Virus record (IMG/VR): IMGVR_UViG_2802429228_000006 | From: a virus | Lineage: Duplodnaviria > Heunggongvirae > Uroviricota > Caudoviricetes | Direction: 5' to 3' (one strand) | DNA length: 47,939 nucleotides | Shown here: positions 1 to 47,939 of the stretch, in pieces | How the letters are laid out: each line of letters begins with the position of its first letter | Numbering within the stretch: position 1 is the first letter of the stretch | The notes under the pieces: generated by a model | Seen by the model: only the letters and a program-made list of their open reading frames with translations | Database searches by the model: none | Told to the model about the DNA's origin: nothing | Made by a program: the position numbers and the translations under genes

Positions 1-1092
<1,092 letters not shown>

Positions 1093-1924
1093 TTATTGTG
1101 ATCAAAAACAATATTTTATTAACATATGGTAAGGTGAGTTATAGATGCTTTTTTAGAGAAATAATTATTTAAAATAATAAGTTAGTGATGGTTATAGGAG
1201 GTGAGTATTGGGTGTGATTTCAAACTTCAAAACAAATGTGTCCTGCGATTTAATACACGATTGAGTTAATTTGAAATAACCTGTTGTAAACAGGTGAGTT
1301 TTAGTTCTTCACCTGTTTGGCAGGGGGGAGAATAATACGTAGTCTCCATACATTATGTAAGTATCCCGCATAATCGTGCCATTCACATTTAGAGACCCTT
1401 TTGCATTTCAGAAGAGCAACGTCCCCCTTGATTAAGGATAGCGTTGCATCGACCCATTGAACTCAGAGCTCATAACAGACATTCATTTTTTATGGCTGAA
1501 AGGCATTCGTGGCTGGTTGGTATATGGAAGCTGTGAACGAAAAGAATGGTGCTTGTTGAGGGGATAGATGAAGCACAGCCAAATTAAGCAGATGAAAAAA
1601 TAAAAAAGCCCGCATAAGCGGACTTCTATGTCACTAAAGAGCTGCGGCTCCTTTGCGTATCCTTTTTTGTCTCCTCACCGTCTGGTCGGTGTCTTACTGA
1701 GACTGCTAACTTCCTGTTTTTGTTGGTGTTGTTCTTACACCGTCTAATCATGATTGGCTGGCGGAGTTTGAATAAATATTATATTTATTTGATTTTTAAC
1801 GATTTTGTTTAATTCAGTTTTTGTGCGTATACCTAATTGTATACCAATGGCTGTAAGTTAATGTGAAATTAAAGCGCATTTTTACTTGGATTGATGCTAT
1901 ATCGTACAGGAAAAAAATTTTTTT

Positions 1925-2210
1925 CGAAAGAACTGTTCACACTGTTCACCTTTCTGTTTTCTCCTTTTCTTTCAGTATGATAGATGGTGAATAATGGGTG
2001 AAGGGTGAACATTCGATTCTTCACCTCCGGCATTCTGCCGATGTGACTTGTGCAGGGGATTAATCCTCCGCACTGAAATCACACAGGGAGAAAAAAGTTT
2101 TTTTTGATTTGATTGTTCACACTGTTCACCTTTCGTTTTTCTCTTTTAATTTCAGTGTGATAACGGGTGAATATACGGTGAAGGGTGAACAGTGGATTGT
2201 TCACCTGCGG
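1925..2210. repeat. crr-like iteron cluster: two ~180-bp direct repeat units, each with TGTTCACC/GGTGAACAG octamers in both orientations
   Basis: Near-identical blocks ...ttgttcacactgttcacctttc...ggtgaagggtgaaca... at about 1925-2030 and 2105-2210, immediately downstream of alpha. This is where P4 crr lies. Confidence 0.6.
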
Positions 2211-2264
2211 GGGATATCGGGATAAAAAAAGACCGGCAGATGCCGGTCAGGTGGGTCATGAGGG

Positions 2265-4598
2265 TCAGGTTGTTGCAGGGTCGTCACATTTTGGCAGCCA
2301 GTCGCCGTAGCTTTCCTCTTTCAGCGTCAGGTTGGTCTGTATCCCCTGTTTGGTATGGCGCTTCTCGTAATTCAGTCCGTATTCCTTCAGCATCACCGGC
2401 AGCCCCAGCCCGAACATTTTCAGACTGAGTACATTCCGGTAGCCGTTTGCCTCCATGTAGGCCAGATAGGCGTGATAGAGGTATTTACGGTAATTACGCG
2501 GGATGATACTGGCGTTCCCCATATACATGCCGCTGGTCTGCGGCAGGGTTTCCAGATAGCCGATAAAATCAAACGTCGGGTCGGCATCCCGTTTGATGTT
2601 CAGTGCCTCGTCTGAGTTCTGCTGGGACTGAAGCAGTGACCGGGCGAGCATCGGGTCGCTGAATTTCTGCATCAGGTGACGCACGATGACCGCCAGCTCG
2701 CGGGTGATTTTGTCCTTAAGCTGCGGGTCGCGCTCCTGCGGGGCTATCTGTTCCGGGAAGTGAATAATCACCCGCCGGCGTGACACGCCGCCGCTGCGGT
2801 CGGTGAAGCGCATCGGGTTATTGTTCACGGCCAGAATCACCGCCGGGATATGCGTGGAGTACGCATCCCGGTATTTCGGGTCCACGGACACCGCATCGCC
2901 GCCGGTGATGGCCTTGAGTCCGGCACCGTCGCCGCTCCATTTTTCCTGGTCCGGCAGGCGTATCAGTGAGAAGCCAGTTAACGCGGCACGTTCACGCGGG
3001 GATTCCAGCGTCTCGATGGTGGCCGACGTGGCGTTATCCTCCCCGGCCAGCAGGGTGGCGATTTCGGCCATGATACTTTTGCCGCTGCCGCCGGGACCGG
3101 TCACCTCCAGAAAGAGCTGCCAGTCGTAGCGGTTTGCCAGCACCATAAACAGTGCGGCCAGAATCACGTCGCGTTTTTCCGCACGGCCACCGGCGGCACG
3201 GTCAAGCCAGCGCCAGAACGCGGGGGCGTGGTTTTCCAGCGTTTCCCCTTCCACCGGCGGGGTGAAATCCACATCGCACAGGGTGCGCATCCAGTGTGAC
3301 GGACTGTGCGGGTGGAACGTGCCGTTCTGCGTGTCGAGCACGCCGTTACGAAAGCCAATCAGGCGGCGGGAGGGGGCTTCCTGCTGCGGAATAATCAGCT
3401 TCAGGGTGTCCACCACGGAGGCCACCTTCCCGGAGGAGAACGGCGCGCGCAGACGCTGAAACAGCCCGGCCACATCCCGGGCAAAGTCCTGTGGCGGCAG
3501 CACCTTCCAGACACCATTTTCATAGCGGGACAGAAGCTGGCCGTTGGCATCGACCGCGAGCGCCTCGCCGTAATGCTCATAGATACGCATGGCCTTTTCG
3601 CTGGTACTCATGGCGGAAAACTCCGCTTCGCTCATGGTGTCGAACGGGCTTTCAGCCGGTGGCCGGATGGCATCATAAATGGCCTTACGGGTGGCTTCCC
3701 CGCCGTACTGCGTGAAGGCATCATTCCAGTCACCGAAGACCGGCGGCAGGGCAACAACACCTTCACACGCATCTGCGGCTGCGGCGGCTTTTTTCTGGCC
3801 GTCACCGCTGAGGTCACGGTCTGCGGCAAGGACAATCTGACAGGCCGGATGCTTCTGCCGGGCAAGGCTGGCCAGAGAAAGGAGGTTCACGGAAGAAAGC
3901 GCCACCATCACCGTTTCACCGGTCAGGTGATGCACGGTAAGTGCGGTCGCGTATCCCTCCGCTATCCACAGACGTTTTCCGGCCTGATTCTGTCCTTCAA
4001 GGGTGTGACAGGTGCCCCTGACCTGTCCGCCTTTCAGGGTGCGCTTACGGCCGTCAGCACTGATTAACTGAAGGTTAACCAGTTCGCCGCTGTCGTCATA
4101 CAGTGGCACCACAAGGTCACCGGCACGCCAGCTCACGCCACCGGCTCTGTGTGTGCCGGTCAGCATCCGGCATTCCCGGCCGGGAAAGCCCTTGCGGGTC
4201 AGGTAGGCGTTACCGGTTCCGGGACGGGTTTTCGCCATCAGGGTTTGTGCCAGTGCGGCTGCGTTCTTCCGGGCAGCGTCTGTTTCAGCACCGGCGGCAG
4301 CCGTCACTGCCGGGTCAGCCGGGGGCAGGCTGCCGGTCACGGCAGCCACCTTTGCGGCCGCGTCGGACGGGGAAACACCAAACACCTTTTCAACCAGTTT
4401 CAGGCCGTCACCGGCACCACACTGATTGCAGTACCAGGTGCCGCGCCCCTCCCTGTCATCAAAACGGAAGCGGTCACTCCCGCCACAGACCGGACAGGGC
4501 TGATGACGGTTTTTCAGCACCTGAATCCCCAGCGCCGGGAGAATACGCGGCCAGTGGCCGAGCGCATGGCTGACGGTGGCGGTTACGTTCATTTTCAT
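2265..4598 (-). CDS. alpha: P4-type alpha protein (primase/helicase replication protein)
   Basis: 777-aa ORF with an N-terminal CxxC...CxxC zinc-binding primase-like region and P4 alpha-like sequence throughout; AAGGAG RBS upstream of the ATG. Confidence 0.9.
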   Translation of the reverse strand: MKMNVTATVSHALGHWPRILPALGIQVLKNRHQPCPVCGGSDRFRFDDREGRGTWYCNQCGAGDGLKLVEKVFGVSPSDAAAKVAAVTGSLPPADPAVTAAAGAETDAARKNAAALAQTLMAKTRPGTGNAYLTRKGFPGRECRMLTGTHRAGGVSWRAGDLVVPLYDDSGELVNLQLISADGRKRTLKGGQVRGTCHTLEGQNQAGKRLWIAEGYATALTVHHLTGETVMVALSSVNLLSLASLARQKHPACQIVLAADRDLSGDGQKKAAAAADACEGVVALPPVFGDWNDAFTQYGGEATRKAIYDAIRPPAESPFDTMSEAEFSAMSTSEKAMRIYEHYGEALAVDANGQLLSRYENGVWKVLPPQDFARDVAGLFQRLRAPFSSGKVASVVDTLKLIIPQQEAPSRRLIGFRNGVLDTQNGTFHPHSPSHWMRTLCDVDFTPPVEGETLENHAPAFWRWLDRAAGGRAEKRDVILAALFMVLANRYDWQLFLEVTGPGGSGKSIMAEIATLLAGEDNATSATIETLESPRERAALTGFSLIRLPDQEKWSGDGAGLKAITGGDAVSVDPKYRDAYSTHIPAVILAVNNNPMRFTDRSGGVSRRRVIIHFPEQIAPQERDPQLKDKITRELAVIVRHLMQKFSDPMLARSLLQSQQNSDEALNIKRDADPTFDFIGYLETLPQTSGMYMGNASIIPRNYRKYLYHAYLAYMEANGYRNVLSLKMFGLGLPVMLKEYGLNYEKRHTKQGIQTNLTLKEESYGDWLPKCDDPATT

Positions 4599-4612
4599 GG
4601 TGTTGTTCTCCT

Positions 4613-4933
4613 TCAGTGCAGTACCGGCGCTTTTATGTGACGGGCACAGAGTTCATCCATCACAACCAGCCCGAGAAAGGACAGCGACGGCGCGGCCTTC
4701 AGGGGGCCGGATTCCATTAAATCTTCCAGCAGGGCACAGGCTATCTGACGCCCTTTTTCCTCACCGTGCTGGCGCAGATAAAAGCCTTCCAGCTCAGCGG
4801 CGATGGCCGCCTCCAGTGATTCAAGGGTGAGATGCGGGTAGCGGTGCTGACGTTCGCACACGGTCAGCCAGGCACAGGCGACAGCGCGACGGTAAAGGGC
4901 AGCGCGTAAGACGGGCGGTAAGGGTGTTTTCAT
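4613..4933 (-). CDS. Hypothetical P4-family early-operon protein (106 aa)
   Basis: ORF with a GGGAGG RBS, co-oriented and tightly packed upstream of alpha. Confidence 0.55.
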
Positions 4934-5068
4934 TTGCTTTCCTCCCTGTGACAGATGACAGCATTCCGTGCCGGTTGCATTAACTGATAAGGCATATCTG
5001 CGTCTCCTGAAGACGTGCGTATCCCTGCGCGAATACGCACATTTAATTTTTCGGGGGTCGTTTTTTAA

Positions 5069-5524
5069 TTACAGATAATTGCGGTAACTGTTATCCGGGG
5101 TGGTTTCCGGGTCAGGCTCCGTGCGGGGGATTTCCCGCCATTCCCGCGCCACCGGTGCCGCCCGGCTGACCGGAACAGGGGCCTGCGGGTAAATATCCAG
5201 ATATTTCTCCCGCCATTTCTGTAATTCCGGGTCTCCGGCCATTTCTTTCAGTACCGCATGCCGGTTTACGGGGCTGCGTTTAAACAGGTCAGGACGGTCA
5301 CAGGTAAATTCCCGCAGAAAACGCCCCAGCGGGATGTCTGTGGTGCGCCCGTCTGCGAGGATACGCACAAGGATACTGAATTTACGGCGGTACGGGTTCC
5401 AGACAATGTCCGGGCAGCGGTACGGCATTTCCCACGGAATACCGTCTTCCAGAATGCCGACCACGGCCACATCGGGAAAACCGGCAGAACGGTAAATCTC
5501 ACCGGGCTGGGGAAAATCAAACAT
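5069..5524 (-). CDS. P4 orf151-like protein (151 aa)
   Basis: Exactly 151 codons in the position P4 orf151 occupies upstream of alpha; GGGGAG RBS. Confidence 0.55.
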   Translation of the reverse strand: MFDFPQPGEIYRSAGFPDVAVVGILEDGIPWEMPYRCPDIVWNPYRRKFSILVRILADGRTTDIPLGRFLREFTCDRPDLFKRSPVNRHAVLKEMAGDPELQKWREKYLDIYPQAPVPVSRAAPVAREWREIPRTEPDPETTPDNSYRNYL

Positions 5525-5804
5525 GCGTCTTGTCTCCCCGGTCTTTCTGCTGGGCGAGAAAATCGCGGCACAGGCCTTTGGCTTTCAGCTCATTCAGCAC
5601 AAAATCAATATCTTCATTCAGGTAGCTGAAAATATGCGGAATGTAGAGCTGATGCAGGCCGGAGAGTTCACGGTGAATCAAATCACCCCCAACAAACTGG
5701 GATACGGCGCTGGCGCGGTTGAGCTTATGGTAAGCCTCAATGCTGAGGTGTTCACGGGCGTCATGACGCGCTGAGACGGTCTGAGGGGCTTTTTTATTAC
5801 GCAC
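5517..5804 (-). CDS. Putative derepression (epsilon-like) protein, about 95 aa, GTG start
   Basis: The C-terminal part of ORF-track entry 5517..6050 has coding character. GGAGG followed by GTG defines a short gene; the long upstream extension is implausible. Confidence 0.4.
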
Positions 5805-5994
5805 GGGACACCTCCACCACCGGCAGACGGGCAGCAAGGGAGAGCACATAGTCACGGACAAGGGAACGGCGGGCGCTGCGTTCATCACCGGCGACGGTGC
5901 GAAGCATGCAGATACGGGGATGACGGTCTGCGCGACGGACAGCCGCAAACACAAAGACAAATTCAGGGTGTGAGGGGGTAAGGGTTGTAGCCAT
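5797..5994 (-). CDS. Small early ORF (65 aa), possible Icd/Kil-like host cell-division inhibitor
   Basis: Internal ATG of ORF 5797..6396 preceded by AAGGAGG; begins [16 protein letters not shown]. Sits immediately downstream of the seqC-like element. Confidence 0.4.
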
Positions 5995-6002
5995 GATGGC
6001 AG

Positions 6003-6255
6003 CCTCCTTGAAGTAACAGTTACAGCTACCACTGGAGTTCCTACGCTCATGGGTGGTAGCCCGGACGGGGGTAGGAATACCGGCCTTCAAGGAAACCGGC
6101 CAGCCCGAAGGCTGCCCCGCCCGGACCACCATTATCTGACAGAGGCTACGGTTTAAAAACCACAGCCAGAAAAACAGGTGTGCCGAAGCAACGACGTAAA
6201 AAAAGACGCATGGCGCGTCATATGTCGCCTTGAAGTAACTCGGGTTCCTACGCCC
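6003..6255 (-). promoter_or_regulatory. P4-type RNA immunity region: two similar sequences flanking a central complementary element (candidate CI-like RNA around 6070..6095)
   Basis: CCTTGAAGTAAC...GTTCCTACGC occurs at about 6005-6045 and 6228-6255. The central stretch ggtaggaataccggccttcaagg contains the reverse complements of both half-motifs (GTAGGAA, CTTCAAGG). Confidence 0.4.
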
Positions 6256-6347
6256 GGCTGCCGATTTTGCGACAGCGGAAAAACTATATCCGCAAATGCC
6301 GGAAAAAGGCAAGCCAGAAAAAGGGACTTTTTGCAGAACAGGCATCA

Positions 6348-6614
6348 TCATGCGTCGTACCCCCGTTTGCGTCCGGCAATGCGCCCGGCCATCCATGCGG
6401 TGACTTCAGAGTGCAGCCAGGCCACATTTTTACCGCCAAGACTCACCTGTGGCGGAAATTCCCCCTTACGGATGAGTTCATAGATGGTCGAGCGTGACAG
6501 GCCGCACAGGTGCATCACTTCCGGCAGACGTAAAAAACGCTCCTGCGTGATGTCCGGCAGCGGCATCAGTGGCGTCACAGGGGCGGGAGACGGGGAAGAA
6601 AAAACAGCTTGCAT
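6348..6614 (-). CDS. AlpA-family phage transcriptional regulator (short HTH protein)
   Basis: RLPEV...[17 protein letters not shown]...W...SEV..W matches the AlpA-type HTH signature. The true start may be an internal Met. Confidence 0.65.
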
Positions 6615-6892
6615 CGGGCTACCTCGTTAATGTCCATACAGCACCGGATAAGTCCGTCCGGCGTCGGGTAGCGCTTTATTTTGTGAATATTTTCAGCAGA
6701 CGCAACAGGGGGGATTTGTTCCGGTAGCCTTACAATGGCTGTGTGTTTTTTATCCATCTGGACTGGAAGGGTCTCAAAGGGTTCTGAAGGACCTGGAATT
6801 TTTTATAGTGAAATACAAATTGTTTTTTCTTATTTATTTCAGTGAATTAATAAAAATAAAAAGTAATAAACAGCACAAAAAGTCCATGAGCG

Positions 6893-6997
6893 GGTGAACA
6901 GTGGTGAACAGACGGTGAACAGTCATCGCTGCGATTGTTCACCCTTTAACTTACTGTATTGCTTATCTTTTTTCTTATGGTGAACAGAGGTGAACAG
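6893..6997. repeat. ori-like iteron cluster: five direct GGTGAACAG copies plus one inverted copy
   Basis: gggtgaacagtggtgaacagacggtgaacag...attgttcaccc...ggtgaacagaggtgaacag. Same octamer as the crr cluster and about 4.9 kb from it, as for P4 ori versus crr. Confidence 0.6.
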
Positions 6998-7076
6998 TAA
7001 AATATAAAAAAAACAAACAGTAAGCCGGTTTTTCCTGCGACCTTTTCCTGGCTTGCCGGTCTGAGGATGAGTCTCC

Positions 7077-7094
7077 TGTGTCAGGGCTGGCACA
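7077..7094 (+). promoter_or_regulatory. Delta/Ogr-type activator site (TGT-N12-ACA) of a P_sid-like late promoter
   Basis: tgtgtcagggctggcaca lies about 75-90 bp upstream of the sid ATG. Confidence 0.5.
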
Positions 7095-7166
7095 TCTGCA
7101 ATGCGTCGTGTTGTTGTCCGGTGTACGTCACAATTTTCTTAACCTGAAGTGACGAGGAGCCGGAAA

Positions 7167-7901
7167 ATGTCTGACAACACCATCCCTGAATATCTGCAAC
7201 CCGCGCTGGCACAACTGGAAAAGGCCAGAGCCGCCCATCTTGAGAACGCCCGCCTGATGGATGAGACCGTCACGGCCATTGAACGGGCAGAGCAGGAAAA
7301 AAATGCGCTGGCGCAGGCCGACGGAAACGACGCTGACGACTGGCGCACGGCCTTTCGTGCAGCCGGTGGTGTCCTGAGCGACGAGCTGAAACAGCGCCAC
7401 ATTGAGCGCGTGGCACGCCGGGAGCTGGTACAGGAATATGACAATCTGGCCGTGGTGCTGAATTTTGAACGTGAACGCCTGAAAGGGGCGTGTGACAGCA
7501 CGGCCACCGCCTACCGGAAGGCACATCATCACCTTCTGAGTCTGTATGCAGAGAATGAGCTGGAACACGCCCTGAATGAAACCTGTGAGGCGCTTGTCCG
7601 GGCAATGCATCTGAGCATCCTGGTACAGGAAAATCCGCTCGCCAACACCACCGGCCATCAGGGCTACGTCGCACCCGATAAAGCTGTCATGCAGCAGGTG
7701 AAATCATCGCTGGAACAGAAAATAAAACAGATGCAAATCAGCCTCACCGGCGAGCCGGTTCTCCGGCTGACCGGACTGTCAGCGGCAACACTCCCGCACA
7801 TGGATTATGAGGTGGCAGGCACACCGGCACAGCGCAAGGTGTGGCAGGACAAAATAGACCAGCAGGGAGCAGAGCTTAAGGCCAGAGGACTGCTGTCATG
7901 A
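7167..7901 (+). CDS. sid: Sid, P4 capsid size-determination (external scaffold) protein
   Basis: 244-aa product from MSDNTIPEYL with a GAGGAG RBS. First gene of a sid-delta-psu operon with P4 sizes. Confidence 0.8.
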   Translation: MSDNTIPEYLQPALAQLEKARAAHLENARLMDETVTAIERAEQEKNALAQADGNDADDWRTAFRAAGGVLSDELKQRHIERVARRELVQEYDNLAVVLNFERERLKGACDSTATAYRKAHHHLLSLYAENELEHALNETCEALVRAMHLSILVQENPLANTTGHQGYVAPDKAVMQQVKSSLEQKIKQMQISLTGEPVLRLTGLSAATLPHMDYEVAGTPAQRKVWQDKIDQQGAELKARGLLS

Positions 7902-8398
7902 TTTACTGCCCGTCGTGTGGACATGTTGCTCACACCCGTCGCGCACATTTCATGGACGATGGCACCAAGATAATGATTGCACAGTGCCGGAATATTTATT
8001 GCTCTGCGACATTTGAAGCGAGTGAAAGCTTTTTCTCTGACTGTAAAGATTCAGGAATGGAATACATTTCAGGCAAACAGAGATACCGCGATTCACTGAC
8101 GTCAGCCTCCGGCAGCATGAAACGCCCGAAAAGAATGCTTGTTACCGGATATTGTTGTCGGAGATGTAAAGGCCTTGCACTGTCAAGAACATCGCGGCGT
8201 CTGTCTCAGGAAGTCACCGAGCGTTTTTATGTGTGCACGGATCCGGGCTGTGGTCTGGTGTTTAAAACGCTTCAGACCATCAACCGCTTCATTGTCCGCC
8301 CGGTCACGCCGGACGAACTGGCAGAAAGCCTGCATGAAAAACAGGAACTGCCGCCAGTACGCTTAAAAACACAATCATATTCGCTGCGTCTGGAATGA
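7898..8398 (+). CDS. delta: Delta, late-gene transcriptional activator (tandem Ogr-like zinc fingers)
   Basis: 166 aa with two CxxC...C..C Ogr-type modules (MIYCPSCGHVAHTRRAH... and ...CCRRCKGLALSRTS...CTDPGCGLVF); start overlaps the sid stop. Confidence 0.85.
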   Translation: MIYCPSCGHVAHTRRAHFMDDGTKIMIAQCRNIYCSATFEASESFFSDCKDSGMEYISGKQRYRDSLTSASGSMKRPKRMLVTGYCCRRCKGLALSRTSRRLSQEVTERFYVCTDPGCGLVFKTLQTINRFIVRPVTPDELAESLHEKQELPPVRLKTQSYSLRLE

Positions 8399-8471
8399 GG
8401 GCTGCCGGTTAATACCGGCCGTCGCCGCACACCGTATTTTTATTCTTCAGCATGATGAGAAAGAGATAACG

Positions 8472-9044
8472 ATGGAAAGCACAGCCTTACAGCAGGCCTT
8501 TGACACCTGTCAGAATAACAAAGCAGCATGGCTGCAACGCAAAAATGAGCTGGCTGCGGCCGAACAGGAATATCTGCGGCTTCTGTCCGGGGAAGGCAGA
8601 AACGTCAGTCGCCTGGACGAATTACGCAATATTATCGAAGTCAGAAAATGGCAGGTGAATCAGGCCGCCGGTCGTTATATTCGTTCGCATGAAGCCGTTC
8701 AGCACATCAGCATCCGCGACCGGCTGAATGATTTTATGCAGCAGCACGGCACAGCACTGGCGGCGGCACTGGCACCGGAGCTGATGGGCTACAGTGAGCT
8801 GACGGCCATTGCCCGAAACTGTGCCATACAGCGTGCCACAGATGCCCTGCGTGAAGCCCTTCTGTCCTGGCTTGCGAAGGGGGAAAAAATTAATTATTCC
8901 GCACAGGATAGCGACATTTTAACGGCCATCGGATTCAGGCCTGACGCGGCTTCGGTGGATGACAGCCGTGAAAAATTCACTCCTGCGCAGAACATGATTT
9001 TTTCGCGTAAAAGTGCGCAACTGGCATCACATCAGTCTGTGTAA
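8472..9044 (+). CDS. psu: Psu, polarity suppression protein (Rho antagonist / capsid decoration)
   Basis: 190 aa; the MESTALQQAFDTCQNNKAAWLQRKNELAAAEQEYLRL N-terminus is recognisable as P4 Psu. Confidence 0.9.
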   Translation: MESTALQQAFDTCQNNKAAWLQRKNELAAAEQEYLRLLSGEGRNVSRLDELRNIIEVRKWQVNQAAGRYIRSHEAVQHISIRDRLNDFMQQHGTALAAALAPELMGYSELTAIARNCAIQRATDALREALLSWLAKGEKINYSAQDSDILTAIGFRPDAASVDDSREKFTPAQNMIFSRKSAQLASHQSV

Positions 9045-9080
9045 AACTCCCCGAAAATCCGCCCGTTTTTACTGAAAAAA

Positions 9081-9119
9081 GCCATGCATCGATAAGGTGC
9101 ATGGCTTTGCATGCGTTTT
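9081..9119 (+). terminator. Hairpin plus T-rich tract downstream of psu
   Basis: gccatgcatcgataaggtgcatggc followed by tttgcatgcgtttt. Confidence 0.45.
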
Positions 9120-9208
9120 CCTGCCTCATTTTCTGCAAACCACGCCATTCCCGGCGCGGTCTGAGCGTGTCAGTGCAACTGCATTAAAACCGCCCCGCAA
9201 AGCGGGCG

Positions 9209-9227
9209 GGCGAGGCGGGGAAAGCAC
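9209..9227. other. cos site, P2/P4 type (19-nt cohesive-end sequence)
   Basis: ggcgaggcggggaaagcac matches the P2/P4 cohesive end as I recall it, in the P4 position just past psu. Confidence 0.7.
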
Positions 9228-9315
9228 TGCGCGCGCATTGAATTAATTTATTAATAATTAAACTAGAATATGGAGTGGAGAAGTAAGAAACTTATAACAC
9301 TAAGGATAAGAGGAT

Positions 9316-11403
9316 ATGGGCAAAATGCAAAAAACTGAGGTCGAAGTATTTTCTGAGTTGGAGTCACTGTGTACATCTCATGGTTTTATTCATTGTTTAG
9401 CATTATTAAGCTGCATAAATAATATTACTATCTATGAAGACAAACTTAATTTTAAAGATGTGCAACATCTATACGAAAAAGAACGATTGATAAGAACCGA
9501 GATTTCTACGGTTGCAGGATTGTTGTTAAAGTCTGAAATTAATGTAAATTATCCCGGCGAAGAAGCACTGTTGAAATTATACGAAGATGTGAATGCATCT
9601 TTGAATATTTTACATAGTGCTATGCTTTTGACTGAGAAGAATGGCGATTACAACAATGCGATTATAAAAGAGAGTATATTTTATGCTGCTGAATCTGCTT
9701 ATGACTTTCAATATTTAGATATGGCGGAGGAAAAATACTCCTTAGATAATTCTTGGTTTTTAGAGAATATGGGGTTTACATGCATCGATATGGTGTCAGT
9801 AGGCCGGTGTATAGAGTCTATAATAGGGAGGCAAATTAATGATTTTTTAAATGGTGGTCAAGGGATTTTTAATGAGTGGCTATTAAATGCTTACGAGTTG
9901 TCAATTAATGAAATAGTTACTGAGACAGGTATTTCTTATGTGAAGGTAAGAACTATCATTGATTTGTTTTCGTCAGGTGGAAATTCAAATGAAACCTTTC
10001 AGTCTGTGAGTGACTTTAATATCTTTAATGCTAGACCCATAATCCGCACTGGAGATAGGTATTATTGTTTTTCAGCCTATTCATTGGCTCAGTCAATATA
10101 TGAAACACCATTTTTTTGGATGAATAATGACAAAAAATATAGACCTATATCTGCACAACATAGAGGACAATTTGTAGAAGATTATGTATATAGAAAAATG
10201 ACATCGATTTTTGGAATTGAGAATGTATTCAAAAATGTATATATAGTGAACTCTAATAATGAGACGCTAGGTGAAATAGATGTACTGGTATCTTTTTCTG
10301 ATTCGGTAATAATTTATCAGGCAAAATCTAAGAAGTTAACTATTGAAGCTAGAAAGGGAAATGGGAATGCTATACAAAAAGATTTTCAAGGTGCTATACA
10401 AGATGCTTATGATCAGGGGGTTTCTTGTGCTCAATTCATCGTATCTGGCGCAAGCCTAACTGATCAAAATTTCAACCGATTGAATCTCAACTCTTCAGTC
10501 TCTAGATGTTATATTGTTCCAATTATATCTGAGCATTATCCGTCTTTGAGTTTTCAGGTTCGTCAGTATTTGAATGTTAAAATAACAAATGAAATTTACC
10601 CGCCATTTATAATGGATGTTTTCCTTTTAGATGTTCTAACAGAGTTTTTAAATACGCCGCTATATTTTTTATCTTACATTGATCGTCGTTCGAAATATAA
10701 CATGAGAGTATTTTCTTCTCATGAATTGACAGTCTTTTCTTTGCATCTAAAACAGAATCTATGGATTGACAATGAATGTGATATGTTTATGTTGCATGAT
10801 GATATATGTGCTGATCTCGATATTGCGATGTTAGTCCGCAGGAAGGGGATCTCTGGTAAACATACTCCAAGTGGTATTCTAACACTCCATCAGGATGGCT
10901 TTATTAGAAAAATAATTAACTCATTGGAATCGGAAAATCATAAATTGGCGATGGATTTAGGTTTGCTTTTGCTTTCTTTGGATAGTGATGCTATTGAAAA
11001 CATCAATAAAATAGCTAATAAAACGATATTTTTATCTTCACTTGATAAGAAACACCATGATTTTTCAACTGTCATTGGGGATACGGGTATTACAGTTCAT
11101 TGTAATTACTATAAGAAAGATGTCGCGGGAAAAAAGTTGTATGAACATTGCATAAAAAGAAAATATATAACTAAATGTAAAAAATGGATTGGTATACATG
11201 TTAGACCAATAACATATGATATAAATTATGGAATTATGTTGGATTTTGAATGGGAATATTCTTCTGATATTGAAAGTATTATCACTCCTACTCCATTACA
11301 AAATACTTTGGTTAATGTTAAGGGAAATATGACTCAAGCAAAACGACCGGGTAGAAATGAACCATGTTTTTGTGGTAGCGGTAAAAAATGTTGTTTACGT
11401 TAA
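9316..11403 (+). CDS. Cargo protein (695 aa): putative PD-(D/E)xK/NERD-like nuclease with C-terminal SEC-C-type Cys motif; candidate anti-phage factor
   Basis: AT-rich ORF between cos and int. GEIDVLVSFSDSVIIYQAKSK fits a D..E.K nuclease core; the C-terminus CFCGSGKKCC fits a SEC-C metal-binding motif; no P-loop seen. Confidence 0.75.
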   Translation: MGKMQKTEVEVFSELESLCTSHGFIHCLALLSCINNITIYEDKLNFKDVQHLYEKERLIRTEISTVAGLLLKSEINVNYPGEEALLKLYEDVNASLNILHSAMLLTEKNGDYNNAIIKESIFYAAESAYDFQYLDMAEEKYSLDNSWFLENMGFTCIDMVSVGRCIESIIGRQINDFLNGGQGIFNEWLLNAYELSINEIVTETGISYVKVRTIIDLFSSGGNSNETFQSVSDFNIFNARPIIRTGDRYYCFSAYSLAQSIYETPFFWMNNDKKYRPISAQHRGQFVEDYVYRKMTSIFGIENVFKNVYIVNSNNETLGEIDVLVSFSDSVIIYQAKSKKLTIEARKGNGNAIQKDFQGAIQDAYDQGVSCAQFIVSGASLTDQNFNRLNLNSSVSRCYIVPIISEHYPSLSFQVRQYLNVKITNEIYPPFIMDVFLLDVLTEFLNTPLYFLSYIDRRSKYNMRVFSSHELTVFSLHLKQNLWIDNECDMFMLHDDICADLDIAMLVRRKGISGKHTPSGILTLHQDGFIRKIINSLESENHKLAMDLGLLLLSLDSDAIENINKIANKTIFLSSLDKKHHDFSTVIGDTGITVHCNYYKKDVAGKKLYEHCIKRKYITKCKKWIGIHVRPITYDINYGIMLDFEWEYSSDIESIITPTPLQNTLVNVKGNMTQAKRPGRNEPCFCGSGKKCCLR

Positions 11404-11410
11404 GGACAAT

Positions 11411-11429
11411 GGCGCGTTAAAAACGCGCC
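11411..11429. terminator. Bidirectional terminator between the cargo gene and int
   Basis: Perfect palindrome ggcgcgttaaaaacgcgcc flanked by T-runs. Confidence 0.5.
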
Positions 11430-11430
11430 T

Positions 11431-12624
11431 TTAGTTATTTTTTTTTACTTTGTTTCCCCACCATTCCATGAGTTCAATTCGTTGCTCTAAGTATGTAGAT
11501 CTATTGTATGCTCTCCGAACTTCATTTTTATCACTGTGAGCTAAAGCCGCTTCAATAACATCTGCATTGAAACCAGCTTCATTCATTGCAGTGCTTGCAA
11601 TAGAGCGAAGGCCATGAGCAACTAGTTTTCCGCCAAAACCAATGCGTTTTAAAGCTGCATTAGCAGTTTGGCTATTCATTGGCTGTTTAGGGTCATTTCT
11701 ACTTGGAAAAATATGTTCACGATGGGCACTAATAGGCTTCATTACTTCCAAAATATCTAAAGCCTGACGTGATAAAGGAACAATGTGTTCACGTTTGGCT
11801 TTCATCCGTTCAGGGGGAATAGTCCAGAGTTTTGTATCAAGATCGATCTCTGCCCAACAAGCACCAGAGGCTTCAGAAGGGCGTACAAGCGTCAAGAGTT
11901 GCCATTCAATGAGACAGCGAGTCGGAACAGATAGGTTTGACATAGCTAAAGAACGCATCAGCTTCGGCAATTCTTCTGGCCGCAATGTTGGCATGTTTTG
12001 CTTTTTTGGCTTCTCAAAGGCCATCCCAACCCCAGATGCTGGATTGGCATCAATCAGACCAGTGTTTACAGCGTAAATCATTATCTCGTTAATTCGCTGT
12101 ATCAGTCGACGTACAGTTTCAAGAGCCCCACGAGCTTTGATTGGCTCAAGAGCTTCGACTAGCGTCCGGGCTTTGATTTGCTGGACGGGAATCTCTCCAA
12201 TGGCTGGGAATATGTCTTTTTCCAGCGAACGCCATATATCTTTAGCGTAATCAGGGGAAACGCTTTTGCTTTTTATCTGAAACCAGTTGGTCGCAACAGT
12301 CGAAAAAATACTGTCTAGAGCTATCTGTTGTTGTTCTTCGATAAATTCAGCTTGAACTTGTGGGTCTATACCATTAGCCAACAAAGCAAGGTAATCCGCT
12401 CTTAACCGTCGAGCATCAGCAAGTGAAAGAGCGGGGAAAGCACCTATCCCCATCATTGTTCTTTTTTTTGTAGCTGGTCGTTGATAGCGAAATCGCCAAA
12501 GTTTCTTACCGCTTGTTTTCACTATCAGAAAGAGGCCTTCGCCATCATGCAACGTCAGATCCTTTTCTAATGCTTTAGCGCGCAGAACTTCTGTATTGGT
12601 TAGGGGGCGTGTTGTTCTTGCCAC
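11431..12624 (-). CDS. int: P4-type tyrosine integrase (IntA-like)
   Basis: 397-aa product with a P4/CP4-57 integrase-like sequence and a C-terminal catalytic region (HGLR..., ...AHSD...RAY). Adjacent to the att repeat. Confidence 0.9.
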   Translation of the reverse strand: MARTTRPLTNTEVLRAKALEKDLTLHDGEGLFLIVKTSGKKLWRFRYQRPATKKRTMMGIGAFPALSLADARRLRADYLALLANGIDPQVQAEFIEEQQQIALDSIFSTVATNWFQIKSKSVSPDYAKDIWRSLEKDIFPAIGEIPVQQIKARTLVEALEPIKARGALETVRRLIQRINEIMIYAVNTGLIDANPASGVGMAFEKPKKQNMPTLRPEELPKLMRSLAMSNLSVPTRCLIEWQLLTLVRPSEASGACWAEIDLDTKLWTIPPERMKAKREHIVPLSRQALDILEVMKPISAHREHIFPSRNDPKQPMNSQTANAALKRIGFGGKLVAHGLRSIASTAMNEAGFNADVIEAALAHSDKNEVRRAYNRSTYLEQRIELMEWWGNKVKKNN

Positions 12625-12645
12625 TTTGGCCGCTCCTTCATGAAT

Positions 12646-12697
12646 TGGTATACGCGTTTAGGCATATATCCTATCGTATACCTAAACGTATACCAAT
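12646..12697. promoter_or_regulatory. GTATACC box cluster between int and att (candidate integrase arm sites)
   Basis: ttggtatacg...cgtatacctaaacgtataccaat includes a 10-bp inverted repeat (ttggtatacg / cgtataccaa). The same box pair recurs at 1826..1848 at the other end of the element. Confidence 0.35.
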
Positions 12698-12737
12698 AAT
12701 CACTGGATTTAGCTGGATATCCTCGGACAACAGTAGA

Positions 12738-12773
12738 CACAAAAAAGCCCGCAGAGCTTGTGTCATGCGGGCT
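12738..12773 (-). terminator. Rho-independent terminator (minus strand) downstream of the ssrA-end copy
   Basis: Stem agcccgca/tgcgggct with a T6 run on the minus strand. Confidence 0.45.
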
Positions 12774-12808
12774 TTCAGGATTTCTCCGGACGTATCCGGA
12801 AGAGCAAG

Positions 12809-12853
12809 TGGTGGAGCTGGCGGGAGTTGAACCCGCGTCCGAAATTCCTACAT
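12809..12853 (-). repeat. 45-bp direct repeat of the ssrA 3' end (att core copy)
   Basis: tggtggagctggcgggagttgaacccgcgtccgaaattcctacat is identical to 46879..46923, the 3' end of intact ssrA, then diverges. Confidence 0.85.
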
Positions 12854-12969
12854 ACCATTATAACATGTTGCAAAACAACTATTTATGTTAATTTTCAATC
12901 ACTTAAGTTTACGATGTATTACCTTGTTTTATGTGTTTTTAACTCTTTGCCGCCATTATGCCGCCACTC

Positions 12970-14193
12970 TTATTTTAAATATTCATACTTCATCATTTGA
13001 TGAATAAGGAGTTCAACTTTTCTAAAAGTGGTATTTTCATAATGTTCAACAAGGGATTCATCAAAGTCTTCAATCCATCCTTTTGCGGGATTATAGGTCG
13101 AAAAATTAAAATTATTTTTGTATAGATAGGGGGTGGCTTCTAGTGTACTAAACACAGTCCAGGAAACAGGGTTTGTAACTCTAAATATTTTTTTTAAAAC
13201 AGGACAGTGGGTATCATTGGTTTCAACTATGTTTTCTATTTTTGGGGGGATAATTACATTAATCCCAATATCGCTATCTTTTTGGTTTAATATCTTTGTT
13301 GATCGATACGATATCCCTGATATATTTTTGTTTCTGTCACTACTAATCCATTGCATTAATAGGTTTGGTATTATGTATTCTTTATTAAAACTTGCGTTTT
13401 CATTATCTTTTGTATAGTTACATGCAAGGACTAAAGGCCATGCAATCAACTTTGAAATTTTATCATTAATTTGATCCATGAAATTATCATTATTTAGATC
13501 GTAATCATCATCTGAACCTTGTTCGAATGAATACCAAAGATCTCCCGGTTTTGTACGAAGTGCAGATGTTAAATTGTACCCAAGATCTAAAATTCTTATA
13601 TTTGAATTTTCTTTATCGGATATGAAGGAAGATATGTAAAGTTTATCAAAGTCAGGTTTTCCCATTTCTTGCCAACATACAAATATTGATGTTCCAAGAT
13701 ATAAACATGGAAGACCGGATACAGAAAATCTTTGTGCGCTAACTAAATGTCTATTTTTAAATGGTATATGAAATAATTCTTCTCTTTGTTTTAGGATGCA
13801 CTCACTTTTCCTTACGCGAAATAAAGGGGTGTGTGGGTTGCATAATTTAGTTAGAGGAACAGTCATCTTATAAAGATGAGTATGCATTGATGACTTGGTA
13901 ATTGCCAAATCGAATTTTTTATAAGCTTCTTTAACATTTCCTATTAAAAATAGCTTAAGAGTTTCTATTATTTTATCAGATAAATATATTATTGATTTTG
14001 TGCGAATCTTTACTTGTTTAATTATCTCGTTGTCAGGATATTTATTTCTAATGGAGTCAATTAATTCTAAATAGCACTCGACTCTCTTAGAAAAGTCAGA
14101 AATTAGTTTTCCCTCGGCAATGAATGGGGGTTGCAATAGTTCATGTTTTTTTAGTTCTTCCGATATCTGTTCTAATTCGATAATGTTGCGCAT
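12970..14193 (-). CDS. RES-domain protein (407 aa), candidate NAD-targeting toxin / abortive-infection effector
   Basis: AT-rich ORF between att and int. LFRVR...QRFSVSGLPCLYLGTSIFVCWQE matches the RES signature (R...GRWN..G.P.LY......E). No adjacent partner gene. Confidence 0.6.
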   Translation of the reverse strand: MRNIIELEQISEELKKHELLQPPFIAEGKLISDFSKRVECYLELIDSIRNKYPDNEIIKQVKIRTKSIIYLSDKIIETLKLFLIGNVKEAYKKFDLAITKSSMHTHLYKMTVPLTKLCNPHTPLFRVRKSECILKQREELFHIPFKNRHLVSAQRFSVSGLPCLYLGTSIFVCWQEMGKPDFDKLYISSFISDKENSNIRILDLGYNLTSALRTKPGDLWYSFEQGSDDDYDLNNDNFMDQINDKISKLIAWPLVLACNYTKDNENASFNKEYIIPNLLMQWISSDRNKNISGISYRSTKILNQKDSDIGINVIIPPKIENIVETNDTHCPVLKKIFRVTNPVSWTVFSTLEATPYLYKNNFNFSTYNPAKGWIEDFDESLVEHYENTTFRKVELLIHQMMKYEYLK

Positions 14194-14197
14194 GTGC

Positions 14198-15217
14198 TTA
14201 ATCCATCAAGGTTGCTAATGGGTTTTTAGTTACTGCATCTTCAAGATGATCTGGGGAAAAATGAGCGTAAATCATCGTCATTTTTATATCGGCATGTCCA
14301 AGAATATCGCGCAGTACCAGTATATTTCCACCGTTCATCATAAAATGACTGGCAAATGTATGGCGCAGAACATGGGTACATTGGCCTTCTGGTAGTTCTA
14401 AACCGGCTCGCTTTACTGCACGCTCAAAGGCTTTTCTGCATGGGGTGAATAACTTCCCCCTATTCTTAGGCAGTTCTTCATATAAATCCTTAGAAATAGG
14501 CACAGTTCGGTTTTTCTTGCCTTTGGTCTTGGTATAAGTGATACGGTATTTTGATACCTGATGACTCTGCAGGTTTTCGGCTTCGCTCCAGCGTGCGCCG
14601 GTGGCCAGGCATATTTTTGCAATCAAAAGCAGGCTGGAGCTTTGAGAATCGGCGCAGGCATCCAGCAGACGTTTAATTTCTTCCGGGGTCAGGAACGCCA
14701 ATTCACTCTCAGCAATTTTAAATGTTGGCAGCCCAGCAAGCGGGTTGGGGGCTGACCAGTGGCCCAGCTTTTTCAGTGTACCAAAAACAGATGATAGATT
14801 GCGCTGTTCAAGGTTTACCGTGCGGGGCTTAACGGGCGACATAAACGTGCCATCTTCATTTCGTACTTCACCTTTTAACCGTGCTTCGCGGTATTTCGTA
14901 AAGTCACCGGCTGTCAGTTCTGAAGCGATGGGATCGCCTAGACCATTACAGATAATTCTAAGTTTCGCTATGAGGCGCTTGGGGTCTGCGAGTGTTTGAC
15001 CATACAGGGAATACCACTGCTCAATTAATTCTGATAGGTGTCGCCGATCTTCCTTTTCCCCCAGCCATGGTTTTTTGTTCACTTCTTCCATTGTGAAGCT
15101 TTCAAAAGCAATGGCTTCGCCTTTCGTAGCAAATTGCTTACGCACGCGCTTGCCATTGCGTCCATTGGGATAGCACTCGCACAACCATTTACCGTTTGGC
15201 TGTTTTCTGACAGTCAT
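14198..15217 (-). CDS. int: P2/186-family tyrosine integrase
   Basis: 339 aa with a C-terminal catalytic region (ARWSEA..., HVLRHTFAS, ...MTMIYAH); position next to the repressor. Confidence 0.9.
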   Translation of the reverse strand: MTVRKQPNGKWLCECYPNGRNGKRVRKQFATKGEAIAFESFTMEEVNKKPWLGEKEDRRHLSELIEQWYSLYGQTLADPKRLIAKLRIICNGLGDPIASELTAGDFTKYREARLKGEVRNEDGTFMSPVKPRTVNLEQRNLSSVFGTLKKLGHWSAPNPLAGLPTFKIAESELAFLTPEEIKRLLDACADSQSSSLLLIAKICLATGARWSEAENLQSHQVSKYRITYTKTKGKKNRTVPISKDLYEELPKNRGKLFTPCRKAFERAVKRAGLELPEGQCTHVLRHTFASHFMMNGGNILVLRDILGHADIKMTMIYAHFSPDHLEDAVTKNPLATLMD

Positions 15218-15219
15218 GT

Positions 15220-15852
15220 TTAGATACTCTTTATTACTTTGACTGCACGCCCAATAACTTCCACATCATCGGCAGAGCACTCGAAAGACGCTTCATCTTG
15301 ATTTACTACAATCTTATTGCCGGGAATCCGCATGATTTTTGCAATAATAATCATTCCATCAATATTGATAAGCCAGAATCCATTGCTGACTTGTTTAACT
15401 GATTTATCGATGAGATAACAATCAGTAGGGGTTTCTAAGAACATCGATTCTTCATAATCTGCAGGTAATATGCTGTGGTCTAGGAAAATCTCTTCATCAA
15501 TACTGAGTTGTCCATTTTCCAAGGTTCCTTTAGGAATAGATGGAGTTATGAGTTTGGATAACGGTTTAATTGCTTGTTTGTTCTCGTTATGAGATCTTTT
15601 CTCAGACTCGTATCCTTCTTTCATGCTTCCCTGTCCAGTGGCTAACCAAAGTAACGAAACACCGGTTTCTAGTGCACACTGAATTATCCAGTCAGCAGGA
15701 AAACTGTCACGTAACACTCTGTTTGCCATAGTACTTTTTGAGACATTCAGGTGCTCGCTTAATGCCTGCTTAGTTGTGAATCCATAAGCCTCAAGCAGCC
15801 TCTCAATAGCTGCCTTACCTCCCGTATCGGAACCCATTCTGATGTTTAACAT
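15220..15852 (-). CDS. cI: 186-type CI immunity repressor
   Basis: 210 aa with an N-terminal HTH; divergent from an Apl-like gene across an operator-bearing intergenic region; GGAG RBS. Confidence 0.7.
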   Translation of the reverse strand: MLNIRMGSDTGGKAAIERLLEAYGFTTKQALSEHLNVSKSTMANRVLRDSFPADWIIQCALETGVSLLWLATGQGSMKEGYESEKRSHNENKQAIKPLSKLITPSIPKGTLENGQLSIDEEIFLDHSILPADYEESMFLETPTDCYLIDKSVKQVSNGFWLINIDGMIIIAKIMRIPGNKIVVNQDEASFECSADDVEVIGRAVKVIKSI

Positions 15853-15871
15853 TGGTAATCTCCATTTGACA

Positions 15872-15886
15872 ATCTTGAATCAAGAT
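15872..15886. promoter_or_regulatory. Candidate operator palindrome in the cI/apl switch region
   Basis: atcttgaatcaagat (7-1-7 perfect palindrome) between the divergent cI and apl. Confidence 0.35.
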
Positions 15887-15973
15887 CGTAATGTCTTCGT
15901 GTCTCTTGATGTGAGAGTTAAAGAGACGAGCTAAAACGAACTAACACGCACACAAAGTAAGAGATACTGCACT

Positions 15974-16216
15974 ATGAGTACTGATATTTCAATTCGTGTA
16001 CCAAAAGAGATGGCTACGCCTGCAGAGTTCGCAGAGTGGGAGGGCATTTCCCGTGGCTCTGTTTACCAAAAAATTCACCATGGTCAACTTGCTAAGTACA
16101 TGGTCAAGAAAGAAAAAAATAAAGGCCGCGTAAGCCTTCGTTATCTGATGTACAAAACTGATCAGGTCCGTGAATCCCTCGGTCATTCCAACTTCCGCGT
16201 CATTGTTGGTAAGTAA
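15974..16216 (+). CDS. apl: Apl/Cox-like excisionase / transcriptional regulator
   Basis: 80 aa with an HTH (EFAEWEGISRGSVYQKIHHGQL); first gene of the rightward lytic operon. Confidence 0.6.
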   Translation: MSTDISIRVPKEMATPAEFAEWEGISRGSVYQKIHHGQLAKYMVKKEKNKGRVSLRYLMYKTDQVRESLGHSNFRVIVGK

Positions 16217-16248
16217 GTTCAATTATGGGAACTTTCTAAGGGGGCACC

Positions 16249-16758
16249 ATGTTTGATTACAAGATTTCCAAACATCCGCATTTCGATGAAGCCTGTAGGG
16301 CTTTTGCACTGCGTCACAACTTGGTGCAACTGGCAGAACGTGCAGGCATGAATGTGCAGATTCTGCGGAACAAGCTGAACCCAGCTCAGCCTCATTTATT
16401 AACCGCACCAGAAATCTGGCTGCTTACCGATCTGACTGAAGATTCAACGCTGGTAGATGGTTTTCTGGCACAGATTCATTGTCTGCCATGTGTACCGATT
16501 AATGAGGTGGCAAAAGAGAAACTGCCGCATTACGTCATGAGCGCAACTGCAGAGATCGGGCGTGTTGCAGCAGGTGCGGTATCTGGTGATGTAAAAACTA
16601 GTGCCGGTCGTCGTGATGCTATCAGCAGCATTAACTCTGTAACACGACTGATGGCGCTGGCGGCTGTTTCATTGCAGGCCCGTTTACAGGCTAATCCTGC
16701 GATGGTGAGTGCAGTTGATACCGTGACTGGCCTCGGTGCTTCATTCGGTTTGCTGTGA
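16249..16758 (+). CDS. cII: CII-like lysogeny establishment regulator (186 type)
   Basis: 169 aa, the size of 186 CII, in the matching position after apl. Confidence 0.65.
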
Positions 16759-16765
16759 GGTGCTT

Positions 16766-17062
16766 ATGCTGACGAAAGAACCATCATTTGCATCGCTGCT
16801 GGTAAAACAAAGCCCGGCAATGCACTACGGTCACGGCTGGATCATGGGTGAGGATGGTAAACGCTGGCATCCATGTCATTCACAAGATGAATTGCTGTCT
16901 GAATTGACCACGAGGAAACGGAGAAAGTCAAAATGTATGCAGCGGAAAGTGAAGTGGTTTATCAGTTTCGTTACAGAGGGGAGAGTTATTCAGTACCTGA
17001 AGATGATTTGCTCTGTTGTTATCCGTCGTTGTCGGGCGATGGCAGTTACTTTTTCACGCTAA
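16766..17062 (+). CDS. Hypothetical early protein (frame and extent uncertain)
   Basis: ATG with GAGGTG RBS; the C-terminal third overlaps the next ORF in another frame, so one of the two may be shorter or spurious. Confidence 0.3.
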   Translation: MLTKEPSFASLLVKQSPAMHYGHGWIMGEDGKRWHPCHSQDELLSELTTRKRRKSKCMQRKVKWFISFVTEGRVIQYLKMICSVVIRRCRAMAVTFSR

Positions 17063-17157
17063 GGGATGGGACGTTTTTACGGGGAGAGCAGGTTAAAGAG
17101 ACGATACGAAAAAATGTATCTCCTCTTGAACGTTACCGTAAGAACAAAGAACGATAG
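16933..17157 (+). CDS. Hypothetical early protein (74 aa)
   Basis: ORF with a GGAG upstream at suboptimal spacing and plausible coding character. Confidence 0.35.
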   Translation: MYAAESEVVYQFRYRGESYSVPEDDLLCCYPSLSGDGSYFFTLRDGTFLRGEQVKETIRKNVSPLERYRKNKER

Positions 17158-17179
17158 TTGCGTTTTGGGGATATGAATT

Positions 17180-17521
17180 ATGGCAATTAATGGCGCTGCG
17201 GCGACTGTTCCATTAAGCCCCGGTGAACGCCTGAATGGACTTAATCACATTGCGGAGTTAAGGGCGAAAGTATTTGGCCTGAATATTGAGTCAGAGCTTG
17301 AGCGGTTTATTAAAGATATGCGTGATCCACGGGATATCAATAACGAACAAAATAAACGAGCACTGGCTGCCATATTCTTTATGGCAAAAATTCCAGCTGA
17401 ACGTCATAGCATCAGCATTAATGAGCTGACCACTGACGAAAAGCGGGAGTTGATTAAAGCAATGAATCATTTTCGTGCAGTGGTGAGCTTATTTCCCAGA
17501 CGGCTAACCATGCCGAATTAA
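17180..17521 (+). CDS. Hypothetical early protein (113 aa)
   Basis: ORF in the early operon; no recognisable motif. Confidence 0.5.
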   Translation: MAINGAAATVPLSPGERLNGLNHIAELRAKVFGLNIESELERFIKDMRDPRDINNEQNKRALAAIFFMAKIPAERHSISINELTTDEKRELIKAMNHFRAVVSLFPRRLTMPN

Positions 17522-17588
17522 GCAACTAATGAAATTAATGGCGTAAACCCGCCGGGCATCCCTTTATCTAAATTCAGGAGAATTGATT

Positions 17589-17822
17589 ATGCGTAATATT
17601 GAAACCCTCACGACTAAAACCGGACCGGATGATGCAGGGCTTAATATTTTACTGACAGAGGCTCGTCTGGAAGAACGCCGGGCAAGGGCTGAAGCAATGG
17701 CAGCTCGCCTTGATAGCCTGGCGTGTCATATCACATCCCGCCAGCTAAACCACGTCGAAGCGGCAGAACTGCTGCGTGTGACTGCTGAAGCAATCCAGAA
17801 CGAAGCGCAGGAGATCCACTAA
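17589..17822 (+). CDS. Hypothetical early protein (77 aa)
   Basis: ATG at 17589 with a CAGGAG RBS; the track entry begins 6 nt earlier at TTG. Confidence 0.45.
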   Translation: MRNIETLTTKTGPDDAGLNILLTEARLEERRARAEAMAARLDSLACHITSRQLNHVEAAELLRVTAEAIQNEAQEIH

Positions 17823-18049
17823 TGGCAGATGCAATGGATCTCGTACAGCAGCGCGTTGAAGAAGAACGCCAGCGCTATATCCGTGCTGCCCGTGCCAAAA
17901 CACCGGGCGTGTCTCGTGTGCTTTGTATTGAATGTGAAGCGCCAATTCCGCCAGCACGACGCCGCGCCATTCCTGGAGTGCAGCTTTGCATTACCTGTCA
18001 GGAAATCGCAGAGCTGAAAGGCAAACATTACAACGGAGGTGTTGTATGA
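17822..18049 (+). CDS. TraR/DksA-family C4 zinc-finger protein
   Basis: CIECEAPIP...CITCQ four-Cys motif in a 75-aa protein, typical of phage TraR-like proteins. Confidence 0.7.
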   Translation: MADAMDLVQQRVEEERQRYIRAARAKTPGVSRVLCIECEAPIPPARRRAIPGVQLCITCQEIAELKGKHYNGGVV

Positions 18050-18903
18050 GCACCATCCTGAAATGGGCGGGAAATAAAACCGCCATTATGTCCGAACTGA
18101 AAAAACATCTTCCTGCTGGCTCGCGACTGGTTGAACCTTTCGCGGGTTCCTGTGCTGTGATGATGGAGACGGATTACCCCAGCTATCTTGTTGCGGATAT
18201 TAATCCTGATTTAATCAACCTCTATAAAAAGGTTGCTGCTGATTGCGAGGCGTTTATATCTCGTGCCAGAGCTTTATTTGAGGAAGCAAACAGGGATGTG
18301 GCTTATTACAACATAAGGCAGGAGTTTAATTACTCCATTGAAATTACTGATTTCATGAAAGCGGTATATTTCCTGTATCTCAATCGTCATGGTTACCGTG
18401 GGTTATGTCGCTATAACAAGAGCGGGCATTTCAACATTCCGTACGGTAATTATAAAAATCCGTATTTCCCTGAAAAAGAAATTCGCGCATTTGCAGAGAA
18501 AGCCCAGCGGGCAACGTTTATATGCGCCAGCTTTGATGAAACGCTGGCGATGTTGAAGGCGGGGGATGTGGTGTATTGCGATCCGCCTTATGACGGTACG
18601 TTTTCCGACTATCACACTGACGGCTTCACTGAAGATGACCAGTATCACCTGGCATCCCTTCTTGAACATCGGTCATCAGAAGGACATCCGGTCATTGTTT
18701 CTAACAGTGACACATCCCTGATCCGTTCGCTGTATCGCAATTTTACTCACCACTACATCAAGGCAAAACGCAGCATCGGCGTAGCAGCTGGTGAGAGTAA
18801 ATCTGCAACAGAAATCATCGCTGTTTCCGGGACACGCTGCTGGGTGGGATTTGATTATTCGCGTGGCGTGGATAGTTCAGCCGTGTACGGAGTACGTGCA
18901 TGA
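18046..18903 (+). CDS. dam: DNA adenine methyltransferase (Dam-like, N6-MTase)
   Basis: KWAGNK...FAGS motif I and DPPY motif IV; ATG at 18046 with a GGAGG RBS. The track start at 17986 is an upstream extension overlapping the previous gene. Confidence 0.85.
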
Positions 18904-21314
18904 GTCATGCCGATATGAACAACTGCTGCGGCTTTAACGAGGCTGCCGCAGCGTTCTCATGGAACAGCCCGAAAAAGGCCATTAACCCTTATCTGGACCC
19001 GGCGGAAGTCGCGCCGGTTTCTGCGCTTTCAAACCTGATCACTCTGTACGCTGCCGATAACGAGCAGGAACAGCTGCGCCGCGAGGCACTGAGTGATCAG
19101 GCCTGGGAGCGTTATTTCTTTAATGAATCCCGTGATCCTGTCCAACGCGAAATGGAGCAGGATAAGCTCATTAGCCGGGCAAAGCTGGCGCATGAGCAGC
19201 AGCGTTTTAATCCAGACATGGTCATTCTGGCGGACGTTAACGCCCAGCCTTCCCATATCAGCAAGCCGCTGATGCAACGTATTGAATACTTCAGCAGCCT
19301 GGGCAGGCCAAAGGCTTATTCCCGCTATTTGCGTGAGACGATTAAGCCATGTCTGGAACGACTGGAGCATGTACGCGACTGTCAGCTATCCACTTCTTTT
19401 CGCTTTATGGCAAGCCATGAAGGGCTGGACGGCCTGCTGATCCTGCCTGAAATGAGTCAGGATCAGGTGAAGCGCCTGTCTACCCTTGTCGCCGCGCATA
19501 TGAGCATGTGCCTTGATGCAGCTTGTGGTGATTTGTATGCCACCGATGACATTAAGCCAGAAGAAATCCGCAAAACATGGGAAAAGGTGGCAGCGGAAAC
19601 CCTGCGTCTGGATGTTATCCCGCCTGCGTTTGAGCAACTCCGTCGGAAAAGAAACCGCCGTAAACCCGTGCCTTATGAACTCATTCCGGGTTCGCTGGCG
19701 CGTATGTTATGCGCCGACTGGTGGTATCGGAAATTATGGAAGATGCGTTGCGAATGGCGGGAAGAGCAGTTGCGTGCTGTTTGCCTGGTCAGCAAAAAAG
19801 CATCTCCCTATGTCAGCTATGAAGCCGTGATGCATAAACGTGAGCAGCGCCGTAAGTCGCTGGAGTTTTTCCGTTCTCATGAACTGGTGAACGAAGACGG
19901 CGACACGCTGGATATGGAAGACGTGGTAAACGCCAGCAGCAGCAACCCTGCGCATCGCCGCAATGAGATGATGGCCTGTGTTAAAGGTCTGGAGCTTATC
20001 GCGGAAATGCGCGGTGACTGCGCCGTTTTCTACACCATCACCTGTCCGTCACGTTTCCATTCCACGCTAAATAACGGCAGGCCCAACCCGACCTGGACAA
20101 ATGCGACGGTAAGACAAAGCAGTGATTATCTGGTCGGTATGTTTGCTGCATTTCGTAAGGCGATGCACAAAGCCGGATTACGCTGGTATGGCGTGCGGGT
20201 GGCTGAGCCGCATCATGACGGTACAGTTCACTGGCACCTGTTGTGTTTTATGCGCAAAAAAGATCGCCGCGCCATTACTGCTTTGTTGCGTAAGTTTGCC
20301 ATTCGTGAAGACCGCGAGGAGCTGGGTAATAACACGGAACCACGCTTTAAGTCTGAGCTGATAAACCCGCGCAAAGGTACGCCAACAAGCTACATCGCGA
20401 AATACATCAGTAAGAACATTGACGGGCGTGGTCTGGCTGGCGAGATCAGCAAGGAAACGGGTAAATCCCTGCGTGATAACGCTGAATACGTTAATGCCTG
20501 GGCGTCTCTGCATCGTGTTCAGCAATTCCGCTTCTTTGGCATTCCGGGGCGTCAGGCTTACCGTGAACTGCGATTGCTGGCTGGTCAGGCGGCAAGGCAA
20601 CAGGGGGACAAAAAAGCAGGTGCGCCGGTACTGGATAACCCGCGCCTTGATGCCATCCTAGCCGCTGCTGATGCTGGTTGTTTTGCCACCTACATCATGA
20701 AGCAGGGCGGCGTACTGGTTCCCCGCAAATATCACCTCATCAGAACCGCTTATGAAATCAACGAAGAGCCGACCGCCTATGGCGATCACGGTATTCGTAT
20801 TTATGGCATCTGGTCACCCATTGCAGAGGGCAAGATCTGCACTCATGCGGTGAAGTGGAAAATGGTTCGTAAGGCCGTTGACATTCAGGAGGCGGCAGCC
20901 GACCAGGGCGCTTGCGCCCCTTGGACTCGTGGCAATAACTGTCCCCTTGCTGAAAATTTGAACCAACAGGAGAAAGATAAATCAGCTGATGGGGACCCCA
21001 GAACGGACATTACCAGCATGGATGACAAGGAGTTGCACGATTACCTGCACAGTATGAGCAAAAAAGAGCGCCGGGAACTGGCAGCAAGGTTACGCCTGGT
21101 GAAACCGAAACGGCGTAAAGACTACAAACAGCGAATTACAGACCATCAGCGACTGCAGCTCGTGTATGAGCTGAAGTCCAGAGGATTTGATGGCAGCGAG
21201 AAAGAGGTCGATTTACTCCTTCGCGGAGGCAGTATTCCGTCAGGAGCAGGCCTGCGTATCTTCTATCGGAACCAGCGTTTGCAGGAAGATGATCAGTGGC
21301 GGAACCTGTATTAA
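18900..21314 (+). CDS. A: Replication initiation endonuclease (P2 gene A family, rolling-circle initiator)
   Basis: 804-aa product of the size and position of P2/186 gene A, following the early operon. Confidence 0.85.
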
Positions 21315-21408
21315 TTACGCGGGTTAACAATTCGTGCTCTTAATAATACCAGGCATATCAGGCTGATGAACGTAAAAAATCGTTTTACATCAGTAAGATT
21401 ATTATATA

Positions 21409-21424
21409 CTGTAAATATAAACAG
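21409..21424. promoter_or_regulatory. LexA (SOS) box, CTGT-N8-ACAG
   Basis: tactgtaaatataaacagtg lies about 45 bp upstream of the 21468 ATG. Confidence 0.6.
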
Positions 21425-21467
21425 TGGTTATGCATACAGCATTGCGTGTGGTGTCATAGGAGGAAAG

Positions 21468-21656
21468 ATGCAGGACTATTTTTTGGAGTCTTTGAAGCTC
21501 CAGCGCATTGATTTTTTTCTTAAGCTTGTAGCGGCTAGTGAGTGTAGTGATGAAGAGAAGGGGCTGGCTCTGCAGTGGGTTTCTGAATTGACTGATGAAC
21601 TCATGGCAAAAATCAGAACCCACGAATACAACCGCTCAATGGATGTCATCAGCTGA
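21468..21656 (+). CDS. Small SOS-controlled protein (62 aa), possible Tum-like antirepressor
   Basis: AGGAGG RBS and ATG directly downstream of the LexA box; function inferred from context only. Confidence 0.45.
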   Translation: MQDYFLESLKLQRIDFFLKLVAASECSDEEKGLALQWVSELTDELMAKIRTHEYNRSMDVIS

Positions 21657-21666
21657 GGTGACTTTT

Positions 21667-21900
21667 ATGCGCATTGAAATAATGATCGATAAAGAGCAGA
21701 AGATTAGCCAGTCTACCCTGGACGTCCTTGAATCCGAGCTTTACCGCAATCTGCGCCCCCTGTATCCCAAAACGGTAATTCGCATTCGCAAAGGTAGCTC
21801 TAACGGTGTGGAACTAACCGGACTGCAACTGGACGAAGAAAGAAAACAAGTGATGAAAATTATGCAGAAGGTGTGGGAAGACGACAGCTGGCTGCATTAA
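21667..21900 (+). CDS. DinI-family protein
   Basis: 77 aa starting MRIEIMIDKEQ... and ending ...WEDDSWLH, resembling the DinI fold; GAGGTG RBS. Co-transcribed with the upstream small ORF. Confidence 0.65.
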   Translation: MRIEIMIDKEQKISQSTLDVLESELYRNLRPLYPKTVIRIRKGSSNGVELTGLQLDEERKQVMKIMQKVWEDDSWLH

Positions 21901-22035
21901 GAAACGTTGCTGGCGTCTGAACTTGCTTCTGGCGTCAGCAAGGTTGAACAACGAGCCCTTGCGAGGCGTTAGCTCTGTAGTGCATGTCTATGCCGCATGA
22001 GATCGCATGATCGTTTGAGGATCGTTTTTGCTAAG

Positions 22036-22059
22036 GCCCGCCAGAACTGGCGGGCTTTT
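22036..22059 (+). terminator. Rho-independent terminator after the SOS operon
   Basis: gcccgccagaactggcgggc followed by tttt. Confidence 0.55.
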
Positions 22060-22104
22060 GCGTAGATCATGCAGGTGCATGAAAACCACTACATAAAGCG
22101 GGCA

Positions 22105-22123
22105 GGCGTGGCGGGGATACGAG
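22105..22123. other. Candidate cos site of the P2/186-like prophage
   Basis: ggcgtggcggggatacgag shares its first 13 nt with the 186 cohesive end as I recall it (GGCGTGGCGGGGA...). Confidence 0.35.
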
Positions 22124-22221
22124 CGCGCGTATTTGGTCGTTACTTAGCTTTTTTTTATCAATAGATTAAGCTAACTTAAGTCTTTTTAGGAAAAAATATT
22201 TTTTCGTGATGAGGTAGAAAG

Positions 22222-23631
22222 ATGTCTTTTCTTGATATAAAAAAAATGAGTAAAGAGAGGTTTAATGCTTTTGTTGATTGGACCAGAATGCCAAATACTG
22301 AACTTTTAGGCTATGAGTTTGAGTGGTACTGTAGTCCGAGAGAGTTCCTGCTAGGGGCACTATTATTGGATCAAATCGATGAAGATTATAGCGGTATTGT
22401 TTTAGCAAGAGACTTAAGTGGGAGATATAGATGTATTGACCTATTTACTAGTGTTTCAGAAATGAATTCTGCACGAGCAAAACTAAAGAAATTAATGCGG
22501 AAGCATACTAAATTAAACGTAAAAGTATTTCCACAAGGTGATGAAACTTATAAAGCAATGGATTTATTCACACCTATAGTTACACCAGATAAACTTCATC
22601 ATCATTTTTCATTATTTGGTAAATATGCGAACTGGTCGCCTGCAACAGGGATAATCAAGGAAATGATGAATCATTTTGAGGATGTCGACGGGAATTTTAT
22701 AGAGCAGTTTCAGACAACAGGTTTTGATGCCCGGCTATGGGAGTTATATCTTTTCGCATATTTACGAGAGGAACACTTTTGGCTAGATAGGCAGTTTAAT
22801 GCCCCTGATTATGTGGCACGTAAGTATGGTAATACTATTTGCATTGAAGCTGTAACGGTTAATCCAACAGGGAATGATATTAATCAATCATCTGAAATGC
22901 TATCTGAACCTAAAAGTAAGGAAGAATTGCTAGAGAAAATAGAGAATTATATGCCGATTAAATTTGGAAGTTCTCTCTATTCTAAACTGAAAAAGAAAAC
23001 TCGATACTGGGATCTAGAACATGTTAAGGGGAATCCTTTAATTTTCGCAATTGCTGATTTTCATGAACCAAACTCTATGATTTGGTCCCATAGTGCACTT
23101 TGGCAGTATCTTTATGGTATTCGCTATGAGCATGTTAAATCTGAAGATGGATGTTACAGTTTAGCAACTAAGAAAATTATATCGCATCAATTTGAGAAAA
23201 AGGAAATCCCTTCAGGCTTTTTCTTCTTGGATGAGTCTGAAAATATTTCGGCCGTCCTTAGTTCTAATAGTGGTACTATATCGAAGTTTAATCGGATGGG
23301 AAAACTGGCTGGTTTTGGAAGAAGTGACCTTAGATTATTTAGGAGTGGTTACTGCCATGATCATGACCCAGAGGCATTATATCCAGCAGCATTTAGTTTT
23401 GAAGTGAAAGAAGGCGATATTACAGAAACATGGGCAGAAGGTTTAAATATGTATCATAATCCTAATGCTAAATATCCTGTAGATCCTGATTTATTTCCTT
23501 CAATAGCACATCATTTTCTTGAAAATGGAGAGGTTAAAAGTATAGTGCCTGACTTTCATCCGTATACATCTATTACCATAAATGTCTTAACTCAAAATAA
23601 TAAAAAACAAAAAATCAGAGTAGATGAGTAA
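22222..23631 (+). CDS. Cargo protein (469 aa) of unrecognised family; candidate anti-phage factor
   Basis: AT-rich ORF in the variable region between gene A and portal gene Q; no P-loop, RT or obvious nuclease motif. Confidence 0.7.
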   Translation: MSFLDIKKMSKERFNAFVDWTRMPNTELLGYEFEWYCSPREFLLGALLLDQIDEDYSGIVLARDLSGRYRCIDLFTSVSEMNSARAKLKKLMRKHTKLNVKVFPQGDETYKAMDLFTPIVTPDKLHHHFSLFGKYANWSPATGIIKEMMNHFEDVDGNFIEQFQTTGFDARLWELYLFAYLREEHFWLDRQFNAPDYVARKYGNTICIEAVTVNPTGNDINQSSEMLSEPKSKEELLEKIENYMPIKFGSSLYSKLKKKTRYWDLEHVKGNPLIFAIADFHEPNSMIWSHSALWQYLYGIRYEHVKSEDGCYSLATKKIISHQFEKKEIPSGFFFLDESENISAVLSSNSGTISKFNRMGKLAGFGRSDLRLFRSGYCHDHDPEALYPAAFSFEVKEGDITETWAEGLNMYHNPNAKYPVDPDLFPSIAHHFLENGEVKSIVPDFHPYTSITINVLTQNNKKQKIRVDE

Positions 23632-23652
23632 TTAATTAGGTTTATTCTTGTT

Positions 23653-23673
23653 AACCACCTCATAGAGGTGGTT
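23653..23673. terminator. Hairpin between the convergent cargo gene and Q
   Basis: aaccacctcatagaggtggtt, a 9-bp stem, in an AT-rich context. Confidence 0.4.
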
Positions 23674-23678
23674 ATTAA

Positions 23679-24716
23679 TTAGTCTAGGGATAGTTGATAT
23701 TCTTTGAATGTAATAATATTATTTTTTAGCCATAAATTTAATTCTTCGAAACGTTTTTGCAAAGGTATTAATTCATTACGAACAAATACCCGACTTGCCT
23801 TCTCCACATCCCCAAACCCCCCAACATTATTCGGCAAAATTCCCATCATCTGAGGCGGTACGCGGTGTGCAGCCATCATGTCGTCCCGGCTCACGTTCTT
23901 GATGTTCAGAAATTCATCTTTCGCTGCGACTTCTGACAACGGGATGATCTGAAGCCCGTCCTTTTTGCCGTTAGGCGAGTACATAAACAGGTTGCGGAAG
24001 TTGCCAGGGCCTTTGGCGCTTTTCATCGCGTTGCGGAGGTTGTTCACATCTTCCTGGTTCTGCGCGGCGTCGGTCATATACATGATGAAGCCTGCATGAC
24101 TGCCGTTAATGTAATACTTGCGGCGGAACAGCGTGGCAGACTCGTTGAGCAGGGCGGATGGAATAGCAGAAAGATAACCGGGCAGGCCGTAGATCTCCTG
24201 GTTGATGTCCGGTTCCATCAGATGAAAGATGCTGCCTTTCGTGAACTGATATGGCTGCGTGGTCATACCGTATTGCACAAACCAGTAGGTATCCAGGTCT
24301 AACCCGCGTCGGGTGTATTTTGCCAAGGCAGGTTCAAGGGCGATAACTTCACCGAAGCGGTTCGTGCGTTTCTCCAGGTAGGCGTTACCAAATACCAGAT
24401 AGTCCTGCACAAAACGCGAAAAAGCCTGCTGGCTGAGCAGCGGGTGAGGGATGTAGGTGCTGGTCAGAATGTTGCACTTTACTGCAATCGGGGAACTATG
24501 ATGAACGGCAGCGCGGAAGGTGCGCGCCAGTCCGTCAAAGCTGACGGGCGGCTCATACCAGCGGTCCATCTGTACGCATTCCACATAATCCAGCAGTTCT
24601 CGGCGGTCCAGAACAGGAACGGGATCGCCGAAGCTGAATGCTTCGGCTGTAGTTTGACTTTTAAGCTGGATCTGTTTCGTCGCCGCAGCGCGGTTCTTCT
24701 TACTCTTTCCCATCAA
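23679..24716 (-). CDS. Q: Portal protein (P2 Q homolog)
   Basis: 345-aa P2-family portal at the head of the leftward P-Q operon. Confidence 0.9.
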   Translation of the reverse strand: MMGKSKKNRAAATKQIQLKSQTTAEAFSFGDPVPVLDRRELLDYVECVQMDRWYEPPVSFDGLARTFRAAVHHSSPIAVKCNILTSTYIPHPLLSQQAFSRFVQDYLVFGNAYLEKRTNRFGEVIALEPALAKYTRRGLDLDTYWFVQYGMTTQPYQFTKGSIFHLMEPDINQEIYGLPGYLSAIPSALLNESATLFRRKYYINGSHAGFIMYMTDAAQNQEDVNNLRNAMKSAKGPGNFRNLFMYSPNGKKDGLQIIPLSEVAAKDEFLNIKNVSRDDMMAAHRVPPQMMGILPNNVGGFGDVEKASRVFVRNELIPLQKRFEELNLWLKNNIITFKEYQLSLD

Positions 24717-26479
24717 AAAATCTCCACAATATTGCTGGTATTGGCGGATTCGCCCTGCAGCGGTTCGTTAAACAGTGCGTGCATCGTTGCCCAGGCCAGA
24801 TCGGCGTGGCTGGCTTCTTCGCTGCGGCTGGCTTCATAGGTCGGGCGGTTGCCACTGGCGGTGGTGGCGCGGCGGATTGCCATAAAGGACTGCGCTATGT
24901 CGGTGTGTCCGGCGTCAAACTCCAGACGGCGGTGGCTGATAATGTCGTAGGCCTTGAGTACCAGGGCGTTTTTAACGTTGGGGTTGTAGACAAACTCCCG
25001 GACGGCAGGAAAAAACGCTTTCACGTTCTCGTAAACCCCGTGACCAACGCCGGTTGAGTCGATACCGATATAGGTCACGTTGTACTGTTCGGTCAGTTTT
25101 TTGATGGCGTCAGCCTGGGCGCGGAAGTCCATTCCGCGCCACTGGTGACGCTCAAGAATGCGGAACTTACCGCCCGGCACGGCTGGCGGCGCCACCACCA
25201 CGCATCCGGCGCTGTCGCCGTTCTGCGTACCTTTCGCCGGGTCATATCCGATCCACACTTCGCGCCAGCCAAACGGGCGCAGGGCCAGTGCATGAAAGTC
25301 GGTCCAGACTTCCCAACTGTCCACCATGCACGCCTGCAGCTCGCTGAGTGGGAACACAGACGCGAGATCGTCCACGAACTCACACATCAGCAGGTTCTGG
25401 TATTCGTCCGGGCTGTACTCCATGCGCAACTGGTCGAGGTCGAACAGGTTACAGCCGCCGCGCACCGCATCTTCCACAGTGACTATCTGGCGGTACTGCC
25501 CGTCTGCGCACAGCAGGCCGGGGGCCAGATTGCTGTGGGACAGGTCGATGTCCACCTTATCGGCTTTGTTGCGCCCTCGGTTGAACAGCGCACCGGACCA
25601 GAACGGATAAGCACTGTGTGTCAGGCTGGATGGCGTGGAAAAATAGGTTTGTCGCCATTTTTTGTGAATAGCCATACCGGAAGCCACTTTGCGCAGCTCC
25701 TGGAATTTCGGTATCCAGAAATATTCATCCAGATACAGGTTGCCGTGGTAACTCTGGGCCGTGCGGGCATTGGTGCCGAGGAAGTACAGCGTGGCCCCGT
25801 TAGGAAGCACCATCGGATCGCCTTTCAGCTCCACCTCCACTTCTTTGGCGAAGTCGATGATGTACTGCTTAAAGACGTGGGCCTGAGCCTTGCTGGCGGA
25901 AAGGAAAATCTGGTTACGCCCGGTTAGCAGGGCGTCAATCAGGGCTTCACGGGCAAAATAGAAGGTCGCGCCGATCTGGCGTGACTTCAGCAGGTTGCGG
26001 ATGCGGTTGGTTTTTCCGGCTTCCCACCAGTGGCGCTGGTAGTTGAACATGGAGGAATGGAAGATTTCTTCCAGCTTCTCAATCTGTTCATCGGTGAAAA
26101 CGTTCTTTTCCGGCTGACGGCGCGGGCCTTTGTTGCGGTTGGCGACGTTAGGGTTTAAGTCGGCTTCGTTGCCGCCATTGTTAAACTTGCCGATCCGCGC
26201 ATGGCGCTCCGACTGGCGCGCCAGCAGGTCAATCTCTTTGAAATCTTTCCCTTCTTTGTGCTCCTTCATAATGAGCTGGCAGTAGCGTGCGGCGGTGGTG
26301 AGCTGCATCTGATCCAGCGGCCCATAGTCACCCCACTTGTCGCGTTTTTTCCAGCTGTGAACGGTTGCAACTTTCTCGCCCAGCATTTCAGCAATGCGGG
26401 CTACGCGGTATCCCTGAAAGTACAGCAGCATGGCCTGCCGACGGGGATCGAGATCTGCGGGTGTCAGTGTGGTGTTCAT
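24713..26479 (-). CDS. P: Terminase large (ATPase) subunit (P2 P homolog)
   Basis: 588-aa P2-family terminase ATPase, divergent from O. Confidence 0.9.
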   Translation of the reverse strand: MNTTLTPADLDPRRQAMLLYFQGYRVARIAEMLGEKVATVHSWKKRDKWGDYGPLDQMQLTTAARYCQLIMKEHKEGKDFKEIDLLARQSERHARIGKFNNGGNEADLNPNVANRNKGPRRQPEKNVFTDEQIEKLEEIFHSSMFNYQRHWWEAGKTNRIRNLLKSRQIGATFYFAREALIDALLTGRNQIFLSASKAQAHVFKQYIIDFAKEVEVELKGDPMVLPNGATLYFLGTNARTAQSYHGNLYLDEYFWIPKFQELRKVASGMAIHKKWRQTYFSTPSSLTHSAYPFWSGALFNRGRNKADKVDIDLSHSNLAPGLLCADGQYRQIVTVEDAVRGGCNLFDLDQLRMEYSPDEYQNLLMCEFVDDLASVFPLSELQACMVDSWEVWTDFHALALRPFGWREVWIGYDPAKGTQNGDSAGCVVVAPPAVPGGKFRILERHQWRGMDFRAQADAIKKLTEQYNVTYIGIDSTGVGHGVYENVKAFFPAVREFVYNPNVKNALVLKAYDIISHRRLEFDAGHTDIAQSFMAIRRATTASGNRPTYEASRSEEASHADLAWATMHALFNEPLQGESANTSNIVEIF

Positions 26480-26525
26480 GGCACAAACCTACAGCCTTGA
26501 ATGAAGGCTTTCCCCGCCTGCGGTT

Positions 26526-26543
26526 TGTGTGGTTGTCGGTACA
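26526..26543. promoter_or_regulatory. Ogr/Delta activator site (TGT-N12-ACA) in the divergent P/O late promoter region
   Basis: tgtgtggttgtcggtaca between the divergent P and O genes. Confidence 0.5.
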
Positions 26544-26621
26544 AATACCGCGCATTGTTTCACTGCCCCCATCACCGCAACCATAAGGCTCCAGTAAGTT
26601 TTTTCTAACGGAGCACGGCTC

Positions 26622-27455
26622 ATGACAGTGAAAGCAAAGCGTTTTCGCATCGGGGTGGAAGGTGCCACCACCGACGGACGCGAAATCCAGCGTGAATGGC
26701 TGGAACAGATGGCAGCCAGCTACAACCCGGCGGTGTATACCGCGCTGATTAACCTTGAGCACATCAAGTCTTATCTGCCGGACAGCACCTTTAACCGCTA
26801 CGGCAAGGTGACGGCGCTGTTTGCTGAAGAAATCACGGAAGGTCCGCTGGCAGGCAAGATGGCGCTGTATGCCGACGTTGAGCCAACGGAGTCCCTGGTG
26901 GAACTGGTGAAAAAAGGCCAGAAATTATTCACCTCTATGGAAGTCAGCCCGAAGTTCGCTGATACGGGCAAAGCCTATCTGGTCGGCCTGGCTGCCACTG
27001 ATGACCCTGCCAGTCTGGGTACGGAAATGCTGACATTCAGCGCCAGTGCAGCCCATAACCCGCTGGCAAACCGCAAGCAGAATCCTGCCAATCTCTTTAC
27101 CGCTGCAGAGGAAACGGTGATCGAACTGGAAGAAATCCAGGACGACAAACCGTCCCTGTTTGCCCGCGTCACGGCGCTGTTTACCAAAAAAGAGCAGTCC
27201 GATGACGCCCGGTTCTCTGATGTGCATAAGGCCGTGGAGCTGGTCGCCACTGAGCAGCAGAACCTGAGCGCACGCACCGAAAAATCCCTGTCTGAGCAGG
27301 AAGAACGCCTGTCTGAGCTGGAGACTGCCCTGCAGGCACAGCAAACCGCCTTTAACGAACTGGTGGACAAGCTGAGTCATGAAGACAGTCGCCAGGACTA
27401 CCGCCAGCGTGCAACAGGCGGTAACGCCCCCGCTGACACTCTGACCAATTGCTGA
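26622..27455 (+). CDS. O: Capsid scaffolding protein (P2 O homolog)
   Basis: 277 aa preceding the major capsid gene. Confidence 0.85.
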   Translation: MTVKAKRFRIGVEGATTDGREIQREWLEQMAASYNPAVYTALINLEHIKSYLPDSTFNRYGKVTALFAEEITEGPLAGKMALYADVEPTESLVELVKKGQKLFTSMEVSPKFADTGKAYLVGLAATDDPASLGTEMLTFSASAAHNPLANRKQNPANLFTAAEETVIELEEIQDDKPSLFARVTALFTKKEQSDDARFSDVHKAVELVATEQQNLSARTEKSLSEQEERLSELETALQAQQTAFNELVDKLSHEDSRQDYRQRATGGNAPADTLTNC

Positions 27456-27471
27456 TGGAGCACAAAACCCG

Positions 27472-28530
27472 ATGAAGAAGAATACCCGCTTTGCTTTTAA
27501 CGCTTACCTGCAGCAGCTGGCGCGTCTGAACGGTGTGGCAGTTGAAGAACTGTCCAGCAAGTTCACCGTGGAGCCGTCTGTGCAGCAGACGCTGGAAGAC
27601 CAGATCCAGCAGTCCGCCGCTTTCCTGACGCTGATTAACGTCACGCCAGTGACTGAGCAGTCCGGTCAGCTGCTGGGGCTGGGAGTTGGCAGCACCATTG
27701 CCGGAACCACTGACACCACCGCGAAAGAGCGTGAACCTGTCGATCCGACGCTGATGGTCGATGTGGAATATAAATGCGAGCAGACCAACTTTGACACGGT
27801 GCTGACCTACGCGAAGCTGGACCTGTGGGCGAAGTTTCAGGATTTCCAGGTGCGCATCCGTGACGCCATCGTGAAACGTCAGGCTCTGGACCGCATCATG
27901 ATCGGCTTTAACGGCGTGAAGCGTGCGAAAACCTCCAACCGTAGCGAAAACCCGCTGCTGCAGGATGTGAACAAAGGCTGGCTGCAGAAAATCCGTGAAG
28001 ATGCACCGGATCACGTCATGGGCAGCACCACCACGGGCGGTGAAACCACACCGGGTGCGGTGAAAGTCGGGAAAGGTGGCGAATATGCCAACCTGGACGC
28101 CGTGGTGATGGATGCCGTCAATGAGCTTATCGATGTGGTCTACCAGGACGATGACGATCTGGTGGTGATTTGCGGTCGTGAACTGCTGTCTGACAAGTAT
28201 TTCCCGCTGGTCAACAAAGAGCAGGAAAACAGTGAAAAACTGGCTGCTGATATGATCATCAGTCAGAAACGCATGGGTGGCCTGCAGGCCGTGCGTGCGC
28301 CGTTCTTCCCGCCGAATGCACTGCTGATCACCCGTCTGGATAACCTGTCCATCTACTGGCAGGAAGACACCCGCCGCCGCTCAGTTATCGACAACCCGAA
28401 ACGTGACCGGATTGAAAACTTTGAATCCGTTAACGAAGCCTATGTGGTTGAGGACTACCGCTGCGCCGCACTGGTGGAAAACATCCAGATTGGCGACTTC
28501 AGCGCCGCAGCAGCAGAAACCGGAGCGTAA
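27472..28530 (+). CDS. N: Major capsid protein (P2 N homolog)
   Basis: 352-aa P2-family capsid protein. Confidence 0.9.
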   Translation: MKKNTRFAFNAYLQQLARLNGVAVEELSSKFTVEPSVQQTLEDQIQQSAAFLTLINVTPVTEQSGQLLGLGVGSTIAGTTDTTAKEREPVDPTLMVDVEYKCEQTNFDTVLTYAKLDLWAKFQDFQVRIRDAIVKRQALDRIMIGFNGVKRAKTSNRSENPLLQDVNKGWLQKIREDAPDHVMGSTTTGGETTPGAVKVGKGGEYANLDAVVMDAVNELIDVVYQDDDDLVVICGRELLSDKYFPLVNKEQENSEKLAADMIISQKRMGGLQAVRAPFFPPNALLITRLDNLSIYWQEDTRRRSVIDNPKRDRIENFESVNEAYVVEDYRCAALVENIQIGDFSAAAAETGA

Positions 28531-28533
28531 TTC

Positions 28534-29184
28534 ATGAGCCTGAGTCCCGCACGGCAGCATCGCCTGCGCGTTCAGGCTGAACAGGCCGCCCGCGAGGGCG
28601 GCAGCGTTCGCCACGCGTCGGGCTATGACCTGATGCTGCTGCAACTGGCGGAAGACCGCCGCCGTCTCAAGGGCGTTCAGTCCACGGTCAAAAAAGCGGA
28701 AATCAAGGTGGAGCTGCTGCCGAAGTACGCCGCCTGGGCGGAGGGTGTCCTGGCTGCCGGAGGCGCTCAACAGGATGACGTGCTGATGTACGTGATGCTG
28801 TGGCGCATTGATGCCGGAGATTATGCCGGGGCGCTGGAGATCGGGCGTCACGCCCTGCGTCATGGCTGGGTGATGCCGTTAGGTAACCGCAACGTGCAGA
28901 CCGTGCTGGCAGAGGAAATGGCAGATGCAGCCCAGAGCGCAATGCTTGCCGCCACCGGCTTTGATGCCGATCTGTTGCTGAAGACCCTGGAGCTGACAGA
29001 CGGTATGGATATGCCGGACCAGTCACGGGCGCGTCTGCATAAAGCGATTGGCGCTGTCCTGAGTGAAAGAAATCCGGCGTCTGCCCTTAATCATCTCAAC
29101 CATGCGTTACAGCTCGATCCCCGCTGTGGCGTGAAAAAAGACAAACAGCAGCTAGAGCGCAGACTGCGCAATGACAGCCGCTGA
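28534..29184 (+). CDS. M: Terminase small (endonuclease) subunit (P2 M homolog)
   Basis: 216 aa, in the P2 M position. Confidence 0.85.
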   Translation: MSLSPARQHRLRVQAEQAAREGGSVRHASGYDLMLLQLAEDRRRLKGVQSTVKKAEIKVELLPKYAAWAEGVLAAGGAQQDDVLMYVMLWRIDAGDYAGALEIGRHALRHGWVMPLGNRNVQTVLAEEMADAAQSAMLAATGFDADLLLKTLELTDGMDMPDQSRARLHKAIGAVLSERNPASALNHLNHALQLDPRCGVKKDKQQLERRLRNDSR

Positions 29185-29279
29185 CAGAACGTGCCCCCGC
29201 GCACGGGCGGCACGGGGTGGCGAAAGGCACTGCCACATCAAAACCCCGTCCACCGCCCTCTATTTCAGGAGAAAGCAGC

Positions 29280-29744
29280 ATGAAGTTTGTTGCGCCAGAA
29301 CAGGCACCGGAACAGGCGGAAATCATCAGGAATACGCCGTTCTGGCCTGATGTGGACCTGTCGGAGTTTCGCAGTGTGATGCGCACTGACGGCACGGTGA
29401 CGCAGCCGCGTTTAAAACAGGTTGCCCTGTCGGCAATTTCGGAGGTCAACGCAGAGCTGTATGAGTTTCGCAGACGCCAGCAGATGCTGGGGTATGCCTC
29501 GCTGGCAGAAGTCCCGGCGGAACAACTGGACGGCAAAAGCGAGCGCATTCAGCACTATTTCAACGCGGTTTACTGCTGGGCACGCGCCATGCTCAACGAA
29601 CGTTACCAGGACTATGACGCCACGGCATCCGGTGCGAAGCGAGGCGAGGAACTGGCGGAAGCAAGCGGTGATTTATGGCGTGACGCCCGCTGGGCCATCA
29701 GCCGGGTGCAGGATGCGCCGCACTGCACAGTGGAGCTTATCTGA
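29280..29744 (+). CDS. L: Head completion/stabilisation protein (P2 L homolog)
   Basis: Start MKFVAPEQ with an AGGAGA RBS; the track's upstream start at 29217 is not RBS-supported. Confidence 0.8.
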   Translation: MKFVAPEQAPEQAEIIRNTPFWPDVDLSEFRSVMRTDGTVTQPRLKQVALSAISEVNAELYEFRRRQQMLGYASLAEVPAEQLDGKSERIQHYFNAVYCWARAMLNERYQDYDATASGAKRGEELAEASGDLWRDARWAISRVQDAPHCTVELI

Positions 29745-29947
29745 TGAAAGTGCGTGCGCATCAGTATGACACGGTGGACGCACTTTGCTGGCGTCATTAC
29801 GGGCGCACGCAGGGTGTCACGGAGCAGGTACTGAAGGCAAATCCGGGGCTTGCCGAATACGGCCCCTTTTTACCTCACGGGCTGCAGGTGGAGCTGCCGG
29901 ACATTCCGACAACCACCACCGTGCAGACCGTCCAGCTATGGGACTGA
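29744..29947 (+). CDS. X: Tail protein X (LysM-like)
   Basis: 67-aa P2 gpX-like protein. Confidence 0.8.
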   Translation: MKVRAHQYDTVDALCWRHYGRTQGVTEQVLKANPGLAEYGPFLPHGLQVELPDIPTTTTVQTVQLWD

Positions 29948-29950
29948 ATT

Positions 29951-30166
29951 ATGACGCTTGAGCGAATCAGCGCCTTTATCACGTATTGCATCGCCGTCGT
30001 GCTGGCCTGGCTGGGCGATTTGTCCATCAAGGATGCCTCAACGCTGGGCGGCCTGATGATCGGTGTGCTGATGCTGGCTATCAACTGGTACTACAAACAC
30101 AAAGCCTACCAGCTTCTGCGCGACGGGCAGATCTCGCGGGAGGACTATGAATCCATCAATCGTTAA
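29951..30166 (+). CDS. Holin (class II, two TMDs; possible pinholin)
   Basis: 71 aa with two hydrophobic helices and a charged C-terminus, immediately upstream of a SAR-type endolysin. Confidence 0.65.
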   Translation: MTLERISAFITYCIAVVLAWLGDLSIKDASTLGGLMIGVLMLAINWYYKHKAYQLLRDGQISREDYESINR

Positions 30167-30659
30167 ACGCTGCCTTGTCGGGGCCGTGCTGGCTATTGCT
30201 GCCACGCTGCCGGGGTTTCAGCAGCTTCACACCTCCGAGGAGGGACTGAAACTGATCGCTGATTATGAAGGCTGTCGTCTGCAGCCGTATCAGTGCAGCG
30301 CGGGTGTCTGGACCGACGGCATTGGTAATACGTCGGGCGTCATTCCCGGCAAAATTATTACGGAACGACAGGCAGCTGAAGGGCTGATCTCCAACGTGCT
30401 ACGAGTGGAGCGGGCGTTGGAAAGGTGTGTGAAGCAACAGCCGCCGCAGAAGGTGTATGACGCTACGGTGTCGTTTGCCTTCAACGTGGGGACGGGCAAT
30501 GCCTGTAGTTCCACGCTGGTGAAATTGCTCAATCAGCGGCGCTGGGCGGATGCATGCCGACAGTTGCCGCGCTGGGTTTATGTGAAAGGTGTTTTTAATC
30601 AGGGGCTGGATAACCGCCGTGCGCGGGAGATGGCCTGGTGTTTACAGGGAGCAAACTGA
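30147..30659 (+). CDS. SAR endolysin (T4-lysozyme-like muramidase with N-terminal signal-arrest-release domain)
   Basis: Gly/Ala-rich weak TMD (LVGAVLAIAATLPG) followed by catalytic E...D...T spacing (SEEG...CSAGVWTDGIGNT), as in P1 Lyz / phage 21 R. Confidence 0.8.
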   Translation: MNPSIVKRCLVGAVLAIAATLPGFQQLHTSEEGLKLIADYEGCRLQPYQCSAGVWTDGIGNTSGVIPGKIITERQAAEGLISNVLRVERALERCVKQQPPQKVYDATVSFAFNVGTGNACSSTLVKLLNQRRWADACRQLPRWVYVKGVFNQGLDNRRAREMAWCLQGAN

Positions 30660-30660
30660 A

Positions 30661-31038
30661 ATGAAAAAGAAATTAATCAGCGGACTGTTTCTGATGTTAT
30701 GGATGGCGCTGTTAATCGCAGCAATGGTGTATCCGCAGGGGATTTTTCCGGTACTGGCAGCGTCCGGCGTTTGGGTAGCCTGTTTGCTGACATGGGCGGT
30801 AATTCCGGTAGCACTGGCTGCGTTAATTAAGAATGGCCCGCTCTGGCAGGAGTTAAGGGCATCTTTGCTGAAGACAATTACTCGAAAAGAAAACGTATTT
30901 ACCAGTTGGGTGATGCGATTGCTGATTGTTGTAAGTCTCGCCTGGACGGGGTGGGCTATTACCCTGGTCTTTTATCTACTGACCGTTATTGCCTTCTGGA
31001 TCACCCGTAATCAGATGGCGCAACAGGTAGCAGCATGA
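30661..31038 (+). CDS. LysA-like membrane protein (lysis regulator)
   Basis: Multi-TM 125-aa product starting MKKKLISGLFL; lies between the endolysin and the spanins. Confidence 0.5.
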   Translation: MKKKLISGLFLMLWMALLIAAMVYPQGIFPVLAASGVWVACLLTWAVIPVALAALIKNGPLWQELRASLLKTITRKENVFTSWVMRLLIVVSLAWTGWAITLVFYLLTVIAFWITRNQMAQQVAA

Positions 31039-31463
31039 ACCGGTTGCTGCTGGTTGTGCTGACGTTATTACTGGCGGCGCTGGGCTGGCAGACGTGGCGG
31101 CTGGCTGATGCCAGCCAGACCATCAGCACGCAGGCAGACGAGCTGCAGAGCAAAAGCCAGGCACTGGCAAAGAGCAATAGCCAGCTTATCAGCCTGTCCA
31201 TTCTGACTGAAACCAATAACCGGGAGCAGGCGCGGCTCTATGCCGAAGCAGAACAGACCAGCACGCTGCTGAGACAACGACAACACCGGATCGAGGAACT
31301 GAAACGTGAGAACGAGGATTTACGCCGCTGGGCTGATACTCCTTTGCCTGCTGACATTATCCGGCTGCGGAAACGTCCGGCACTCACCGGAGGTATGGCT
31401 TACCGTCAGTGGTTGTCCGCGAGTGACGCCGTGTCGGCTGGATCAGGCAACGCCGCGCACTAA
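31035..31463 (+). CDS. i-spanin (Rz/LysB-like)
   Basis: N-terminal TMD followed by coiled-coil periplasmic segments. Confidence 0.65.
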   Translation: MNRLLLVVLTLLLAALGWQTWRLADASQTISTQADELQSKSQALAKSNSQLISLSILTETNNREQARLYAEAEQTSTLLRQRQHRIEELKRENEDLRRWADTPLPADIIRLRKRPALTGGMAYRQWLSASDAVSAGSGNAAH

Positions 31464-31596
31464 CGGTGATCTGAACGCGTTGCTGGATGAAACGGAGGCC
31501 GCCTGGGCGGTCTGTGCAGACAAAGTGGACATGATTATTGCGTGTCAGGAGCGAAACAGTGAACAAACCACAATCCCTGCGCCACGCCCTCAATAA
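31306..31596 (+). CDS. o-spanin (Rz1/LysC-like lipoprotein), overlapping the i-spanin gene in another frame
   Basis: Lipobox LLTLSGC after a signal peptide; starts inside the i-spanin gene in the +1 frame (GTG start) and extends beyond it. Confidence 0.55.
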   Translation: MRTRIYAAGLILLCLLTLSGCGNVRHSPEVWLTVSGCPRVTPCRLDQATPRTNGDLNALLDETEAAWAVCADKVDMIIACQERNSEQTTIPAPRPQ

Positions 31597-31990
31597 AGCG
31601 GTGCCTTATGTCCGCAATAACCCGGACAAACTGCATCTGTTTGTGGATAACGGTTCGCTGGTTGCCACGGGGGCCAGCTCCATGTCGTGGGAGTACCGTT
31701 ACACACTGAACGCGGTGATTGAGGATTTCAGCGGCGACCAGAATCTGCTGATGGCCCCGGTTTTGCTGTGGCTGAGGGATAACCAGCCCGATGCCATCAA
31801 TAACCCGGCGTTACGGGAAAAGCTATTCACCTTTGAGGTGGATATTCTGCGCAACGATGTCTGTGATATCAGCCTGAACCTGCAACTGACGGAACGTGTG
31901 CTGGTCAGCACTGACGGCAGTGTGTCGAGCGTTGAAGCTATAGCGGAACCTGATGCACCTGAAGAAATGTGGACGGTGAAATGTGGCTGA
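31559..31990 (+). CDS. R: Tail completion protein (P2 R homolog)
   Basis: GTG start with an AGGAG RBS gives the N-terminus VNKPQSLRHAL, resembling P2 gpR (MLKPDSLRRAL). Confidence 0.7.
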   Translation: MNKPQSLRHALNKAVPYVRNNPDKLHLFVDNGSLVATGASSMSWEYRYTLNAVIEDFSGDQNLLMAPVLLWLRDNQPDAINNPALREKLFTFEVDILRNDVCDISLNLQLTERVLVSTDGSVSSVEAIAEPDAPEEMWTVKCG

Positions 31991-32441
31991 ACTGCAGAAG
32001 GTGGACGACTGGCTGAGTGCCTTGCTGGCGAATCTGGAACCAGCCTCGAGAAGCCGCATGATGCGCCAGCTGGCGCAGGAACTTCGCCGGACACAGCAGC
32101 AGAATATCAGGATGCAGCGCAACCCTGACGGCAGCAGCTATGAACCGCGACGGGTAACAGCACGCAGTAAAAAAGGCCGTATCAAACGTCAGATGTTTGC
32201 AAAGCTGCGCACCACAAAATACCTGAAAACTGCCGCCAGCGCCGACTCTGCCAGCGTGCAGTTTGAAGGTAAGGTACAGCGCATTGCCCGTGTTCACCAT
32301 TACGGTCTGCGTGATCGCGTCAGTCGCAAAGGACCGGACGTACGGTATGCAGAGCGGCGTTTGTTGGGTATTAACAATGATATTGAGAACAACGTTAAGA
32401 ATGTTTTTTATCAATGGTTAATTAATAACAATAAGCCGTAA
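31983..32441 (+). CDS. S: Tail completion / virion morphogenesis protein (P2 S homolog); last ~20 codons AT-rich
   Basis: 152-aa gpS-like protein; composition of the 3' end shifts abruptly to AT-rich. Confidence 0.8.
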   Translation: MAELQKVDDWLSALLANLEPASRSRMMRQLAQELRRTQQQNIRMQRNPDGSSYEPRRVTARSKKGRIKRQMFAKLRTTKYLKTAASADSASVQFEGKVQRIARVHHYGLRDRVSRKGPDVRYAERRLLGINNDIENNVKNVFYQWLINNNKP

Positions 32442-32466
32442 AAATTTTAGATTAAAAATAAGTTAT

Positions 32467-32493
32467 GAACGGGTGGCCTAGGAGGCCACCCGT
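32467..32493. terminator. Bidirectional terminator hairpin between convergent S and the AIPR-type gene
   Basis: aacgggtggcctaggaggccacccgtt, a 12-bp stem. Confidence 0.5.
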
Positions 32494-32496
32494 TAT

Positions 32497-34197
32497 TTAT
32501 TCAAGGTGATTTGAAAGAGTAATTAATGGCTCAATCGGTTGGAACGCTTTTAAGGATGTTAATATGTTTTTAACTTCCTTTGATACGATAGATAACGGGT
32601 TGTCTGTTACAGATAAGTAGGTGGTTAAATCTTGACCTGAAACACGGATAACATGTGGTAATATCGCAGTTATAACTGGTGTCCAAAGGTCGATTAAATC
32701 ATCCAGAGAGTTATTTTTAGATAATGCTGTATCATATTTATATTTTATTTTCTTCTTGTTCAAAGGTTTATCTGTTAATTCTTCAAGTATTTCTCCGATG
32801 ACGGATATTAAAAAGAATCGAGACTTTAAATTTTGGAGGAATAATAAGTTATCCTCATCTACTTTAATTTTATTCTCTTTTGCACGGATTTGAGATTTTA
32901 CTTTTTCTATAGCTTTTGAAATAGTGTAAGCACATAAAATATGCTGGGCTTTCGAATCATGAAAGGCATTGTCATAGGCTGATTTTGTATCGAAAACGTA
33001 GTTTTTACCTCTATTGGCGCTAACATAATCCCCATGTAACGCTATCAGCGGTTGAGCAACAGACTCAATGCCAAATAAAGAACCAGTATTTTCGAAGCCG
33101 CGTTTCAGTGAATATGTATAACCAAGAGTGGAAAATTCTTCTGCCACCTGTTTTTGTTCTGTGCTGTTAGAGTAGTGATCCCAGGTTGTAATATGATTCT
33201 GAGTATTATTATACTGGACTATTTTTTTTACTTTGTCCGCATCATTACATTCAATAACCTTACAAAGGACTTTTAGGCCATCTAATTTTTGTATATCTTG
33301 AACTGAACCAATAGAACCAGTGGTTTGAGCTCCATTTATGATTGAAACTCCTTCCAACAACCCTTTTTCTTTGTTGAATTTTGTTGTTAGGATTGATACA
33401 CCATTGTTAAAGACAAAGAAGTCTTTTGGGGATGTTTCTGCGGTATTCTTAATTGATGAGTTTATTTTTCTTCTCTTATTTAATCCCATGAACCCCCTAT
33501 AATTAGCAGAAAATAATTCTGCTCCATAATTTTTGTATAAATAATTTAGCCAAGTGCCGTTTGCAAAGCCAACATGTGAAGTCCAGCCATCACCTTGTAC
33601 AGAATTTATAAGTTCGCCATTGAACTTTATATTGTCAGTCACAACAATTTGTTGTGATAGCGCAATATACAATTTTTCAAGACTATTAACACCAAGTTCT
33701 CTGTAAGTTACCTCAATTTCTTTGTCTGCAAATCTACCTGCTAGATAGTCACGACAAGTTTCAAGCTCAGTTTTAACCTGCTCAGATTCGGCACAATTAT
33801 GGATATATAATAATTCAACAGCTTCAATTTCGTTATCATCAATTAATTTTCTAACCTCAGAAATTTTTGCTCTTAATTTTGCATTTGGAGACTCTCCTGA
33901 GCCTGCCATAATCCACGCTAAAGCAGTGTTTAAGTCAGAAGCTTTATTTGCAGGCGCAACTATTTTAAGTGCTTGCTGATTGCAGTAGTAACCCTGAGCA
34001 ATAAATAACGTTGAATTAATTACGGTAATGAAGTCTATTTTCTTATCGTTTCCACCATCAGTAAGTCCATCAGATGCTAGCTTATCAAAATCGGATTCAT
34101 CTAAGTAAAGACCTAATGACCATAAAAGATGTGCGTTACTAGTCCCGTACTTTTCTAACAGGGAAGTTTTATTTTGCAGTTGTCTTAAGTGTTCCAT
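32497..34197 (-). CDS. AIPR-type (abortive infection phage resistance) protein, 566 aa
   Basis: AT-rich ORF antisense to the tail genes; the conserved block ...GVSIINGAQTTGS... resembles the AIPR family. Confidence 0.65.
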   Translation of the reverse strand: MEHLRQLQNKTSLLEKYGTSNAHLLWSLGLYLDESDFDKLASDGLTDGGNDKKIDFITVINSTLFIAQGYYCNQQALKIVAPANKASDLNTALAWIMAGSGESPNAKLRAKISEVRKLIDDNEIEAVELLYIHNCAESEQVKTELETCRDYLAGRFADKEIEVTYRELGVNSLEKLYIALSQQIVVTDNIKFNGELINSVQGDGWTSHVGFANGTWLNYLYKNYGAELFSANYRGFMGLNKRRKINSSIKNTAETSPKDFFVFNNGVSILTTKFNKEKGLLEGVSIINGAQTTGSIGSVQDIQKLDGLKVLCKVIECNDADKVKKIVQYNNTQNHITTWDHYSNSTEQKQVAEEFSTLGYTYSLKRGFENTGSLFGIESVAQPLIALHGDYVSANRGKNYVFDTKSAYDNAFHDSKAQHILCAYTISKAIEKVKSQIRAKENKIKVDEDNLLFLQNLKSRFFLISVIGEILEELTDKPLNKKKIKYKYDTALSKNNSLDDLIDLWTPVITAILPHVIRVSGQDLTTYLSVTDNPLSIVSKEVKNILTSLKAFQPIEPLITLSNHLE

Positions 34198-34271
34198 TTA
34201 CCAAGCTTCTTTTTTGTTAATGAGATAACTCTCAATAATTTATAGATAGTAGTCGTTTTTTGCCAGTTGTT

Positions 34272-34289
34272 TGTGACAGCCGTGATACA
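34272..34289 (+). promoter_or_regulatory. Ogr/Delta activator site (TGT-N12-ACA) of a P_V-like late promoter
   Basis: tgtgacagccgtgataca about 50-65 bp upstream of V. Confidence 0.5.
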
Positions 34290-34335
34290 ACTATCAAAGC
34301 TACTTCTCAATTTTGAGATATAGCAGTCTATTTTC

Positions 34336-34914
34336 ATGAACACACAACTAACCGAAATCATGCGCCTTATCACCAACCTGATCCGCACTGGGGTAGTCAC
34401 CGAAGTGGACCGGGAAAACTGGCTTTGTCGGGTGAAAACAGGCGACTTAGAAACCAACTGGATCAGCTGGCTGACCCTGCGTGCCGGGAATGCCCGGACA
34501 TGGTGGCGACCATCGGAAGGTGAGCAGGTGGTGCTGCTGAGTCTGGGCGGCAATCTGGAGACCGCCTTTGCGCTGCCCGCTGTCTATTCGAATCAGTTCG
34601 CACCACCGTCGACGTCGGCGGACGCCTGCGTGACAGAACATCCTGACGGTGGCTGGTTTGAATACGAACCCGCCACCGGGCGCTGGTATGTCAGGGGCAT
34701 CAAATCCATGGTTATTGAGGCTGCCGACAATATCACCCTGAAAACCAGTGAGTTTGTGCTGGAGGCTGACCGCACGCGTATTAATAGTGAAGTAGTGATC
34801 AATGGCGGCGTTACCCAGGGCGGCGGTGCGATGAGTTCTAACGGGATCGTGGTTGATGCGCATCAGCATACTGGCGTCCTGAAAGGCGGCGATACAACCG
34901 GAGGCCCGGTATGA
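34336..34914 (+). CDS. V: Baseplate spike/assembly protein (P2 V homolog)
   Basis: 192-aa gpV-like protein. Confidence 0.85.
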   Translation: MNTQLTEIMRLITNLIRTGVVTEVDRENWLCRVKTGDLETNWISWLTLRAGNARTWWRPSEGEQVVLLSLGGNLETAFALPAVYSNQFAPPSTSADACVTEHPDGGWFEYEPATGRWYVRGIKSMVIEAADNITLKTSEFVLEADRTRINSEVVINGGVTQGGGAMSSNGIVVDAHQHTGVLKGGDTTGGPV

Positions 34915-35270
34915 CGCTTTATAGCGGGATGAACAATACCAGCGGTAAAGCCATTACTGATATTGACCATCTGCGCCAGTCGGTGCGGGACATTCTGCTG
35001 ACACCGCAGGGTAGCCGCATTGCTCGCCGGGAATATGGTTCCCTGCTGTCGGCACTGATAGATCAGCCACAAAATCCGGCATTACGCCTGCAGGTCATGT
35101 CGGCAGTGTATGTGGCGCTGAGTCGCTGGGAGCCACGGCTGATGCTGGATTCCATCACCATCAACAGCAATTTTGACGGTTCAATGATGGTGGAGCTGAC
35201 CGGGCGGCGGAATAACGGTGTACCTGTGTCCCTTTCCGTATCAACAGGAGCAGAGAATGGCAGTGATTGA
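34911..35270 (+). CDS. W: Baseplate protein (P2 W homolog, GPW/gp25 family)
   Basis: 119 aa. Confidence 0.85.
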   Translation: MTLYSGMNNTSGKAITDIDHLRQSVRDILLTPQGSRIARREYGSLLSALIDQPQNPALRLQVMSAVYVALSRWEPRLMLDSITINSNFDGSMMVELTGRRNNGVPVSLSVSTGAENGSD

Positions 35271-36165
35271 CCTTTCGCAGTTGCCTGCACCGCAGATTGT
35301 GGATGTGCCGGACTTTGAGACGCTGCTTGCCGAACGCAAGGCAGAATTTGTGGCGCTTCATCCGAAAGATGAGCAGGAAGCAGTGATCCGCACGCTGGAA
35401 CTGGAATCTGAACCCGTCACCAAATTGTTGCAGGAGAACGCTTATCGTGAGTTGCTTCTGCGCCAGCGCATTAACGAAGCCGCGCAGGCGGTGATGGCGG
35501 CTTATGCCATAGGGAGCGATCTGGACCAGCTCGCTGCCAATTACAACGTGAAACGCCTGACGGTGACGCCTGCTGATAATGACGCTGTGCCGCCCGTTGC
35601 GGCAGTGATGGAAAGTGATGAAGCGTTACGCCTGCGTGTGCCTGCAGCCTTTGAAGGGCTTTCAGTTGCGGGGCCAACTGCAGCTTATGAATTTCATGCC
35701 CGAAGCGCCGACGGTCGGGTGGCGGATGCCAGTGCAACCAGCCCGGCACCTGCAGAGGTGGTGCTGACTGTCCTTAGCCGCGAAGGCGACGGAACAGCAG
35801 AAAAAGACCTGCTGGATGTGGTGGAGAAAGCCCTGAACAGTGAGAACGTCCGCCCGGTGGCTGACCGTCTTACGGTTCGCAGCGCAGAAATCATCCCGTA
35901 CCGCGTGGAAGCCACCATTTTTCTCTATCCGGGGCCCGAAGCAGAGCCGGTAATGGCAGCGGCAAAAGCCAGCCTGCAGAAGTACATCGCCAGTCAGACG
36001 CGGCTTGGTCGGGATATTCGCCGTAGTGCCATTTTTGCCGCGCTGCATGTTGAGGGGGTTCAACGTGTGGAGCTGGCTTCACCGCTGGCTGATGTGGTCC
36101 TGAACAAAACACAGGCCGCATCATGTACGCAGTGGAGCGTAACCAACGGAGGAACGGATGAATAG
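35257..36165 (+). CDS. J: Baseplate assembly protein (P2 J homolog)
   Basis: Start MAVIDLSQLPAP with an AGGAG RBS, as for P2 J; the track's upstream start at 35218 is rejected. Confidence 0.85.
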   Translation: MAVIDLSQLPAPQIVDVPDFETLLAERKAEFVALHPKDEQEAVIRTLELESEPVTKLLQENAYRELLLRQRINEAAQAVMAAYAIGSDLDQLAANYNVKRLTVTPADNDAVPPVAAVMESDEALRLRVPAAFEGLSVAGPTAAYEFHARSADGRVADASATSPAPAEVVLTVLSREGDGTAEKDLLDVVEKALNSENVRPVADRLTVRSAEIIPYRVEATIFLYPGPEAEPVMAAAKASLQKYIASQTRLGRDIRRSAIFAALHVEGVQRVELASPLADVVLNKTQAASCTQWSVTNGGTDE

Positions 36166-36763
36166 TCTGCTGCCACCGGGTTCAACTTCACTGGAGCGCC
36201 GACTGGCGCAGACCTGTAGCGGGATTTCTGATCTGCAGGTGCCGCTGCGTGACTTGTGGAATCCGGCAACCTGTCCGGTCAGTTTCCTACCTTATCTCGC
36301 CTGGGCGTTCTCTGTGGATCGCTGGGATGAGGGCTGGACAGAAAGCGTCAAGCGCCAGGTGGTGAAGGATGCTTTTTATATTCATCAGCATAAAGGGACC
36401 ACCAGTGCCGTGCGGCGGGTGGTGGAGCCGTTCGGCTTTCTGATCCGCATTATTGAGTGGTGGCAGACCGGAGAGACACCGGGCACGTTTCGTCTGGATA
36501 TCGGCGTGCAGGACCAGGGCATCACTGAAGATACCTATCTGGAACTTGAGCGACTGATAAGCGATGCCAAACCATGTAGCCGTCACATGATCGGCATGTC
36601 CATCAACCTGCAGACCAGCGGCCCGCATTGGGTGGGAGCCGCCAGCTATCTTGGCGAAGAAATCACGATCTATCCGTATATCAACGAAACAATTATTTCC
36701 GGCGGCACCGCGCATGAAGGCGGGGCGGTCCATGTTATTGACACAATGAGAGTGAATCCATGA
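36158..36763 (+). CDS. I: Baseplate/tail protein (P2 I homolog)
   Basis: 201 aa. Confidence 0.8.
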   Translation: MNSLLPPGSTSLERRLAQTCSGISDLQVPLRDLWNPATCPVSFLPYLAWAFSVDRWDEGWTESVKRQVVKDAFYIHQHKGTTSAVRRVVEPFGFLIRIIEWWQTGETPGTFRLDIGVQDQGITEDTYLELERLISDAKPCSRHMIGMSINLQTSGPHWVGAASYLGEEITIYPYINETIISGGTAHEGGAVHVIDTMRVNP

Positions 36764-38385
36764 GCACAAAATTTTATACCCTGCTGACGGATATTGGCGC
36801 GGCGAAACTTGCCAGCGCCGCCGCGCTCGGTGTGCCTTTAAAAATTACCCATATGGCGGTCGGCGATGGCGGCGGAACATTGCCAACGCCGGACGCCAAG
36901 CAGACAGCATTGGTAAATGAGAAACGCCGGGCTGCGCTGAATATGCTCTATATCGACCCGCAGAACAGCAGCCAGATTATTGCTGAACAGGTGATCCCTG
37001 AAAACGAGGGCGGTTGGTGGATACGTGAAGTGGGCCTGTTTGATGAGTCCGGGGCATTGATTGCCGTGGGAAACTGCCCGGAAAGCTATAAGCCGCAACT
37101 GGCTGAAGGCAGCGGACGTACCCAGACCGTGCGCATGGTGCTGATAACCAGCAGCACGGACAATATCACCCTGAAAATCGACCCTGCCGTCGTGCTGGCA
37201 ACCCGCAAGTATGTGGATGATAAGGTACTGGAGCTGAAGGTGTACGTGGATGACCTGATGGCAAAACATCTTGCCGCACCGGACCCGCATTCACAGTATG
37301 CACCCAAAGAAAGTCCGACGTTTACCGGGACACCCAAAGCGCCAACGCCAGCAGCAGGGAATAACACCACGCAGATTGCGACCACCGCGTTTGTTCAGGC
37401 GGCTCTGACGGCTCTTATTAATGGTGCGCCAGCCACCCTGGACACGCTGAAAGAAATAGCCGCAGCCATTAACAATGATCCGAAATTCAGTACCACCATT
37501 AACAATGCACTGGCACAAAAAGCGCCGCTGTCGAGTCCGGCACTCACCGGAACGCCAACAGCTCCCACGGCGGCGCAGTCGGTCAACAATACACAGATTG
37601 CCACTACCGCTTTTGTGAAATCGGCAATTGCAGCAATGGTGGGTTCTGCACCTGCGGCACTGGATACGCTGAACGAACTGGCAGCGGCGCTGGGGAATGA
37701 TCCGAACTTTGCCACGACAATAACTAACTCCCTTGCGGGGAAGCAGCCAAAGGATGCTACTTTAACGGCGTTGGCAGGGCTTTCTACATCAAAAGATAAA
37801 CTCCCTTATTTTACAGGGGAAGATCGAGCTGCCTTAACTGCACTGACAAGTGTTGGGCGTACCATTCTTAGCAGGCCCAGCGCACAGGGCGTTCTTGATT
37901 ATCTTGGTTTAGGGGATGGCTCTGCATTACCTGTTGGTGTCCCTGTTCCGTGGCCTTCTGCCACTCCACCGACAGGCTGGCTGAAATGCAACGGAGCGGC
38001 TTTTTCGGCTGAAGAATATCCCAAACTGGCAAAGGTTTATCCGACAAATAAATTGCCTGATTTACGTGGTGAGTTTATTCGTGGCTGGGATGATGGGCGT
38101 GGTATTGATGCTGGGCGTGCTTTATTGAGCCTTCAGGCTGGAATGCTGGAAAAACACCGCCATATGGTTGTAGCCAACGATGGGTATGATTCAAAAGAGG
38201 AATGGGAACTGGCGGCAATCTTCAGAAAAGCATATACGCAAGGCCGGGGGCTTGATGCTGCCGATGCCGGAGGGACTCTGATTCCATCACCAACGCTACA
38301 TACACGAGGGAGTATTGGTAACACAGGTGGGAGCGAAACCCGTCCACGAAATATTGCATTTAACTATATCGTGAGAGCTGCGTAA
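36760..38385 (+). CDS. H: Tail fiber protein (P2 H homolog) with internal tandem repeats and a compositionally distinct C-terminal domain
   Basis: Conserved N-terminus MSTKFYTLLTDIGAAKLA; two ~60-aa repeats (NNTQIATTAFV...DTL.E.AAA..NDP.F.TTI.N.LA.K); less GC-rich 3' third. Confidence 0.85.
   Translation: MSTKFYTLLTDIGAAKLASAAALGVPLKITHMAVGDGGGTLPTPDAKQTALVNEKRRAALNMLYIDPQNSSQIIAEQVIPENEGGWWIREVGLFDESGALIAVGNCPESYKPQLAEGSGRTQTVRMVLITSSTDNITLKIDPAVVLATRKYVDDKVLELKVYVDDLMAKHLAAPDPHSQYAPKESPTFTGTPKAPTPAAGNNTTQIATTAFVQAALTALINGAPATLDTLKEIAAAINNDPKFSTTINNALAQKAPLSSPALTGTPTAPTAAQSVNNTQIATTAFVKSAIAAMVGSAPAALDTLNELAAALGNDPNFATTITNSLAGKQPKDATLTALAGLSTSKDKLPYFTGEDRAALTALTSVGRTILSRPSAQGVLDYLGLGDGSALPVGVPVPWPSATPPTGWLKCNGAAFSAEEYPKLAKVYPTNKLPDLRGEFIRGWDDGRGIDAGRALLSLQAGMLEKHRHMVVANDGYDSKEEWELAAIFRKAYTQGRGLDAADAGGTLIPSPTLHTRGSIGNTGGSETRPRNIAFNYIVRAA
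37310..37745 (+). repeat. Tandem duplicated ~60-codon module inside tail fiber gene H
   Basis: Two consecutive copies of the NNTQIATTAFV...DTL...NDP.F.TTI module in both protein and DNA. Confidence 0.6.
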
Positions 38386-38987
38386 TGGATAAAGCCGTAT
38401 TAAATAGCGAACTTATTGCCACGAAGGCGGGGAATATTACCGTCTATAACTATGATGGTGAAACACGGGAATATATTTCTGAATCAACTGAATATCTTGC
38501 TGTTGGCGTCGGTATTCCCGCACATTCGTGTTTAGATGCTCCTGGTTCATATAAGTCAGGTTATGTGTCCTGTCGAACTCTGGATTTGAGATCATGGGAA
38601 TATGTGCCAGACCATCGCGGTGAAATCGTCTATAACACCGAAACGGGGGACTCAAAAGAAATCACAGTGCCGGGAGATTACCCTGAAAAGACAACCACTA
38701 TTGCTCCGTTAACACCATACGATAAGTGGGATGGTGAGAAATGGGTGACGGATACCAAAGCGCAACATAACGCAGCAGTGGAAGGGGCTGAACTGCAACG
38801 CCAGTCACTGATTGATGATGCCATGTCTTCCATTGTTCTGATTCAACTAAAATTGCAGGCGGGAAGAAAATTAACTGCGGAAGAAACAGTAAAGCTCGAT
38901 TCCGTTCTTGACTATATCGACGTGGTAGCAGCAATAGATATCAGCACAGCCCCTGATATTAACTGGCCCAAACTACCAGAAATTTAA
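38385..38987 (+). CDS. G: Tail fiber assembly chaperone (P2 G homolog)
   Basis: 200 aa, start coupled to the H stop. Confidence 0.75.
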   Translation: MDKAVLNSELIATKAGNITVYNYDGETREYISESTEYLAVGVGIPAHSCLDAPGSYKSGYVSCRTLDLRSWEYVPDHRGEIVYNTETGDSKEITVPGDYPEKTTTIAPLTPYDKWDGEKWVTDTKAQHNAAVEGAELQRQSLIDDAMSSIVLIQLKLQAGRKLTAEETVKLDSVLDYIDVVAAIDISTAPDINWPKLPEI

Positions 38988-38994
38988 ATTCCTG

Positions 38995-39017
38995 CCCCGC
39001 GCCTGCGGGGATTTTTT
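38995..39017 (+). terminator. Rho-independent terminator after G
   Basis: ccccgcgcctgcgggg followed by attttttc. Confidence 0.55.
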
Positions 39018-39028
39018 CGCCCCGTCGT

Positions 39029-39046
39029 TGTGCCATTTTCCATACA
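39029..39046 (+). promoter_or_regulatory. Ogr/Delta activator site (TGT-N12-ACA) of a P_F-like late promoter
   Basis: tgtgccattttccataca about 80 bp upstream of the FI ATG. Confidence 0.5.
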
Positions 39047-39121
39047 AAACCCATCGCGTGCACCCTGCGTGTATCAACCAGAACATAGGCAGACCCCCTC
39101 TACAACCGGAGAGACTGCCTT

Positions 39122-40294
39122 ATGGCTCAGGATTACCACCACGGGGTGCGCGTTGTTGAAGTCAACGAAGGCACCCGATCCATTACCACGGTGAGCACCG
39201 CCATCGTGGGCATGGTCTGCACGGGCGATGATGCCGATGCAAAAATGTTTCCTCTTAATAAACCCGTACTGATCACTGATGTGCTGACTGCCAGCGGTAA
39301 AGCGGGTGAGTCCGGCACGCTGGCCCGTTCGCTGGATGCCATCGCTGACCAGGCAAAACCCGTGACCGTTGTTGTGCGTGTGCCGCAGGGTGAAACGGAA
39401 GACGAAACCACGACCAATATCATCGGCGCAGTGACTGCTGAAGGTAAAAAAACAGGTATGAAAGCCCTGTTATCTGCCCAGTCACAGCTCGGCGTTAAAC
39501 CGCGCATTCTGGGTGTACCTGGTCACGACACCAAGGCGGTAGCTACTGAGTTGCTGAGCGTGGCGCAAAGCCTGCGTGGGTTTGCTTACCTGTCAGCGTA
39601 TGGCTGCAAGACGATACAGGAGGCGATCACTTACCGTGAAAACTTCAGCCAGCGCGAAGGGATGCTGATCTGGCCTGACTTTACTGGCTGGGACACGGTG
39701 CTGAATGCCGAAGCAACGGCATATGCCACCGCCCGTGCGCTTGGTCTGCGCGCCAAAATTGACGAGCAGACCGGATGGCACAAAAGCCTGTCCAACGTGG
39801 GCGTGAACGGTGTCACCGGAATTTCTGCAGATGTGTTCTGGGATCTGCAGGACCCGGCAACCGATGCAGGTCTGCTGAACCAGAACGACGTCACCACGCT
39901 TGTGCGTAAAGACGGTTTCCGCTTCTGGGGTTCCCGCTGCCTGAGTGATGACCCGCTCTTTGCCTTCGAAAACTACACCCGCACGGCGCAGGTGCTGATG
40001 GACACGATGGCAGAAGCACACATGTGGGCGGTGGATAAACCGCTTAACCCGTCGCTGGCCCGCGACATTATCGAAGGTATCCGCGCCAAAATGCGCAGCC
40101 TGGTCAGTCAGGGCTATCTCATTGGTGGTGATTGCTGGCTGGATGAGTCGGTGAACGACAAAGACACGCTGAAAGCCGGAAAACTCACCATCGACTACGA
40201 CTACACGCCAGTGCCGCCACTTGAAAACCTGATGCTGCGTCAGCGCATCACCGATCAGTACCTGGTGAATTTCGCCAGCCAGGTCAGCGCGTAA
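39122..40294 (+). CDS. FI: Tail sheath protein (P2 FI homolog)
   Basis: 390-aa contractile sheath protein. Confidence 0.9.
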
Positions 40295-40303
40295 GGGGAC
40301 AAC

Positions 40304-40819
40304 ATGGCTTTACCACGCAAATTAAAACACCTGAACCTGTTTAACGACGGGAACAACTGGCAGGGGATCGTTGAGTCGCTGACGCTGCCGAAATTTACCC
40401 GCAAATATGAGAAGTATCGCGGCGGCGGAATGCCGGGTGCGGTGGATGTGGATCTGGGGCTTGATGACAGTGCGCTGGACACAGAATTTTCCATTGGTGG
40501 TACTGAATTGCTGCTGTTTAAACAGATGGGTAAAGCCACGGTGGATGGCATCCAGCTGCGCTTTACCGGCTCTATTCAGCGTGACGATACCGGGGAAGTG
40601 CAGGCCGTGGAGCTTGTCGTGCGTGGACGTCACAAAGAAGTGGATTCCGGCGAGTGGAAGACGGGCGAAAGCAACACCACCAAAGTGACCAGTACCAACA
40701 GCTACGCGAAGCTGACCATCAATGGTGAGGTGCTCTATGAAGTGGACCTTATCAACATGGTGGAAATTGTGGACGGTGTGGACCTGATGGAAGCGCACCG
40801 CAACGCCCTCGGCCTCTGA
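40304..40819 (+). CDS. FII: Tail tube protein (P2 FII homolog)
   Basis: 171 aa. Confidence 0.9.
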   Translation: MALPRKLKHLNLFNDGNNWQGIVESLTLPKFTRKYEKYRGGGMPGAVDVDLGLDDSALDTEFSIGGTELLLFKQMGKATVDGIQLRFTGSIQRDDTGEVQAVELVVRGRHKEVDSGEWKTGESNTTKVTSTNSYAKLTINGEVLYEVDLINMVEIVDGVDLMEAHRNALGL

Positions 40820-40873
40820 TATATCTGAACGGCGCGGGATACCGCGCCAGAACCCAATTGACAGGACAGCAAA

Positions 40874-41176
40874 ATGAGCGATAAGCAGACTGAAAAGACC
40901 ATTCAACTGGATACCCCCATCAAGCGCGGTAAAACAGAAATCACCGAAATTGTGCTGCGTAAACCGCAGTCCGGTGCGCTGCGCGGTACACGCCTGCAGG
41001 CCATTATGGATATGGATGTAAACGCGATGATGACCGTGATCCCCCGCATCTCCAGTCCGGCACTGACTGCACAGGAAATTGCAGAGATGGACCCGGCAGA
41101 TCTCACTGCCATGTCGGTTGAGGTTGTCACTTTTTTATTGAAGAAGTCGGTGCTTGCCGGTTTACCGACAGCCTGA
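40874..41176 (+). CDS. E: Tail assembly chaperone E (zero-frame product)
   Basis: 100-aa ORF upstream of the tape measure gene. Confidence 0.8.
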   Translation: MSDKQTEKTIQLDTPIKRGKTEITEIVLRKPQSGALRGTRLQAIMDMDVNAMMTVIPRISSPALTAQEIAEMDPADLTAMSVEVVTFLLKKSVLAGLPTA

Positions 41177-41310
41177 CGGTTGACGATCTGGTGGCAGATA
41201 TCGCCACCATTTTTCACTGGCCGCCATCCGTTACTGACGTTATGCCGCTGACCGAAGTGCTGGAATGGCGGTATAAAGCGATTCAGAGAAGCGGGGCCAA
41301 CGATGAGTGA
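40874..41310 (+). CDS. E': E' (E+E' fusion) made by programmed -1 ribosomal frameshift at T_TTT_TTA (about 41131..41137)
   Basis: Slippery heptamer in E-frame codons ACT TTT TTA; the -1 frame then reads ...FFIEEVGACRFTDSLTVDDLVADIATIFHWPPSVTDVMPLTEVLEWRYKAIQRSGANDE to a TGA overlapping the T start. Confidence 0.65.
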
Positions 41311-44300
41311 TAACAACCTGCGTCTGCAGGTCATTCTTAATGCGGTTGACAAGCTCACCCGCCCATTTCGATCTGCGCAGGCCAGTTCAAGAGAACTGGC
41401 TGCTGCTGTCAAAAAATCCCGCGATGCAATAAAGCAGCTTGATCAGGCCGGGAGCAGTCTGGACAGCTTCCGAAAGCTGCAGGCAGAAAATCAGAAATTA
41501 GGCGACAGGCTGAACTATGCCCGCCAGCGTGCAAATTTGCTCAGTCAGGAACTGGGAGCGATGGGGCCGCCTTCGCAACGTCAGGTTGTTGCTCTGGGCC
41601 GTCAACGGCTGGCTGTTCAGCGCCTGGAAGAACGCCAGAAAAAGCTGCAGCGGCAGACGGCGCTTGTGCGTGCTGAACTGTACCGGGCGGGAATTTCTGC
41701 GAAAGACGATGCGGGAGCAACTGCCCGTTTAGCCCGTGAAACATCACGTTATAACCAGGAACTTTCGAAACAGGAGGCGCGGCTGAAGCGACTGGGGGAA
41801 GCTCAGCGCAGGATGAATGCAGCGCGTGCCAGTTATGCCCGTTCGCTGGAGGTGCGTGATCGTATTGCAGGTGCCGGAGCCACCACCACGGCTGCAGGGC
41901 TGGCAATGGGTGCGCCAGTGATGGCGGCAGTAAAAAGCTATACCAGCATGGAAGATGCCATGAAAGGTGTGGCAAAGCAGGTCAGTGGTCTGCGTGACGA
42001 TAATGGCAACCGCACTGCACGTTTTTATGAAATGCAGGATGCCATCAAGGCTGCCAGCGAACAGTTGCCGATGGAAAACGGTGCGGTGGACTTCGCTGCA
42101 CTGGTTGAAGGTGGTGCGCGCATGAACGTCGCAAACCCTGACGACAGCTGGGAAGATCAGAAACGTGACCTGCTGGCCTTCGCCAGTACGGCAGCAAAGG
42201 CGGCAACAGCCTTTGAGCTGCCAGCGGATGAACTGTCAGAAAGTCTGGGGAAAATCGCCCAGCTCTACAAAATCCCCACCCGCAATATTGAACAGCTCGG
42301 TGATGCGCTGAACTATCTGGATGATAACGCCATGTCGAAAGGGGCAGACATCATTGATGTGATGCAACGTCTGGGCGGTGTGGCTGACCGTCTGGATTAT
42401 CGTAAAGCGGCGGCGCTGGGTTCCACCTTCCTGACACTGGGCGCTGCGCCAGAGGTTGCAGCCAGTGCAGCAAACGCGATGGTGCGTGAATTGTCCATTG
42501 CCACCATGCAAAGCAAGAGTTTCTTTGAAGGGATGAATCTGCTGAAACTCAATCCTGAAGTGATTGAAAAGCAGATGACGAAGGATGCGATGGGAACCAT
42601 CCAGCGCGTGCTGGAGAAGGTAAACGCGCTGCCGCAGGACAAGCGCCTGTCTGCCATGACTATGTTGTTTGGTAAAGAGTTTGGCGATGACGCGGCGAAA
42701 CTGGCAAACAACCTGCCGGAACTGCAGCGTCAGTTAAAACTGACAGCGGGCAATGATGCGCTTGGCTCCATGCAGAAAGAATCCGACATTAACAAGGATT
42801 CACTTTCTGCGCAGTGGTTGCTGGTCAAAACCGGAGCGCAGAACACCTTCAGCAGCCTGGGCGAAACGCTGCGCCAGCCGCTGATGGATATTCTGTACAC
42901 GGTGAAAAGCGTCACGGGGGCGTTGCGTCGCTGGGTGGAAGCTAACCCGGAACTGACAGGCACACTGATGAAAGCATCGGCTGTTGTGGCTGCGGTTACC
43001 GTCGGCCTCGGCACCTTAGCGGTGGCGCTGGCTGCAGTGCTGGGGCCGCTGGCAGTGATCCGTCTGGGATTCTCTGTGTTGGGTATCAAAACGTTATCTT
43101 CCGTTACGGCAGCAGTAACTCGAACCAGCAGCGCGTTGTCCTGGCTGGCTGGCGCACCACTGGCACTGCTGCGACGCGGGCTTGCTTCATCGGGCAACGC
43201 CGCAGGTTTACTTACTGCGCCGTTGTCGTCTTTGCGCCGCACGGCATCACTGACGGGAAATGTCCTGAAAACTGTAGCAGGTGCGCCGGTTGCACTTTTG
43301 CGGTCTGGATTATCCGGTTTACGTGCTGTTGCTGTGATGTTTATGAATCCTCTGGCGGTACTGCGCGGTGGACTGGCCGCCGCAGGCACGGTGCTGCGAG
43401 TACTGGCATCTGGTCCACTGGCGATGCTGCGCGTTGCCCTGTATGCCATATCTGGTCTGTTAGGTGCTCTGCTCAGTCCGATAGGTCTTGTGGTTACTGC
43501 ACTGGCGGGCGTGGCGCTGGTTGTCTGGAAATACTGGCAACCTATCACCGCATTTCTCGGTGGCGTGGTGGAAGGATTCAAAGCGGCGGCAGGTCCCATC
43601 AGTGCAGCGTTCGAACCGCTTAAGCCCGTGTTCCAGTGGATTGGCGACAAAGTGCAGGCGCTGTGGGGCTGGTTTACTGATCTGCTGACGCCCGTTAAGT
43701 CGACCTCTGCCGAACTGCAGAGCGCAGCGGCAATGGGGCGGCGATTCGGGGAGGCACTGGCGGAAGGGCTGAATATGGTCATGCATCCGCTGGACTCCCT
43801 GAAATCCGGCGTTTCCTGGTTGCTGGAGAAGCTCGGCATTGTCAGTAAAGAGGCCGCAAAGGCAAAACTGCCGGAAAGCGTGACGCGTCAGCAACCTGCG
43901 ACGGTGAATGCAGACGGTAAAGTGATGATGCCATCGGGTGGTTTTCCATCATGGGGATATGGCTTTGCGGGGATGTATGACAGCGGCGGGTATATCCCGC
44001 GCGGGCAGTTTGGCATCGTCGGTGAAAACGGGCCGGAAATTGTTAACGGCCCGGCAAATGTGACCAGCCGGAGAAATACAGCTGCACTGGCTGCCGTTGT
44101 TGCCGGAATGATGGGCGTTGCTGCCGCGCCAGCAGAGCTTCCACCGTTGCACCCCTTGGCACTTCCCGCGAAAGGTGGAGAAGCAATTGTGAGTCGCGCA
44201 GCCACTGTGCCACTCGTTCAACGGATTGAGGCACCGACGCAGATCATCATTCAGACGCAGCCAGGACAAAGTGCGCAGGATATTGCGCGGGAGGTGGCAC

Positions 44301-44380
44301 GCCAGCTTGATGAACGTGAACGCAGGCTGAAGGCAAAAGCCAGGAGTAACTACAGCGATCAGGGGGGATACGACGCATGA
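41303..44380 (+). CDS. T: Tail tape measure protein (P2 T homolog)
   Basis: 1025 aa with coiled-coil N-terminal half and periodic hydrophobic repeats. Confidence 0.9.
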   Translation: MSDNNLRLQVILNAVDKLTRPFRSAQASSRELAAAVKKSRDAIKQLDQAGSSLDSFRKLQAENQKLGDRLNYARQRANLLSQELGAMGPPSQRQVVALGRQRLAVQRLEERQKKLQRQTALVRAELYRAGISAKDDAGATARLARETSRYNQELSKQEARLKRLGEAQRRMNAARASYARSLEVRDRIAGAGATTTAAGLAMGAPVMAAVKSYTSMEDAMKGVAKQVSGLRDDNGNRTARFYEMQDAIKAASEQLPMENGAVDFAALVEGGARMNVANPDDSWEDQKRDLLAFASTAAKAATAFELPADELSESLGKIAQLYKIPTRNIEQLGDALNYLDDNAMSKGADIIDVMQRLGGVADRLDYRKAAALGSTFLTLGAAPEVAASAANAMVRELSIATMQSKSFFEGMNLLKLNPEVIEKQMTKDAMGTIQRVLEKVNALPQDKRLSAMTMLFGKEFGDDAAKLANNLPELQRQLKLTAGNDALGSMQKESDINKDSLSAQWLLVKTGAQNTFSSLGETLRQPLMDILYTVKSVTGALRRWVEANPELTGTLMKASAVVAAVTVGLGTLAVALAAVLGPLAVIRLGFSVLGIKTLSSVTAAVTRTSSALSWLAGAPLALLRRGLASSGNAAGLLTAPLSSLRRTASLTGNVLKTVAGAPVALLRSGLSGLRAVAVMFMNPLAVLRGGLAAAGTVLRVLASGPLAMLRVALYAISGLLGALLSPIGLVVTALAGVALVVWKYWQPITAFLGGVVEGFKAAAGPISAAFEPLKPVFQWIGDKVQALWGWFTDLLTPVKSTSAELQSAAAMGRRFGEALAEGLNMVMHPLDSLKSGVSWLLEKLGIVSKEAAKAKLPESVTRQQPATVNADGKVMMPSGGFPSWGYGFAGMYDSGGYIPRGQFGIVGENGPEIVNGPANVTSRRNTAALAAVVAGMMGVAAAPAELPPLHPLALPAKGGEAIVSRAATVPLVQRIEAPTQIIIQTQPGQSAQDIAREVARQLDERERRLKAKARSNYSDQGGYDA

Positions 44381-44862
44381 TGATGGTGCTGGGATTGTAC
44401 GTGTTTATGCTGCGCACCGTTCCGTATCAGGAACTGCAGTATCAACGCAGCTGGCGACATGCGGCAAACAGTCGGGTAAACCGACGTCCGTCCACGCAGT
44501 TTCTGGGACCGGAAAACGACATGCTGACGCTTTCCGGTGTTCTTATGCCGGAAATAACAGGCGGCAGGCTGTCGTTGCTGGCACTGGAGCAGATGGCAGA
44601 ACAGGGGAAAGCATGGCCCCTGATTGAAGGCAGCGGCACGATTTACGGCATGTATGTGATTGAGGGACTGAATCAGACTAAAACGGAGTTTTTCCGCGAC
44701 GGTATGCCGCGCCGGATTGAGTTCACCCTGTCGCTCAAACGAGTGGATGAATCCCTGTCCGATATGTTCGGTGATCTCAGTGCGCAACTGAATAATCTGC
44801 AGGACACGGCAACGTCTGCCTTAAGCGATATCAGTAAAACGGTGGGAGGGCTGCTGTCGTGA
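44377..44862 (+). CDS. U: Tail protein U
   Basis: 161 aa. Confidence 0.85.
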   Translation: MMMVLGLYVFMLRTVPYQELQYQRSWRHAANSRVNRRPSTQFLGPENDMLTLSGVLMPEITGGRLSLLALEQMAEQGKAWPLIEGSGTIYGMYVIEGLNQTKTEFFRDGMPRRIEFTLSLKRVDESLSDMFGDLSAQLNNLQDTATSALSDISKTVGGLLS

Positions 44863-45959
44863 ATTTCAGCTCTGAACTGCTTAACAAAGGCAACAAAACT
44901 CCCGCATTCAGCATCAGTATTGAGGGCAGGGATATCACCACTGTGCTGGATAACCGCCTGATGAGTTTGACGCTGACGGATAACCGGGGCTTTGAAGCGG
45001 ACCAGCTTGATCTGGAGCTGGATGACGCTGACGGAAAAATCGTGCTGCCGCGCCGTGGTGCGGTTATTACGCTGGCGCTGGGCTGGAAGGGGCAGCCGCT
45101 TTTCCCGAAAGGGGCATTCACAGTGGACGAGATTGAACACACTGGCGCACCGGACCGCCTGACTATCCGGGCGCGAAGTGCTGATTTTCGGGAAACGCTG
45201 AATACCCGCCGTGAAAAATCGTGGCATAAGACCACCGTCGGGGAAGTGGTGAAGGAAATAGCCGCGCGGCACAAGCTGAAGATGGCACTGGGTAAAGACC
45301 TGTCGGATAAGCCCGTGGAGCATATAGACCAGACTAATGAGAGTGACGGCAGTTTTCTGATGCGGCTGGCGCGACAGTACGGTGCCATCGCGTCGGTGAA
45401 AAATGGCAATCTGTTATTCATCCGGCAGGGGCAGGGCAAAAGCGCCACTGGTAAACCTCTGCCAGTGATCACTATCACACGCAAGGACGGCGACAGTCAC
45501 CGATTTACCCTGGCAGATCGCGGAGCCTACACGGGCGTAATTGCCAGCTGGTTGCATACCCGCGAACCTGCGAAGAAAGAAAGCACCACGGTGAAGCGTA
45601 AGCGCAGAACTAAGAAGCAGAAGAAAGAGCCGGAAGCGAAGCAGGGCGATTACCTGGTGGGTACGGATGAAAACGTGCTGGTACTTAATCGCACTTATGC
45701 CAACCGGAGCAACGCTGAACGGGCAGCGAAAATGCAGTGGGAACGCCTGCAACGCGGCGTTGCGTCATTCTCGCTACAACTGGCGGAAGGGCGGGCAGAT
45801 CTTTACACGGAAATGCCAGTGAAAGTTAGTGGCTTTAAACAACCGATAGATGATGCGGAATGGACCATTACGACTCTGACTCATACCGTCAGCCCGGATA
45901 ATGGTTTTACGACCAGTATTGAACTCGAAGTGAAGATTGATGATCTTGAAATGGAATAA
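44859..45959 (+). CDS. D: Tail protein D (late control gene D family)
   Basis: 366 aa. Confidence 0.85.
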   Translation: MNFSSELLNKGNKTPAFSISIEGRDITTVLDNRLMSLTLTDNRGFEADQLDLELDDADGKIVLPRRGAVITLALGWKGQPLFPKGAFTVDEIEHTGAPDRLTIRARSADFRETLNTRREKSWHKTTVGEVVKEIAARHKLKMALGKDLSDKPVEHIDQTNESDGSFLMRLARQYGAIASVKNGNLLFIRQGQGKSATGKPLPVITITRKDGDSHRFTLADRGAYTGVIASWLHTREPAKKESTTVKRKRRTKKQKKEPEAKQGDYLVGTDENVLVLNRTYANRSNAERAAKMQWERLQRGVASFSLQLAEGRADLYTEMPVKVSGFKQPIDDAEWTITTLTHTVSPDNGFTTSIELEVKIDDLEME

Positions 45960-46027
45960 AGTGTTCTCAATATTGATATTTTGTGTATCATTACAATGAT
46001 TCTGATAGCAAAGGTAGGGATCTGGAT

Positions 46028-46246
46028 ATGATGAATTGTCCAAAGTGTGGTCATGCGGCACACACAAGGAGCAGTTTTCAAGTAACTGAAAGCACCAAAG
46101 AGCGTTACTGCCAGTGCCAAAATATTAACTGCGGGAGCACTTTTGTTACCCATGAAACAGTGGTCCGGTTTATTGTGACACCCGCACTGATTGCTACTGC
46201 TCCTCCACATCCATTGCCAGGTGGTCAGGGGCATATGAATTTTTGA
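46028..46246 (+). CDS. ogr: Ogr, late-gene zinc-finger transcriptional activator
   Basis: MMNCPKCGHAAHTRSS...CQCQNINCGSTF matches the Ogr C2C2 zinc finger; start chosen at the homolog N-terminus. Confidence 0.8.
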   Translation: MMNCPKCGHAAHTRSSFQVTESTKERYCQCQNINCGSTFVTHETVVRFIVTPALIATAPPHPLPGGQGHMNF

Positions 46247-46253
46247 GAAAGAG

Positions 46254-46275
46254 AACCTGCTACGGCAGGTTTTTA
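46254..46275. terminator. Bidirectional terminator between ogr and the convergent cargo gene
   Basis: aacctgctacggcaggtt followed by ttta. Confidence 0.5.
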
Positions 46276-46755
46276 TTCATCTGGGATCTCACCCGTTTCA
46301 AGAAAATGTATAAAGCCAGGCTCATCTATGATGATTGTGCCTTTCATCCTGGCTGCCGATACTTTTGATGGGCCTGCATTGTAACCGCAACAGAGCATCT
46401 GAAGGCTTTGGGTTACAGAGGTTCTTACCGTTAATCCTTGTTCATTCGCCTTATCAACCAATCTTTCTTTATCTGCTTTCTTAAATCCGGTGAAACACAC
46501 ATCGAATGTATTTTTTTTCGGACCAGACTGCTTAGTGAGATGTGAGTAGTTTTCGGGGAGGAATGACGCGCATTCCTGAATGGCTTGTTCTGGTGAATCG
46601 TACTGTTTAAGAATGCGGTCTTTTCGGAAGGTTTTTATTCGATCGGTGTTCTTACAAATGCCCTGTATATGATTTTCGCTATAACTGATGCTCTGTATTG
46701 AGTGAACTCCGATACGACCATTTGCATTGATGTAAACAAAGTGAAGTTCTTCCAT
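46273..46755 (-). CDS. Small cargo protein (160 aa) with WYL-like N-terminal and BRCT-like C-terminal domain
   Basis: N-terminal ...IKTFRKDRI resembles the WYL signature (RTFRLDRI); the C-terminal hydrophobic/Gly pattern (VCFTGF...GPSK...IIIDEPGFIHFL) resembles a BRCT fold; AAGAGG RBS. Confidence 0.55.
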   Translation of the reverse strand: MEELHFVYINANGRIGVHSIQSISYSENHIQGICKNTDRIKTFRKDRILKQYDSPEQAIQECASFLPENYSHLTKQSGPKKNTFDVCFTGFKKADKERLVDKANEQGLTVRTSVTQSLQMLCCGYNAGPSKVSAARMKGTIIIDEPGFIHFLETGEIPDE

Positions 46756-46837
46756 GTGAAACCTCTTTGCATGATTTCAAGATGGCGACAGGCAAGATGG
46801 ACGCAAAAGTCTGTCGCCATTTTGCCGCCACTACCAA

Positions 46838-46870
46838 AGAAAAAGGGGCTACGCTTTTACGTAACCCCTT
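46838..46870 (-). terminator. Rho-independent terminator of ssrA (prophage-side sequence)
   Basis: Stem AAGGGG...CCCCTT with TTT on the minus strand immediately 3' of ssrA. Confidence 0.5.
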
Positions 46871-46878
46871 GATTTATT

Positions 46879-47242
46879 TGGTGGAGCTGGCGGGAGTTGA
46901 ACCCGCGTCCGAAATTCCTACATCCTCGGTACTACATGCTTAGTCAGTCTTTACATTCGCTTGCCAGCTGCGGACAGACACGCCACTAACAAACTAGCCT
47001 GATTAAGTTTTAACGCTTCAACCCCAGGCAAGGCTTCCACGCGATCTCTTTTGGGTTTGACCTCTCTTGATCCCCGTCCTAAGAGCGGAGGCTAGGGAGA
47101 GAGGGCTCTAAGCAGGTTATTAAGCTGCTAAAGCGTAGTTTTCGTCGTTTGCGACTATTTTTTGCGGCTTTTTACGAGGCCAACCGCCCCTCGGCATGCA
47201 CCTTGGGTTTCGCAAATCCCGTCGAATCCAGAATCAGCCCCA
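46879..47242 (-). ncRNA. ssrA: tmRNA (SsrA, 10Sa RNA)
   Basis: The reverse complement reads GGGGCTGATTCTGGATTCGACGGGATTTGCG...GCAAACGACGAAAACTACGCTTTAGCAGCT...GGTTCAACTCCCGCCAGCTCCACCA, including the ANDENYALAA tag-coding region. Ends may be off by 1 nt. Confidence 0.95.
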
Positions 47243-47456
47243 ATGTGTAACGGTGAGTATACCAGATTTGTGAGCGCCATGACCAGCCCCAATGGCGACA
47301 TCGTCAAGGATTTAGCGCCTGCGTAGCATGACTTTTATTCGATTAAGCATGGGGATGACTACATCTGTGTTAAATATGATTATCAACAAGATGTTCATTC
47401 GCGCCACCGGAGAGGGGAGGCGCGGTGAGGGGTTGATCAGTATATGTTATGTAGGT

Positions 47457-47939
47457 TTAACGGTGAGCGTTTTTCATGATACGTGCTTTATCCACCTGCC
47501 ATTCACGTTCTTTGATGTCAGAACGTTTATCGTGTTGTTTCTTACCTTTCGCGACACCAATTTTTACTTTGCACCAGGCATTTTTCCAGTACAGGGAGAG
47601 CGCCACTACGGTATAGCCTTCACGATTTACGCGACCGTACAATGAGTCCAGTTCGCGCTGGTTGAGAAGTAGCTTGCGAGTACGAGTAGGATCGCACACC
47701 ACATGCGTGGAAGCCACAGCCATCGGCGTGATATTTGCGCCAAACAGGAACGCTTCTCCGTCGCGCAGAAGAACATAGCTGTCGCTAATATTGGCTTTTC
47801 CTGCGCGCAGGGATTTAACTTCCCAGCCTTGCAGGGCGAGTCCCGCTTCAAACTCTTCTTCAATAAAGTATTCGTGACGGGCGCGCTTGTTGAGCGCTAT
47901 GGTTGCTGAACCAGGTTTATGTGCTTTTTTCTTCGTCAT
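47457..47939 (-). CDS. smpB: SsrA-binding protein SmpB, complete; start codon at the window edge
   Basis: 160-aa [28 protein letters not shown]... matches E. coli SmpB; conserved smpB-ssrA synteny. Confidence 0.95.

Follow-up and report, generated by a model that had tools for sequence, protein, structure and literature searches.

Two questions are raised by the 19-nucleotide motif at 22105-22123: whether it marks the cos site of a P2-like prophage, and whether it is unusual that a cargo gene lies between such a site and the portal gene. The initial annotation of the window (the whole stretch of 47,939 nucleotides analysed here) had read a string that shares its 13 leading nucleotides with the cohesive end of phage 186 but differs at the 3' end, and had placed a 469-aa open reading frame between this motif and the portal gene; both observations are accurate (Table 1). 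Comparison with related phages suggests that 22105-22123 is very probably the cos of a Fels-2-type P2-like prophage of about 34 kb at E. coli ssrA, with a PD-T7-1 cassette adjoining it. The order of cos, defence gene and portal is already known and has been so for long, and since it is the usual layout of the Fels-2-type lineage, the finding is correct but ordinary.

The cohesive end of 186 is GGCGTGGCGGGGAAAGCAT (NC_001317, positions 1-19, annotated cos), and 22105-22123 matches it without a break over positions 1-13 and at 15/19 positions overall, compared with 14/19 for the P2 19-mer. The last six bases are TACGAG in the window and AAGCAT in 186. The exact 13-mer GGCGWGGCGGGGA has two occurrences in the window, at 9209 and 22105, where simple arithmetic gives about 0.003 random exact matches in 2 x 48 kb; the match to the 186 cohesive end is confirmed as far beyond chance. 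The segment also starts with GGCG(A/T)GGCGGGG at the cohesive-end position, as is characteristic of the P2 family. Over its full length, it agrees in every base with the cos annotated in Salmonella phage SEN8 (KT630647.2, 1-19), published as ggcgtggcggggatacgag (PMC5427200), and it recurs with the same flanks in Fels-2, Cartapus (annotated 'putative cos'), vB_EcoM-813R9 and the retron-Ec86 prophage of E. coli B. The annotations in SEN8 and Cartapus were made by similarity, and the records of SEN8 and EtG are linearised exactly between the equivalents of positions 22104 and 22105. Because SEN8 has the same 19-mer as its annotated cos and relatives have kept it, the divergent 3' end is, by these comparisons, a lineage-specific variant, neither decay nor a degenerate 186 cos. 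The flanks align with those of the mapped cos sites of P2 and 186 and with those of P4 as well, and the reading of the motif as cos, put forward conditionally in the initial annotation, is thus well supported at the level of sequence.

Table 1. Features of the window that bear on the cos site, the cargo cassette and the two integrated elements
Feature	Position	Strand	Details
csiD	1-1083		
Satellite alpha primase	2265-4598		
Satellite delta	7898-8398		
Satellite psu	8472-9044		Pfam Psu 8.2e-89
Separate cos, outside the prophage	9209-9227	+	exact P2/P4 19-mer GGCGAGGCGGGGAAAGCAC; 19/19 to P2, 17/19 to 186
Satellite P4-type integrase	11431-12624		
ssrA 3' end, 45-bp copy	12809-12853		
P2-like prophage	att repeats 12809-12853 and 46879-46923		att-to-att 34,025 bp; ssrA site
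Prophage integrase	14198-15217		
Prophage CI	15220-15852		
gpA replication gene	18900-21314		ORF intact, 804 aa
DinI/Tum-like gene, last conserved gene before cos	21595-21900	+	Pfam DinI 9.5e-22
Conserved upstream part of cos region, presumed terminase recognition side	21980-22075	+	homology, GCAT motifs, hairpin
55-bp cos core (29 bp upstream + 19-mer + 7 bp)	22076-22130	+	matches P2/P4 shared core of Ziermann & Calendar
Predicted 19-nt cohesive-end segment (cos cut region), Fels-2-type P2-like prophage	22105-22123	+	GGCGTGGCGGGGATACGAG, also written ggcgtggcggggatacgag
Variable cargo cassette, 1,624 bp	22130-23753	+	homology break, GC
469-aa cargo gene, predicted anti-phage defence gene PD-T7-1	22222-23631	+	PADLOC model
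Hairpin between convergent cargo and portal genes, cassette-borne	23652-23674	.	inverted repeat I19
Portal gene (P2 Q / 186 W homologue)	23679-24716	-	Pfam Phage_portal 4.4e-18
Terminase large subunit (gpP homologue), expected cos-cutting enzyme	24713-26479	-	Pfam Terminase_6N, Terminase_6C, Terminase_5
Terminase small subunit (gpM homologue), expected cos-recognition subunit	28534-29184	+	Pfam Phage_term_smal 2.6e-40
ssrA	46879-47241		

Alignment with the cos regions of 186 and P2, the check recommended in the initial annotation, extends the likeness to a 55-bp core (22076-22130) without gaps and with 43/55 identities to 186 and 41/55 to P2. Its frame coincides with the stretch common to P2 and the P4-like element of the window, and it fits the 55-bp core that passages of PMC5694545 and PMC9594776 credit to Ziermann & Calendar 1990. 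Common to the P2, 186 and window sites are TGCAT.AAAACC...AAAG.GGGC before the 19-mer and GCGCG after it. Homology to relatives across cos starts further upstream, at about 21976/21982, and ends at 22129. This upstream part contains GCAT motifs at offsets -123, -110, -100 and -28 from the 19-mer (21982, 21995, 22005 and 22077), which are conserved in all cos classes sampled among the matches listed and are likely terminase recognition repeats, as well as a strong hairpin at about 22030-22061 (-23.6 kcal/mol, z = -4.9).

The extent of the signal was delimited with a conservation profile of 110 unique cos regions anchored on the 19-mer, drawn from 120 IMG/VR contigs and the two sites of the window; the contigs were found with GGGCRGGCGWGGCGGGG and represent the first 120 matches listed, so that proportions among them are indicative only. 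In these 110 regions among the matches listed, positions from about -125 to +25 are strongly conserved and those from +26 onwards are at background level, with a mean consensus frequency of 0.88 for -29 to -1, 0.88 for the 19-mer, 0.92 for +19 to +25 and 0.46 for +26 to +45. The class with a 19-mer ending in ATACGAG, to which the prophage site belongs (34 sites among the matches listed), has means of 0.97, 1.00, 0.97 and 0.47 for the same intervals, and its conservation extends back to -140 at 0.78-0.87. The recognisable packaging signal is one-sided: besides the 19-mer, it takes in about 125 bp towards the replication genes but no more than 6-7 bp on the other side. A minimal P2 cos presumably also measures about 125 bp. 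The terminase binding determinants would then lie on the replication-gene side of cos, which would leave the DNA right after the core freely replaceable. Among 5,426 complete E. coli genomes, 1,249 contain 80% or more of the 141-bp cos region; in nearly all matches sampled, the similarity extends no further than the equivalent of window position 22129, and the genome annotations mark no feature at the cos region in these matches.

The surroundings of the motif are those of a P2-like prophage, with an att-to-att length inside the range of the P2 family and a region that is 99.8-99.9% identical to E. coli strains such as MS7163 and S88. The window as a whole is a piece of E. coli chromosome, and in MS7163 the two intervals compared (21950-23800 and 21990-22130) are 99.9-100% identical. 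The gene order (gpA, DinI, cos, then leftward portal and terminase) is that of the P2 family, and homologues of both gpP (63% identical to P2 gpP) and gpM are encoded by the same element as the 22105 cos. After induction, the terminase of the prophage would recognise this site on circular phage DNA, as in P2 and 186, and make two nicks 19 nt apart, and the ends of the virion DNA would then be 5'-protruding with the sequence GGCGTGGCGGGGATACGAG. On such a virion genome in linear form, PD-T7-1 would begin 99 bp in from the left end; in the prophage, the gene is flanked by the DinI-like gene and the portal gene, within the known gpA-gpQ defence hotspot.

P2 and 186 serve as the model for cleavage at 22105-22123, for the precise points of cutting and for the overhang of 19 nt. 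A literature search with this 19-mer on either strand returned only papers on SEN8, which annotate by similarity, and no virion end-mapping, and it is for this reason that we infer the staggered cut from the two model phages. The nicks might be placed differently from those of P2 and 186, so that the cohesive end would not consist of exactly these 19 bases, which we regard as quite unlikely. Four of the last six positions differ from 186, and the small terminase subunit is only 49% identical to P2 gpM, which would leave room for such a shift. However, the first 13 bases and the following GCGCG are in register with P2 and 186, and the same 55-bp frame is conserved across all classes among the matches listed. 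Variation in length does occur in the wider family, e.g. a 21-nt cosL in the phiCTX record, but in distant genera only.

It is also conceivable, but distinctly unlikely, that 22105-22123 is the orthologue of a cos that is no longer used, i.e. a relic motif in a defective prophage. Many P2-like prophages in genomes are cryptic, and the replication endonuclease is frameshifted in the near-identical prophage of E. coli S88. In the window, however, the gpA frame is intact, as are the portal gene, both terminase subunits, the integrase and CI; both att repeats are present, and isolated phages share exactly this cos core. The preferred reading of 22105-22123 as the working cos of this prophage is in line with such a complete set of genes.

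Directly behind the core, the sequence changes its character. The cassette at 22130-23753 has a GC content of 33.9% compared with 52.2% in the rest of the prophage, and it takes the place of the usual spacer between cos and portal, of the terminator of that spacer and of the ~25 codons that end the portal gene. The sequences of Cartapus, 813R9, SEN8 and Fels-2 are homologous up to 22129 and again from 23698-23764 onwards, some 75 bp into the portal gene. The 469-aa protein matches the PADLOC model of PD-T7-1 over nearly the full profile (E = 1.3e-196, residues 7-457 on profile positions 2-449 of 452), as would be expected for a system that consists of a single protein of ~450 aa, and it is predicted by this profile to be the anti-phage system PD-T7-1; Pfam and NCBIfam gave no match for it, and the identification comes from PADLOC. 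PD-T7-1 is a validated single-gene defence listed as 'Nuclease' by Vassallo et al. 2022, and the ECOR46 allele protects against T7 and T-even phages when expressed (PMC9519451). The full arrangement of cos, PD-T7-1 and portal is held by 25 genomes, relatives of PD-T7-1 in named phages are only 32-36% identical, and no homologue was found among the 120 IMG/VR contigs listed. Between cos and the start codon (22130-22221), there is no convincing match to a consensus promoter. The 47-bp gap between cargo and portal contains only the hairpin (-15.4 kcal/mol on the plus and -14.7 kcal/mol on the minus strand; z = -4.4 and -5.0), which is likely a bidirectional terminator, and no second cos, the 13-mer being confined to 9209 and 22105.

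The right edge of the swapped cassette falls inside an essential gene, given that the last ~25 portal codons (23679-23753) are AT-rich (~27% GC, within a stretch of 27-30% GC over 23500-23800) and re-coded: the C-terminus of the portal protein differs from those of all close relatives, yet keeps the pattern LQ.R..E.N.W......F..Y.L. No terminal inverted repeats or target-site duplications were found at 22130 or 23753. In combination with this homologous, re-coded portal end and the empty slots found in the same cos class, the lack of transposon ends points to P2-like phages having exchanged the cassette through recombination, probably bounded by the cos core on one side and the portal 3' end on the other. 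That the cassette arrived instead by transposition or site-specific insertion by cos is very improbable: the left junction is indeed sharp and always at the core edge, but there is neither a transposase nor an integrase in the cassette, and the right junction lies in a portal gene whose replaced part is still a homologous portal C-terminus, the signature of exchange between P2-like phages.

An AIPR-family protein of 566 aa (32497-34197, minus strand; PADLOC AbiU 1.7e-24 and a weak MzaE-like match) is encoded on the opposite strand between the tail-completion genes and baseplate gene V, at the position of orf30 in P2; the prophage thus has a second cargo of the defence type. PMC13586616 mentions a minor cargo site that corresponds to the region 12970-14193 (minus strand).

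The tin and old genes of P2 are located on the opposite side of cos, as stated in the initial annotation and seen in the P2 record. The cargo of the window does not follow this pattern, i.e. it is not located between gene A/orf91 and cos but on the portal side, and it had been called unusual for this reason. Among the IMG/VR matches listed, the slot between cos and portal is occupied in 19/22 contigs with the ATACGAG 19-mer (550-3372 bp from cos to the portal stop), compared with 3/22 contigs with the P2 19-mer, the other 19/22 of which keep about 170 bp; 186-type contigs have an empty slot in 5/8 cases. Most contigs of this cos type thus have their cargo on the portal side, as did every named relative inspected, and such a position is already in the literature for retrons Ec67/Ec86 and for ctx of phiCTX, so that it is unusual only by comparison with P2 and 186 themselves. 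Where the slot is empty in the ATACGAG class, it consists of a GC-rich spacer of 152-174 bp with the portal terminator (among the matches listed). Different genes are found between this cos and the portal gene in Fels-2, SEN8, Cartapus, 813R9, RE2010, 4LV2017, 500465-1 and several Klebsiella phages, and the repertoire includes a retron, AIPR, TIR, DUF4145, Hypoth_Ymh and Fels-2 STM2723.1. Variable content between conserved flanks (up to 22129 and from about 23754) and a cargo that is predicted, from its full-length profile match, to be an anti-phage system are both features of a defence hotspot. As conservation of cos is one-sided, the DNA directly past the core would be free to vary and may serve as the main slot for accessory genes in this lineage.

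Accessory genes also occur between DinI and cos in some relatives (Fels-2 STM2726, two Cartapus ORFs, SEN8_49 and a DUF8087 gene in E. coli B), and for this reason the gpA-gpQ hotspot really consists of two slots, one on each side of cos. In the window, the slot towards DinI is empty: only 204 bp separate the DinI-like gene from the 19-mer, a spacing of 203-204 bp that is found in many relatives, and hence the replication-gene side of cos is without cargo here. [quoted passage not shown] 2022, PMC9122126; Vassallo et al. 2022, PMC9519451). The side of the cargo relative to cos appears to be a lineage trait, with P2-type phages using the replication-gene side and Fels-2-type phages the portal side; no statement of such a split by cos lineage was found in the papers on the gpA-gpQ hotspot. 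The shared cos core might act as a common recombination anchor, or ends cut by terminase might start the recombination that moves defence cassettes, but we consider this unlikely, and purifying selection on the core explains the sharp junction at +26 equally well. If true, it would mean that cassettes move among phages and satellites and that the gene in question lies at the very end of the injected DNA. No cassette was common to P4-like and P2-like slots among the 120 contigs listed, a sample too small for this to mean much.

A better match to cos, which the initial annotation had named as evidence against its own reading, does exist in the window, but it does not refute this reading since it is the own cos of a neighbouring P4-like satellite (1100-12853). 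This satellite sits in tandem with the prophage at ssrA, and the 45-bp copy of the ssrA 3' end separates the two. The satellite core (9180-9234) has 53/55 identities to P2 in the same frame of 29 + 19 + 7 bp, compared with 41/55 to the prophage core and five differences in the 19-mer. Its GCAT motifs (9086, 9099, 9109 and 9181) have the same offsets as those at the 22105 cos. The 19-mers of P4-like contigs end in AGAGCAT, AAAGCAC or CTACGAG and in none of them in ATACGAG (among the matches listed). That 9209-9227 is the working cos of the prophage and the 22105 motif a decayed duplicate has a virtually negligible probability, as the site at 9209, albeit closer to both P2 and 186 than the one at 22105, lies outside the att repeats of the prophage and follows psu by 164 bp, in an element that also has delta, an alpha primase and a P4-type integrase and with the same spacing as in P4-like contigs (among the matches listed), while the 22105 motif is kept base for base in many phages of the lineage. 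An AT-rich ORF of 695 aa (9316-11403, plus strand) follows the satellite cos in the P4 hotspot; it matches no Pfam or PADLOC family, its only signal is a weak C-terminal SEC-C/SWIM-like motif (residues 664-693), and it is a candidate for an uncharacterised defence gene.

Little of this is new biology, and its value is practical. The position of cos is fixed for a prophage type that about 23% of complete E. coli genomes carry and whose cos site genome annotation does not mark, and the gpA-gpQ hotspot is resolved into two sub-slots divided by cos. Judging from the conservation profile, the packaging signal would need almost nothing on the portal side, which might be useful for delimiting cassettes and for building P2-family cosmids and transducing particles. 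Mildly new, and descriptive only, is that the cargo side tracks the cos/terminase lineage and that the Fels-2-type layout mirrors that of P4 satellites.

The closest known systems are phages of the SEN8 / Fels-2 / RE-2010 group (Felsduovirus, Elveevirus), which share the 19-mer, the upstream region, CGCGCG after it and accessory genes between cos and portal. They differ from the window in their cargo, with two genes in SEN8 (one a putative HNH endonuclease) and STM2723.1 in Fels-2 in place of PD-T7-1, and Fels-2, SEN8 and Cartapus have extra genes on the DinI side that the window is lacking. Phage 186 (and PSP3) resembles the prophage in the 19-nt cohesive end, its first 13 bases and the order of A, tum/DinI, cos, portal and terminase, but 186 has 176 bp with the terminator tW between cos and portal gene W, and its accessory orf97 is located on the opposite side. 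P2 belongs to the same cos family and shares the gpA-to-gpQ hotspot in the definition of Rousset et al. 2022 (PMC9122126), whereas its tin and old (the 'TO' region) are situated between A/orf91 and cos, at the right end of the virion DNA, and its cos-to-Q spacer of 167 bp is empty.

The same slot has been used by other elements. In a 186-related prophage, retrons Ec67/Ec86 occupy the place of the DNA from cos to a terminator (Dodd & Egan 1996, as related in PMC5694545), and the interval from cosL to gpQ is suggested as a hotspot in P2-like phages in a passage of the same paper that cites Dodd & Egan 1996 and Nakayama 1999. We could retrace both cases: in the E. coli B retron prophage, the identical 19-mer is followed by the retron effector and reverse transcriptase and then the portal gene, and the record of phiCTX has cosL, then ctx and then Q. 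Apart from the different cargo, the replacement in the window also reaches about 75 bp into the portal gene. The P4-satellite defence hotspot by cos (Rousset et al. 2022, PMC9122126) is similar in that AT-rich cargo follows the cos core at once, as is the case in the window itself with 9209-9234 and the 695-aa ORF, but there the far flank is an integrase instead of the portal gene and the 19-mer is of the P2 type.

What the first reader, a model, noticed from the sequence alone, without database searches (positions are those of the whole stretch)
22222..23631. 469-aa protein of unrecognised family in the prophage A-to-Q variable region
An AT-rich single gene with its own terminators occupies the slot between the replication/SOS genes and the portal gene, where P2 carries old and tin. 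I recognise no P-loop, reverse-transcriptase, HEPN or clear nuclease motif. This is the least interpretable of the cargo genes and the strongest candidate for a new family.
Basis: partly seen in the sequence, partly recalled or inferred. Interest (0 to 1): 0.8.

Follow-up and report, generated by a model that had tools for sequence, protein, structure and literature searches.

The report
Known PD-T7-1 anti-phage gene in prophage
The 469-residue gene is real, but it is not a new family: it belongs to PD-T7-1, a single-gene anti-phage defence system described in 2022, and it sits in the well-known variable cargo slot of a P2-like prophage.

Summary
The ORF at 22222..23631 (+, 469 aa, GC 0.35 against about 0.54 in the flanks) is confirmed. 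It is the only gene of a 1.57-kb variable module (22130..23697) between the prophage cos site (22105..22123) and the 3' end of portal gene Q.

It is not an unrecognised family. The PADLOC model for PD-T7-1 matches it end to end (E = 1.3e-196). PD-T7-1 is a single-gene system that Vassallo et al. (2022) validated against T7 and T-even phages. Rousset et al. (2022) listed accession WP_000008839, which RefSeq assigns to the same gene in E. coli S88, as an untested 'hypothetical' of the P2 gpA-gpQ hotspot.

The window protein is only 33% identical to the probable tested prototype (the 449-aa type). It occurs in 25 of 5426 complete E. coli genomes, while 1281 carry the flanking sequence.

The AlphaFold2 model is confident (pLDDT 89.5) and has no close solved relative. 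The central region has a restriction-endonuclease-like fold. E174, D196 and E209 are invariant, but Val replaces the canonical Lys.

Residues 5-108 form an accessory domain. In relatives it lies at the N-terminus, at the C-terminus, or is absent.

The most likely function is a nuclease-based defence effector. The mechanism is untested. Novelty and interest are low.

The parts
22105..22123 (.). cos site of the P2-like prophage (GGCGTGGCGGGGATACGAG). It is context, and marks the left edge of the slot.
   Evidence: It aligns to the P2 right cohesive end GGCGAGGCGGGGAAAGCAC and its upstream flank. The conserved backbone shared with other P2-like phages ends at 22129.
22130..23697 (+). Variable cargo module of 1.57 kb: leader, one gene, a hairpin and the last ~6 codons of Q.
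   Evidence: The left boundary comes (homology stops at query position 250 = 22129). The right boundary comes (homology resumes at query position 199 = 23698). GC is 0.344. The same slot holds a TIR-domain gene in phage 500465-1 and a different ORF in p13P477T-2.
22130..22221 (+). AT-rich 92-nt leader with a GAGG ribosome-binding site at 22211..22214. No consensus sigma-70 promoter was detected.
   Evidence: Sequence read; promoter scans found nothing at 8 or more of 12 matches.
22222..23631 (+). PD-T7-1-family gene, 469 aa.
   Evidence: ORF. PADLOC PD-T7-1 E = 1.3e-196, residues 7-457 against model positions 2-449 of 452. PHROG 8571 E = 5e-152. AF2 model pLDDT 89.5, pTM 0.90.
22234..22545 (+). 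Accessory domain (aa 5-108): four beta-strands and a long helix. R63, D64 and R70 are invariant; D50, D53 and D55 are nearly invariant.
   Evidence: Secondary structure; conservation. The domain is missing from the PD-T7-5 and PHROG 8571 matches, which start at aa 108-113. In 18 of 150 representatives it is at the C-terminus, and it is absent in about 24.
22573..23121 (+). Central restriction-endonuclease-like (PD-(D/E)xK-like) domain (aa 118-300). Invariant residues are Q164, R171, E174, E183, P195-D196, E209-A210, K255, Y262-W263 and D279. V211 sits where the canonical Lys would be.
23122..23592 (+). C-terminal beta-rich domain (aa 301-457). Invariant residues are K355, R358, E402, W404 and N413-P414 (motif HNPNA). 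No fold assignment.
   Evidence: No convincing structural neighbour.
23652..23674 (.). Hairpin TAACCACCTC-ATA-GAGGTGGTTA between the convergent stops of this gene (23631) and Q (23679). It occupies the position of the P2 tQ terminator.
   Evidence: centroid -14.7 kcal/mol, z = -2.83. P2 tQ annotation.

Best explanation
The gene is a member of the PD-T7-1 family, a single-gene anti-phage defence system, carried as exchangeable cargo in the cos-proximal gpA-gpQ hotspot of a P2-like (Peduoviridae) prophage. The protein has three parts: a ~105-aa accessory domain, a central restriction-endonuclease-like domain with an invariant acidic triad (E174, D196, E209), and a conserved beta-rich C-terminal domain. 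The most likely mechanism is as follows. In the lysogen the protein acts as a metal-dependent nuclease that stops heterologous lytic phages (T7-like and T-even for the tested relatives). It would do this by cutting nucleic acid after infection, with the accessory and/or C-terminal domains controlling when or on what it acts. Shown here: family membership, the hotspot location and its variability, the fold of the central domain, and the conserved residues. Inferred: anti-phage activity of this particular subtype, nuclease activity, the substrate, and the regulatory role of the accessory domain.
Confidence: 0.7

Rival explanations
1. Same family, but an abortive-infection toxin. Once triggered by infection, the nuclease degrades host DNA or RNA (for example tRNA) and kills or arrests the cell, rather than selectively destroying phage DNA.
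Against: Seven of the 11 Vassallo systems with putative DNA-binding or cleavage domains gave direct immunity. Whether PD-T7-1 itself is Abi is shown only in a figure I could not read. Nothing in the sequence discriminates between the two.
Confidence: 0.3
2. The endonuclease-like domain is catalytically dead and serves as a nucleic-acid-binding or scaffold module. Defence then depends on another activity, for example in the conserved C-terminal domain (K355, R358, E402, W404, HNPNA).
For: The canonical Lys is replaced by Val in at least 90% of sequences. The C-terminal domain is as strongly conserved as the core and has no fold assignment.
Against: Three acidic residues are invariant at exactly the canonical positions, and there is an invariant K255 on the following helix. 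From general knowledge of the superfamily, several active PD-(D/E)xK enzymes lack the Lys at the canonical position; this was not tested here.
Confidence: 0.12
3. It is not a defence gene. It is a prophage moron with another role, for example in packaging because it abuts cos, or in lysogenic conversion.
For: It lies immediately next to cos. This subtype is untested.
Against: It is absent from about 98% of E. coli genomes that carry the flanks and is replaced by unrelated cargo in the same slot. Homologues occur in non-P2 phages and in chromosomes. Two E. coli genomes carry the gene split by IS1. Relatives have demonstrated anti-phage activity.
Confidence: 0.05
4. One reading: a protein of a previously unrecognised family.
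For: There are no Pfam or PDB sequence matches, and RefSeq annotates it as 'hypothetical protein'.
Against: PADLOC PD-T7-1 matches at E = 1.3e-196 and PHROG 8571 at E = 5e-152. The family was published in 2022.
Confidence: 0.02

Closest known systems
PD-T7-1 (Vassallo et al. 2022, Nat Microbiol; prototype RCQ85672.1 from E. coli ECOR46; PADLOC PDLC04073)
   Same: Full-length profile match (E = 1.3e-196). Single gene. Same three-part layout, with a weak Hjc/PD-(D/E)xK signal at the same place (prototype residues 177-219, here 174-216). Carried by prophages, including P2-like ones.
   Different: Only 33% identical to the 449-aa type that is probably the prototype (same 1350-nt ORF length). That type is in 201 of 5426 E. 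coli genomes and this one in 25. In Yersinia phage vB_YpM_46 the 449-aa type sits between the tail-fibre-assembly and tail-sheath genes, whereas this one sits in the cos-Q slot. This subtype has not been tested against phage.
PD-T7-5 (Vassallo et al. 2022; PADLOC PDLC04110)
   Same: Homologous over residues 113-436 (E = 1.4e-56). The literature also calls it a PD-(D/E)xK-type single-gene system.
   Different: Its model is 346 positions long and lacks the ~105-aa accessory domain. The score is far lower than for PD-T7-1, so the window protein is a relative and not a member.
P2 Old and Tin (phage-exclusion genes of the P2 reference genome)
   Same: Same gpA-gpQ cos-proximal hotspot and same biological logic: a prophage gene that excludes heterologous phages.
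   Different: No sequence relationship: no old or tin hit in PADLOC and no ATPase domain. Opposite side of cos and opposite orientation.
Hjc / VRR-NUC / XisH-type minimal PD-(D/E)xK nucleases
Other single-protein PD-(D/E)xK defence effectors (Shedu, Gao_Upx, HamA of Hachiman)
   Different: No sequence homology, and the accessory domains differ. Any shared regulation is only an analogy.

Membership tests
PD-T7-1 anti-phage system | Full-length match to the family profile (PADLOC PDLC04073) | tested here: met
   E = 1.3e-196, 651.7 bits, residues 7-457 against model positions 2-449 of 452. This is a higher score than the probable prototype type gets (521 bits).
PD-T7-1 anti-phage system | Single-gene system with no conserved partner gene | tested here: met
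   The variable module 22130..23697 holds one ORF. Homologues have unrelated neighbours in Yersinia, lambdoid and Morganella phages and in a Pseudomonas chromosome.
PD-T7-1 anti-phage system | Experimentally shown reduction of phage plaquing (T7, T-even) | not testable with these tools
   Shown for the ECOR46 prototype and a NILS69 copy. Not shown for this 469-aa subtype, and which subtype NILS69 carries could not be determined.
PD-T7-1 anti-phage system | Carriage on prophages or mobile-element hotspots, or in defence islands | tested here: met
   It lies in the cos-Q slot of a P2-like prophage. Presence is variable.
PD-(D/E)xK (restriction-endonuclease-like) nuclease superfamily | [quoted passage not shown] | tested here: met
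PD-(D/E)xK (restriction-endonuclease-like) nuclease superfamily | Catalytic motif: acidic residue on strand 2 (PD) and (D/E)-x-K on strand 3 | tested here: inconclusive
   P195-D196 and E209 are invariant, but the K position is V211 in at least 90% of sequences. Invariant K255 on the next helix could substitute.
PD-(D/E)xK (restriction-endonuclease-like) nuclease superfamily | Metal-dependent phosphodiester cleavage | not testable with these tools
   Needs biochemistry.
PD-T7-5 anti-phage system | Best match to the PD-T7-5 profile, with core-only architecture (~346 aa) | tested here: not met
   The PD-T7-5 score is 190 bits against 652 for PD-T7-1, and the window protein has an extra ~105-aa N-terminal domain.
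P2 Old (OLD-family ATPase/nuclease) or Tin | Sequence homology to Old or Tin; ATPase domain for Old | tested here: not met
   PADLOC gives no hits other than PD-T7-1 and PD-T7-5, and Pfam gives none.
WGR domain (as a candidate identity of the accessory domain) | Profile-level similarity to WGR (PARP1-3 type) | tested here: not met

The most novel reading that the evidence does not exclude
The family may embody an undescribed regulatory design. A PD-(D/E)xK-like nuclease lacks the canonical lysine. Its ~105-aa accessory domain (invariant R63, D64, R70) is an autonomous sensor or gate that works from either end of the polypeptide, and core-only relatives dispense with it. On this reading the rare 469-aa subtype would recognise a different phage trigger from the tested 449-aa prototype. 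My evidence shows the domain permutation and the conservation. It says nothing about sensing.
Probability: 0.25. Interest if true: 0.45.

Novelty: already known. Interest (0 to 1): 0.2.

Why it matters
It matters little as a discovery. Any PADLOC-type defence annotation would label this gene PD-T7-1, and both the hotspot and the family were published in 2022.

Three points have residual value:

- PD-T7-1 has no published mechanism in the searched library.
- This report gives a confident full-length model and a short list of invariant residues to mutate (E174, D196, E209, K255, D279; R63, D64, R70).
- The accessory domain is permuted or absent in relatives, which makes a clean domain-deletion or domain-swap experiment obvious.

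The gene also shows that RefSeq 'hypothetical protein' plus zero Pfam hits does not mean an unknown family.

Tried and rejected
- Sequence searches of Pfam (single protein and all 59 aligned members), NCBIfam and PDB (single sequence and profile) gave nothing usable.
- Foldseek of the full model against PDB gave no hit with E < 0.1.
- The afdb50 fold library was not available.
- Rousset's cloned 'Putative HEPN' candidate from the P2 locus of E. coli S88 (pFR103) as this gene: rejected, because its sequence is absent from the window and from the S88 locus.
- Confirming the ECOR46 prototype sequence by accession: the cluster listing did not show RCQ85672.1. The '449-aa type = prototype' link therefore rests on ORF length and the HHpred residue range only.
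- Which PD-T7-1 subtype NILS69 carries: no supplementary files are held for that paper.
- A sigma-70 promoter in the leader: none found, even at a relaxed threshold.
- The UniRef name 'glycosaminoglycan attachment protein' has no support from any domain search and is treated as spurious.

Full report
**1. Observation**

The ORF exists exactly as described: ATG at 22222, stop ending at 23631, + strand, 469 aa. GC is 0.35, against 0.53 for the replication gene A (18900..21314) and 0.55 for Q+P.

The surrounding genes are those of a P2-like prophage: integrase, CI, A, a 62-aa ORF, DinI, then the convergent portal gene Q and terminase gene P. The whole A-to-Q stretch is 99.9% identical to E. coli S88 and other E. 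coli genomes, where the gene is annotated 'hypothetical protein'.

**2. Exact anatomy of the slot**

- Alignment to the ends of the P2 reference genome places the cos site at 22105..22123 (GGCGTGGCGGGGATACGAG, against P2 GGCGAGGCGGGGAAAGCAC).
- Homology with other P2-like phages stops at 22129 and resumes at 23698, about 20 nt inside the 3' end of Q.
- The exchangeable module is therefore 22130..23697. It contains a 92-nt AT-rich leader with a GAGG ribosome-binding site, the ORF, and a 10-bp-stem hairpin at 23652..23674 (z = -2.8). The hairpin takes the place of the P2 tQ terminator.
- No sigma-70-like promoter and no canonical T-tract terminator were found, so 'its own terminators' is only partly right.
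- P2 has tin and old on the A side of cos. This gene is on the Q side. It is the same gpA-gpQ hotspot as defined by Rousset et al., but not the same sub-slot.
- In relatives with the same backbone, the cos-Q slot holds other cargo: a TIR-domain gene in phage 500465-1 and a different ORF in p13P477T-2.

**3. What it is**

- Pfam, NCBIfam and PDB sequence searches are empty.
- PADLOC's PD-T7-1 model matches residues 7-457 at E = 1.3e-196. PD-T7-5 matches residues 113-436 at E = 1.4e-56. PHROG 8571 (unknown function) matches 108-465.
- PD-T7-1 is one of 21 systems that Vassallo et al. recovered by functional selection. It is a single gene from ECOR46 (RCQ85672.1), cloned with its native promoter. 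It did not affect adsorption, and it protected more strongly against T-even phages than against T7.
- A PD-T7-1 from UPEC strain NILS69 protected K-12 against a Teseptimavirus and reduced T7 plaque size. In the native host, that paper reports protection only from the RM island and PD-T4-3.
- Rousset et al.'s table of P2-hotspot arrangements lists WP_000008839, the accession RefSeq gives this gene in S88, as 'hypothetical + DinI + hypothetical'. I found no record that it was cloned. Their S88 clone pFR103 is a different locus.

The family and the hotspot are therefore both already known.

**4. How close it is to what was tested**

- A 449-aa protein is found in lambdoid phage mEp460, Yersinia P2-like phage vB_YpM_46 and a Morganella phage.
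- Its ORF length (1350 nt) equals that listed for the ECOR46 prototype. The HHpred Hjc range reported for the prototype (177-219) starts at its E177. I infer that this is the prototype type, but I could not confirm the accession.
- The window protein is 33% identical to it over the full length.
- The PADLOC model scores the window protein higher (652 bits) than the 449-aa type (521 bits). The window protein is thus a central member of the family, not a marginal one.
- In 5426 complete E. coli genomes, the 449-aa type is in 201 and this type in 25, all at 99% DNA identity or more. In two genomes the gene is split by IS1.
- The flanks occur in 1281 genomes, so the gene is optional cargo.
- The exact protein is on at least 1000 contigs in public data.
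- The family has 1778 clusters at 50% identity with E <= 1e-3, and 452 with E <= 1e-30. Members occur in Burkholderia, Pseudomonas, Massilia and Klebsiella. A Pseudomonas copy lies in the chromosome among uncharacterised genes, not in a prophage.

**5. Structure and likely mechanism**

Twenty-two sequences of 34-76% identity share these invariant residues:

- E174 on the first helix;
- P195-D196 at the start of one strand;
- E209-A210 on the next strand;
- K255, D279, Q164 and R171.

The canonical Lys position is V211. The acidic triad of a restriction-type nuclease is thus conserved, but the lysine is not where it should be. K255 may substitute, but I could not measure this.

The C-terminal domain (aa 301-457) is equally conserved (K355, R358, E402, W404, HNPNA) and has no fold assignment.

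My best reading is a metal-dependent nuclease effector. Whether it attacks phage DNA directly or acts as an abortive-infection toxin is open. Of the 11 Vassallo systems with DNA-binding or cleavage signals, 7 gave direct immunity, but the entry for PD-T7-1 is in a figure I could not read.

**6. An extra observation about the family**

Residues 5-108 (four strands and a helix; invariant R63, D64, R70) behave as a separable module. I classified the 150 best representatives:

- 86 have the domain at the N-terminus, as here.
- 18 have it at the C-terminus, after the core. Examples are P0238, where query residues 1-112 match its residues 363-470 at E = 1e-10, and P0183. The two placements align well, down to the 'VFPQGDE' tail.
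- About 24 proteins of 336-385 aa lack it altogether, yet still score best on the PD-T7-1 model.
- The remaining 22 or so are fragments or carry an extension of about 100 aa that the single-sequence search did not recognise.

PD-T7-5 is a more distant core-only branch.

This pattern fits an accessory role (regulatory, sensing or binding) rather than a catalytic one. That role is an inference. A WGR-like identity for the domain, suggested by weak structural hits, was tested and rejected.

**7. Verdict**

The gene is a member of a published, experimentally validated defence family in a published hotspot. What is not known, here or in the searched literature, is the mechanism.

Interest is low (0.2). 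The most novel reading that remains open is that the permutable accessory domain gates a lysine-less nuclease. I give that about 0.25 probability and moderate interest if true.

Noticed in passing
window 9316..11403 (+), within 2265..12624: The left part of the window looks like a P4-like satellite: a 777-aa primase/helicase at 2265..4598 (-) and a P4-type integrase at 11431..12624 (-). Between them lies a very AT-rich (GC 0.31-0.34) 695-aa ORF with no Pfam, PADLOC or PHROG hit. Its only match is a C-terminal SEC-C/SWIM-type metal-binding motif (aa 664-693). It sits where Rousset et al. describe the P4 psu-int defence hotspot, and it is a better candidate for an unknown family than the gene I was given.
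   Followed up: partly
window 12970..14193 (-): A 407-aa AT-rich ORF lies directly beside the P2-like integrase (14198..15217). It has no Pfam, PADLOC or NCBIfam hit and matches only PHROG 7835 (unknown function, E = 5e-180). The same gene is annotated 'hypothetical' in E. coli S88.
   Followed up: partly
window 32497..34197 (-): A 566-aa AIPR/AbiU-like protein (Pfam AIPR 1.6e-25; PADLOC AbiU 1.7e-24) is inserted in an AT-rich island between the virion-morphogenesis and baseplate-V genes. It is a second cargo slot of the same prophage.
   Followed up: partly
window 22105..22123: The prophage cos site lies upstream of the 469-aa gene. In packaged linear DNA the gene would therefore be the first gene at the left end, on the opposite side of cos from P2 tin and old.
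   Followed up: yes
related proteins P0183, P0185, P0200, P0235, P0238, P0283 and others: There is a domain permutation within the PD-T7-1 family. The ~105-aa domain that is N-terminal here is C-terminal in 18 of the 150 best representatives and missing in about 24 proteins of ~350 aa. None of the papers I read mention this.
   Followed up: yes
E. coli genomes NZ_CP050031.1 and NZ_CP050036.1 (hits H15/H16, H36/H37): In two broiler-chicken isolates the same gene is interrupted by an IS1 element.
   Followed up: no
window 18900..21314 versus L001 17575..20015: The replication endonuclease gene A is an intact 804-aa ORF in the window, but is annotated as frameshifted in the otherwise 99.9%-identical E. 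coli S88 prophage.
   Followed up: no
window 21468..21656 and 21667..21900: The 62-aa ORF and the DinI-like gene (Pfam DinI 4.9e-22) between A and cos belong to the conserved backbone of this P2-like lineage, not to the cargo. They recur with different cargo in phage 500465-1 and in p13P477T-2.
   Followed up: yes
database names for this protein: UniRef and some GenBank records call this family 'glycosaminoglycan attachment (site) protein'. No domain search supports that name, and it appears to be a propagated artefact.
   Followed up: no

Follow-up and report, generated by a model that had tools for sequence, protein, structure and literature searches.

The closest described counterpart of the gene analysed here is AbiU (AbiUi/AbiU1) of Lactococcus lactis, the prototype both of the Pfam family AIPR (PF10592) and of the systems named AbiU in PADLOC and DefenseFinder. 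AbiUi alone is sufficient for resistance in Lactococcus, where it delays phage transcription, and the drop in plating efficiency associated with lactococcal AbiU is only 10- to 100-fold (PMC13064643). [quoted passage not shown] AIPR has also been listed among the cargo of the P4 hotspot (PMC9122126), and AbiU has been reported in both P2 and P4.

The position of the gene likewise has a described counterpart. The P2 genome record (NC_001895) annotates a 786-bp antisense gene, 'Orf30; nonessential', exactly between the tail genes S and V, with a terminator annotated on one side of it and the pV activator-binding site on the other. Non-P2 genes are said to be very common in three regions, TO, Z and orf30, in a passage of PMC3091744 that cites Nilsson & Haggard-Ljungquist (2007). 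Another ORF occupies the S–V position in phiCTX (PMC2771037), and in R18C the place between V and S is taken by a different ORF, of 741 bp (PMC6823313). Recent papers on defence hotspots stress the A–Q (tin/old) locus, the Z/fun locus and the tail-to-CI locus, and a 2026 preprint working with seven core genes only assigns 16% of P2 defence systems to a position 'downstream of GpL'. The S–V junction is thus not singled out in the recent hotspot literature, yet it is not a new site.

We analysed a window of 47,939 nucleotides (IMG/VR record IMGVR_UViG_2802429228_000006) containing a 186/Fels-2-like prophage of the P2 family (Peduoviridae) integrated next to ssrA in E. coli. The late genes on either side of the junction are readily recognised: upstream, on the plus strand, gpR, a conserved tail completion protein (31538..31990; Pfam P2_Phage_GpR, E 6.4e-46), and gpS, a tail completion/virion morphogenesis protein of 152 aa (31983..32441; Pfam Phage_tail_S, E 7.6e-41); downstream, on the same strand, gpV, the baseplate spike (34336..34914; Pfam Phage_base_V, E 5e-18, plus Apex). 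Between S and V, on the minus strand, lies an AIPR/AbiU-family gene (32497..34197; ATG start, 566 aa, 34.3% GC). A composition scan of the window gave GC values of 0.30–0.38 over 32300–34400 and of 0.53–0.62 on either side, so that a gene of about 34% GC is set in flanks of about 57%. A first-pass annotation, made from the sequence alone, had proposed an AIPR-type, AT-rich gene of 566 aa in antisense between S and V, and the ORF and the profile searches bear this out; the interval given for it, 32368–34290, delimits the swapped block described below, not the gene. The ORF matched the Pfam AIPR model with 90.9 bits (E 1.6e-25; residues 229–498 on profile positions 1–289 of 308), above the curated gathering cut-off of 25 bits, and the PADLOC AbiU model PDLC02357 with an E-value of 1.7e-24 (residues 115–511 on profile positions 138–513 of 537).

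Homologues of the protein are numerous (1046 with E <= 1e-5), mostly about 570 aa long, and the full-length architecture is kept across them. Dozens of residues are invariant in a 51-sequence family alignment, and all of them are retained in the protein of the window. When the gene was compared with a homologue of 84% identity, pN was 0.107 and pS 0.774 (pN/pS ~0.14); these values are given in place of dN/dS, which is not computable because pS is saturated in this comparison. Given the 1046 homologues, the invariant residues and a pN far below the saturated pS, this ORF is a real gene under purifying selection and not a chance ORF. Members of the family have a GC content of 33–35% whatever the host. 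The gene is the sole cargo gene of its cassette, no common neighbour gene was found around its homologues in four different contexts, and its organisation is that of a stand-alone, single-gene unit. In this it resembles lactococcal AbiU, with which it also shares a similar length (566 aa and a PADLOC model of 537 positions) and a predicted FokI-like nuclease fold. It differs in being a distant homologue, detectable at the profile level only, in lacking an AbiUii/HEPN neighbour, and in its carrier, which is a P2-family prophage of enterobacteria and not a lactococcal plasmid.

An AF2 model built from the 51 sequences had a mean pLDDT of 83.7. In this model, residues 1 to ~225 form an alpha/beta domain for which a PD-(D/E)xK-like nuclease fold is predicted, and the C-terminus is helical. 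The predicted N-terminal domain has the alpha-beta-beta-beta-alpha-beta core of the PD-(D/E)xK superfamily, in agreement with the literature, where lactococcal AbiU has been compared with FokI by AlphaFold. The invariant residues include D47, D51, D55, Q68, K85, H133, N134 and E137. D55 precedes the first hairpin strand; in the second, the invariant Q68-G-Y70 takes the place of (D/E)xK, and K85 lies in the helix after this strand. Because 'QGY' sits where ExK would be expected, the nuclease activity predicted from the fold is not assured. Searched with the family profile, the PDB sequences yielded nothing (best E 0.6), nor did Foldseek return any PDB entry with E <= 0.001; a domain-only AF2 model of residues 226–450 had a pLDDT of 57 and was left out of the fold search.

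The limits of the cassette were located by alignment of S and the S–V region with the cargo-free Escherichia phage 500465-1 and Klebsiella phage 4LV2017 (flanks 96% identical), and with a sister phage carrying a different cargo, vB_EcoM-813R9. The left recombination breakpoint falls inside S (~32368..32375), where DNA identity to the loci L001 and L002 ends and GC drops from 0.57 to 0.38. The identity of S to both the cargo-free 500465-1 and the PARIS-carrying 813R9 stops after the codons ...RRLLG(I/V)N. Codons 1 to ~130 of gpS thus belong to the native lineage and the last ~20 (~32373–32441), which are AT-rich, are cassette-derived, as the first-pass annotation had suspected in proposing that the native 3' end of S had been replaced. 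The C-terminus of gpS reads NDIENNVKNVFYQWLINNNKP in the window and DDVEAMTRDMILQWLAG in the cargo-free allele, and each cassette type examined has a C-terminus of its own. The right breakpoint is the start codon of V (34336): from the ATG onwards the sequence is again nearly identical to L001 and L002, with two base differences in the first V codons. In 500465-1 and 4LV2017, the S stop codon and the V start codon are separated by 68 bp.

The control elements inside these limits also belong to the cassette. Between the stop codons of the convergent S and AIPR genes we found a probable bidirectional intrinsic terminator (32468..32494), the hairpin AACGGGTGGCCTAGGAGGCCACCCGTT, with 12 pairs (8 of them GC), a 3-nt loop and an MFE of -24.6 kcal/mol (z -4.2). 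A palindromic terminator between the two genes had been noticed at first pass; a terminator is annotated at the equivalent place in P2, and the locus of the 84% homologue (L088) has a different hairpin in the same place. On the other side of the gene is a divergent, cassette-borne control region of 138 bp (34198..34335), which contains the plus-strand P_V promoter and a palindrome, TCTCAATTTTGAGA (34305–34318). By pattern match, the TGT-N12-ACA dyad TGTGACAGCCGTGATACA (34272..34289, plus strand) is the Ogr-type late-activator site of P_V: its centre is located ~55 nt upstream of the V ATG, a spacing shared by the site annotated in P2, and further matches to the same pattern at 26468, 26526 and 39029 coincide with the expected late promoters (P_P/P_O and P_F). 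The P_V activator site had been described as intact; it is present, correctly spaced and functionally conserved, but it is the cassette's own diverged copy and not the native one. The control region as a whole, as far as the V ATG, differs in sequence from the cargo-free allele; blocks of it are conserved with L088. Among the enterobacterial relatives, all the cassette types that were aligned have a dyad of this pattern upstream of the V ATG, each with a sequence of its own. The promoter of the AIPR gene is presumably on the minus strand of the same 138 bp. A scan with the sigma-70 consensus revealed no minus-strand promoter upstream of the gene, and hand-picked -35/-10 candidates conserved with L088 were too weak to be asserted.

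The layout is that of the P2 orf30 locus: S, terminator, antisense cargo, pV activator site and V, with an AT-rich cargo in both cases (GC 36% in P2 and 34% here). The cargo itself is different. The AIPR gene is twice as long as P2 orf30 and, unlike it, belongs to a recognisable defence family, and homology between the two proteins was ruled out (BLASTP E 1.9).

The 1968-bp block was found to be 99.9–100% identical in four of 5426 complete E. coli genomes (S88, MS7163, N53 and BEN5202), with the AIPR ORF intact in all four, and it was absent from the plasmid collection searched. In these genomes the product is labelled 'AIPR family protein' by PGAP/RefSeq (WP_000400690.1); the family and its RefSeq annotation being already on record, the gene is not new. 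The closest relatives of the AIPR protein (80–84%) are an 84%-identical copy at the S–V junction of an unrelated metagenomic P2-like contig and, in Pantoea, copies of 80% identity next to the ends of P2-like prophages. In Aeromonas, a 58% copy lies on the chromosome beside thrABC. A 31% copy occupies the A–Q (TO) hotspot of Klebsiella P2-like phages such as ST512-KPC3phi13.2, and represents a different subfamily of the same family in another hotspot. The prophage of the window carries a PD-T7-1 homologue in its own TO hotspot, and a defence phenotype of the lysogen would need to be apportioned between that gene and the AIPR gene.

We consider it probable that the gene is a stand-alone AbiU/AIPR anti-phage 'moron' of the orf30 locus and that it arrived by cassette exchange. 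The exchange would have taken place between P2-family genomes, by recombination in the conserved body or 3' end of S and at the 5' end or start of V, rather than by simple insertion, and would have replaced a block of ~1.97 kb comprising the last ~20 codons of S, the terminator, the antisense cargo and the P_V control region. Exchange of the whole cassette is suggested by the cassette-specific S C-terminus, terminator and P_V region, and by the recurrence of the AIPR lineage at the junction in a divergent phage; it also fits the 'swap' dynamics described for the defence loci of P2 and P4. In a lysogen, with the late operons silent, transcription of the AIPR gene would presumably start at a promoter of its own within the 138-bp region, and the protein would act as a constitutively expressed sensor-effector. 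Upon infection by another phage, the predicted N-terminal PD-(D/E)xK-like domain may attack and cleave nucleic acid, controlled by the AIPR domain in the centre of the protein and the helical domain at its C-terminus, so that phage gene expression would be blocked or delayed, as in lactococcal AbiU, development of the phage aborted or slowed, and the lysogen population protected.

The protein might instead be a regulatory or accessory component, comparable to DndB or to AIPR proteins that go with type III RM or Mza systems, and would then have no function by itself. The described association of AIPR with RM systems and its relationship to DndB (PMC3506569) point in this direction, as do the non-canonical catalytic triad and the weak matches to MzaE models. 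The NCBIfam MzaE equivalog, however, gave a score of only 50.3 bits against a cut-off of 1050, the annotated genome neighbourhood showed no mza gene adjoining the AIPR gene, and no RM, dnd or mza gene was found in the cassette or in any of the four homologue contexts. Together with the ~570-aa architecture conserved under purifying selection in the 1046 homologues and the sufficiency of AbiUi in Lactococcus, these results make an accessory role improbable. We attach an equally small probability to the gene being a silent or decaying hitchhiker, that is, unexpressed AT-rich xenogeneic DNA conferring nothing on its host. Silenced foreign DNA typically has a GC content like the 34% found here, the upstream region showed no consensus promoter, the cassette is restricted to four of the 5426 genomes and the S88 prophage has a frameshifted gpA. 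Against decay, the ORF is intact and 99.9–100% identical in the four strains, its pN/pS is ~0.14, all the invariant residues of the family are kept, and gpA is intact in the window (18900–21314).

At first pass the S–V position was taken to hold no gene in P2 and to extend the known variable loci of P2-like phages by a further site for cargo. The recent hotspot papers, which name only the A–Q (tin/old), Z/fun and tail-to-CI loci, could be read in this way, as could the preprint in which everything 'downstream of GpL' is lumped together, and the closest sequenced relatives, 500465-1 and 4LV2017, carry no cargo at the junction. This reading was nevertheless already refuted by the Orf30 annotation of P2 and by the recurrence of foreign genes at orf30 (PMC3091744, PMC2771037, PMC6823313), and our survey of prophages leaves it with hardly any probability. 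The flanks matched 1062 complete E. coli replicons (1056 of 5426 genomes), from which 60 rows were sampled evenly down the ranking; both flanks were present in 57 rows, and the S–V junction held cargo in 32 of these and was empty in 25. A scan of IMG/VR with gpS returned 80 loci and found the site empty in 71 of the 84 measured (including a few fetched earlier), a figure that was not used as an estimate of occupancy since the gpS ranking favours the cargo-free S C-terminus. The AIPR case is unremarkable, a gene from a known family in a variable locus that has been recognised for a long time, and it carries little weight as a discovery: the family, its RefSeq annotation and the locus had all been recorded before, as had the occurrence of AbiU in P2-like phages. 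The AIPR/AbiU gene of the window is nonetheless of modest practical value as a clean single-gene E. coli copy suited to the study of mechanism, and its cassette, with one breakpoint inside S and the other at the V ATG, exemplifies the exchange of defence cassettes through recombination in conserved late genes.

The sampled prophages contained a variety of other cargos at the junction. An AAA ATPase with a DUF4435 protein was identified by PADLOC as PARIS AriA/AriB (E 5.7e-40 and 2.3e-24, respectively), and we also found GmrSD/DUF262, a TIR-domain protein, P-loop NTPases, DUF6216, DUF2971, DUF5677, FRG and hypothetical proteins. With roughly half of the sampled prophages occupied and with validated system types (PARIS, GmrSD, TIR) among the cargo, the S–V (orf30) junction may be a major defence hotspot left unresolved by the recent literature, a proposal to which we give slightly less than an even chance. 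If it is correct, the uncharacterised orf30 cargos (DUF6216, DUF2971, DUF5677, FRG, P2 Orf30 and the hypothetical proteins) would be new anti-phage genes; and since a gpS C-terminus and a P_V promoter come with every cassette, defence swapping would also remodel the essential tail-completion protein gpS and the control of a late promoter. With S and V as anchors, diverse candidate defence genes can be harvested from this locus in a simple way. The PARIS (AriA/AriB), GmrSD and TIR genes of the sister prophages are unrelated to the AIPR gene in protein and mechanism (hhalign of the AIPR profile against the S–V GmrSD gave a probability of 0.1%), but they lie in the identical S–V slot, are AT-rich and come with a cassette-specific S C-terminus. 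All the S–V cargos extracted are antisense and have a GC content of 31–36%.

The last ~20 residues of gpS (32373–32441, + strand), an essential tail-completion protein, were found to be different with each cargo cassette in a comparison including the window, the cargo-free relatives L001 and L002, loci L010, L011, L021 and L061, and L088, a metagenomic P2-like contig carrying a homologue of the AIPR gene (84% identity) at the S–V junction. A ...(Q/R/E)WL... motif was nevertheless kept in the gpS tails of the enterobacterial relatives; the W of this motif was absent from the tails of P2 and of the more distant L088. Since the sequence of these residues varies with the cassette, the comparison implies that the gpS C-terminal tail tolerates wholesale replacement. 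At the other end of the cassette, a palindrome, TCTCAATTTTGAGA (34305–34318), lies between the Ogr site, the late-activator dyad of P_V, and the start of V, and it is kept in L088 in the form TCTCAAAAATGAGA. This palindrome may belong to the P_V core or AIPR promoter, or it may act as an operator.

The commonest cargo at the S–V junction in the sampled E. coli genomes consisted of membrane proteins of the DUF6216 family, carried, for example, by genomes H95–H100 of our prophage sample, E. coli B strain C2566 among them. These proteins, which yielded no match in the PADLOC search, are candidates for a role in exclusion or defence that is as yet uncharacterised.

The A–Q (tin/old, "TO") hotspot of the prophage is occupied by a gene (22222–23631, + strand) labelled only as a hypothetical protein in RefSeq, the 469-aa product of which is a PD-T7-1 homologue (PADLOC, E = 1.3e-196). 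Counting the AIPR gene at the S–V junction, this single prophage thus has two defence cargos, each in a different hotspot. Two further ORFs were located near the prophage ends. The first, of 407 aa (12970–14193, − strand), is located in the interval that separates the prophage end from the integrase gene, a position corresponding to "integrase to att", a reported minor P2 defence hotspot, and had no match in either Pfam or PADLOC. The second, of 160 aa (46273–46755, − strand), has ogr on one side and the ssrA attachment site on the other, and adjoins the tmRNA gene (46879–47241, − strand); it is annotated in RefSeq as a BRCT domain protein, and it gave only a weak PADLOC match (PDC-S48, E = 1.8e-7) and none in the Pfam search.

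The window and E. coli S88, which has a near-identical AIPR block, share 99.7% identity over 35 kb, and the window therefore comes from a sister strain of S88. The replication endonuclease gpA (804 aa; 18900–21314, + strand) is annotated as frameshifted in S88, whereas its ORF is intact in the window, and in the gpA region the S88 locus is ~26 nt longer.

What the first reader, a model, noticed from the sequence alone, without database searches (positions are those of the whole stretch)
41131..41137. Programmed -1 frameshift site producing E' from gene E
The heptamer T_TTT_TTA lies in the correct phase near the 3' end of E. The -1 frame is open for a further ~58 codons and terminates at a TGA overlapping the tape-measure start codon. 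This is the conserved tail-chaperone frameshift arrangement and is invisible to ordinary ORF calling.
Basis: partly seen in the sequence, partly recalled or inferred. Interest (0 to 1): 0.45.

Follow-up and report, generated by a model that had tools for sequence, protein, structure and literature searches.

The report
P2-type E/E+E' tail-chaperone frameshift site
This is the well-known programmed -1 ribosomal frameshift that lets a P2-family prophage of E. coli make two tail-assembly chaperones (E and the longer E+E') from one start codon; it is real, conserved and ordinary, and differs from phage P2 only by a harmless G-to-A change in the last base of the slippery sequence.

Summary
TTTTTTA lies at 41131-41137 in the X_XXY_YYZ phase of gene E (40874-41176, 100 aa). 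The -1 frame is open for 57 codons and stops at TGA 41308-41310, 8 nt into the tape-measure gene T (ATG 41303). So the stop lies just past the T start codon rather than on it.

The interpretation also holds. E matches Pfam Phage_TAC_7, and the -1 extension matches Phage_P2_GpE over its full length (4e-19). The heptamer aligns with the annotated -1 frameshift site of phage P2. In 273 of 278 related loci T_TTT_TTR sits in the same phase. Purifying selection switches from frame 0 to frame -1 at the heptamer.

The window's only peculiarity is A instead of the usual G as the last heptamer base. This is a recent and recurrent variant, synonymous in E and Val-to-Ile in E+E'. Published E. coli reporter data show the two heptamers are equally shifty.

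No downstream RNA stimulator is supported. A conserved Shine-Dalgarno-like GAGGT 6 nt upstream is a weak, untested lead.

RefSeq annotates this site as two separate genes rather than a fusion.

Verdict: already known, low interest.

The parts
40874..41176 (+). Gene E, the zero-frame product: a 100-aa tail assembly chaperone.
   Evidence: ORF. Pfam Phage_TAC_7 1e-18, PHROG 103 4e-44. 42% identical to P2 gpE in the protein alignment; 43.7% over the tblastn segment.
41131..41137 (+). Slippery heptamer T_TTT_TTA in X_XXY_YYZ phase. This is the site of the -1 shift.
   Evidence: Same alignment column as P2's annotated site. First six bases invariant in 75 unique relatives; the last base is only G or A. 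T_TTT_TTR present in 273 of 278 loci.
41137..41310 (+). E' segment: -1 frame, 57 codons plus TGA. It is translated only as the C-terminal extension of E. The fusion E+E' is 40874-41137 joined to 41137-41310, 145 aa.
   Evidence: Pfam Phage_P2_GpE 4e-19 over 37/37 positions; PHROG 1756 9e-23. In 41177-41307, synonymous vs nonsynonymous differences are 326/196 in frame -1, against 68/475 and 46/496 in the other frames.
41138..41176 (+). Dual-coding overlap: the last 12 codons and stop of E in frame 0, and the first 13 codons of E' in frame -1.
   Evidence: Diversity at frame-0 third positions falls from 0.332 upstream to 0.114 here, as expected if frame -1 is already being translated upstream of the GTG at 41191.
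41303..44380 (+). Gene T, the tape measure protein (1025 aa). Its first 8 nt overlap the end of E'.
   Evidence: Pfam PhageMin_Tail 2e-18. Same 8-nt overlap in P2.
40304..40819 (+). Gene FII, the tail tube protein, immediately upstream of E.
   Evidence: Pfam Phage_tube 9e-60.
41120..41124 (+). Candidate Shine-Dalgarno-like element GAGGT, separated from the heptamer by 6 nt (its GAGG core by 7 nt). Hypothetical upstream stimulator, not shown to function.
   Evidence: The third base of codon -4 is G in 76/77, 58/58 and 51/51 unique sequences of three subfamilies. Predicted anti-SD duplex -10.3 kcal/mol, top 1.2% of 12-mers in the tail operon. Weak or absent in some distant relatives.
41146..41169 (+). 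Weak hairpin GUCGGU...ACCGAC, 8 nt downstream of the heptamer. Not supported as a stimulator.
   Evidence: Fold z-score -0.47. Alignment fold has covariation term +0.6, and no compensatory change in this stem. No Rfam match.

Best explanation
This is the E/E+E' programmed -1 ribosomal frameshift of a P2-family prophage (Fels-2/186-like) integrated at ssrA in E. coli.

Most ribosomes translate E to its stop at 41174-41176 and make the 100-aa tail assembly chaperone. A minority slip back one base when tRNA-Phe (on UUU) is in the P site and tRNA-Leu (on UUA) is in the A site of U_UUU_UUA. Both tRNAs re-pair on UUU_UUU. Translation then continues at AUU (41137-41139) in the -1 frame for 57 codons, giving the 145-aa fusion E+E'.

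By analogy with lambda G/GT, the shared N-terminal part binds the tape measure protein T. The rarer E' extension recruits tail-tube subunits, so the fixed ratio set by the frameshift serves tail assembly.

What is shown here: the site, its phase, the open frame, homology of both parts, conservation of the heptamer, and selection on frame -1.

What is inferred from P2 and lambda: that the fusion protein is actually made, its abundance, and its chaperone role.

The A at 41137 (G in P2) is a near-neutral variant.
For: - Phase and open frame.
- E matches Phage_TAC_7 (1e-18). The extension matches Phage_P2_GpE (4e-19, 37/37 positions). Neighbours are the tail sheath, tube, tape measure, gpU, gpD and Ogr genes.
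- The P2 record annotates E+E' as a joined CDS with 'site of -1 translational frameshift'. P2's TTTTTTG lies in the same phase and alignment column.
- Fels-2, Mana and Musica records state or annotate the frameshift.
- tblastn of the fusion finds 419 phage records; 386 cover at least 80% of it, and the listed full-coverage rows are each two pieces.
- T_TTT_TTR is in phase in 273 of 278 loci. Two distant relatives carry other canonical heptamers (G_GGA_AAG, A_AAT_TTT) at the equivalent place.
- The first six heptamer bases are invariant in 75 unique sequences, including two synonymous sites of frame 0.
- The frame under purifying selection switches. Upstream, synonymous vs nonsynonymous is 386/202 in frame 0. 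Downstream of the E stop it is 326/196 in frame -1.
- Literature: P2 shifts at TTTTTTG to give E (91 aa) and E+E' (142 aa); E' lacks a ribosome-binding site; no downstream structure (PMC3091744; PMC3931495).
- UUUUUUA and UUUUUUG are equally shifty in E. coli reporters: 0.094/0.266/1.27% vs 0.118/0.247/0.765% (PMC4066793 supplement).
Against: - No protein-level evidence exists for this prophage, so the fusion and its frequency are inferred.
- The bare heptamer gives only about 0.1% shifting in reporters, and no supported stimulator was found. What sets the efficiency here is therefore unexplained.
- An ATG or GTG sits just before the conserved ADI motif in 125 of 127 unique sequences. Some independent initiation of a short E' cannot be excluded from sequence alone.
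Confidence: 0.93

Rival explanations
1. E' is a separate small gene translated from its own start (GTG 41191) as a 39-aa 'GpE family' protein, as RefSeq/PGAP and several phage records annotate it. On this view the heptamer is incidental.
For: PGAP annotates a 120-nt CDS equivalent to 41191-41310 in an identical E. coli genome, as does the Cartapus record. The codon at that position is ATG or GTG in 125 of 127 unique relatives.
Against: - No Shine-Dalgarno sequence lies upstream of that codon (median anti-SD energy -3.7 kcal/mol). The literature says P2 E' lacks a ribosome-binding site.
- Ralstonia (GCC) and Mannheimia (ATT) relatives have no standard start codon there. Met and Val are also simply similar residues.
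- Constraint on frame -1 already shows between the heptamer and 41191 (frame-0 third-position diversity 0.114 vs 0.332).
- PHROG 1756 aligns from residue 2 of the extension.
- Independent initiation does not explain the invariant in-phase heptamer in 273 of 278 loci.
Confidence: 0.04
2. The frame change is made by RNA polymerase slippage on the T6 run, which deletes or adds a U in a fraction of transcripts, rather than by the ribosome.
For: The invariant element is a homopolymeric run of six T, which could also fit a slippage-prone template.
Against: - From general knowledge, not tested here: productive transcriptional slippage in bacteria is described for runs of about 8-9 or more A/T.
- The heptamer is always in the X_XXY_YYZ phase, which matters for tRNA re-pairing but not for polymerase slippage.
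- Distant relatives have non-homopolymeric canonical heptamers (G_GGA_AAG, A_AAT_TTT) at the equivalent position.
Confidence: 0.02
3. The site is a relic in a decayed prophage and no longer does anything.
For: None specific. The window is a chromosomal prophage, not an isolated phage.
Against: - All late genes around it are full length.
- att repeats flank the element.
- The same region, 97-99.8% identical, occurs in records deposited as phages such as KP12 and Cartapus.
- The substitution pattern shows continuing purifying selection.
Confidence: 0.01

Closest known systems
Bacteriophage P2 genes E and E+E' (Christie et al. 2002, PMID 12426340; record NC_001895)
   Same: - Same gene order: FI-FII-E/E'-T-U-D-ogr.
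- Same protein families for both parts.
- Slippery heptamer in the same phase and alignment column.
- -1 extension of 57 codons here and 54 in P2.
- Identical 8-nt overlap of E' with T.
- No supported downstream RNA structure.

   Different: - The last heptamer base is A instead of G.
- E is 100 aa instead of 91, so the dual-coding overlap is 12 codons instead of 6.
- The fusion is 145 aa instead of 142.
- Sequence identity to P2 is only about 42-44% for E and 54% for E'.

Fels-2 (Salmonella) and Elveevirus/Wadgaonvirus prophages such as Cartapus and 500465-1
   Same: The fusion is 87-98% identical, both have a 145-aa product, and both integrate next to ssrA. The Fels-2 record notes that gpE+E' forms by translational slippage.
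   Different: These carry TTTTTTG. The window's nearest relatives differ from it at only 1 of 849 other positions yet have G.
Phage lambda G/GT and the conserved tail-assembly-chaperone frameshift of tailed dsDNA phages (Levin et al. 1993; Xu et al. 2004)
   Same: Two overlapping reading frames lie between the major tail gene and the tape measure gene, joined by a low-frequency -1 shift at a canonical heptamer. The shared N-terminal part binds the tape measure and the extension binds tail-tube subunits (review PMC5009743).
   Different: No sequence similarity to lambda G/GT is reported. Lambda uses G_GGA_AAG. P2-family phages have contractile tails.
HIV-1 gag-pol slippery site U_UUU_UUA
   Same: The heptamer sequence is identical. 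It predicts a possibly mixed junction (Leu or Phe) depending on whether one or two tRNAs slip.
   Different: HIV-1 is a eukaryotic system with a downstream stem-loop stimulator. There is no evolutionary relationship.

Membership tests
P2-type E/E+E' tail chaperone frameshift | Upstream ORF is a gpE homologue (Phage_TAC_7) located between the tail tube and tape measure genes. | tested here: met
   Pfam 1e-18. Neighbours match Phage_tube 9e-60 and PhageMin_Tail 2e-18.
P2-type E/E+E' tail chaperone frameshift | Canonical X_XXY_YYZ heptamer in phase near the 3' end of E, at the position of P2's site. | tested here: met
   T_TTT_TTA at 41131-41137 with phase 2. Aligned with P2 T_TTT_TTG and P2's annotated frameshift site.
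P2-type E/E+E' tail chaperone frameshift | The -1 frame extension is homologous to P2 E' (Phage_P2_GpE). | tested here: met
   Pfam 4e-19 over 37/37 positions. 54% identity to P2 E' by tblastn.
P2-type E/E+E' tail chaperone frameshift | E' lacks its own translation initiation signals. | tested here: inconclusive
   No SD-like sequence upstream, and no ORF of 40 aa or more is called in that frame. However, a GTG is present at 41191 and is usually ATG or GTG in relatives.
P2-type E/E+E' tail chaperone frameshift | The end of E' overlaps the start of the tape measure gene. | tested here: met
   8-nt overlap, 41303-41310. Same overlap in P2, 19850-19857.
P2-type E/E+E' tail chaperone frameshift | Purifying selection acts on the -1 frame downstream of the site. 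| tested here: met
   Synonymous vs nonsynonymous 326/196 in frame -1, against 68/475 and 46/496 in the other frames.
P2-type E/E+E' tail chaperone frameshift | The fusion protein is actually produced and is essential for tail assembly. | not testable with these tools
   Shown for P2 only (Christie et al. 2002, as cited).
dnaX/IS-type stimulated -1 frameshift signals (upstream SD and/or downstream hairpin or pseudoknot) | A conserved downstream RNA structure 5-9 nt after the heptamer. | tested here: not met
   z-score -0.47. Covariation term +0.6, with only 2 of 21 pairs showing compensatory change and none in the proximal stem. No Rfam hit at E-value up to 1.
dnaX/IS-type stimulated -1 frameshift signals (upstream SD and/or downstream hairpin or pseudoknot) | A conserved SD-like sequence 6-17 nt upstream of the heptamer. 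| tested here: inconclusive
   The GAGG core lies 7 nt upstream. The synonymous G is nearly invariant in three subfamilies. Duplex energy is in the top 1.2%. The element overlaps conserved E/K-V-V codons and is weak or absent in Mana, Mannheimia, 503458 and one enteric exception.

The most novel reading that the evidence does not exclude
The P2-family E/E+E' frameshift may be boosted by an upstream Shine-Dalgarno-like element. This is GAGGT here at 41120-41124, AAGGUGG in P2, and GCGGUGG in SEN4-type phages.

Its G at a synonymous site is almost invariant across three subfamilies. The element would pair with the 16S rRNA 3' end while the heptamer is being decoded.

This could explain how a heptamer that shifts only about 0.1% on its own in reporters reaches a useful level without any downstream RNA structure.

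I found no mention of such an element for P2 in the papers I could search.
Probability: 0.2. Interest if true: 0.3.

Novelty: already known. Interest (0 to 1): 0.1.

Why it matters
The main value is for annotation. The site shows that this prophage encodes a 145-aa E+E' fusion, which ordinary gene callers miss or split. RefSeq/PGAP lists a 100-aa 'phage tail assembly protein' and a separate 39-aa 'GpE family phage tail protein'. The same region occurs in 999 of 5426 complete E. coli genomes.

Biologically it adds nothing new to the P2 and lambda paradigm.

The recurrent G/A polymorphism at the last heptamer base is a small natural confirmation of reporter data that UUUUUUA and UUUUUUG are equivalent in E. 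coli.

Tried and rejected
- **Downstream stimulatory RNA.** Single-sequence folds of the window, P2, Fels-2 and two distant relatives, plus an 18-sequence alignment fold, gave no significant stability for the window and no covariation. Rfam gave nothing at E-value up to 1. Rejected as unsupported, in line with the literature.
- **NCBIfam models.** None match E, E' or the fusion.
- **Solved structures.** No homologue by sequence at E-value up to 1.
- **Christie et al. 2002 (PMC135442).** Not held in the library. Its content is cited only through papers that summarise it. My recollection that its abstract reports a frameshift frequency of about 10% could not be verified and is not used as evidence.
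- **Open-frame geometry as a test of significance.** Rejected as insufficient, because seven heptamers in the window pass it.
- **Other passing heptamers.** Two A_AAA_AAG sites at 19794 and 20610 lie in an alternative frame of replication gene A, and several others are on the antisense strand of genes. These are artefacts of long open non-coding frames.
- **Structure prediction and large protein-database searches.** Not run, because Pfam, PHROG and annotated-record evidence was already decisive.

Full report
**1. The observation**

The sequence at 41131-41137 is TTTTTTA. The ORF that contains it runs 40874..41176 and encodes a 100-aa protein ending ...VEVVTFLLKKSVLAGLPTA. Since (41131-40874) mod 3 = 2, base 41131 is the third base of ACT (Thr), followed by TTT (Phe) and TTA (Leu). 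This is the X_XXY_YYZ phase required for tandem tRNA slippage.

The -1 frame is closed until 41122, only five codons before the slip point. It then runs from 41137 for 57 sense codons to TGA 41308-41310. No ORF of 40 aa or more is called in that frame, so it is indeed invisible to ordinary ORF calling.

One detail of the finding is inexact. The tape-measure ATG is 41303-41305 and the E' stop is 41308-41310. E' therefore overlaps T by 8 nt (ATGAGTGA), but its stop does not overlap the start codon. The TGA that does overlap the ATG is in the +1 frame.

**2. Is it more than chance?**

Geometry alone is not. The window holds 498 X_XXY_YYZ heptamers on the two strands. Seven of them have at least 60 open codons upstream in phase, a nearby zero-frame stop and at least 50 open codons in frame -1. 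A random frame in this window stays open for at least 57 codons 23% of the time. The case rests on three independent lines of evidence.

(a) Homology.
- E matches Pfam Phage_TAC_7 ('tail assembly chaperone proteins E, or 41 or 14') at 1e-18.
- The 59-residue -1 translation matches Pfam Phage_P2_GpE at 4e-19 across the whole 37-position profile.
- PHROG 1756 aligns from the second residue after the slip.
- The neighbours are tail sheath FI, tail tube FII, tape measure T, gpU, gpD and Ogr, which is the P2 FETUD operon order.

(b) Conservation of the site.
- In P2's own record E+E' is a joined CDS with a feature 'site of -1 translational frameshift'.
- P2's TTTTTTG falls in the same phase and the same alignment column as the window's heptamer.
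- Among 278 loci, T_TTT_TTR is present in phase with an E'-like -1 extension in 273. The loci are the window, 40 from species-representative genomes, 227 from viral contigs and 10 from phage records.
- Two of the failures are truncated contigs. Two distant relatives carry other canonical heptamers, G_GGA_AAG and A_AAT_TTT, at the equivalent place.
- In 75 unique ungapped sequences the first six heptamer bases never vary. Two of those bases are synonymous sites of frame 0, and the mean third-position diversity upstream is 0.33.

(c) Frame of selection. Codon differences from the window were counted across those 75 sequences.

| Region | Frame 0 (syn/nonsyn) | Frame -1 | Frame +1 |
|---|---|---|---|
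| Upstream of heptamer | 386/202 | 42/578 | 43/536 |
| Downstream of E stop (41177-41307) | 68/475 | 326/196 | 46/496 |

In the 36-nt overlap all three codon positions are constrained, with diversity 0.07, 0.06 and 0.11. The counts are per sequence, not per evolutionary event, but the reversal is unambiguous.

**3. What it is and how it works**

The window comes from E. coli. Four complete genomes are identical over 40800-41400, and 999 of 5426 carry the region.

The element is a P2-family prophage of the Fels-2/186 type. It runs from integrase (14198-15217) and CI repressor (15220-15852) to ogr (45983-46246). A 45-bp direct repeat of the ssrA 3' end bounds it.

The best explanation is the established one. 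Most ribosomes finish E. A minority slip -1 on U_UUU_UUA and continue at AUU 41137 to make the 145-aa E+E'. By analogy with lambda G/GT, the common part binds the tape measure and the rare extension recruits tail-tube subunits (review PMC5009743).

For P2, papers that summarise Christie et al. 2002 report several points (PMC3091744; PMC3931495):
- The shift occurs at TTTTTTG.
- It gives E (91 aa) and E+E' (142 aa).
- E' lacks a ribosome-binding site.
- No downstream structure is present.

Production of the fusion in this particular prophage is inferred, not shown.

**4. The one difference: A instead of G at 41137**

P2, Fels-2, Cartapus and the 99.8%-identical phage 500465-1 all have TTTTTTG. 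In the survey G outnumbers A 263 to 10. C and T never occur; either would change Leu to Phe in E.

The window's nearest relatives differ from it at 1 of 849 other positions and carry G, so the change is recent. The A state also appears in at least three other separate lineages.

The change is synonymous in E (TTG to TTA, Leu) and conservative in E+E' (GTT to ATT, Val to Ile).

Reporter measurements in E. coli show the two heptamers are functionally equivalent and intrinsically weak (Sharma et al. 2014 supplement):

| Heptamer | No stimulator | IS911 stimulators | IS3 pseudoknot |
|---|---|---|---|
| UUUUUUA | 0.094% | 0.266% | 1.27% |
| UUUUUUG | 0.118% | 0.247% | 0.765% |

T7G and T7C variants have been described in Stenotrophomonas and Xanthomonas relatives.

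**5. Stimulators**

No downstream structure is supported.
- The 53 nt after the heptamer fold no better than shuffles (z = -0.47).
- An 18-sequence alignment fold has a positive covariation term, and no compensatory change in the proximal stem.
- Rfam finds nothing.

Upstream, a Shine-Dalgarno-like GAGGT lies at 41120-41124.
- The G at the third position of the Glu, Lys or Ala codon that creates it is present in 76/77, 58/58 and 51/51 unique sequences of three subfamilies. In the most diverse subfamily only 3.8% of codons are as conserved at their third position.
- The predicted pairing with the 16S 3' end is -10.3 kcal/mol, in the top 1.2% of 12-mers in the tail operon. It is -13.5 kcal/mol in Fels-2 and -14.0 in P2.
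- Against this, the element overlaps conserved residues and is weak or absent in several distant relatives.
- From my own knowledge, its short spacing is not the optimum described for dnaX.

I treat it as an untested lead with about 20% probability.

**6. Rivals**

- Independent initiation at GTG 41191, the PGAP model, has one point in its favour: an ATG or GTG at that position in 125 of 127 unique sequences. Against it are the absence of an SD, exceptions with GCC and ATT, constraint on frame -1 upstream of that codon and the invariant in-phase heptamer.
- Transcriptional slippage is unlikely. The run is only six T, the phase is always kept, and distant relatives use non-homopolymeric heptamers.
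- A dead relic is unlikely given intact genes, att repeats, near-identical records deposited as phages, and ongoing purifying selection.

**7. Comparison and verdict**

All sequence-testable defining features of the P2 E/E+E' system are met. The one exception is 'no own initiation signal', which is inconclusive.

The feature is already known, and the Fels-2 record even says so in a note. The window adds only a neutral heptamer variant. It also shows that RefSeq splits the fusion into two genes. Interest is low.

Noticed in passing
window 12809-12853 and 46879-46923; tmRNA 46879-47241 (-): A 45-bp exact direct repeat of the 3' end of ssrA (tmRNA) flanks the P2-family prophage. These are its attL and attR, so the prophage is integrated at ssrA, as Fels-2 is.
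   Followed up: partly
window 1-12624: A P4-like satellite element sits immediately left of the prophage's attL. It has a 777-aa primase-helicase (2265-4598, -), C4 antisense RNA (6049-6136, -), isrK (6199-6276, -) and its own integrase (11431-12624, -). A helper prophage and its satellite therefore lie in tandem at ssrA.
   Followed up: partly
window 22222-23631 (+): A 469-aa protein matches the anti-phage defence model PD-T7-1 at E = 1e-196. It lies between replication gene A and the portal gene, a known cargo position in P2-like phages. It has no Pfam domain.
   Followed up: partly
window 32497-34197 (-): A 566-aa AIPR/AbiU-like abortive-infection protein (Pfam AIPR 1.6e-25; PADLOC AbiU 1.7e-24) is inserted on the opposite strand between the tail-completion and baseplate genes. 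The 99.8%-related phage 500465-1 has no gene there.
   Followed up: partly
window 12970-14193 (-), 9316-11403 (+), 46273-46755 (-): Three cargo ORFs of unknown function lie at element borders.
- A 407-aa ORF sits in a 33% GC segment just inside attL, with no family hit.
- A 695-aa ORF next to the P4-like integrase has only a weak SWIM/SEC-C tail match.
- A 160-aa ORF between ogr and ssrA has weak BRCT-like matches to the ligase and exonuclease C-termini and is labelled 'DNA ligase' in NC_049342.
These are possible uncharacterised defence genes.
   Followed up: partly
window 44362-44368: An in-phase G_GGG_GGA heptamer lies five codons before the stop of tape-measure gene T. Its -1 frame is the frame of gene U (44377-44862), so a slip would fuse T to U. 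GGGGGGA shifts at only 0.037% alone in reporters, so this is probably coincidence. Its conservation was not examined.
   Followed up: no
window 41120-41124: An SD-like GAGGT lies 6 nt upstream of the slippery heptamer (GAGG core 7 nt). Its synonymous G is almost invariant in three subfamilies of P2-like phages, making it a possible upstream frameshift stimulator.
   Followed up: partly
window 41191-41310; L132 6892-7011: RefSeq/PGAP and several phage records annotate E' as a free-standing 39-aa 'GpE family phage tail protein' starting at GTG, instead of a joined E+E' CDS. The Pfam GpE model begins at that same residue and covers only the stretch of that small ORF. This is a systematic annotation gap that likely applies across the roughly 1000 complete E. 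coli genomes carrying this region; only one record's feature coordinates were inspected.
   Followed up: yes
window 17986-18903 (+): An orphan type II-like DNA methyltransferase (PADLOC oMTase 1.4e-111) lies just upstream of replication gene A in the prophage early region.
   Followed up: no

Follow-up and report, generated by a model that had tools for sequence, protein, structure and literature searches.

A two-module WYL-BRCT protein encoded beside ssrA in a P2-like prophage, a candidate lysogenic-conversion recogniser of DNA ends and single-stranded DNA

Introduction

WYL domains are currently seen as sensors of single-stranded DNA (ssDNA) that drive helix-turn-helix (HTH) outputs for defence or repair operons. 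In CapW, BrxR, DriD and PafBC, the WYL domain is accompanied by a winged HTH (wHTH) and by WCX, a dimerisation and ligand-tunnel domain. The WYL domains of CapW and DriD hold ssDNA in the groove that PafBC also uses, and the affinity of WYL domains for ssDNA is only micromolar (PMC11662680).

BRCT domains can hold a phosphate in a pocket made of a Ser/Thr-Gly pair in the beta1-alpha1 loop and a lysine that starts alpha2 (PMC10386641). [quoted passage not shown] In LigA and RFC1, the BRCT domain hangs on an enzyme or an AAA+ machine. A fusion of WYL and BRCT was named without comment in 2014 (PMC4012209), and our literature searches found no functional work on any member of such a family.

The lysogenic-conversion or exclusion genes old, tin and fun of P2 and rexAB of lambda are non-essential, AT-richer and transcribed in the lysogen. 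In lambda, rexAB follows cI, and many relatives of the gene described here likewise directly follow a repressor gene. A 2026 survey lists the int-att and int-primase intervals of P2 as minor defence hotspots, and the ogr-att slot is not among them (PMC13586616).

Here, we describe a gene in the ogr-att slot whose product combines a WYL-type sensor with a ligase-type BRCT domain and nothing else. Like the P2 and lambda genes, it is non-essential, AT-richer and lysogen-transcribed, at a repressor-like level, although its product has no sequence or fold kinship with theirs. It belongs to a family that spans hundreds of sequence clusters, many of which have a membrane anchor, and that temperate phages express from their lysogeny side.

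Results

The window, meaning the whole stretch of DNA that was analysed (47,939 nucleotides of IMG/VR record IMGVR_UViG_2802429228_000006), contains a 34-kb P2-like prophage bracketed by a 45-nt perfect direct repeat of the 3' end of the host tmRNA gene. The first-pass annotation had proposed a 160-aa gene with its own ribosome-binding site between ogr and ssrA, leaving the strand unstated; the gene and its Shine-Dalgarno sequence are indeed there, on the minus strand, which also carries ssrA, int and cI; ogr is convergent with the gene. The immediate setting is as follows, with smpB lying beyond ssrA.

46273..46755, minus strand: WYL-BRCT protein gene, ATG to stop in the open reading frame list, 160 aa plus stop (RefSeq WP_000391794.1; PHROG 2561; 122 homologs)
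46762..46766, minus strand: Shine-Dalgarno sequence AGAGG, read from the sequence, with the ATG 6 nt further on
46028..46246, plus strand: ogr, late-gene activator and convergent neighbour (RefSeq annotation mapped from locus L001; open reading frame list)
46254..46271: GC-rich hairpin between the convergent stops of ogr and the WYL-BRCT gene, from a terminator scan; probably a bidirectional terminator
46879..47241, minus strand: host tmRNA gene ssrA (ARAGORN), 123 nt upstream of the WYL-BRCT gene and co-oriented with it

This is a genuine gene rather than a chance open reading frame, because it has 122 homologs of like length, conserved end to end down to about 32 % identity, as well as a RefSeq record, a presence in 171 of 5426 complete E. 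coli genomes and an ortholog that is transcribed in the lysogen. PHROG 2561 matches the protein over its full length (E=2e-77). The corresponding region of E. coli S88 is 100 % identical, and the gene product is recorded there under the same RefSeq accession as 'BRCT domain-containing protein'.

An AF2 model of the protein (pLDDT 91.4) divides it into a barrel, a linker region and a second folded domain.

46594..46755, minus strand: WYL-type, Sm-like five-strand beta-barrel, codons 1-54, with the hallmark K41-T42-F43-R44-K45-D46-R47-I48
46504..46593, minus strand: two short helices (55-62 and 67-73), then a low-confidence, poorly conserved linker, codons 55-84
46276..46503, minus strand: LigA/RFC1-class BRCT domain, codons 85-160

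The linker, where pLDDT falls to 66 at residues 71-80, is variable and rich in indels in an alignment of 52 close relatives (A1).

Taken alone, the window protein has no match to Pfam WYL (PF13280). The model is matched, however, by 8 of the 52 close relatives, by 22 of 39 relatives with N-terminal extensions and by 2 of 17 further members, with a best E-value of 1.2e-8. The first profile of the N-terminal domain (A2) reached PafBC in the PDB at E=2.4 only, and a broad N-domain profile (A5), searched against 177,635 PDB sequences, found PafBC at 2e-7, PafC at 9e-6 and PafB at 6e-3, together with the WYL domain of an AAA ATPase (8bnv) at 1e-4. The structure model agrees, showing a five-stranded Sm/SH3-like beta-barrel whose nearest solved structures are WYL domains; barrels of the Sm-like kind frequently oligomerise. 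HMM alignments place R201/R204 of PafC and R211/R214 of PafB on R44/R47, so that F200-R201-F-D-R204-I of PafC is aligned to F43-R44-K-D-R47-I. R44 is kept in 47/52 and R47 in 45/52 close relatives, and across alignment A5 R47 is invariant and R44 near-invariant. Arginine-to-alanine mutants of the matching PafBC arginines lose ssDNA binding (PMC11804915).

Other groove positions are less uniform. PafB R181, Y196 and R208 correspond to positions 18, 29 and 41, which are H/H/K in the E. coli protein, Y/Q/R/H, H/Y and K/R in the close relatives, and R/Y/R across the broader family. Judged by these residues (H18, H29, K41), the predicted ssDNA groove of the E. coli protein is only partly canonical. 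The eponymous W-Y-L site reads N28-H29-I30, with Q31 next, and x-Y/H-I/L in the family; set against the W-Y-L of the wHTH-WYL-WCX factors, the window protein has H-I-Q and the family Y-I-Q. The tyrosine position holds Tyr in 21/52 members and His in 29/52, and CapW itself reads W-H-V.

For the C-terminal half, the single sequence scores 19.5 bits against Pfam BRCT, just below the cut-off of 21.3, and finds RFC1 alone in a phmmer search of the PDB (E=0.07). At the level of the family the assignment is firmer: BRCT models match 45/52 members, and the family profile finds the BRCT domains of RFC1 (3e-5) and LigA (5e-5) in the PDB. The LigA family PHROG 3869 matches this half at 6e-9, and the predicted order of elements, beta-alpha-beta-beta-alpha-beta-alpha, is that of a BRCT domain. 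T89, G90 and K131 are invariant in 52/52 sequences and K96 is kept in 49/52; F91 is also invariant, K92, K93, K96 and N126-A127-G128-P129 are near-invariant, and the C-terminal tail T154-G155-E-I-P is conserved. The BRCT phosphate pocket is thus present, as T89-G90 plus K131. Together with K96, we take it to be the equivalent of T415/G416/R423/K458 in human RFC1. The domain resembles the BRCT domains of LigA and RFC1, its best profile matches, in its fold, in the T-G ... K/R ... K pocket and in the (N/E)AG(P/S)xK motif, here a LigA-like N-A-G-P-x-K (NAGPSK). It differs from them in being joined to a WYL domain only and in being acidic overall (pI 5.3, whereas the RFC1 domain is basic), and its DNA binding is putative.

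Family-level profile matches to both domains and the predicted folds of both therefore support the first-pass reading, which had recognised a WYL-type motif in IKTFRKDRI (residues 40-48) and a BRCT-like pattern in the C-terminal half. Domain searches and the structure model show no catalytic, HTH or membrane domain in the protein. Specifically, the barrel begins at residue 3, there is no Pfam or NCBIfam HTH match and the model has no helical N-terminal domain, which leaves no winged HTH; and in the model the barrel is followed by the two short helices, the linker and the BRCT fold rather than by WCX. As the protein has neither wHTH nor WCX, it cannot regulate transcription alone and is not a regulator of the CapW/BrxR type; its output side is a BRCT domain. 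It is a two-module protein without an enzyme or HTH domain, with ligand residues conserved in both modules, and it differs in this from all characterised WYL proteins (no HTH, no WCX) and from all characterised bacterial BRCT proteins (no enzyme).

Public records name the family otherwise. The first-pass annotation had been unable to place the WYL-BRCT architecture in a known family; the fusion itself stands, yet PHROG 2561 and RefSeq WP_000391794.1 already hold the family, being the family of this very protein. Its WYL half is unannotated in the records examined (PHROG 2561 and the RefSeq 'BRCT domain-containing protein'). The label NAD-dependent DNA ligase (PHROG 2561, phage 500465-1) goes back to matches covering only LigA positions 549-650 of 652 and 594-663 of 664; the ligase model scores 19.6 bits against a cut-off of 444, and the adenylation (KxDG), OB, zinc-finger and HhH domains are missing. 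The DEDDh exonuclease label of phage Cartapus fares no better, with a match to NF004719 at 229-307 of 331 only, which is the BRCT tail of that model, and 26 bits against 389. Because the matches are limited to the C-terminal BRCT domains of the LigA and DEDDh models, the 'DNA ligase' and 'putative exonuclease' labels are wrong, and that of PHROG 2561 is a domain-transfer error.

Among defence models, PADLOC gives only partial matches to the BRCT half (PDC-S48 and SspE), and in this search the protein is not a recognised defence protein. The window protein covers positions 335-406 of the 411 of PDC-S48 (E=1.8e-7), again with its BRCT half, and the SspE match is marginal (E=1.3e-3) and takes in part of that half. 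When PDC-S48 was compared with nine extended relatives, eight matched, over 297-406 at most and usually about 336-406, and one (P0154) did not. The likeness is that of a related C-terminal BRCT domain, with the rest of the PDC-S48 profile unmatched; because about 70 of 411 profile positions match, we treat the two as different families and rejected membership in PDC-S48.

The borders of the prophage and its lysogeny module are the following.

46879..46923: attR core, one copy of the 45-nt direct repeat (D2), with homology to Fels-2 attP
12809..12853: attL core at the left prophage border, the second copy of repeat D2
46843..46870, minus strand: ssrA terminator hairpin, phage-borne, 12-bp stem plus T run (terminator scan; RNA fold)
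46812..46830, minus strand: tandem TGGCGRCA repeats at 11-bp spacing in the att arm, between terminator and gene
14198..15852, minus strand: lysogeny operon, with the cI repressor at 15220-15852 and integrase at 14198-15217 (Pfam; gene order in free phages)
12970..14193, minus strand: RES-like ORF407, 407 aa, at the left prophage end

TGGCGRCA also occurs as an inverted copy at 46783-46790 and as a matching tandem pair in the other arm (12948-12966). With 17 matches in the window against 5 +/- 2 expected, and conservation in three phages, the repeats are probably arm-type integrase sites. The cargo character of the WYL-BRCT gene is supported by its GC content (41 % vs 50 %) and by the RES-like cargo and, beside it, AIPR cargo in the same prophage.

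Free phages of the same genus, Elveevirus (Cartapus and Yersinia phage MLG42), carry, in order on the minus strand, cI, int, an attP region of about 287 bp and the WYL-BRCT gene, with ogr convergent. On the circular phage, the lysogeny operon therefore runs across ORF407 and attP in the direction of the WYL-BRCT gene. Since the gene is the last on the lysogeny strand, beyond attP, integration parts it from cI-int and sets it 123 nt behind ssrA. The ssrA terminator, whose hairpin is kept in the attP of both free phages, stands upstream of the gene in the integrated and circular states alike. The Shine-Dalgarno sequence is kept in Cartapus and partly in MLG42. A scan of the minus strand from ssrA to the ATG gave no sigma-70 consensus promoter, nor does the attP alignment of the three phages show a conserved one. 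A leader hairpin that would sequester the Shine-Dalgarno sequence was weak and not conserved, and was set aside. ORF407 was likewise rejected as a partner gene: it has nothing in common with the WYL-BRCT protein or with the recurrent domain of its relatives, and among the free phages a RES gene stands between int and attP in Cartapus and is absent from MLG42.

Expression data exist for an ortholog. E. coli LF82 carries Cartapus as a prophage, and there LF82_783, equivalent to CARTA_32, is a 483-bp 'putative exonuclease' gene 122 bp from the prophage edge (PMC9928086). Its position, length and annotation identify it as the ortholog, and a 1-kb query spanning our gene is 97 % identical to Cartapus DNA. 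By strand-specific RNA-seq, CARTA_32 is one of two Cartapus morons, 15-fold over the prophage background, with log2(fpkm+5) values of 6.6-9.6 in five conditions, where CI reads 5.0-9.3, int 3.5-6.4 and gpD about 3 (PMC9928086, including supplementary values). CARTA_32 is at or above CI in 4/5 conditions, with gpD at background. We conclude that lysogens transcribe the ortholog of the WYL-BRCT gene at a time when their lytic genes are silent.

The position of the gene was then compared across 49 species-representative loci, 18 in P2-like prophages and 31 elsewhere. In all 18 P2-like loci, it lies on the repressor strand within the repressor/ogr-D junction, in one of three layouts. In six genera it has the E. 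coli layout, standing behind att and converging on ogr/D; in the other two layouts it either follows cI by 9-29 bp and is itself followed by int, or follows the repressor and converges on D. The 9-29 bp distance to cI is seen in loci L008, L009, L019, L021 and L035-37, a place between C and int in L002, L005 and L010, and a place beyond attP in E. coli, Cartapus and MLG42. Repressor-adjacent forms also occur in Xenorhabdus, Serratia, Yersinia ruckeri, Sodalis and Pectobacterium. Of the att-adjacent forms, those of five genera lie about 125 bp behind the tmRNA gene and co-oriented with it, and in Pantoea the gene lies behind tRNA-Met. The commonest neighbours in the 31 other loci are integrases (5), S24 repressors (4) and HTH proteins; in Pseudothioglobus, a copy has Mrr and a methylase as neighbours within an integrase island. 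Among the loci examined, no recurrent effector family or conserved partner gene accompanies the homologs. The gene is accessory in P2-like phages, being missing from P2 itself and from many of its relatives.

A deep profile search returned 889 cluster representatives at E<=1e-10, of which 203 reach E<=1e-30. Most relatives are stand-alone proteins of about 155-185 aa. N-terminal extensions, where present, have predicted transmembrane segments followed by low-complexity linkers in 34/41 cases. Longer relatives carry, on either side, a recurrent unannotated domain with the pattern GW.F.V...LDIK...WTQGH.F.F..GD, probably PHROG 36782, and some have extra BRCT copies.

Discussion

We propose that the WYL-BRCT protein is a lysogeny-expressed accessory ('moron') protein in which a flexible linker joins two nucleic-acid-recognition modules. 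The WYL barrel would bind ssDNA through the conserved R44/R47 groove, and the BRCT domain would use its T89-G90/K96/K131 pocket to bind a 5'-phosphate at a DNA terminus or a duplex end. Their joint target would then be ssDNA next to a phosphorylated duplex end, as in gaps, resected or recessed ends, flapped nicks, and replication or recombination intermediates. Lacking catalytic, HTH and membrane domains, the protein may act by occupying, capping, shielding or marking such DNA. We consider the binding of ssDNA and 5'-phosphate by the protein somewhat probable, by analogy with PafBC and RFC1.

In the lysogen, the protein may serve lysogenic conversion by interfering with DNA that enters the cell from superinfecting phages or as other elements. 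We favour this role because of the repressor-like transcription, the RES-like and AIPR cargo of the same prophage, the cargo slots in lysogeny modules, placed by the 2026 survey with the minor P2 defence hotspots (PMC13586616), and the many membrane-tethered relatives; even so, an anti-phage or exclusion role taken by itself is rather doubtful, and the account as a whole, a lysogenic-conversion recogniser of DNA ends and ssDNA, is our best explanation on a tentative footing. Co-transcription with cI tells when the protein is made and not what it does. Integration moves the gene from cI-int to host ssrA, whose read-through may drive expression. Read-through from the very active ssrA promoter is plausible because the stable-RNA geometry is conserved, although a strong terminator stands between ssrA and the gene, and we put it at somewhat below an even chance. 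A bolder version seems unlikely to us: a minimal immunity module of temperate phages without an effector, which would cap the ssDNA/5'-phosphate junctions that arise as incoming DNA enters, replicates or recombines, with membrane-tethered forms intercepting it at entry and, in the lineage that integrates at ssrA or tRNA genes, integration rewiring expression from the cI-int transcript of the circular genome to read-through from a host stable-RNA promoter.

If gapped or 5'-phosphorylated DNA is indeed bound and lysogens are protected, the family would represent a new, very small class of prophage interference and a fourth P2-type lysogenic-conversion function. Lysogens of E. coli LF82 and S88 offer a direct test bed for it.

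The same anatomy could instead describe a DNA-damage sensor that tunes lysogeny, in which WYL senses ssDNA and BRCT signals to CI, RecA filaments, RecFOR, SSB or another host factor to stabilise or destabilise the prophage. Every characterised WYL domain of this type reads ssDNA as a damage signal (DriD, PafBC, CapW), BRCT is a classic protein-interaction module, the conserved TGEIP tail could serve docking, and the gene is coupled to the repressor across 186-type CI, P2 C-type HTH_3 and LexA-like S24 repressors. Such a sensing route would be undescribed for P2-like phages. However, the protein has no HTH or WCX, its gene is accessory rather than core in P2-like phages, and in the E. coli lineage int, cargo and attP separate it from cI. 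In addition, S24 repressors already sense damage through RecA, and the many membrane-anchored relatives fit poorly with a cytoplasmic regulatory adaptor. We regard this reading as improbable.

Still less probable is a counter-defence decoy that soaks up the ssDNA or ends that trigger CapW, BrxR or end-dependent nucleases, and so shields the phage at establishment or induction. Host CapW responds to ssDNA by strengthening CBASS against prophage induction (PMC11662680), and a sensor module without an output is built like a sponge. In the circular phage genome, moreover, the gene lies downstream of attP on the cI-int strand and could be made at establishment if the phage-borne terminator were passed. 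Yet the micromolar affinity of WYL domains for ssDNA would make stoichiometric sequestration costly, and high constitutive expression in the lysogen better suits a moron that benefits the host. We know of no precedent for such a decoy.

We give a similarly slim chance to a helper role in the DNA metabolism of the phage itself, in which the protein would bring in host LigA (or RecBCD/RecFOR), or compete with it, at nicks, at cos ends or on rolling-circle intermediates of the P2-like genome. P2-like phages carry a 5'-phosphate on their cohesive ends and start replication from a nick, the nearest BRCT domains are those of LigA and RFC1, with the NAGPSK motif in common with LigA, and adjacency to attP and int is consistent with such a role. 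Against it, the gene is expressed in the quiescent lysogen with late genes silent, is dispensable for the life cycle, since P2 and many P2-like phages do without it, and has homologs in non-phage islands and as membrane proteins.

That the protein is an enzyme, a DNA ligase or exonuclease as public annotations and the weak matches to LigA and DEDDh-exonuclease models would have it, is refuted by its domain content, because the WYL barrel and the BRCT domain fill its 160 residues and leave an adenylation, OB or DEDDh domain no space. This mis-annotation can be corrected now in public phage records. In a viral structure library, the same architecture of about 160 aa recurs in other phages, again labelled ligase.

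Membrane-tethered and fused relatives of the WYL-BRCT protein

Many relatives of the WYL-BRCT protein are longer than the 160-aa form. Ahead of the WYL-BRCT module, about 34 of the 41 N-terminally extended relatives (P0141, P0142 and P0165-P0262) are predicted to cross the membrane one to five times and have a low-complexity linker; membrane-tethered forms are thus common. In eight relatives (P0121, P0124, P0127, P0129, P0154, P0176, P0178 and P0190), the module is fused, at either of its ends, to an unannotated domain that recurs among them, is about 200 aa long and has the pattern GW.F.V...LDIK...WTQGH.F.F..GD. This WTQGH-type domain had no Pfam or PADLOC matches, and it probably corresponds to PHROG 36782. 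Its loci in two of the compared genomes are:

L022 5443-6489, WTQGH-type domain
L024 5242-6456, WTQGH-type domain

Past the last BRCT helix, the protein ends in a conserved tail, L-E-T-G-E-I-P (residues 152-158, window ~46282-46302), in which T154 is kept in 49 of the 52 aligned family members and G155 in 50/52. The tail matched no known motif; a partner protein could dock there.

Repeats in the att arms

Each att arm carries one pair of TGGCGRCA tandem repeats with 11-bp spacing, and an additional copy lies near attR:

12948-12966 (-), TGGCGRCA tandem repeats
46812-46830 (-), TGGCGRCA tandem repeats
46783-46790 (+), extra inverted TGGCGRCA copy

The tandem repeats are kept in Cartapus, the E. 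coli LF82 prophage, and in Yersinia phage MLG42, and are probably integrase arm-type sites. With the extra copy, positions 46782-46791 and 46811-46820 form a perfect inverted repeat of 10 bp just upstream of the WYL-BRCT start.

Cargo at other positions of the prophage

Three further genes of low GC content were found in the prophage:

12970-14193 (-), 407-aa ORF between int and attL, GC 31 %
22222-23631 (+), 469-aa ORF in the gpA-portal interval, GC 35 %
32497-34197 (-), AIPR (abortive-infection phage resistance) family protein, 566 aa, GC 34 %

The AIPR gene is defence-type cargo inside the late region. Inserted against the direction of its neighbours, it separates the virion-morphogenesis gene from baseplate gene V, close to the P2 hotspot described as 'downstream of gpL / Z-fun'. 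The 469-aa ORF, which had no match in a Pfam scan, occupies the tin/old position, the principal P2 hotspot for defence genes; in Cartapus this interval is filled by other genes, two of them likewise lysogen-expressed. The int-att slot is a minor P2 defence hotspot in a 2026 survey (PMC13586616). Pfam and PADLOC scans of its 407-aa ORF returned nothing at E<=1e-3. The ORF contains a RES-like motif, RFSVSGLPCLYLG...E, and its Cartapus ortholog is labelled 'putative RES protein, NAD+ binding domain'; MLG42 is without it.

Near its right end, Cartapus also encodes a DinI-type RecA-filament binding protein (L062 32013-32246), which may matter if the WYL-BRCT protein proves to act on damage signalling. 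This gene and the adjoining hypothetical genes are strongly up-regulated inside macrophages in the LF82 table (PMC9928086).

An apparent neighbouring element at ssrA

Directly left of attL lies a second integrase, and farther left a direct repeat:

11431-12624 (-), P4-type integrase (Arm-DNA-bind_3 + Phage_int_M + Phage_integrase)
1910-2030 and 2090-2210, 121-nt direct repeat in two copies

Beyond this integrase, the stretch left of attL (1-12808) holds more large ORFs (e.g. 9316-11403) with no Pfam match, and ssrA therefore appears to be occupied by two mobile elements in tandem. The direct-repeat copies in the neighbouring element share 81 % identity and lie 180 nt apart.

Follow-up and report, generated by a model that had tools for sequence, protein, structure and literature searches.

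The window, by which we mean the whole 47,939-nucleotide stretch of DNA analyzed here, has one intact ssrA gene, and sequence comparison supports the conclusion that its terminator and 3' trailer are phage DNA. Positions 46756-46923 are, with little doubt, the attL of a P2-like prophage of the Fels-2/186 type that has integrated at the ssrA 3' end, and the limits of this prophage can be fixed to the base, at 12854-46878. The window is a complete two-element array reaching from smpB to csiD. Read from position 1, it consists of csiD, the native ssrA trailer and terminator, a damaged ssrA remnant, a P4-like satellite, a 45-nt copy of the ssrA end, the P2-like prophage, ssrA, and smpB, with the following features.

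1-1083, minus strand: csiD (glaH), a host gene (Pfam CsiD, 7.7e-152)
1602-1754, minus strand: native ssrA trailer with the native terminator (hairpin and T-run at 1624-1602)
1755-1772, minus strand: copy 3, the damaged native ssrA 3' remnant, TTCAAACTCCGCCAG-----CCA, with 5 nt of the acceptor strand missing
1773-12808: P4-like satellite ("element B"), identified from Pfam and from Rfam C4 and isrK
2265-4598, minus strand: alpha primase gene of the satellite
6049-6136, minus strand: C4/CI-type RNA of the satellite (Rfam)
7898-8398, plus strand: delta/ogr-like gene of the satellite
8472-9044, plus strand: psu of the satellite
9316-11403, plus strand: 695-aa open reading frame of the satellite, with no assigned function
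11431-12624, minus strand: int of the satellite
12741-12772, minus strand: terminator hairpin from the satellite, whose counterpart in K-12 is the CP4-57 terminator
12809-12853, minus strand: att core copy 2, a displaced ssrA 3' fragment, exact repeat of 46879-46923
12854-46878: P2-like prophage (Peduoviridae, Fels-2/186-type), 34 kb, identified from Pfam and gene order
12948-12967, plus strand: int-side arm with two direct putative arm repeats, TGCCGCCAT and TGCCGCCAC, 11 bp apart
12970-14193, minus strand: 407-aa cargo gene of the prophage
14198-15217, minus strand: int of the prophage (Pfam Int_N, 1e-28, and Phage_integrase, 6e-26)
15220-15852, minus strand: cI of the prophage
45983-46246, plus strand: ogr of the prophage (Pfam Ogr_Delta)
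46273-46755, minus strand: 160-aa cargo gene in the ogr-attP slot, BRCT/NAD-ligase-C-terminus-like (phrog_2561, 2e-77)
46782-46792, minus strand: third arm-type motif, inverted (TGTCGCCAT on the minus strand), the lineage-specific arm of the inverted repeat
46812-46831, plus strand: two direct 186-type putative Int arm repeats, TGTCGCCAT (46812-46820) and TGCCGCCAC (46823-46831), 11 bp apart
46835-46870, minus strand: phage-borne intrinsic terminator with a 12-bp stem, 4-nt loop, and U-run (terminator scan)
46871-46878, minus strand: 8-nt A/U-rich single-stranded spacer, AAUAAAUC, from CCA to hairpin, unpaired in the fold
46879-46923, minus strand: att core copy 1, the last 45 nt of ssrA, exact repeat of 12809-12853
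46879-47241, minus strand: intact ssrA (tmRNA), the sole full copy in the window (ARAGORN and Rfam RF00023)
47457-47939, minus strand: smpB, the host gene upstream of ssrA (160-aa open reading frame, Pfam SmpB)

An earlier, sequence-only reading of this DNA had intact ssrA directly abutting prophage DNA, with its last 45 nt forming the att repeat, and both claims hold. ARAGORN and Rfam each identify an intact 363-nt tmRNA, with the tag ANDENYALAA, and the match to RF00023 (295 bits, E 1.7e-120) covers the full model, 1-374. The last 45 nt span the 3' strand of helix 2, the T-arm, the acceptor 3' strand, and ACCA, and they recur at 12809-12853 in the same orientation with 45 of 45 positions identical, a match not found in shuffles of the window. 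Identity stops at position 46 (C at 46924 versus A at 12854), and the junction lies at 46878/46879, with the prophage between the two copies. The displaced copy serves as both the prophage attR and the ssrA-proximal end of the P4-like satellite. The identical 45 nt are present in the attP of phages Cartapus, MLG42, and SEN8, and the upstream flank of the displaced copy (12854 onward, ACCATT...) matches the Cartapus attP. Because the two copies in the window are identical, neither the crossover point nor the phage-derived share of the ssrA end can be read from the sequence. With this caveat, the claim that the prophage supplies the functional ssrA 3' end and its terminator stands. All junction features read on the minus strand, a point on which the sequence-only reading was silent.

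The repeat-bounded interval contains a tyrosine integrase gene, and the genes around attP follow the P2-like order D, ogr, attP, int, cI; the prophage gene order is shared with phages Cartapus and SEN8. The segment 46250-46925 is 99% identical to E. coli prophages. Fels-2 and SopEPhi (Felsduovirus) and the Elveevirus phages (Cartapus and vB_YpM_MLG42) have the same 45-nt core, spacer, terminator hairpin, and GCCGCCA-type arm pair, and they share with the window the order ogr-(cargo)-attP-(cargo)-int-cI. The cargo itself differs: a 160-aa BRCT-like gene and a 407-aa gene here, a RES-domain gene in one slot in Cartapus, a retron reverse transcriptase in E. coli C2, and a 48-aa open reading frame in SEN8. 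Position 46756 is the base immediately before the ATG of the 160-aa gene, whose product has a weak match to Pfam BRCT, under the curated cut-off, and a partial match to PADLOC PDC-S48 (1.8e-7).

We compared the junction with 5426 complete E. coli genomes, working from the matches listed, and the whole junction is present in 166 of the 5426. Among these matches, similarity in genomes that lack a related prophage breaks off no more than a few bases from where ssrA ends (46874-46886), and one strain with a related P2-like prophage, C2, matches through the terminator. The sequence-only reading had assigned the terminator hairpin to the prophage side, and free phages bear this out: cargo gene, terminator, 45-nt core, and int are contiguous as attP in Cartapus, Yersinia phage MLG42, and SEN8, so that the hairpin sits inside attP. 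From the cargo gene as far as the core and ACCATT, Cartapus and the window are nearly identical, and MLG42 and SEN8 are circular records with the order cargo, terminator, core, int. Island-free Escherichia loci, in which csiD lies within ~680 nt of ssrA, have an unrelated trailer with a terminator ~130-150 nt downstream. Two of them (L130 and L131) hold ssrA, native trailer, and csiD in succession, an unoccupied attB with different downstream sequence. E. coli MS7163 carries the same prophage and has its native trailer displaced to the far end, after attR. Together, the differing island-free loci, the free-phage attP, and the displaced trailer of MS7163 identify the terminator and trailer of the intact ssrA as phage DNA. 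The alignment with prophage-free ssrA loci that had been proposed earlier shows a trailer that differs from the junction onward, and not identity through the terminator.

Directly 3' of the intact ssrA, the sequence begins AATAAATCAAGGGGTTACG..., and the spacer is nearly invariant (AAUAAAWC) across 15 related attP/attL sequences. The terminator stem starts 8 nt past CCA, with 12 pairs at 46870-46843 and then TTTCTTT in a minus-strand scan. This is a GC-rich stem-loop (6 GC pairs of 12) with a 4-nt loop, directly followed by UUUUUCUUU. It folds at -19.4 kcal/mol (z = -5.2), and none of 200 shuffles folds as well. The hairpin is fully paired (100% of cells) in 15 distinct sequences from ~10 genera, and five pairs have changed on both sides, a level of covariation equaled by 0 of 500 shuffles; slid controls collapse. 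G-U pairs are tolerated on the ssrA-sense strand only. These patterns point to RNA-level selection on the hairpin structure on the ssrA-sense strand; since ssrA and the cI-int operon are transcribed from the same strand, covariation does not separate termination of ssrA in the lysogen from termination of the operon in the free phage. With permissive settings, Rfam gave the tmRNA end, one chance-level match, and nothing else in 46600-46900.

Between the terminator and the start of the cargo gene lies the inverted repeat noted earlier, which we confirmed as 10 bp, ATGGCGACAG and CTGTCGCCAT, at 46783-46792 and 46811-46820. It widens to 14 nt with one mismatch (46778-46791 and 46811-46824), and a perfect repeat of at least 10 bp arises in the 123-nt spacer in 0.45% of 2000 dinucleotide shuffles. 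Based on consensus matching, the inverted repeat consists of predicted 186-type Int arm-type sites and is not an RNA-processing element. The direct repeats at 46812-46831 match the 186-type arm consensus, tgccGCCActt (PMC3448106), and the first of them is the conserved arm of the inverted repeat. The direct pair is kept in 11 aligned relatives with 186-type arm motifs (both repeats are in view in 10), regardless of which cargo gene follows, and the remaining 4 aligned relatives have GTCCAC (P2-type) repeats at its position. The putative pair on the int side has the same spacing and orientation, and the Cartapus arm holds a related pair, TGCCGCCAA and TGTCGCCAT. By sequence consensus, then, both arms carry direct repeat pairs, each 11 bp apart, as in an attP. 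The arm motif occurs 12 times in the window versus 2.2 expected, with 5 of the 12 within the att arms.

If the junction lay beyond the hairpin, the terminator and trailer would be native host sequence and the prophage would start nearer the cargo gene. The one argument for this placement is that a housekeeping RNA gene would be expected, a priori, to retain a terminator of its own. It is refuted by the free-phage attP, the island-free trailers, and the MS7163 attR, and we regard it as barely conceivable: the hairpin lies within the free-phage attP, the trailer is unrelated both in island-free Escherichia loci and in the native remnant of the window, and E. coli without a related prophage (among those listed) diverge within a few bases of 46879. 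It is also quite unlikely that the inverted repeat ATGGCGACAG...CTGTCGCCAT serves to regulate the cargo gene, whether as an operator bound by a dimeric regulator or, in a read-through leader, as an RNA hairpin. Such a role would fit its position 27-73 nt upstream of the cargo ATG with no separate promoter detected (no sigma-70-like promoter was found from the terminator to the ATG, in 46756-46878), its folding as a 10-14-bp stem in read-through RNA, and the low probability of its arising by chance. However, the terminator-proximal arm is part of the direct pair that matches the 186-type consensus and is conserved whatever the cargo. The cargo-proximal arm, the third motif, occurs inverted in Cartapus and E. 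coli MS7163 as it does here, but is missing in Yersinia phage MLG42, Citrobacter pasteurii, and "[Erwinia] mediterraneensis," all of which have a homologous cargo gene, and in Fels-2 and SEN8 a direct copy replaces it.

A further possibility, which we doubt but take more seriously, is that the hairpin is kept mainly for the phage, where it would end or stabilize the cI-int-cargo transcript of the unintegrated genome and shield the prophage from the strong ssrA promoter, with correct ssrA 3' end formation as a by-product. In the circular phage, a single strand carries cI, int, the 407-aa gene, core, hairpin, and 160-aa gene as one contiguous block, and transcription that continued past ssrA would be antisense to ogr and the late genes. 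The covariation shows selection at the RNA level on this strand without naming the transcript. This benefit to the phage is compatible with our main explanation, not exclusive of it, and in the sample of ssrA loci, unrelated P4-type islands mostly place a terminator right after ssrA even though their int is transcribed away from it, which suggests a requirement set by ssrA.

Our preferred explanation is integration through a gene-restoring attP. The phage attP carries the 45-nt copy of the ssrA 3' end between predicted integrase arm-binding repeats, and tyrosine-integrase recombination within the identity block very probably rebuilt an intact ssrA. The rebuilt gene has a phage flank of 8-nt spacer, 12-bp terminator, two predicted direct arm sites, and one extra inverted copy, followed by the cargo gene; the extra copy creates the "long inverted repeat." The old ssrA 3' end and its downstream signals were, on this explanation, moved to 12809-12853. 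Transcripts of ssrA would now stop at the phage terminator, and the usual endo- and exonucleolytic steps of 3' maturation would trim the short phage trailer to the encoded CCA. The unintegrated phage has this hairpin downstream of its cI-int operon, which the hairpin probably terminates as well. The sequence-only reading also had tmRNA maturation depending on phage sequence. The trailer of the intact ssrA is indeed phage-derived, but the mature sequence is unchanged and we only infer the dependence. As a weaker possibility, leaky read-through of the terminator from the very strong ssrA promoter may express the promoter-less BRCT-like cargo in lysogens.

With the satellite and the native remnant, ssrA in this window has three 3' ends in a row, the first from the phage, the second from the P4-like satellite, and the third native. 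The 73-nt satellite trailer, which folds as a whole at -27.6 kcal/mol, aligns with the K-12 ssrA/CP4-57 junction. Mismatch searches for ssrA fragments returned two copies only, and the third, damaged one was seen by reading the sequence beside csiD. The native trailer aligns through its terminator with the island-free loci L130 and L131 and with the attR flank of MS7163, and its 66-nt distal segment containing the hairpin folds at -25.2 kcal/mol; no consensus structure was obtained for the native trailer with mafft and RNAalifold on 23 sequences. In island-free genomes, csiD directly follows ssrA, starting ~680 nt after it in L130 and L131. Integration of the P4-like element first or of the P2-like element first leads to the same final arrangement.

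This layering bears on what loss of an element would do. Excision of the P2-like prophage alone would rejoin ssrA to the identical 45 nt and the satellite terminator. The inactivating lesion is absent from the displaced prophage copy (45/45) and the 5-nt deletion is found only in the native remnant, 1755-1772. Because the prophage's displaced copy is intact, its excision alone should not inactivate ssrA, and because the lesion lies only in the distal native remnant, a switch would operate only if both elements were lost. Without those 5 nt in the native remnant, a functional tmRNA 3' end exists only via a mobile element, and curing both elements from the strain would probably inactivate tmRNA. 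We suggest tentatively, as something less than an even prospect, that trans-translation is held hostage by the helper-satellite pair, with loss of both leaving a nonfunctional tmRNA and the elements stabilizing each other as a layered CP4-57-type switch.

The arrangement at the junction is already known and well documented, and the Fels-2/SopEPhi family is known for it at ssrA. It is reportedly the standard consequence of integration into tRNA and tmRNA genes, as Williams in 2003, Pelludat in 2003, and Onodera in 2022 are said to have described. The finding therefore has little value as a discovery, and its uses lie in prophage mapping, reading tmRNA work, and strain engineering. Among 119 Enterobacterales species genomes listed, the trailer and terminator come from a mobile element in ~91 and are native in 28; in most of these Enterobacterales, the model strain K-12 included, the pre-tmRNA trailer and terminator are thus mobile-element DNA. 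Statements on "the" ssrA terminator or precursor are consequently strain-specific.

When an island splits a tRNA or tmRNA gene, its own attP makes the gene whole again (PMC4383910), and tDNA-targeting elements in general follow the Islander principle of an intact tDNA and a displaced direct 3' fragment with a tyrosine integrase between them (Williams 2002, 2003; PMC4383910). Every member of a tandem array of this type brings a fragment and an integrase of its own, and the window is a typical array of two with no essential difference. Fels-2 and SopEPhi integrate in ssrA (PMC3448106; PMC10107115, Table 1). Coliphage 186 is similar in having direct tgccGCCActt repeats that flank the core, a tRNA-like target gene, and a long gene-preserving common core (PMC3448106); it differs in its target, a tRNA-Ile gene instead of ssrA, and the arm sites here are predicted from sequence.

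Where the displaced ssrA end is damaged, tmRNA function comes to depend on the element in residence, as tested for CP4-57 (PMC10107115). CP4-57 in K-12 and CP4So in Shewanella are P4-type "phage regulatory switches" at ssrA, and loss of the element inactivates tmRNA (PMC10107115; PMC5148205). The window resembles CP4-57 in that the element integrated at the end of ssrA provides both the functional 3' end and a terminator that belongs to the element, the native end, now displaced, carries damage, and the satellite trailer and terminator hairpin are like those of CP4-57. The 5-nt deletion in the native remnant is the lesion in PMC10107115 Table 1, where "CGCCAGC-----CA" is listed for other ssrA islands. 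Unlike with CP4-57, it is a P2-like prophage that adjoins the intact ssrA here, and its displaced copy is intact, as in the P2-integrase rows SopEPhi, Fels-2, and SpaX of that table; the fourth such row, Shewanella putrefaciens, has a 1-nt deletion.

The host may be an Escherichia species other than E. coli. By exact-protein look-up, the SmpB protein encoded here is identical to E. coli SmpB and adjoins ssrA in many Escherichia contigs, and the smpB gene has 33 differences from that of K-12, 32 of them at codon position 3. The smpB-ssrA segment has 92-93% identity to every E. coli genome, and equally to the E. albertii, Escherichia sp. MOD1-EC7003, and other loci compared, and the differences are almost all synonymous or intergenic.

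The sequence downstream of the only intact ssrA in the window is phage attP DNA. It carries a conserved terminator-like hairpin, while the former signals have been displaced and the native 3' end is defective. ssrA lies on the minus strand, and therefore every feature of the sequence-only reading of 46756-46923 is read on that strand: ssrA, its CCA at 46879, the trailer, and the cargo ATG at 46755.

Features of the ssrA array, in window coordinates
1-1083: csiD (Pfam, 7.7e-152)
1754..1602, minus: native trailer (the host's own 3' flank of ssrA) and native terminator
1772..1755, minus: damaged native ssrA 3' remnant, TTCAAACTCCGCCAG-----CCA, without 5 nt of the acceptor strand (Delta-5)
11431-12624: P4-type integrase of the satellite
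12772..12741: the satellite's own terminator, with a counterpart in CP4-57 of K-12
12854-46878: P2-like prophage, between two 45-nt repeats
12948-12967: arm-type repeats TGCCGCCAT and TGCCGCCAC, 11 bp apart
12970-14193, minus: 407-aa ORF between int and attP, phrog_7835 (unknown function)
14198-15217, minus: tyrosine integrase, int (Pfam Int_N and Phage_integrase)
15220-15852, minus: cI
45983-46246: ogr, next to the ssrA end
46273-46755, minus: 160-aa cargo gene, phrog_2561, partial PDC-S48 match
46783-46792 / 46811-46820: inverted repeat, ATGGCGACAG/CTGTCGCCAT
46812-46831: arm-type repeats TGTCGCCAT and TGCCGCCAC, 11 bp apart
46870..46835, minus: terminator-like hairpin (terminator scan), 12-bp stem, 4-nt loop and UUUUUCUUU
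46879-47241, minus: intact ssrA (tmRNA), 363 nt (ARAGORN and Rfam, 295 bits, full model, tag ANDENYALAA)
47457-47939: smpB, upstream of ssrA

The window contains the entire array. In the orientation of ssrA, it runs smpB, ssrA, P2-like prophage, 45-nt copy, P4-like satellite, damaged remnant, native trailer, and csiD. The prophage has cI, int, and the 407-aa gene on its distal-repeat side and D, ogr, and the 160-aa gene on its ssrA side. The satellite fills the interval between the damaged remnant and the 45-nt copy (1773-12808) and further carries psu, a delta/ogr-like gene, an alpha primase, and a C4/CI-type RNA. The same arrangement would result whichever of the two elements arrived first, so their order is not deducible.

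All elements that the sequence-only reading described are present where it placed them. Its att repeat, the last 45 nt of ssrA (46879-46923), recurs exactly at 12809-12853, a match seen in no shuffle of the window; identity breaks at base 46 (C at 46924 versus A at 12854). Intact ssrA is joined directly to prophage DNA, as proposed, with phage attP sequence following the CCA at 46879.

Four independent comparisons locate the junction. Over positions 46250-46925, the window shares 98-99% identity with E. coli prophages and with Escherichia phage Cartapus (Elveevirus, Peduoviridae). Cartapus has ogr, the same 160-aa gene, the inverted repeat, the hairpin, the 45-nt core, ACCATT, a cargo gene, and int in contiguous order, and this segment equals, almost base for base, window 46700-46923 joined to 12854 onward. 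The circular records of Yersinia phage vB_YpM_MLG42 (isolated on Y. pestis EV76) and Salmonella phage SEN8 have the same contiguity, and the end of the Fels-2 record is annotated as part of attP. Among the 5426 E. coli genomes searched, 166 have the whole junction; in the listed genomes without this phage, similarity stops close to the ssrA 3' end, at positions 46874-46886, and in E. coli C2, which has a related prophage, the match extends through the hairpin. Two island-free loci (L130 and L131), where csiD follows ssrA within ~680 nt, have a trailer (ATCATGATTGGACGG...) unrelated to that of the phage and a terminator ~130-150 nt downstream. Finally, E. coli MS7163 has the same prophage, and there exactly the native trailer comes after the distal 45-nt copy. 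Intact ssrA thus has a hairpin and trailer of phage DNA. We rejected a junction beyond the terminator, for which a prophage-free locus would be identical through the terminator; all four comparisons point the opposite way.

The terminator was thus correctly assigned to prophage-side sequence, as the hairpin lies within the attP of free phages and island-free loci have another trailer. Eight unpaired A/U-rich bases separate it from the CCA, and it folds at -19.4 kcal/mol (z = -5.2). We aligned 15 distinct attP/attL sequences from ~10 genera, including Escherichia, Salmonella, Klebsiella, Cronobacter, Yersinia, Franconibacter, Enterobacter, Photorhabdus, Xenorhabdus, and '[Erwinia]'. Standard pairing was found in 180/180 cells of the 12 pairs, with both-sided changes at 5 pairs; no shuffle reached these pairing and covariation values, and slid controls dropped to 30-67% pairing. 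The 8-nt spacer, AAUAAAWC, is close to invariant in this alignment. Several positions have G-U pairs on the ssrA-sense strand that would be A-C mismatches on the opposite strand, and therefore selection has acted on RNA of the ssrA-sense strand. The cI-int operon lies on this strand too, ahead of the hairpin in the circular phage, so these data cannot separate termination of ssrA from that of the int operon as the selected role. In the ssrA sample, most of the unrelated P4-type islands also have a terminator immediately behind ssrA, an argument for a requirement set by the ssrA context itself. We think that the hairpin is kept for terminating both.

An inverted repeat between the terminator and the cargo gene start was likewise confirmed, and a perfect one of such length arose in the 123-nt spacer in 0.45% of dinucleotide shuffles. 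We do not read it as an RNA-processing element, and a cargo-regulatory role is improbable given what its arms consist of. For P2-like phages, a published analysis (PMC3448106) distinguishes an arm-binding consensus of P2 type (tgTGGaCa) from one of 186 type (tgccGCCActt). The window has 12 occurrences of the motif TGYCGCCAY versus 2.2 expected, 5 of them in the att arms. Of the two arms of the inverted repeat, the one nearer the terminator is the first conserved arm-type site, and the one nearer the cargo gene is a third arm-type copy in inverted orientation. Cartapus and MS7163 have this inverted copy; MLG42, Citrobacter pasteurii, and '[Erwinia] mediterraneensis', all with a homologous cargo gene, lack it, and Fels-2 and SEN8 have a direct copy in its place. 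Where relatives have P2-type arms (ESSI-2, Franconibacter, and others), this position is occupied by GTCCAC repeats. Since its arms are arm-type sites and the third copy varies among lineages, the inverted repeat is best read as recombination architecture composed of putative integrase arm sites.

Just past the terminator, 46824-46842 (UUUGGUAGUGGCGGC, arm site included) has its complement in the tmRNA 3' acceptor strand and CCA (46873-46891). In a read-through RNA, the two are predicted to pair around the hairpin; the complementarity is partly kept where relatives have 186-type arms, and it may be coincidental. An exact TGTCGCCAT also occurs in host DNA at 47292-47300 (minus), ~50-60 nt upstream of the ssrA start and close to its predicted promoter, probably by chance.

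Recombination by Int between attP and ssrA would have taken place within the 45-nt block, and the C/A difference puts the crossover 3' of position 46. As a general rule for tDNA-targeting integrases, the identity block spans the crossover to the 3' end of the gene; if this holds here, most of the functional copy's 45 nt would be phage-derived. The claim that the prophage supplies the ssrA 3' end and terminator stands for the terminator and trailer; the phage share of the last 45 nt cannot be read from two identical copies. Transcripts of ssrA would end at the phage terminator, and the ~40-nt trailer would be removed by endonucleolytic cleavage in the A/U-rich spacer, then exonucleolytic trimming to the encoded CCA. 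E. coli stable RNAs follow such a pathway of 3' cleavage and trimming. The earlier interpretation is supported overall; the dependence of tmRNA maturation on phage sequence is an inference, and we assign the inverted repeat to integrase arm sites instead.

If only the P2-like prophage were lost, ssrA would be rejoined to the second, identical 45-nt copy and the satellite's terminator, with no lesion. Loss of both elements would leave ssrA with the Delta-5 end, and tmRNA would probably be inactive. The remnant TTCAAACTCCGCCAG-----CCA has the same lesion type as CGCCAGC-----CA, listed for other ssrA islands by Onodera et al. (PMC10107115), who report that mutations of those other bacteria abolished trans-translation when put into E. 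coli tmRNA. The two elements may form a layered helper-satellite 'addiction' of trans-translation. A promoter search between the ssrA terminator and the 160-aa gene found none, and ssrA read-through possibly expresses this promoter-less gene. Neither layered addiction nor such read-through would surprise greatly.

A phage-supplied ssrA 3' flank is an already known arrangement. Restoration of a split tDNA by island attP, tandem arrays included, is the principle behind the Islander database (PMC4383910); integration of Fels-2 and SopEPhi into ssrA has been shown (cited in PMC3448106); and for CP4-57 and CP4So, tmRNA function was demonstrated to depend on the resident prophage (PMC10107115; PMC5148205). 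At least 119 species genomes have this ssrA 3' end. Among the 119 listed, trailers are native type in 28, Fels-2-type phage in 11, and P4-type island in 80; a P4-like integrase gene is detectable in 57 of these listed 80, mostly starting about 165-560 nt downstream. In the K-12 reference strain, the pre-tmRNA trailer is CP4-57 DNA.

The 160-aa cargo protein resembles the BRCT-bearing C terminus of NAD-dependent ligases, and the ogr-attP slot of E. coli C2 (L006, the C2 locus, 1550-2465) holds a retron-like reverse transcriptase. The 407-aa ORF had no Pfam or PADLOC match. Cartapus has a RES-domain gene in its place, so the int-attP slot is a second variable cargo slot flanking attP. Candidate anti-phage defence genes in the prophage lie at 22222-23631 (plus) and 32497-34197 (minus); the prophage encodes a near full-length PD-T7-1 homologue (E 1e-196) and an AbiU-like 566-aa protein (E 2e-24), the latter on the strand opposite the plus-strand ORFs between ~27 and 46 kb.

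The satellite and its potential P2-like helper stand in tandem at one ssrA site. Between psu and int, a position known for variable defence cargo, a 695-aa ORF (9316-11403, plus) had no Pfam or PADLOC match and is possibly an uncharacterised defence gene. Adjacent Rfam matches at 6049-6276 (minus), to C4 antisense RNA (86 bits) and isrK (70 bits), form a stretch that resembles the P4 immunity (CI RNA) region.

The native trailer (1602-1754) is recognisably conserved from Escherichia to Xenorhabdus and Photorhabdus (L016, L024, L047, L019, L072, and other loci). In native trailers, GGAC/AGAC motifs recur, and an ~11-nt unit such as GATACGCAAAA or TGCACGTGAAA is present 2-4 times in tandem ahead of the terminator; RNAalifold found no consensus structure for the native trailer. 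The host segment 46924-47939 is only 92-93% identical to each of the 5426 E. coli genomes and about 92-93% identical to E. albertii and Escherichia sp. MOD1-EC7003 loci, with smpB differences nearly all synonymous, unlike the prophage end beside ssrA, which is ~99% identical to E. coli prophages. A non-coli Escherichia species is the probable host.
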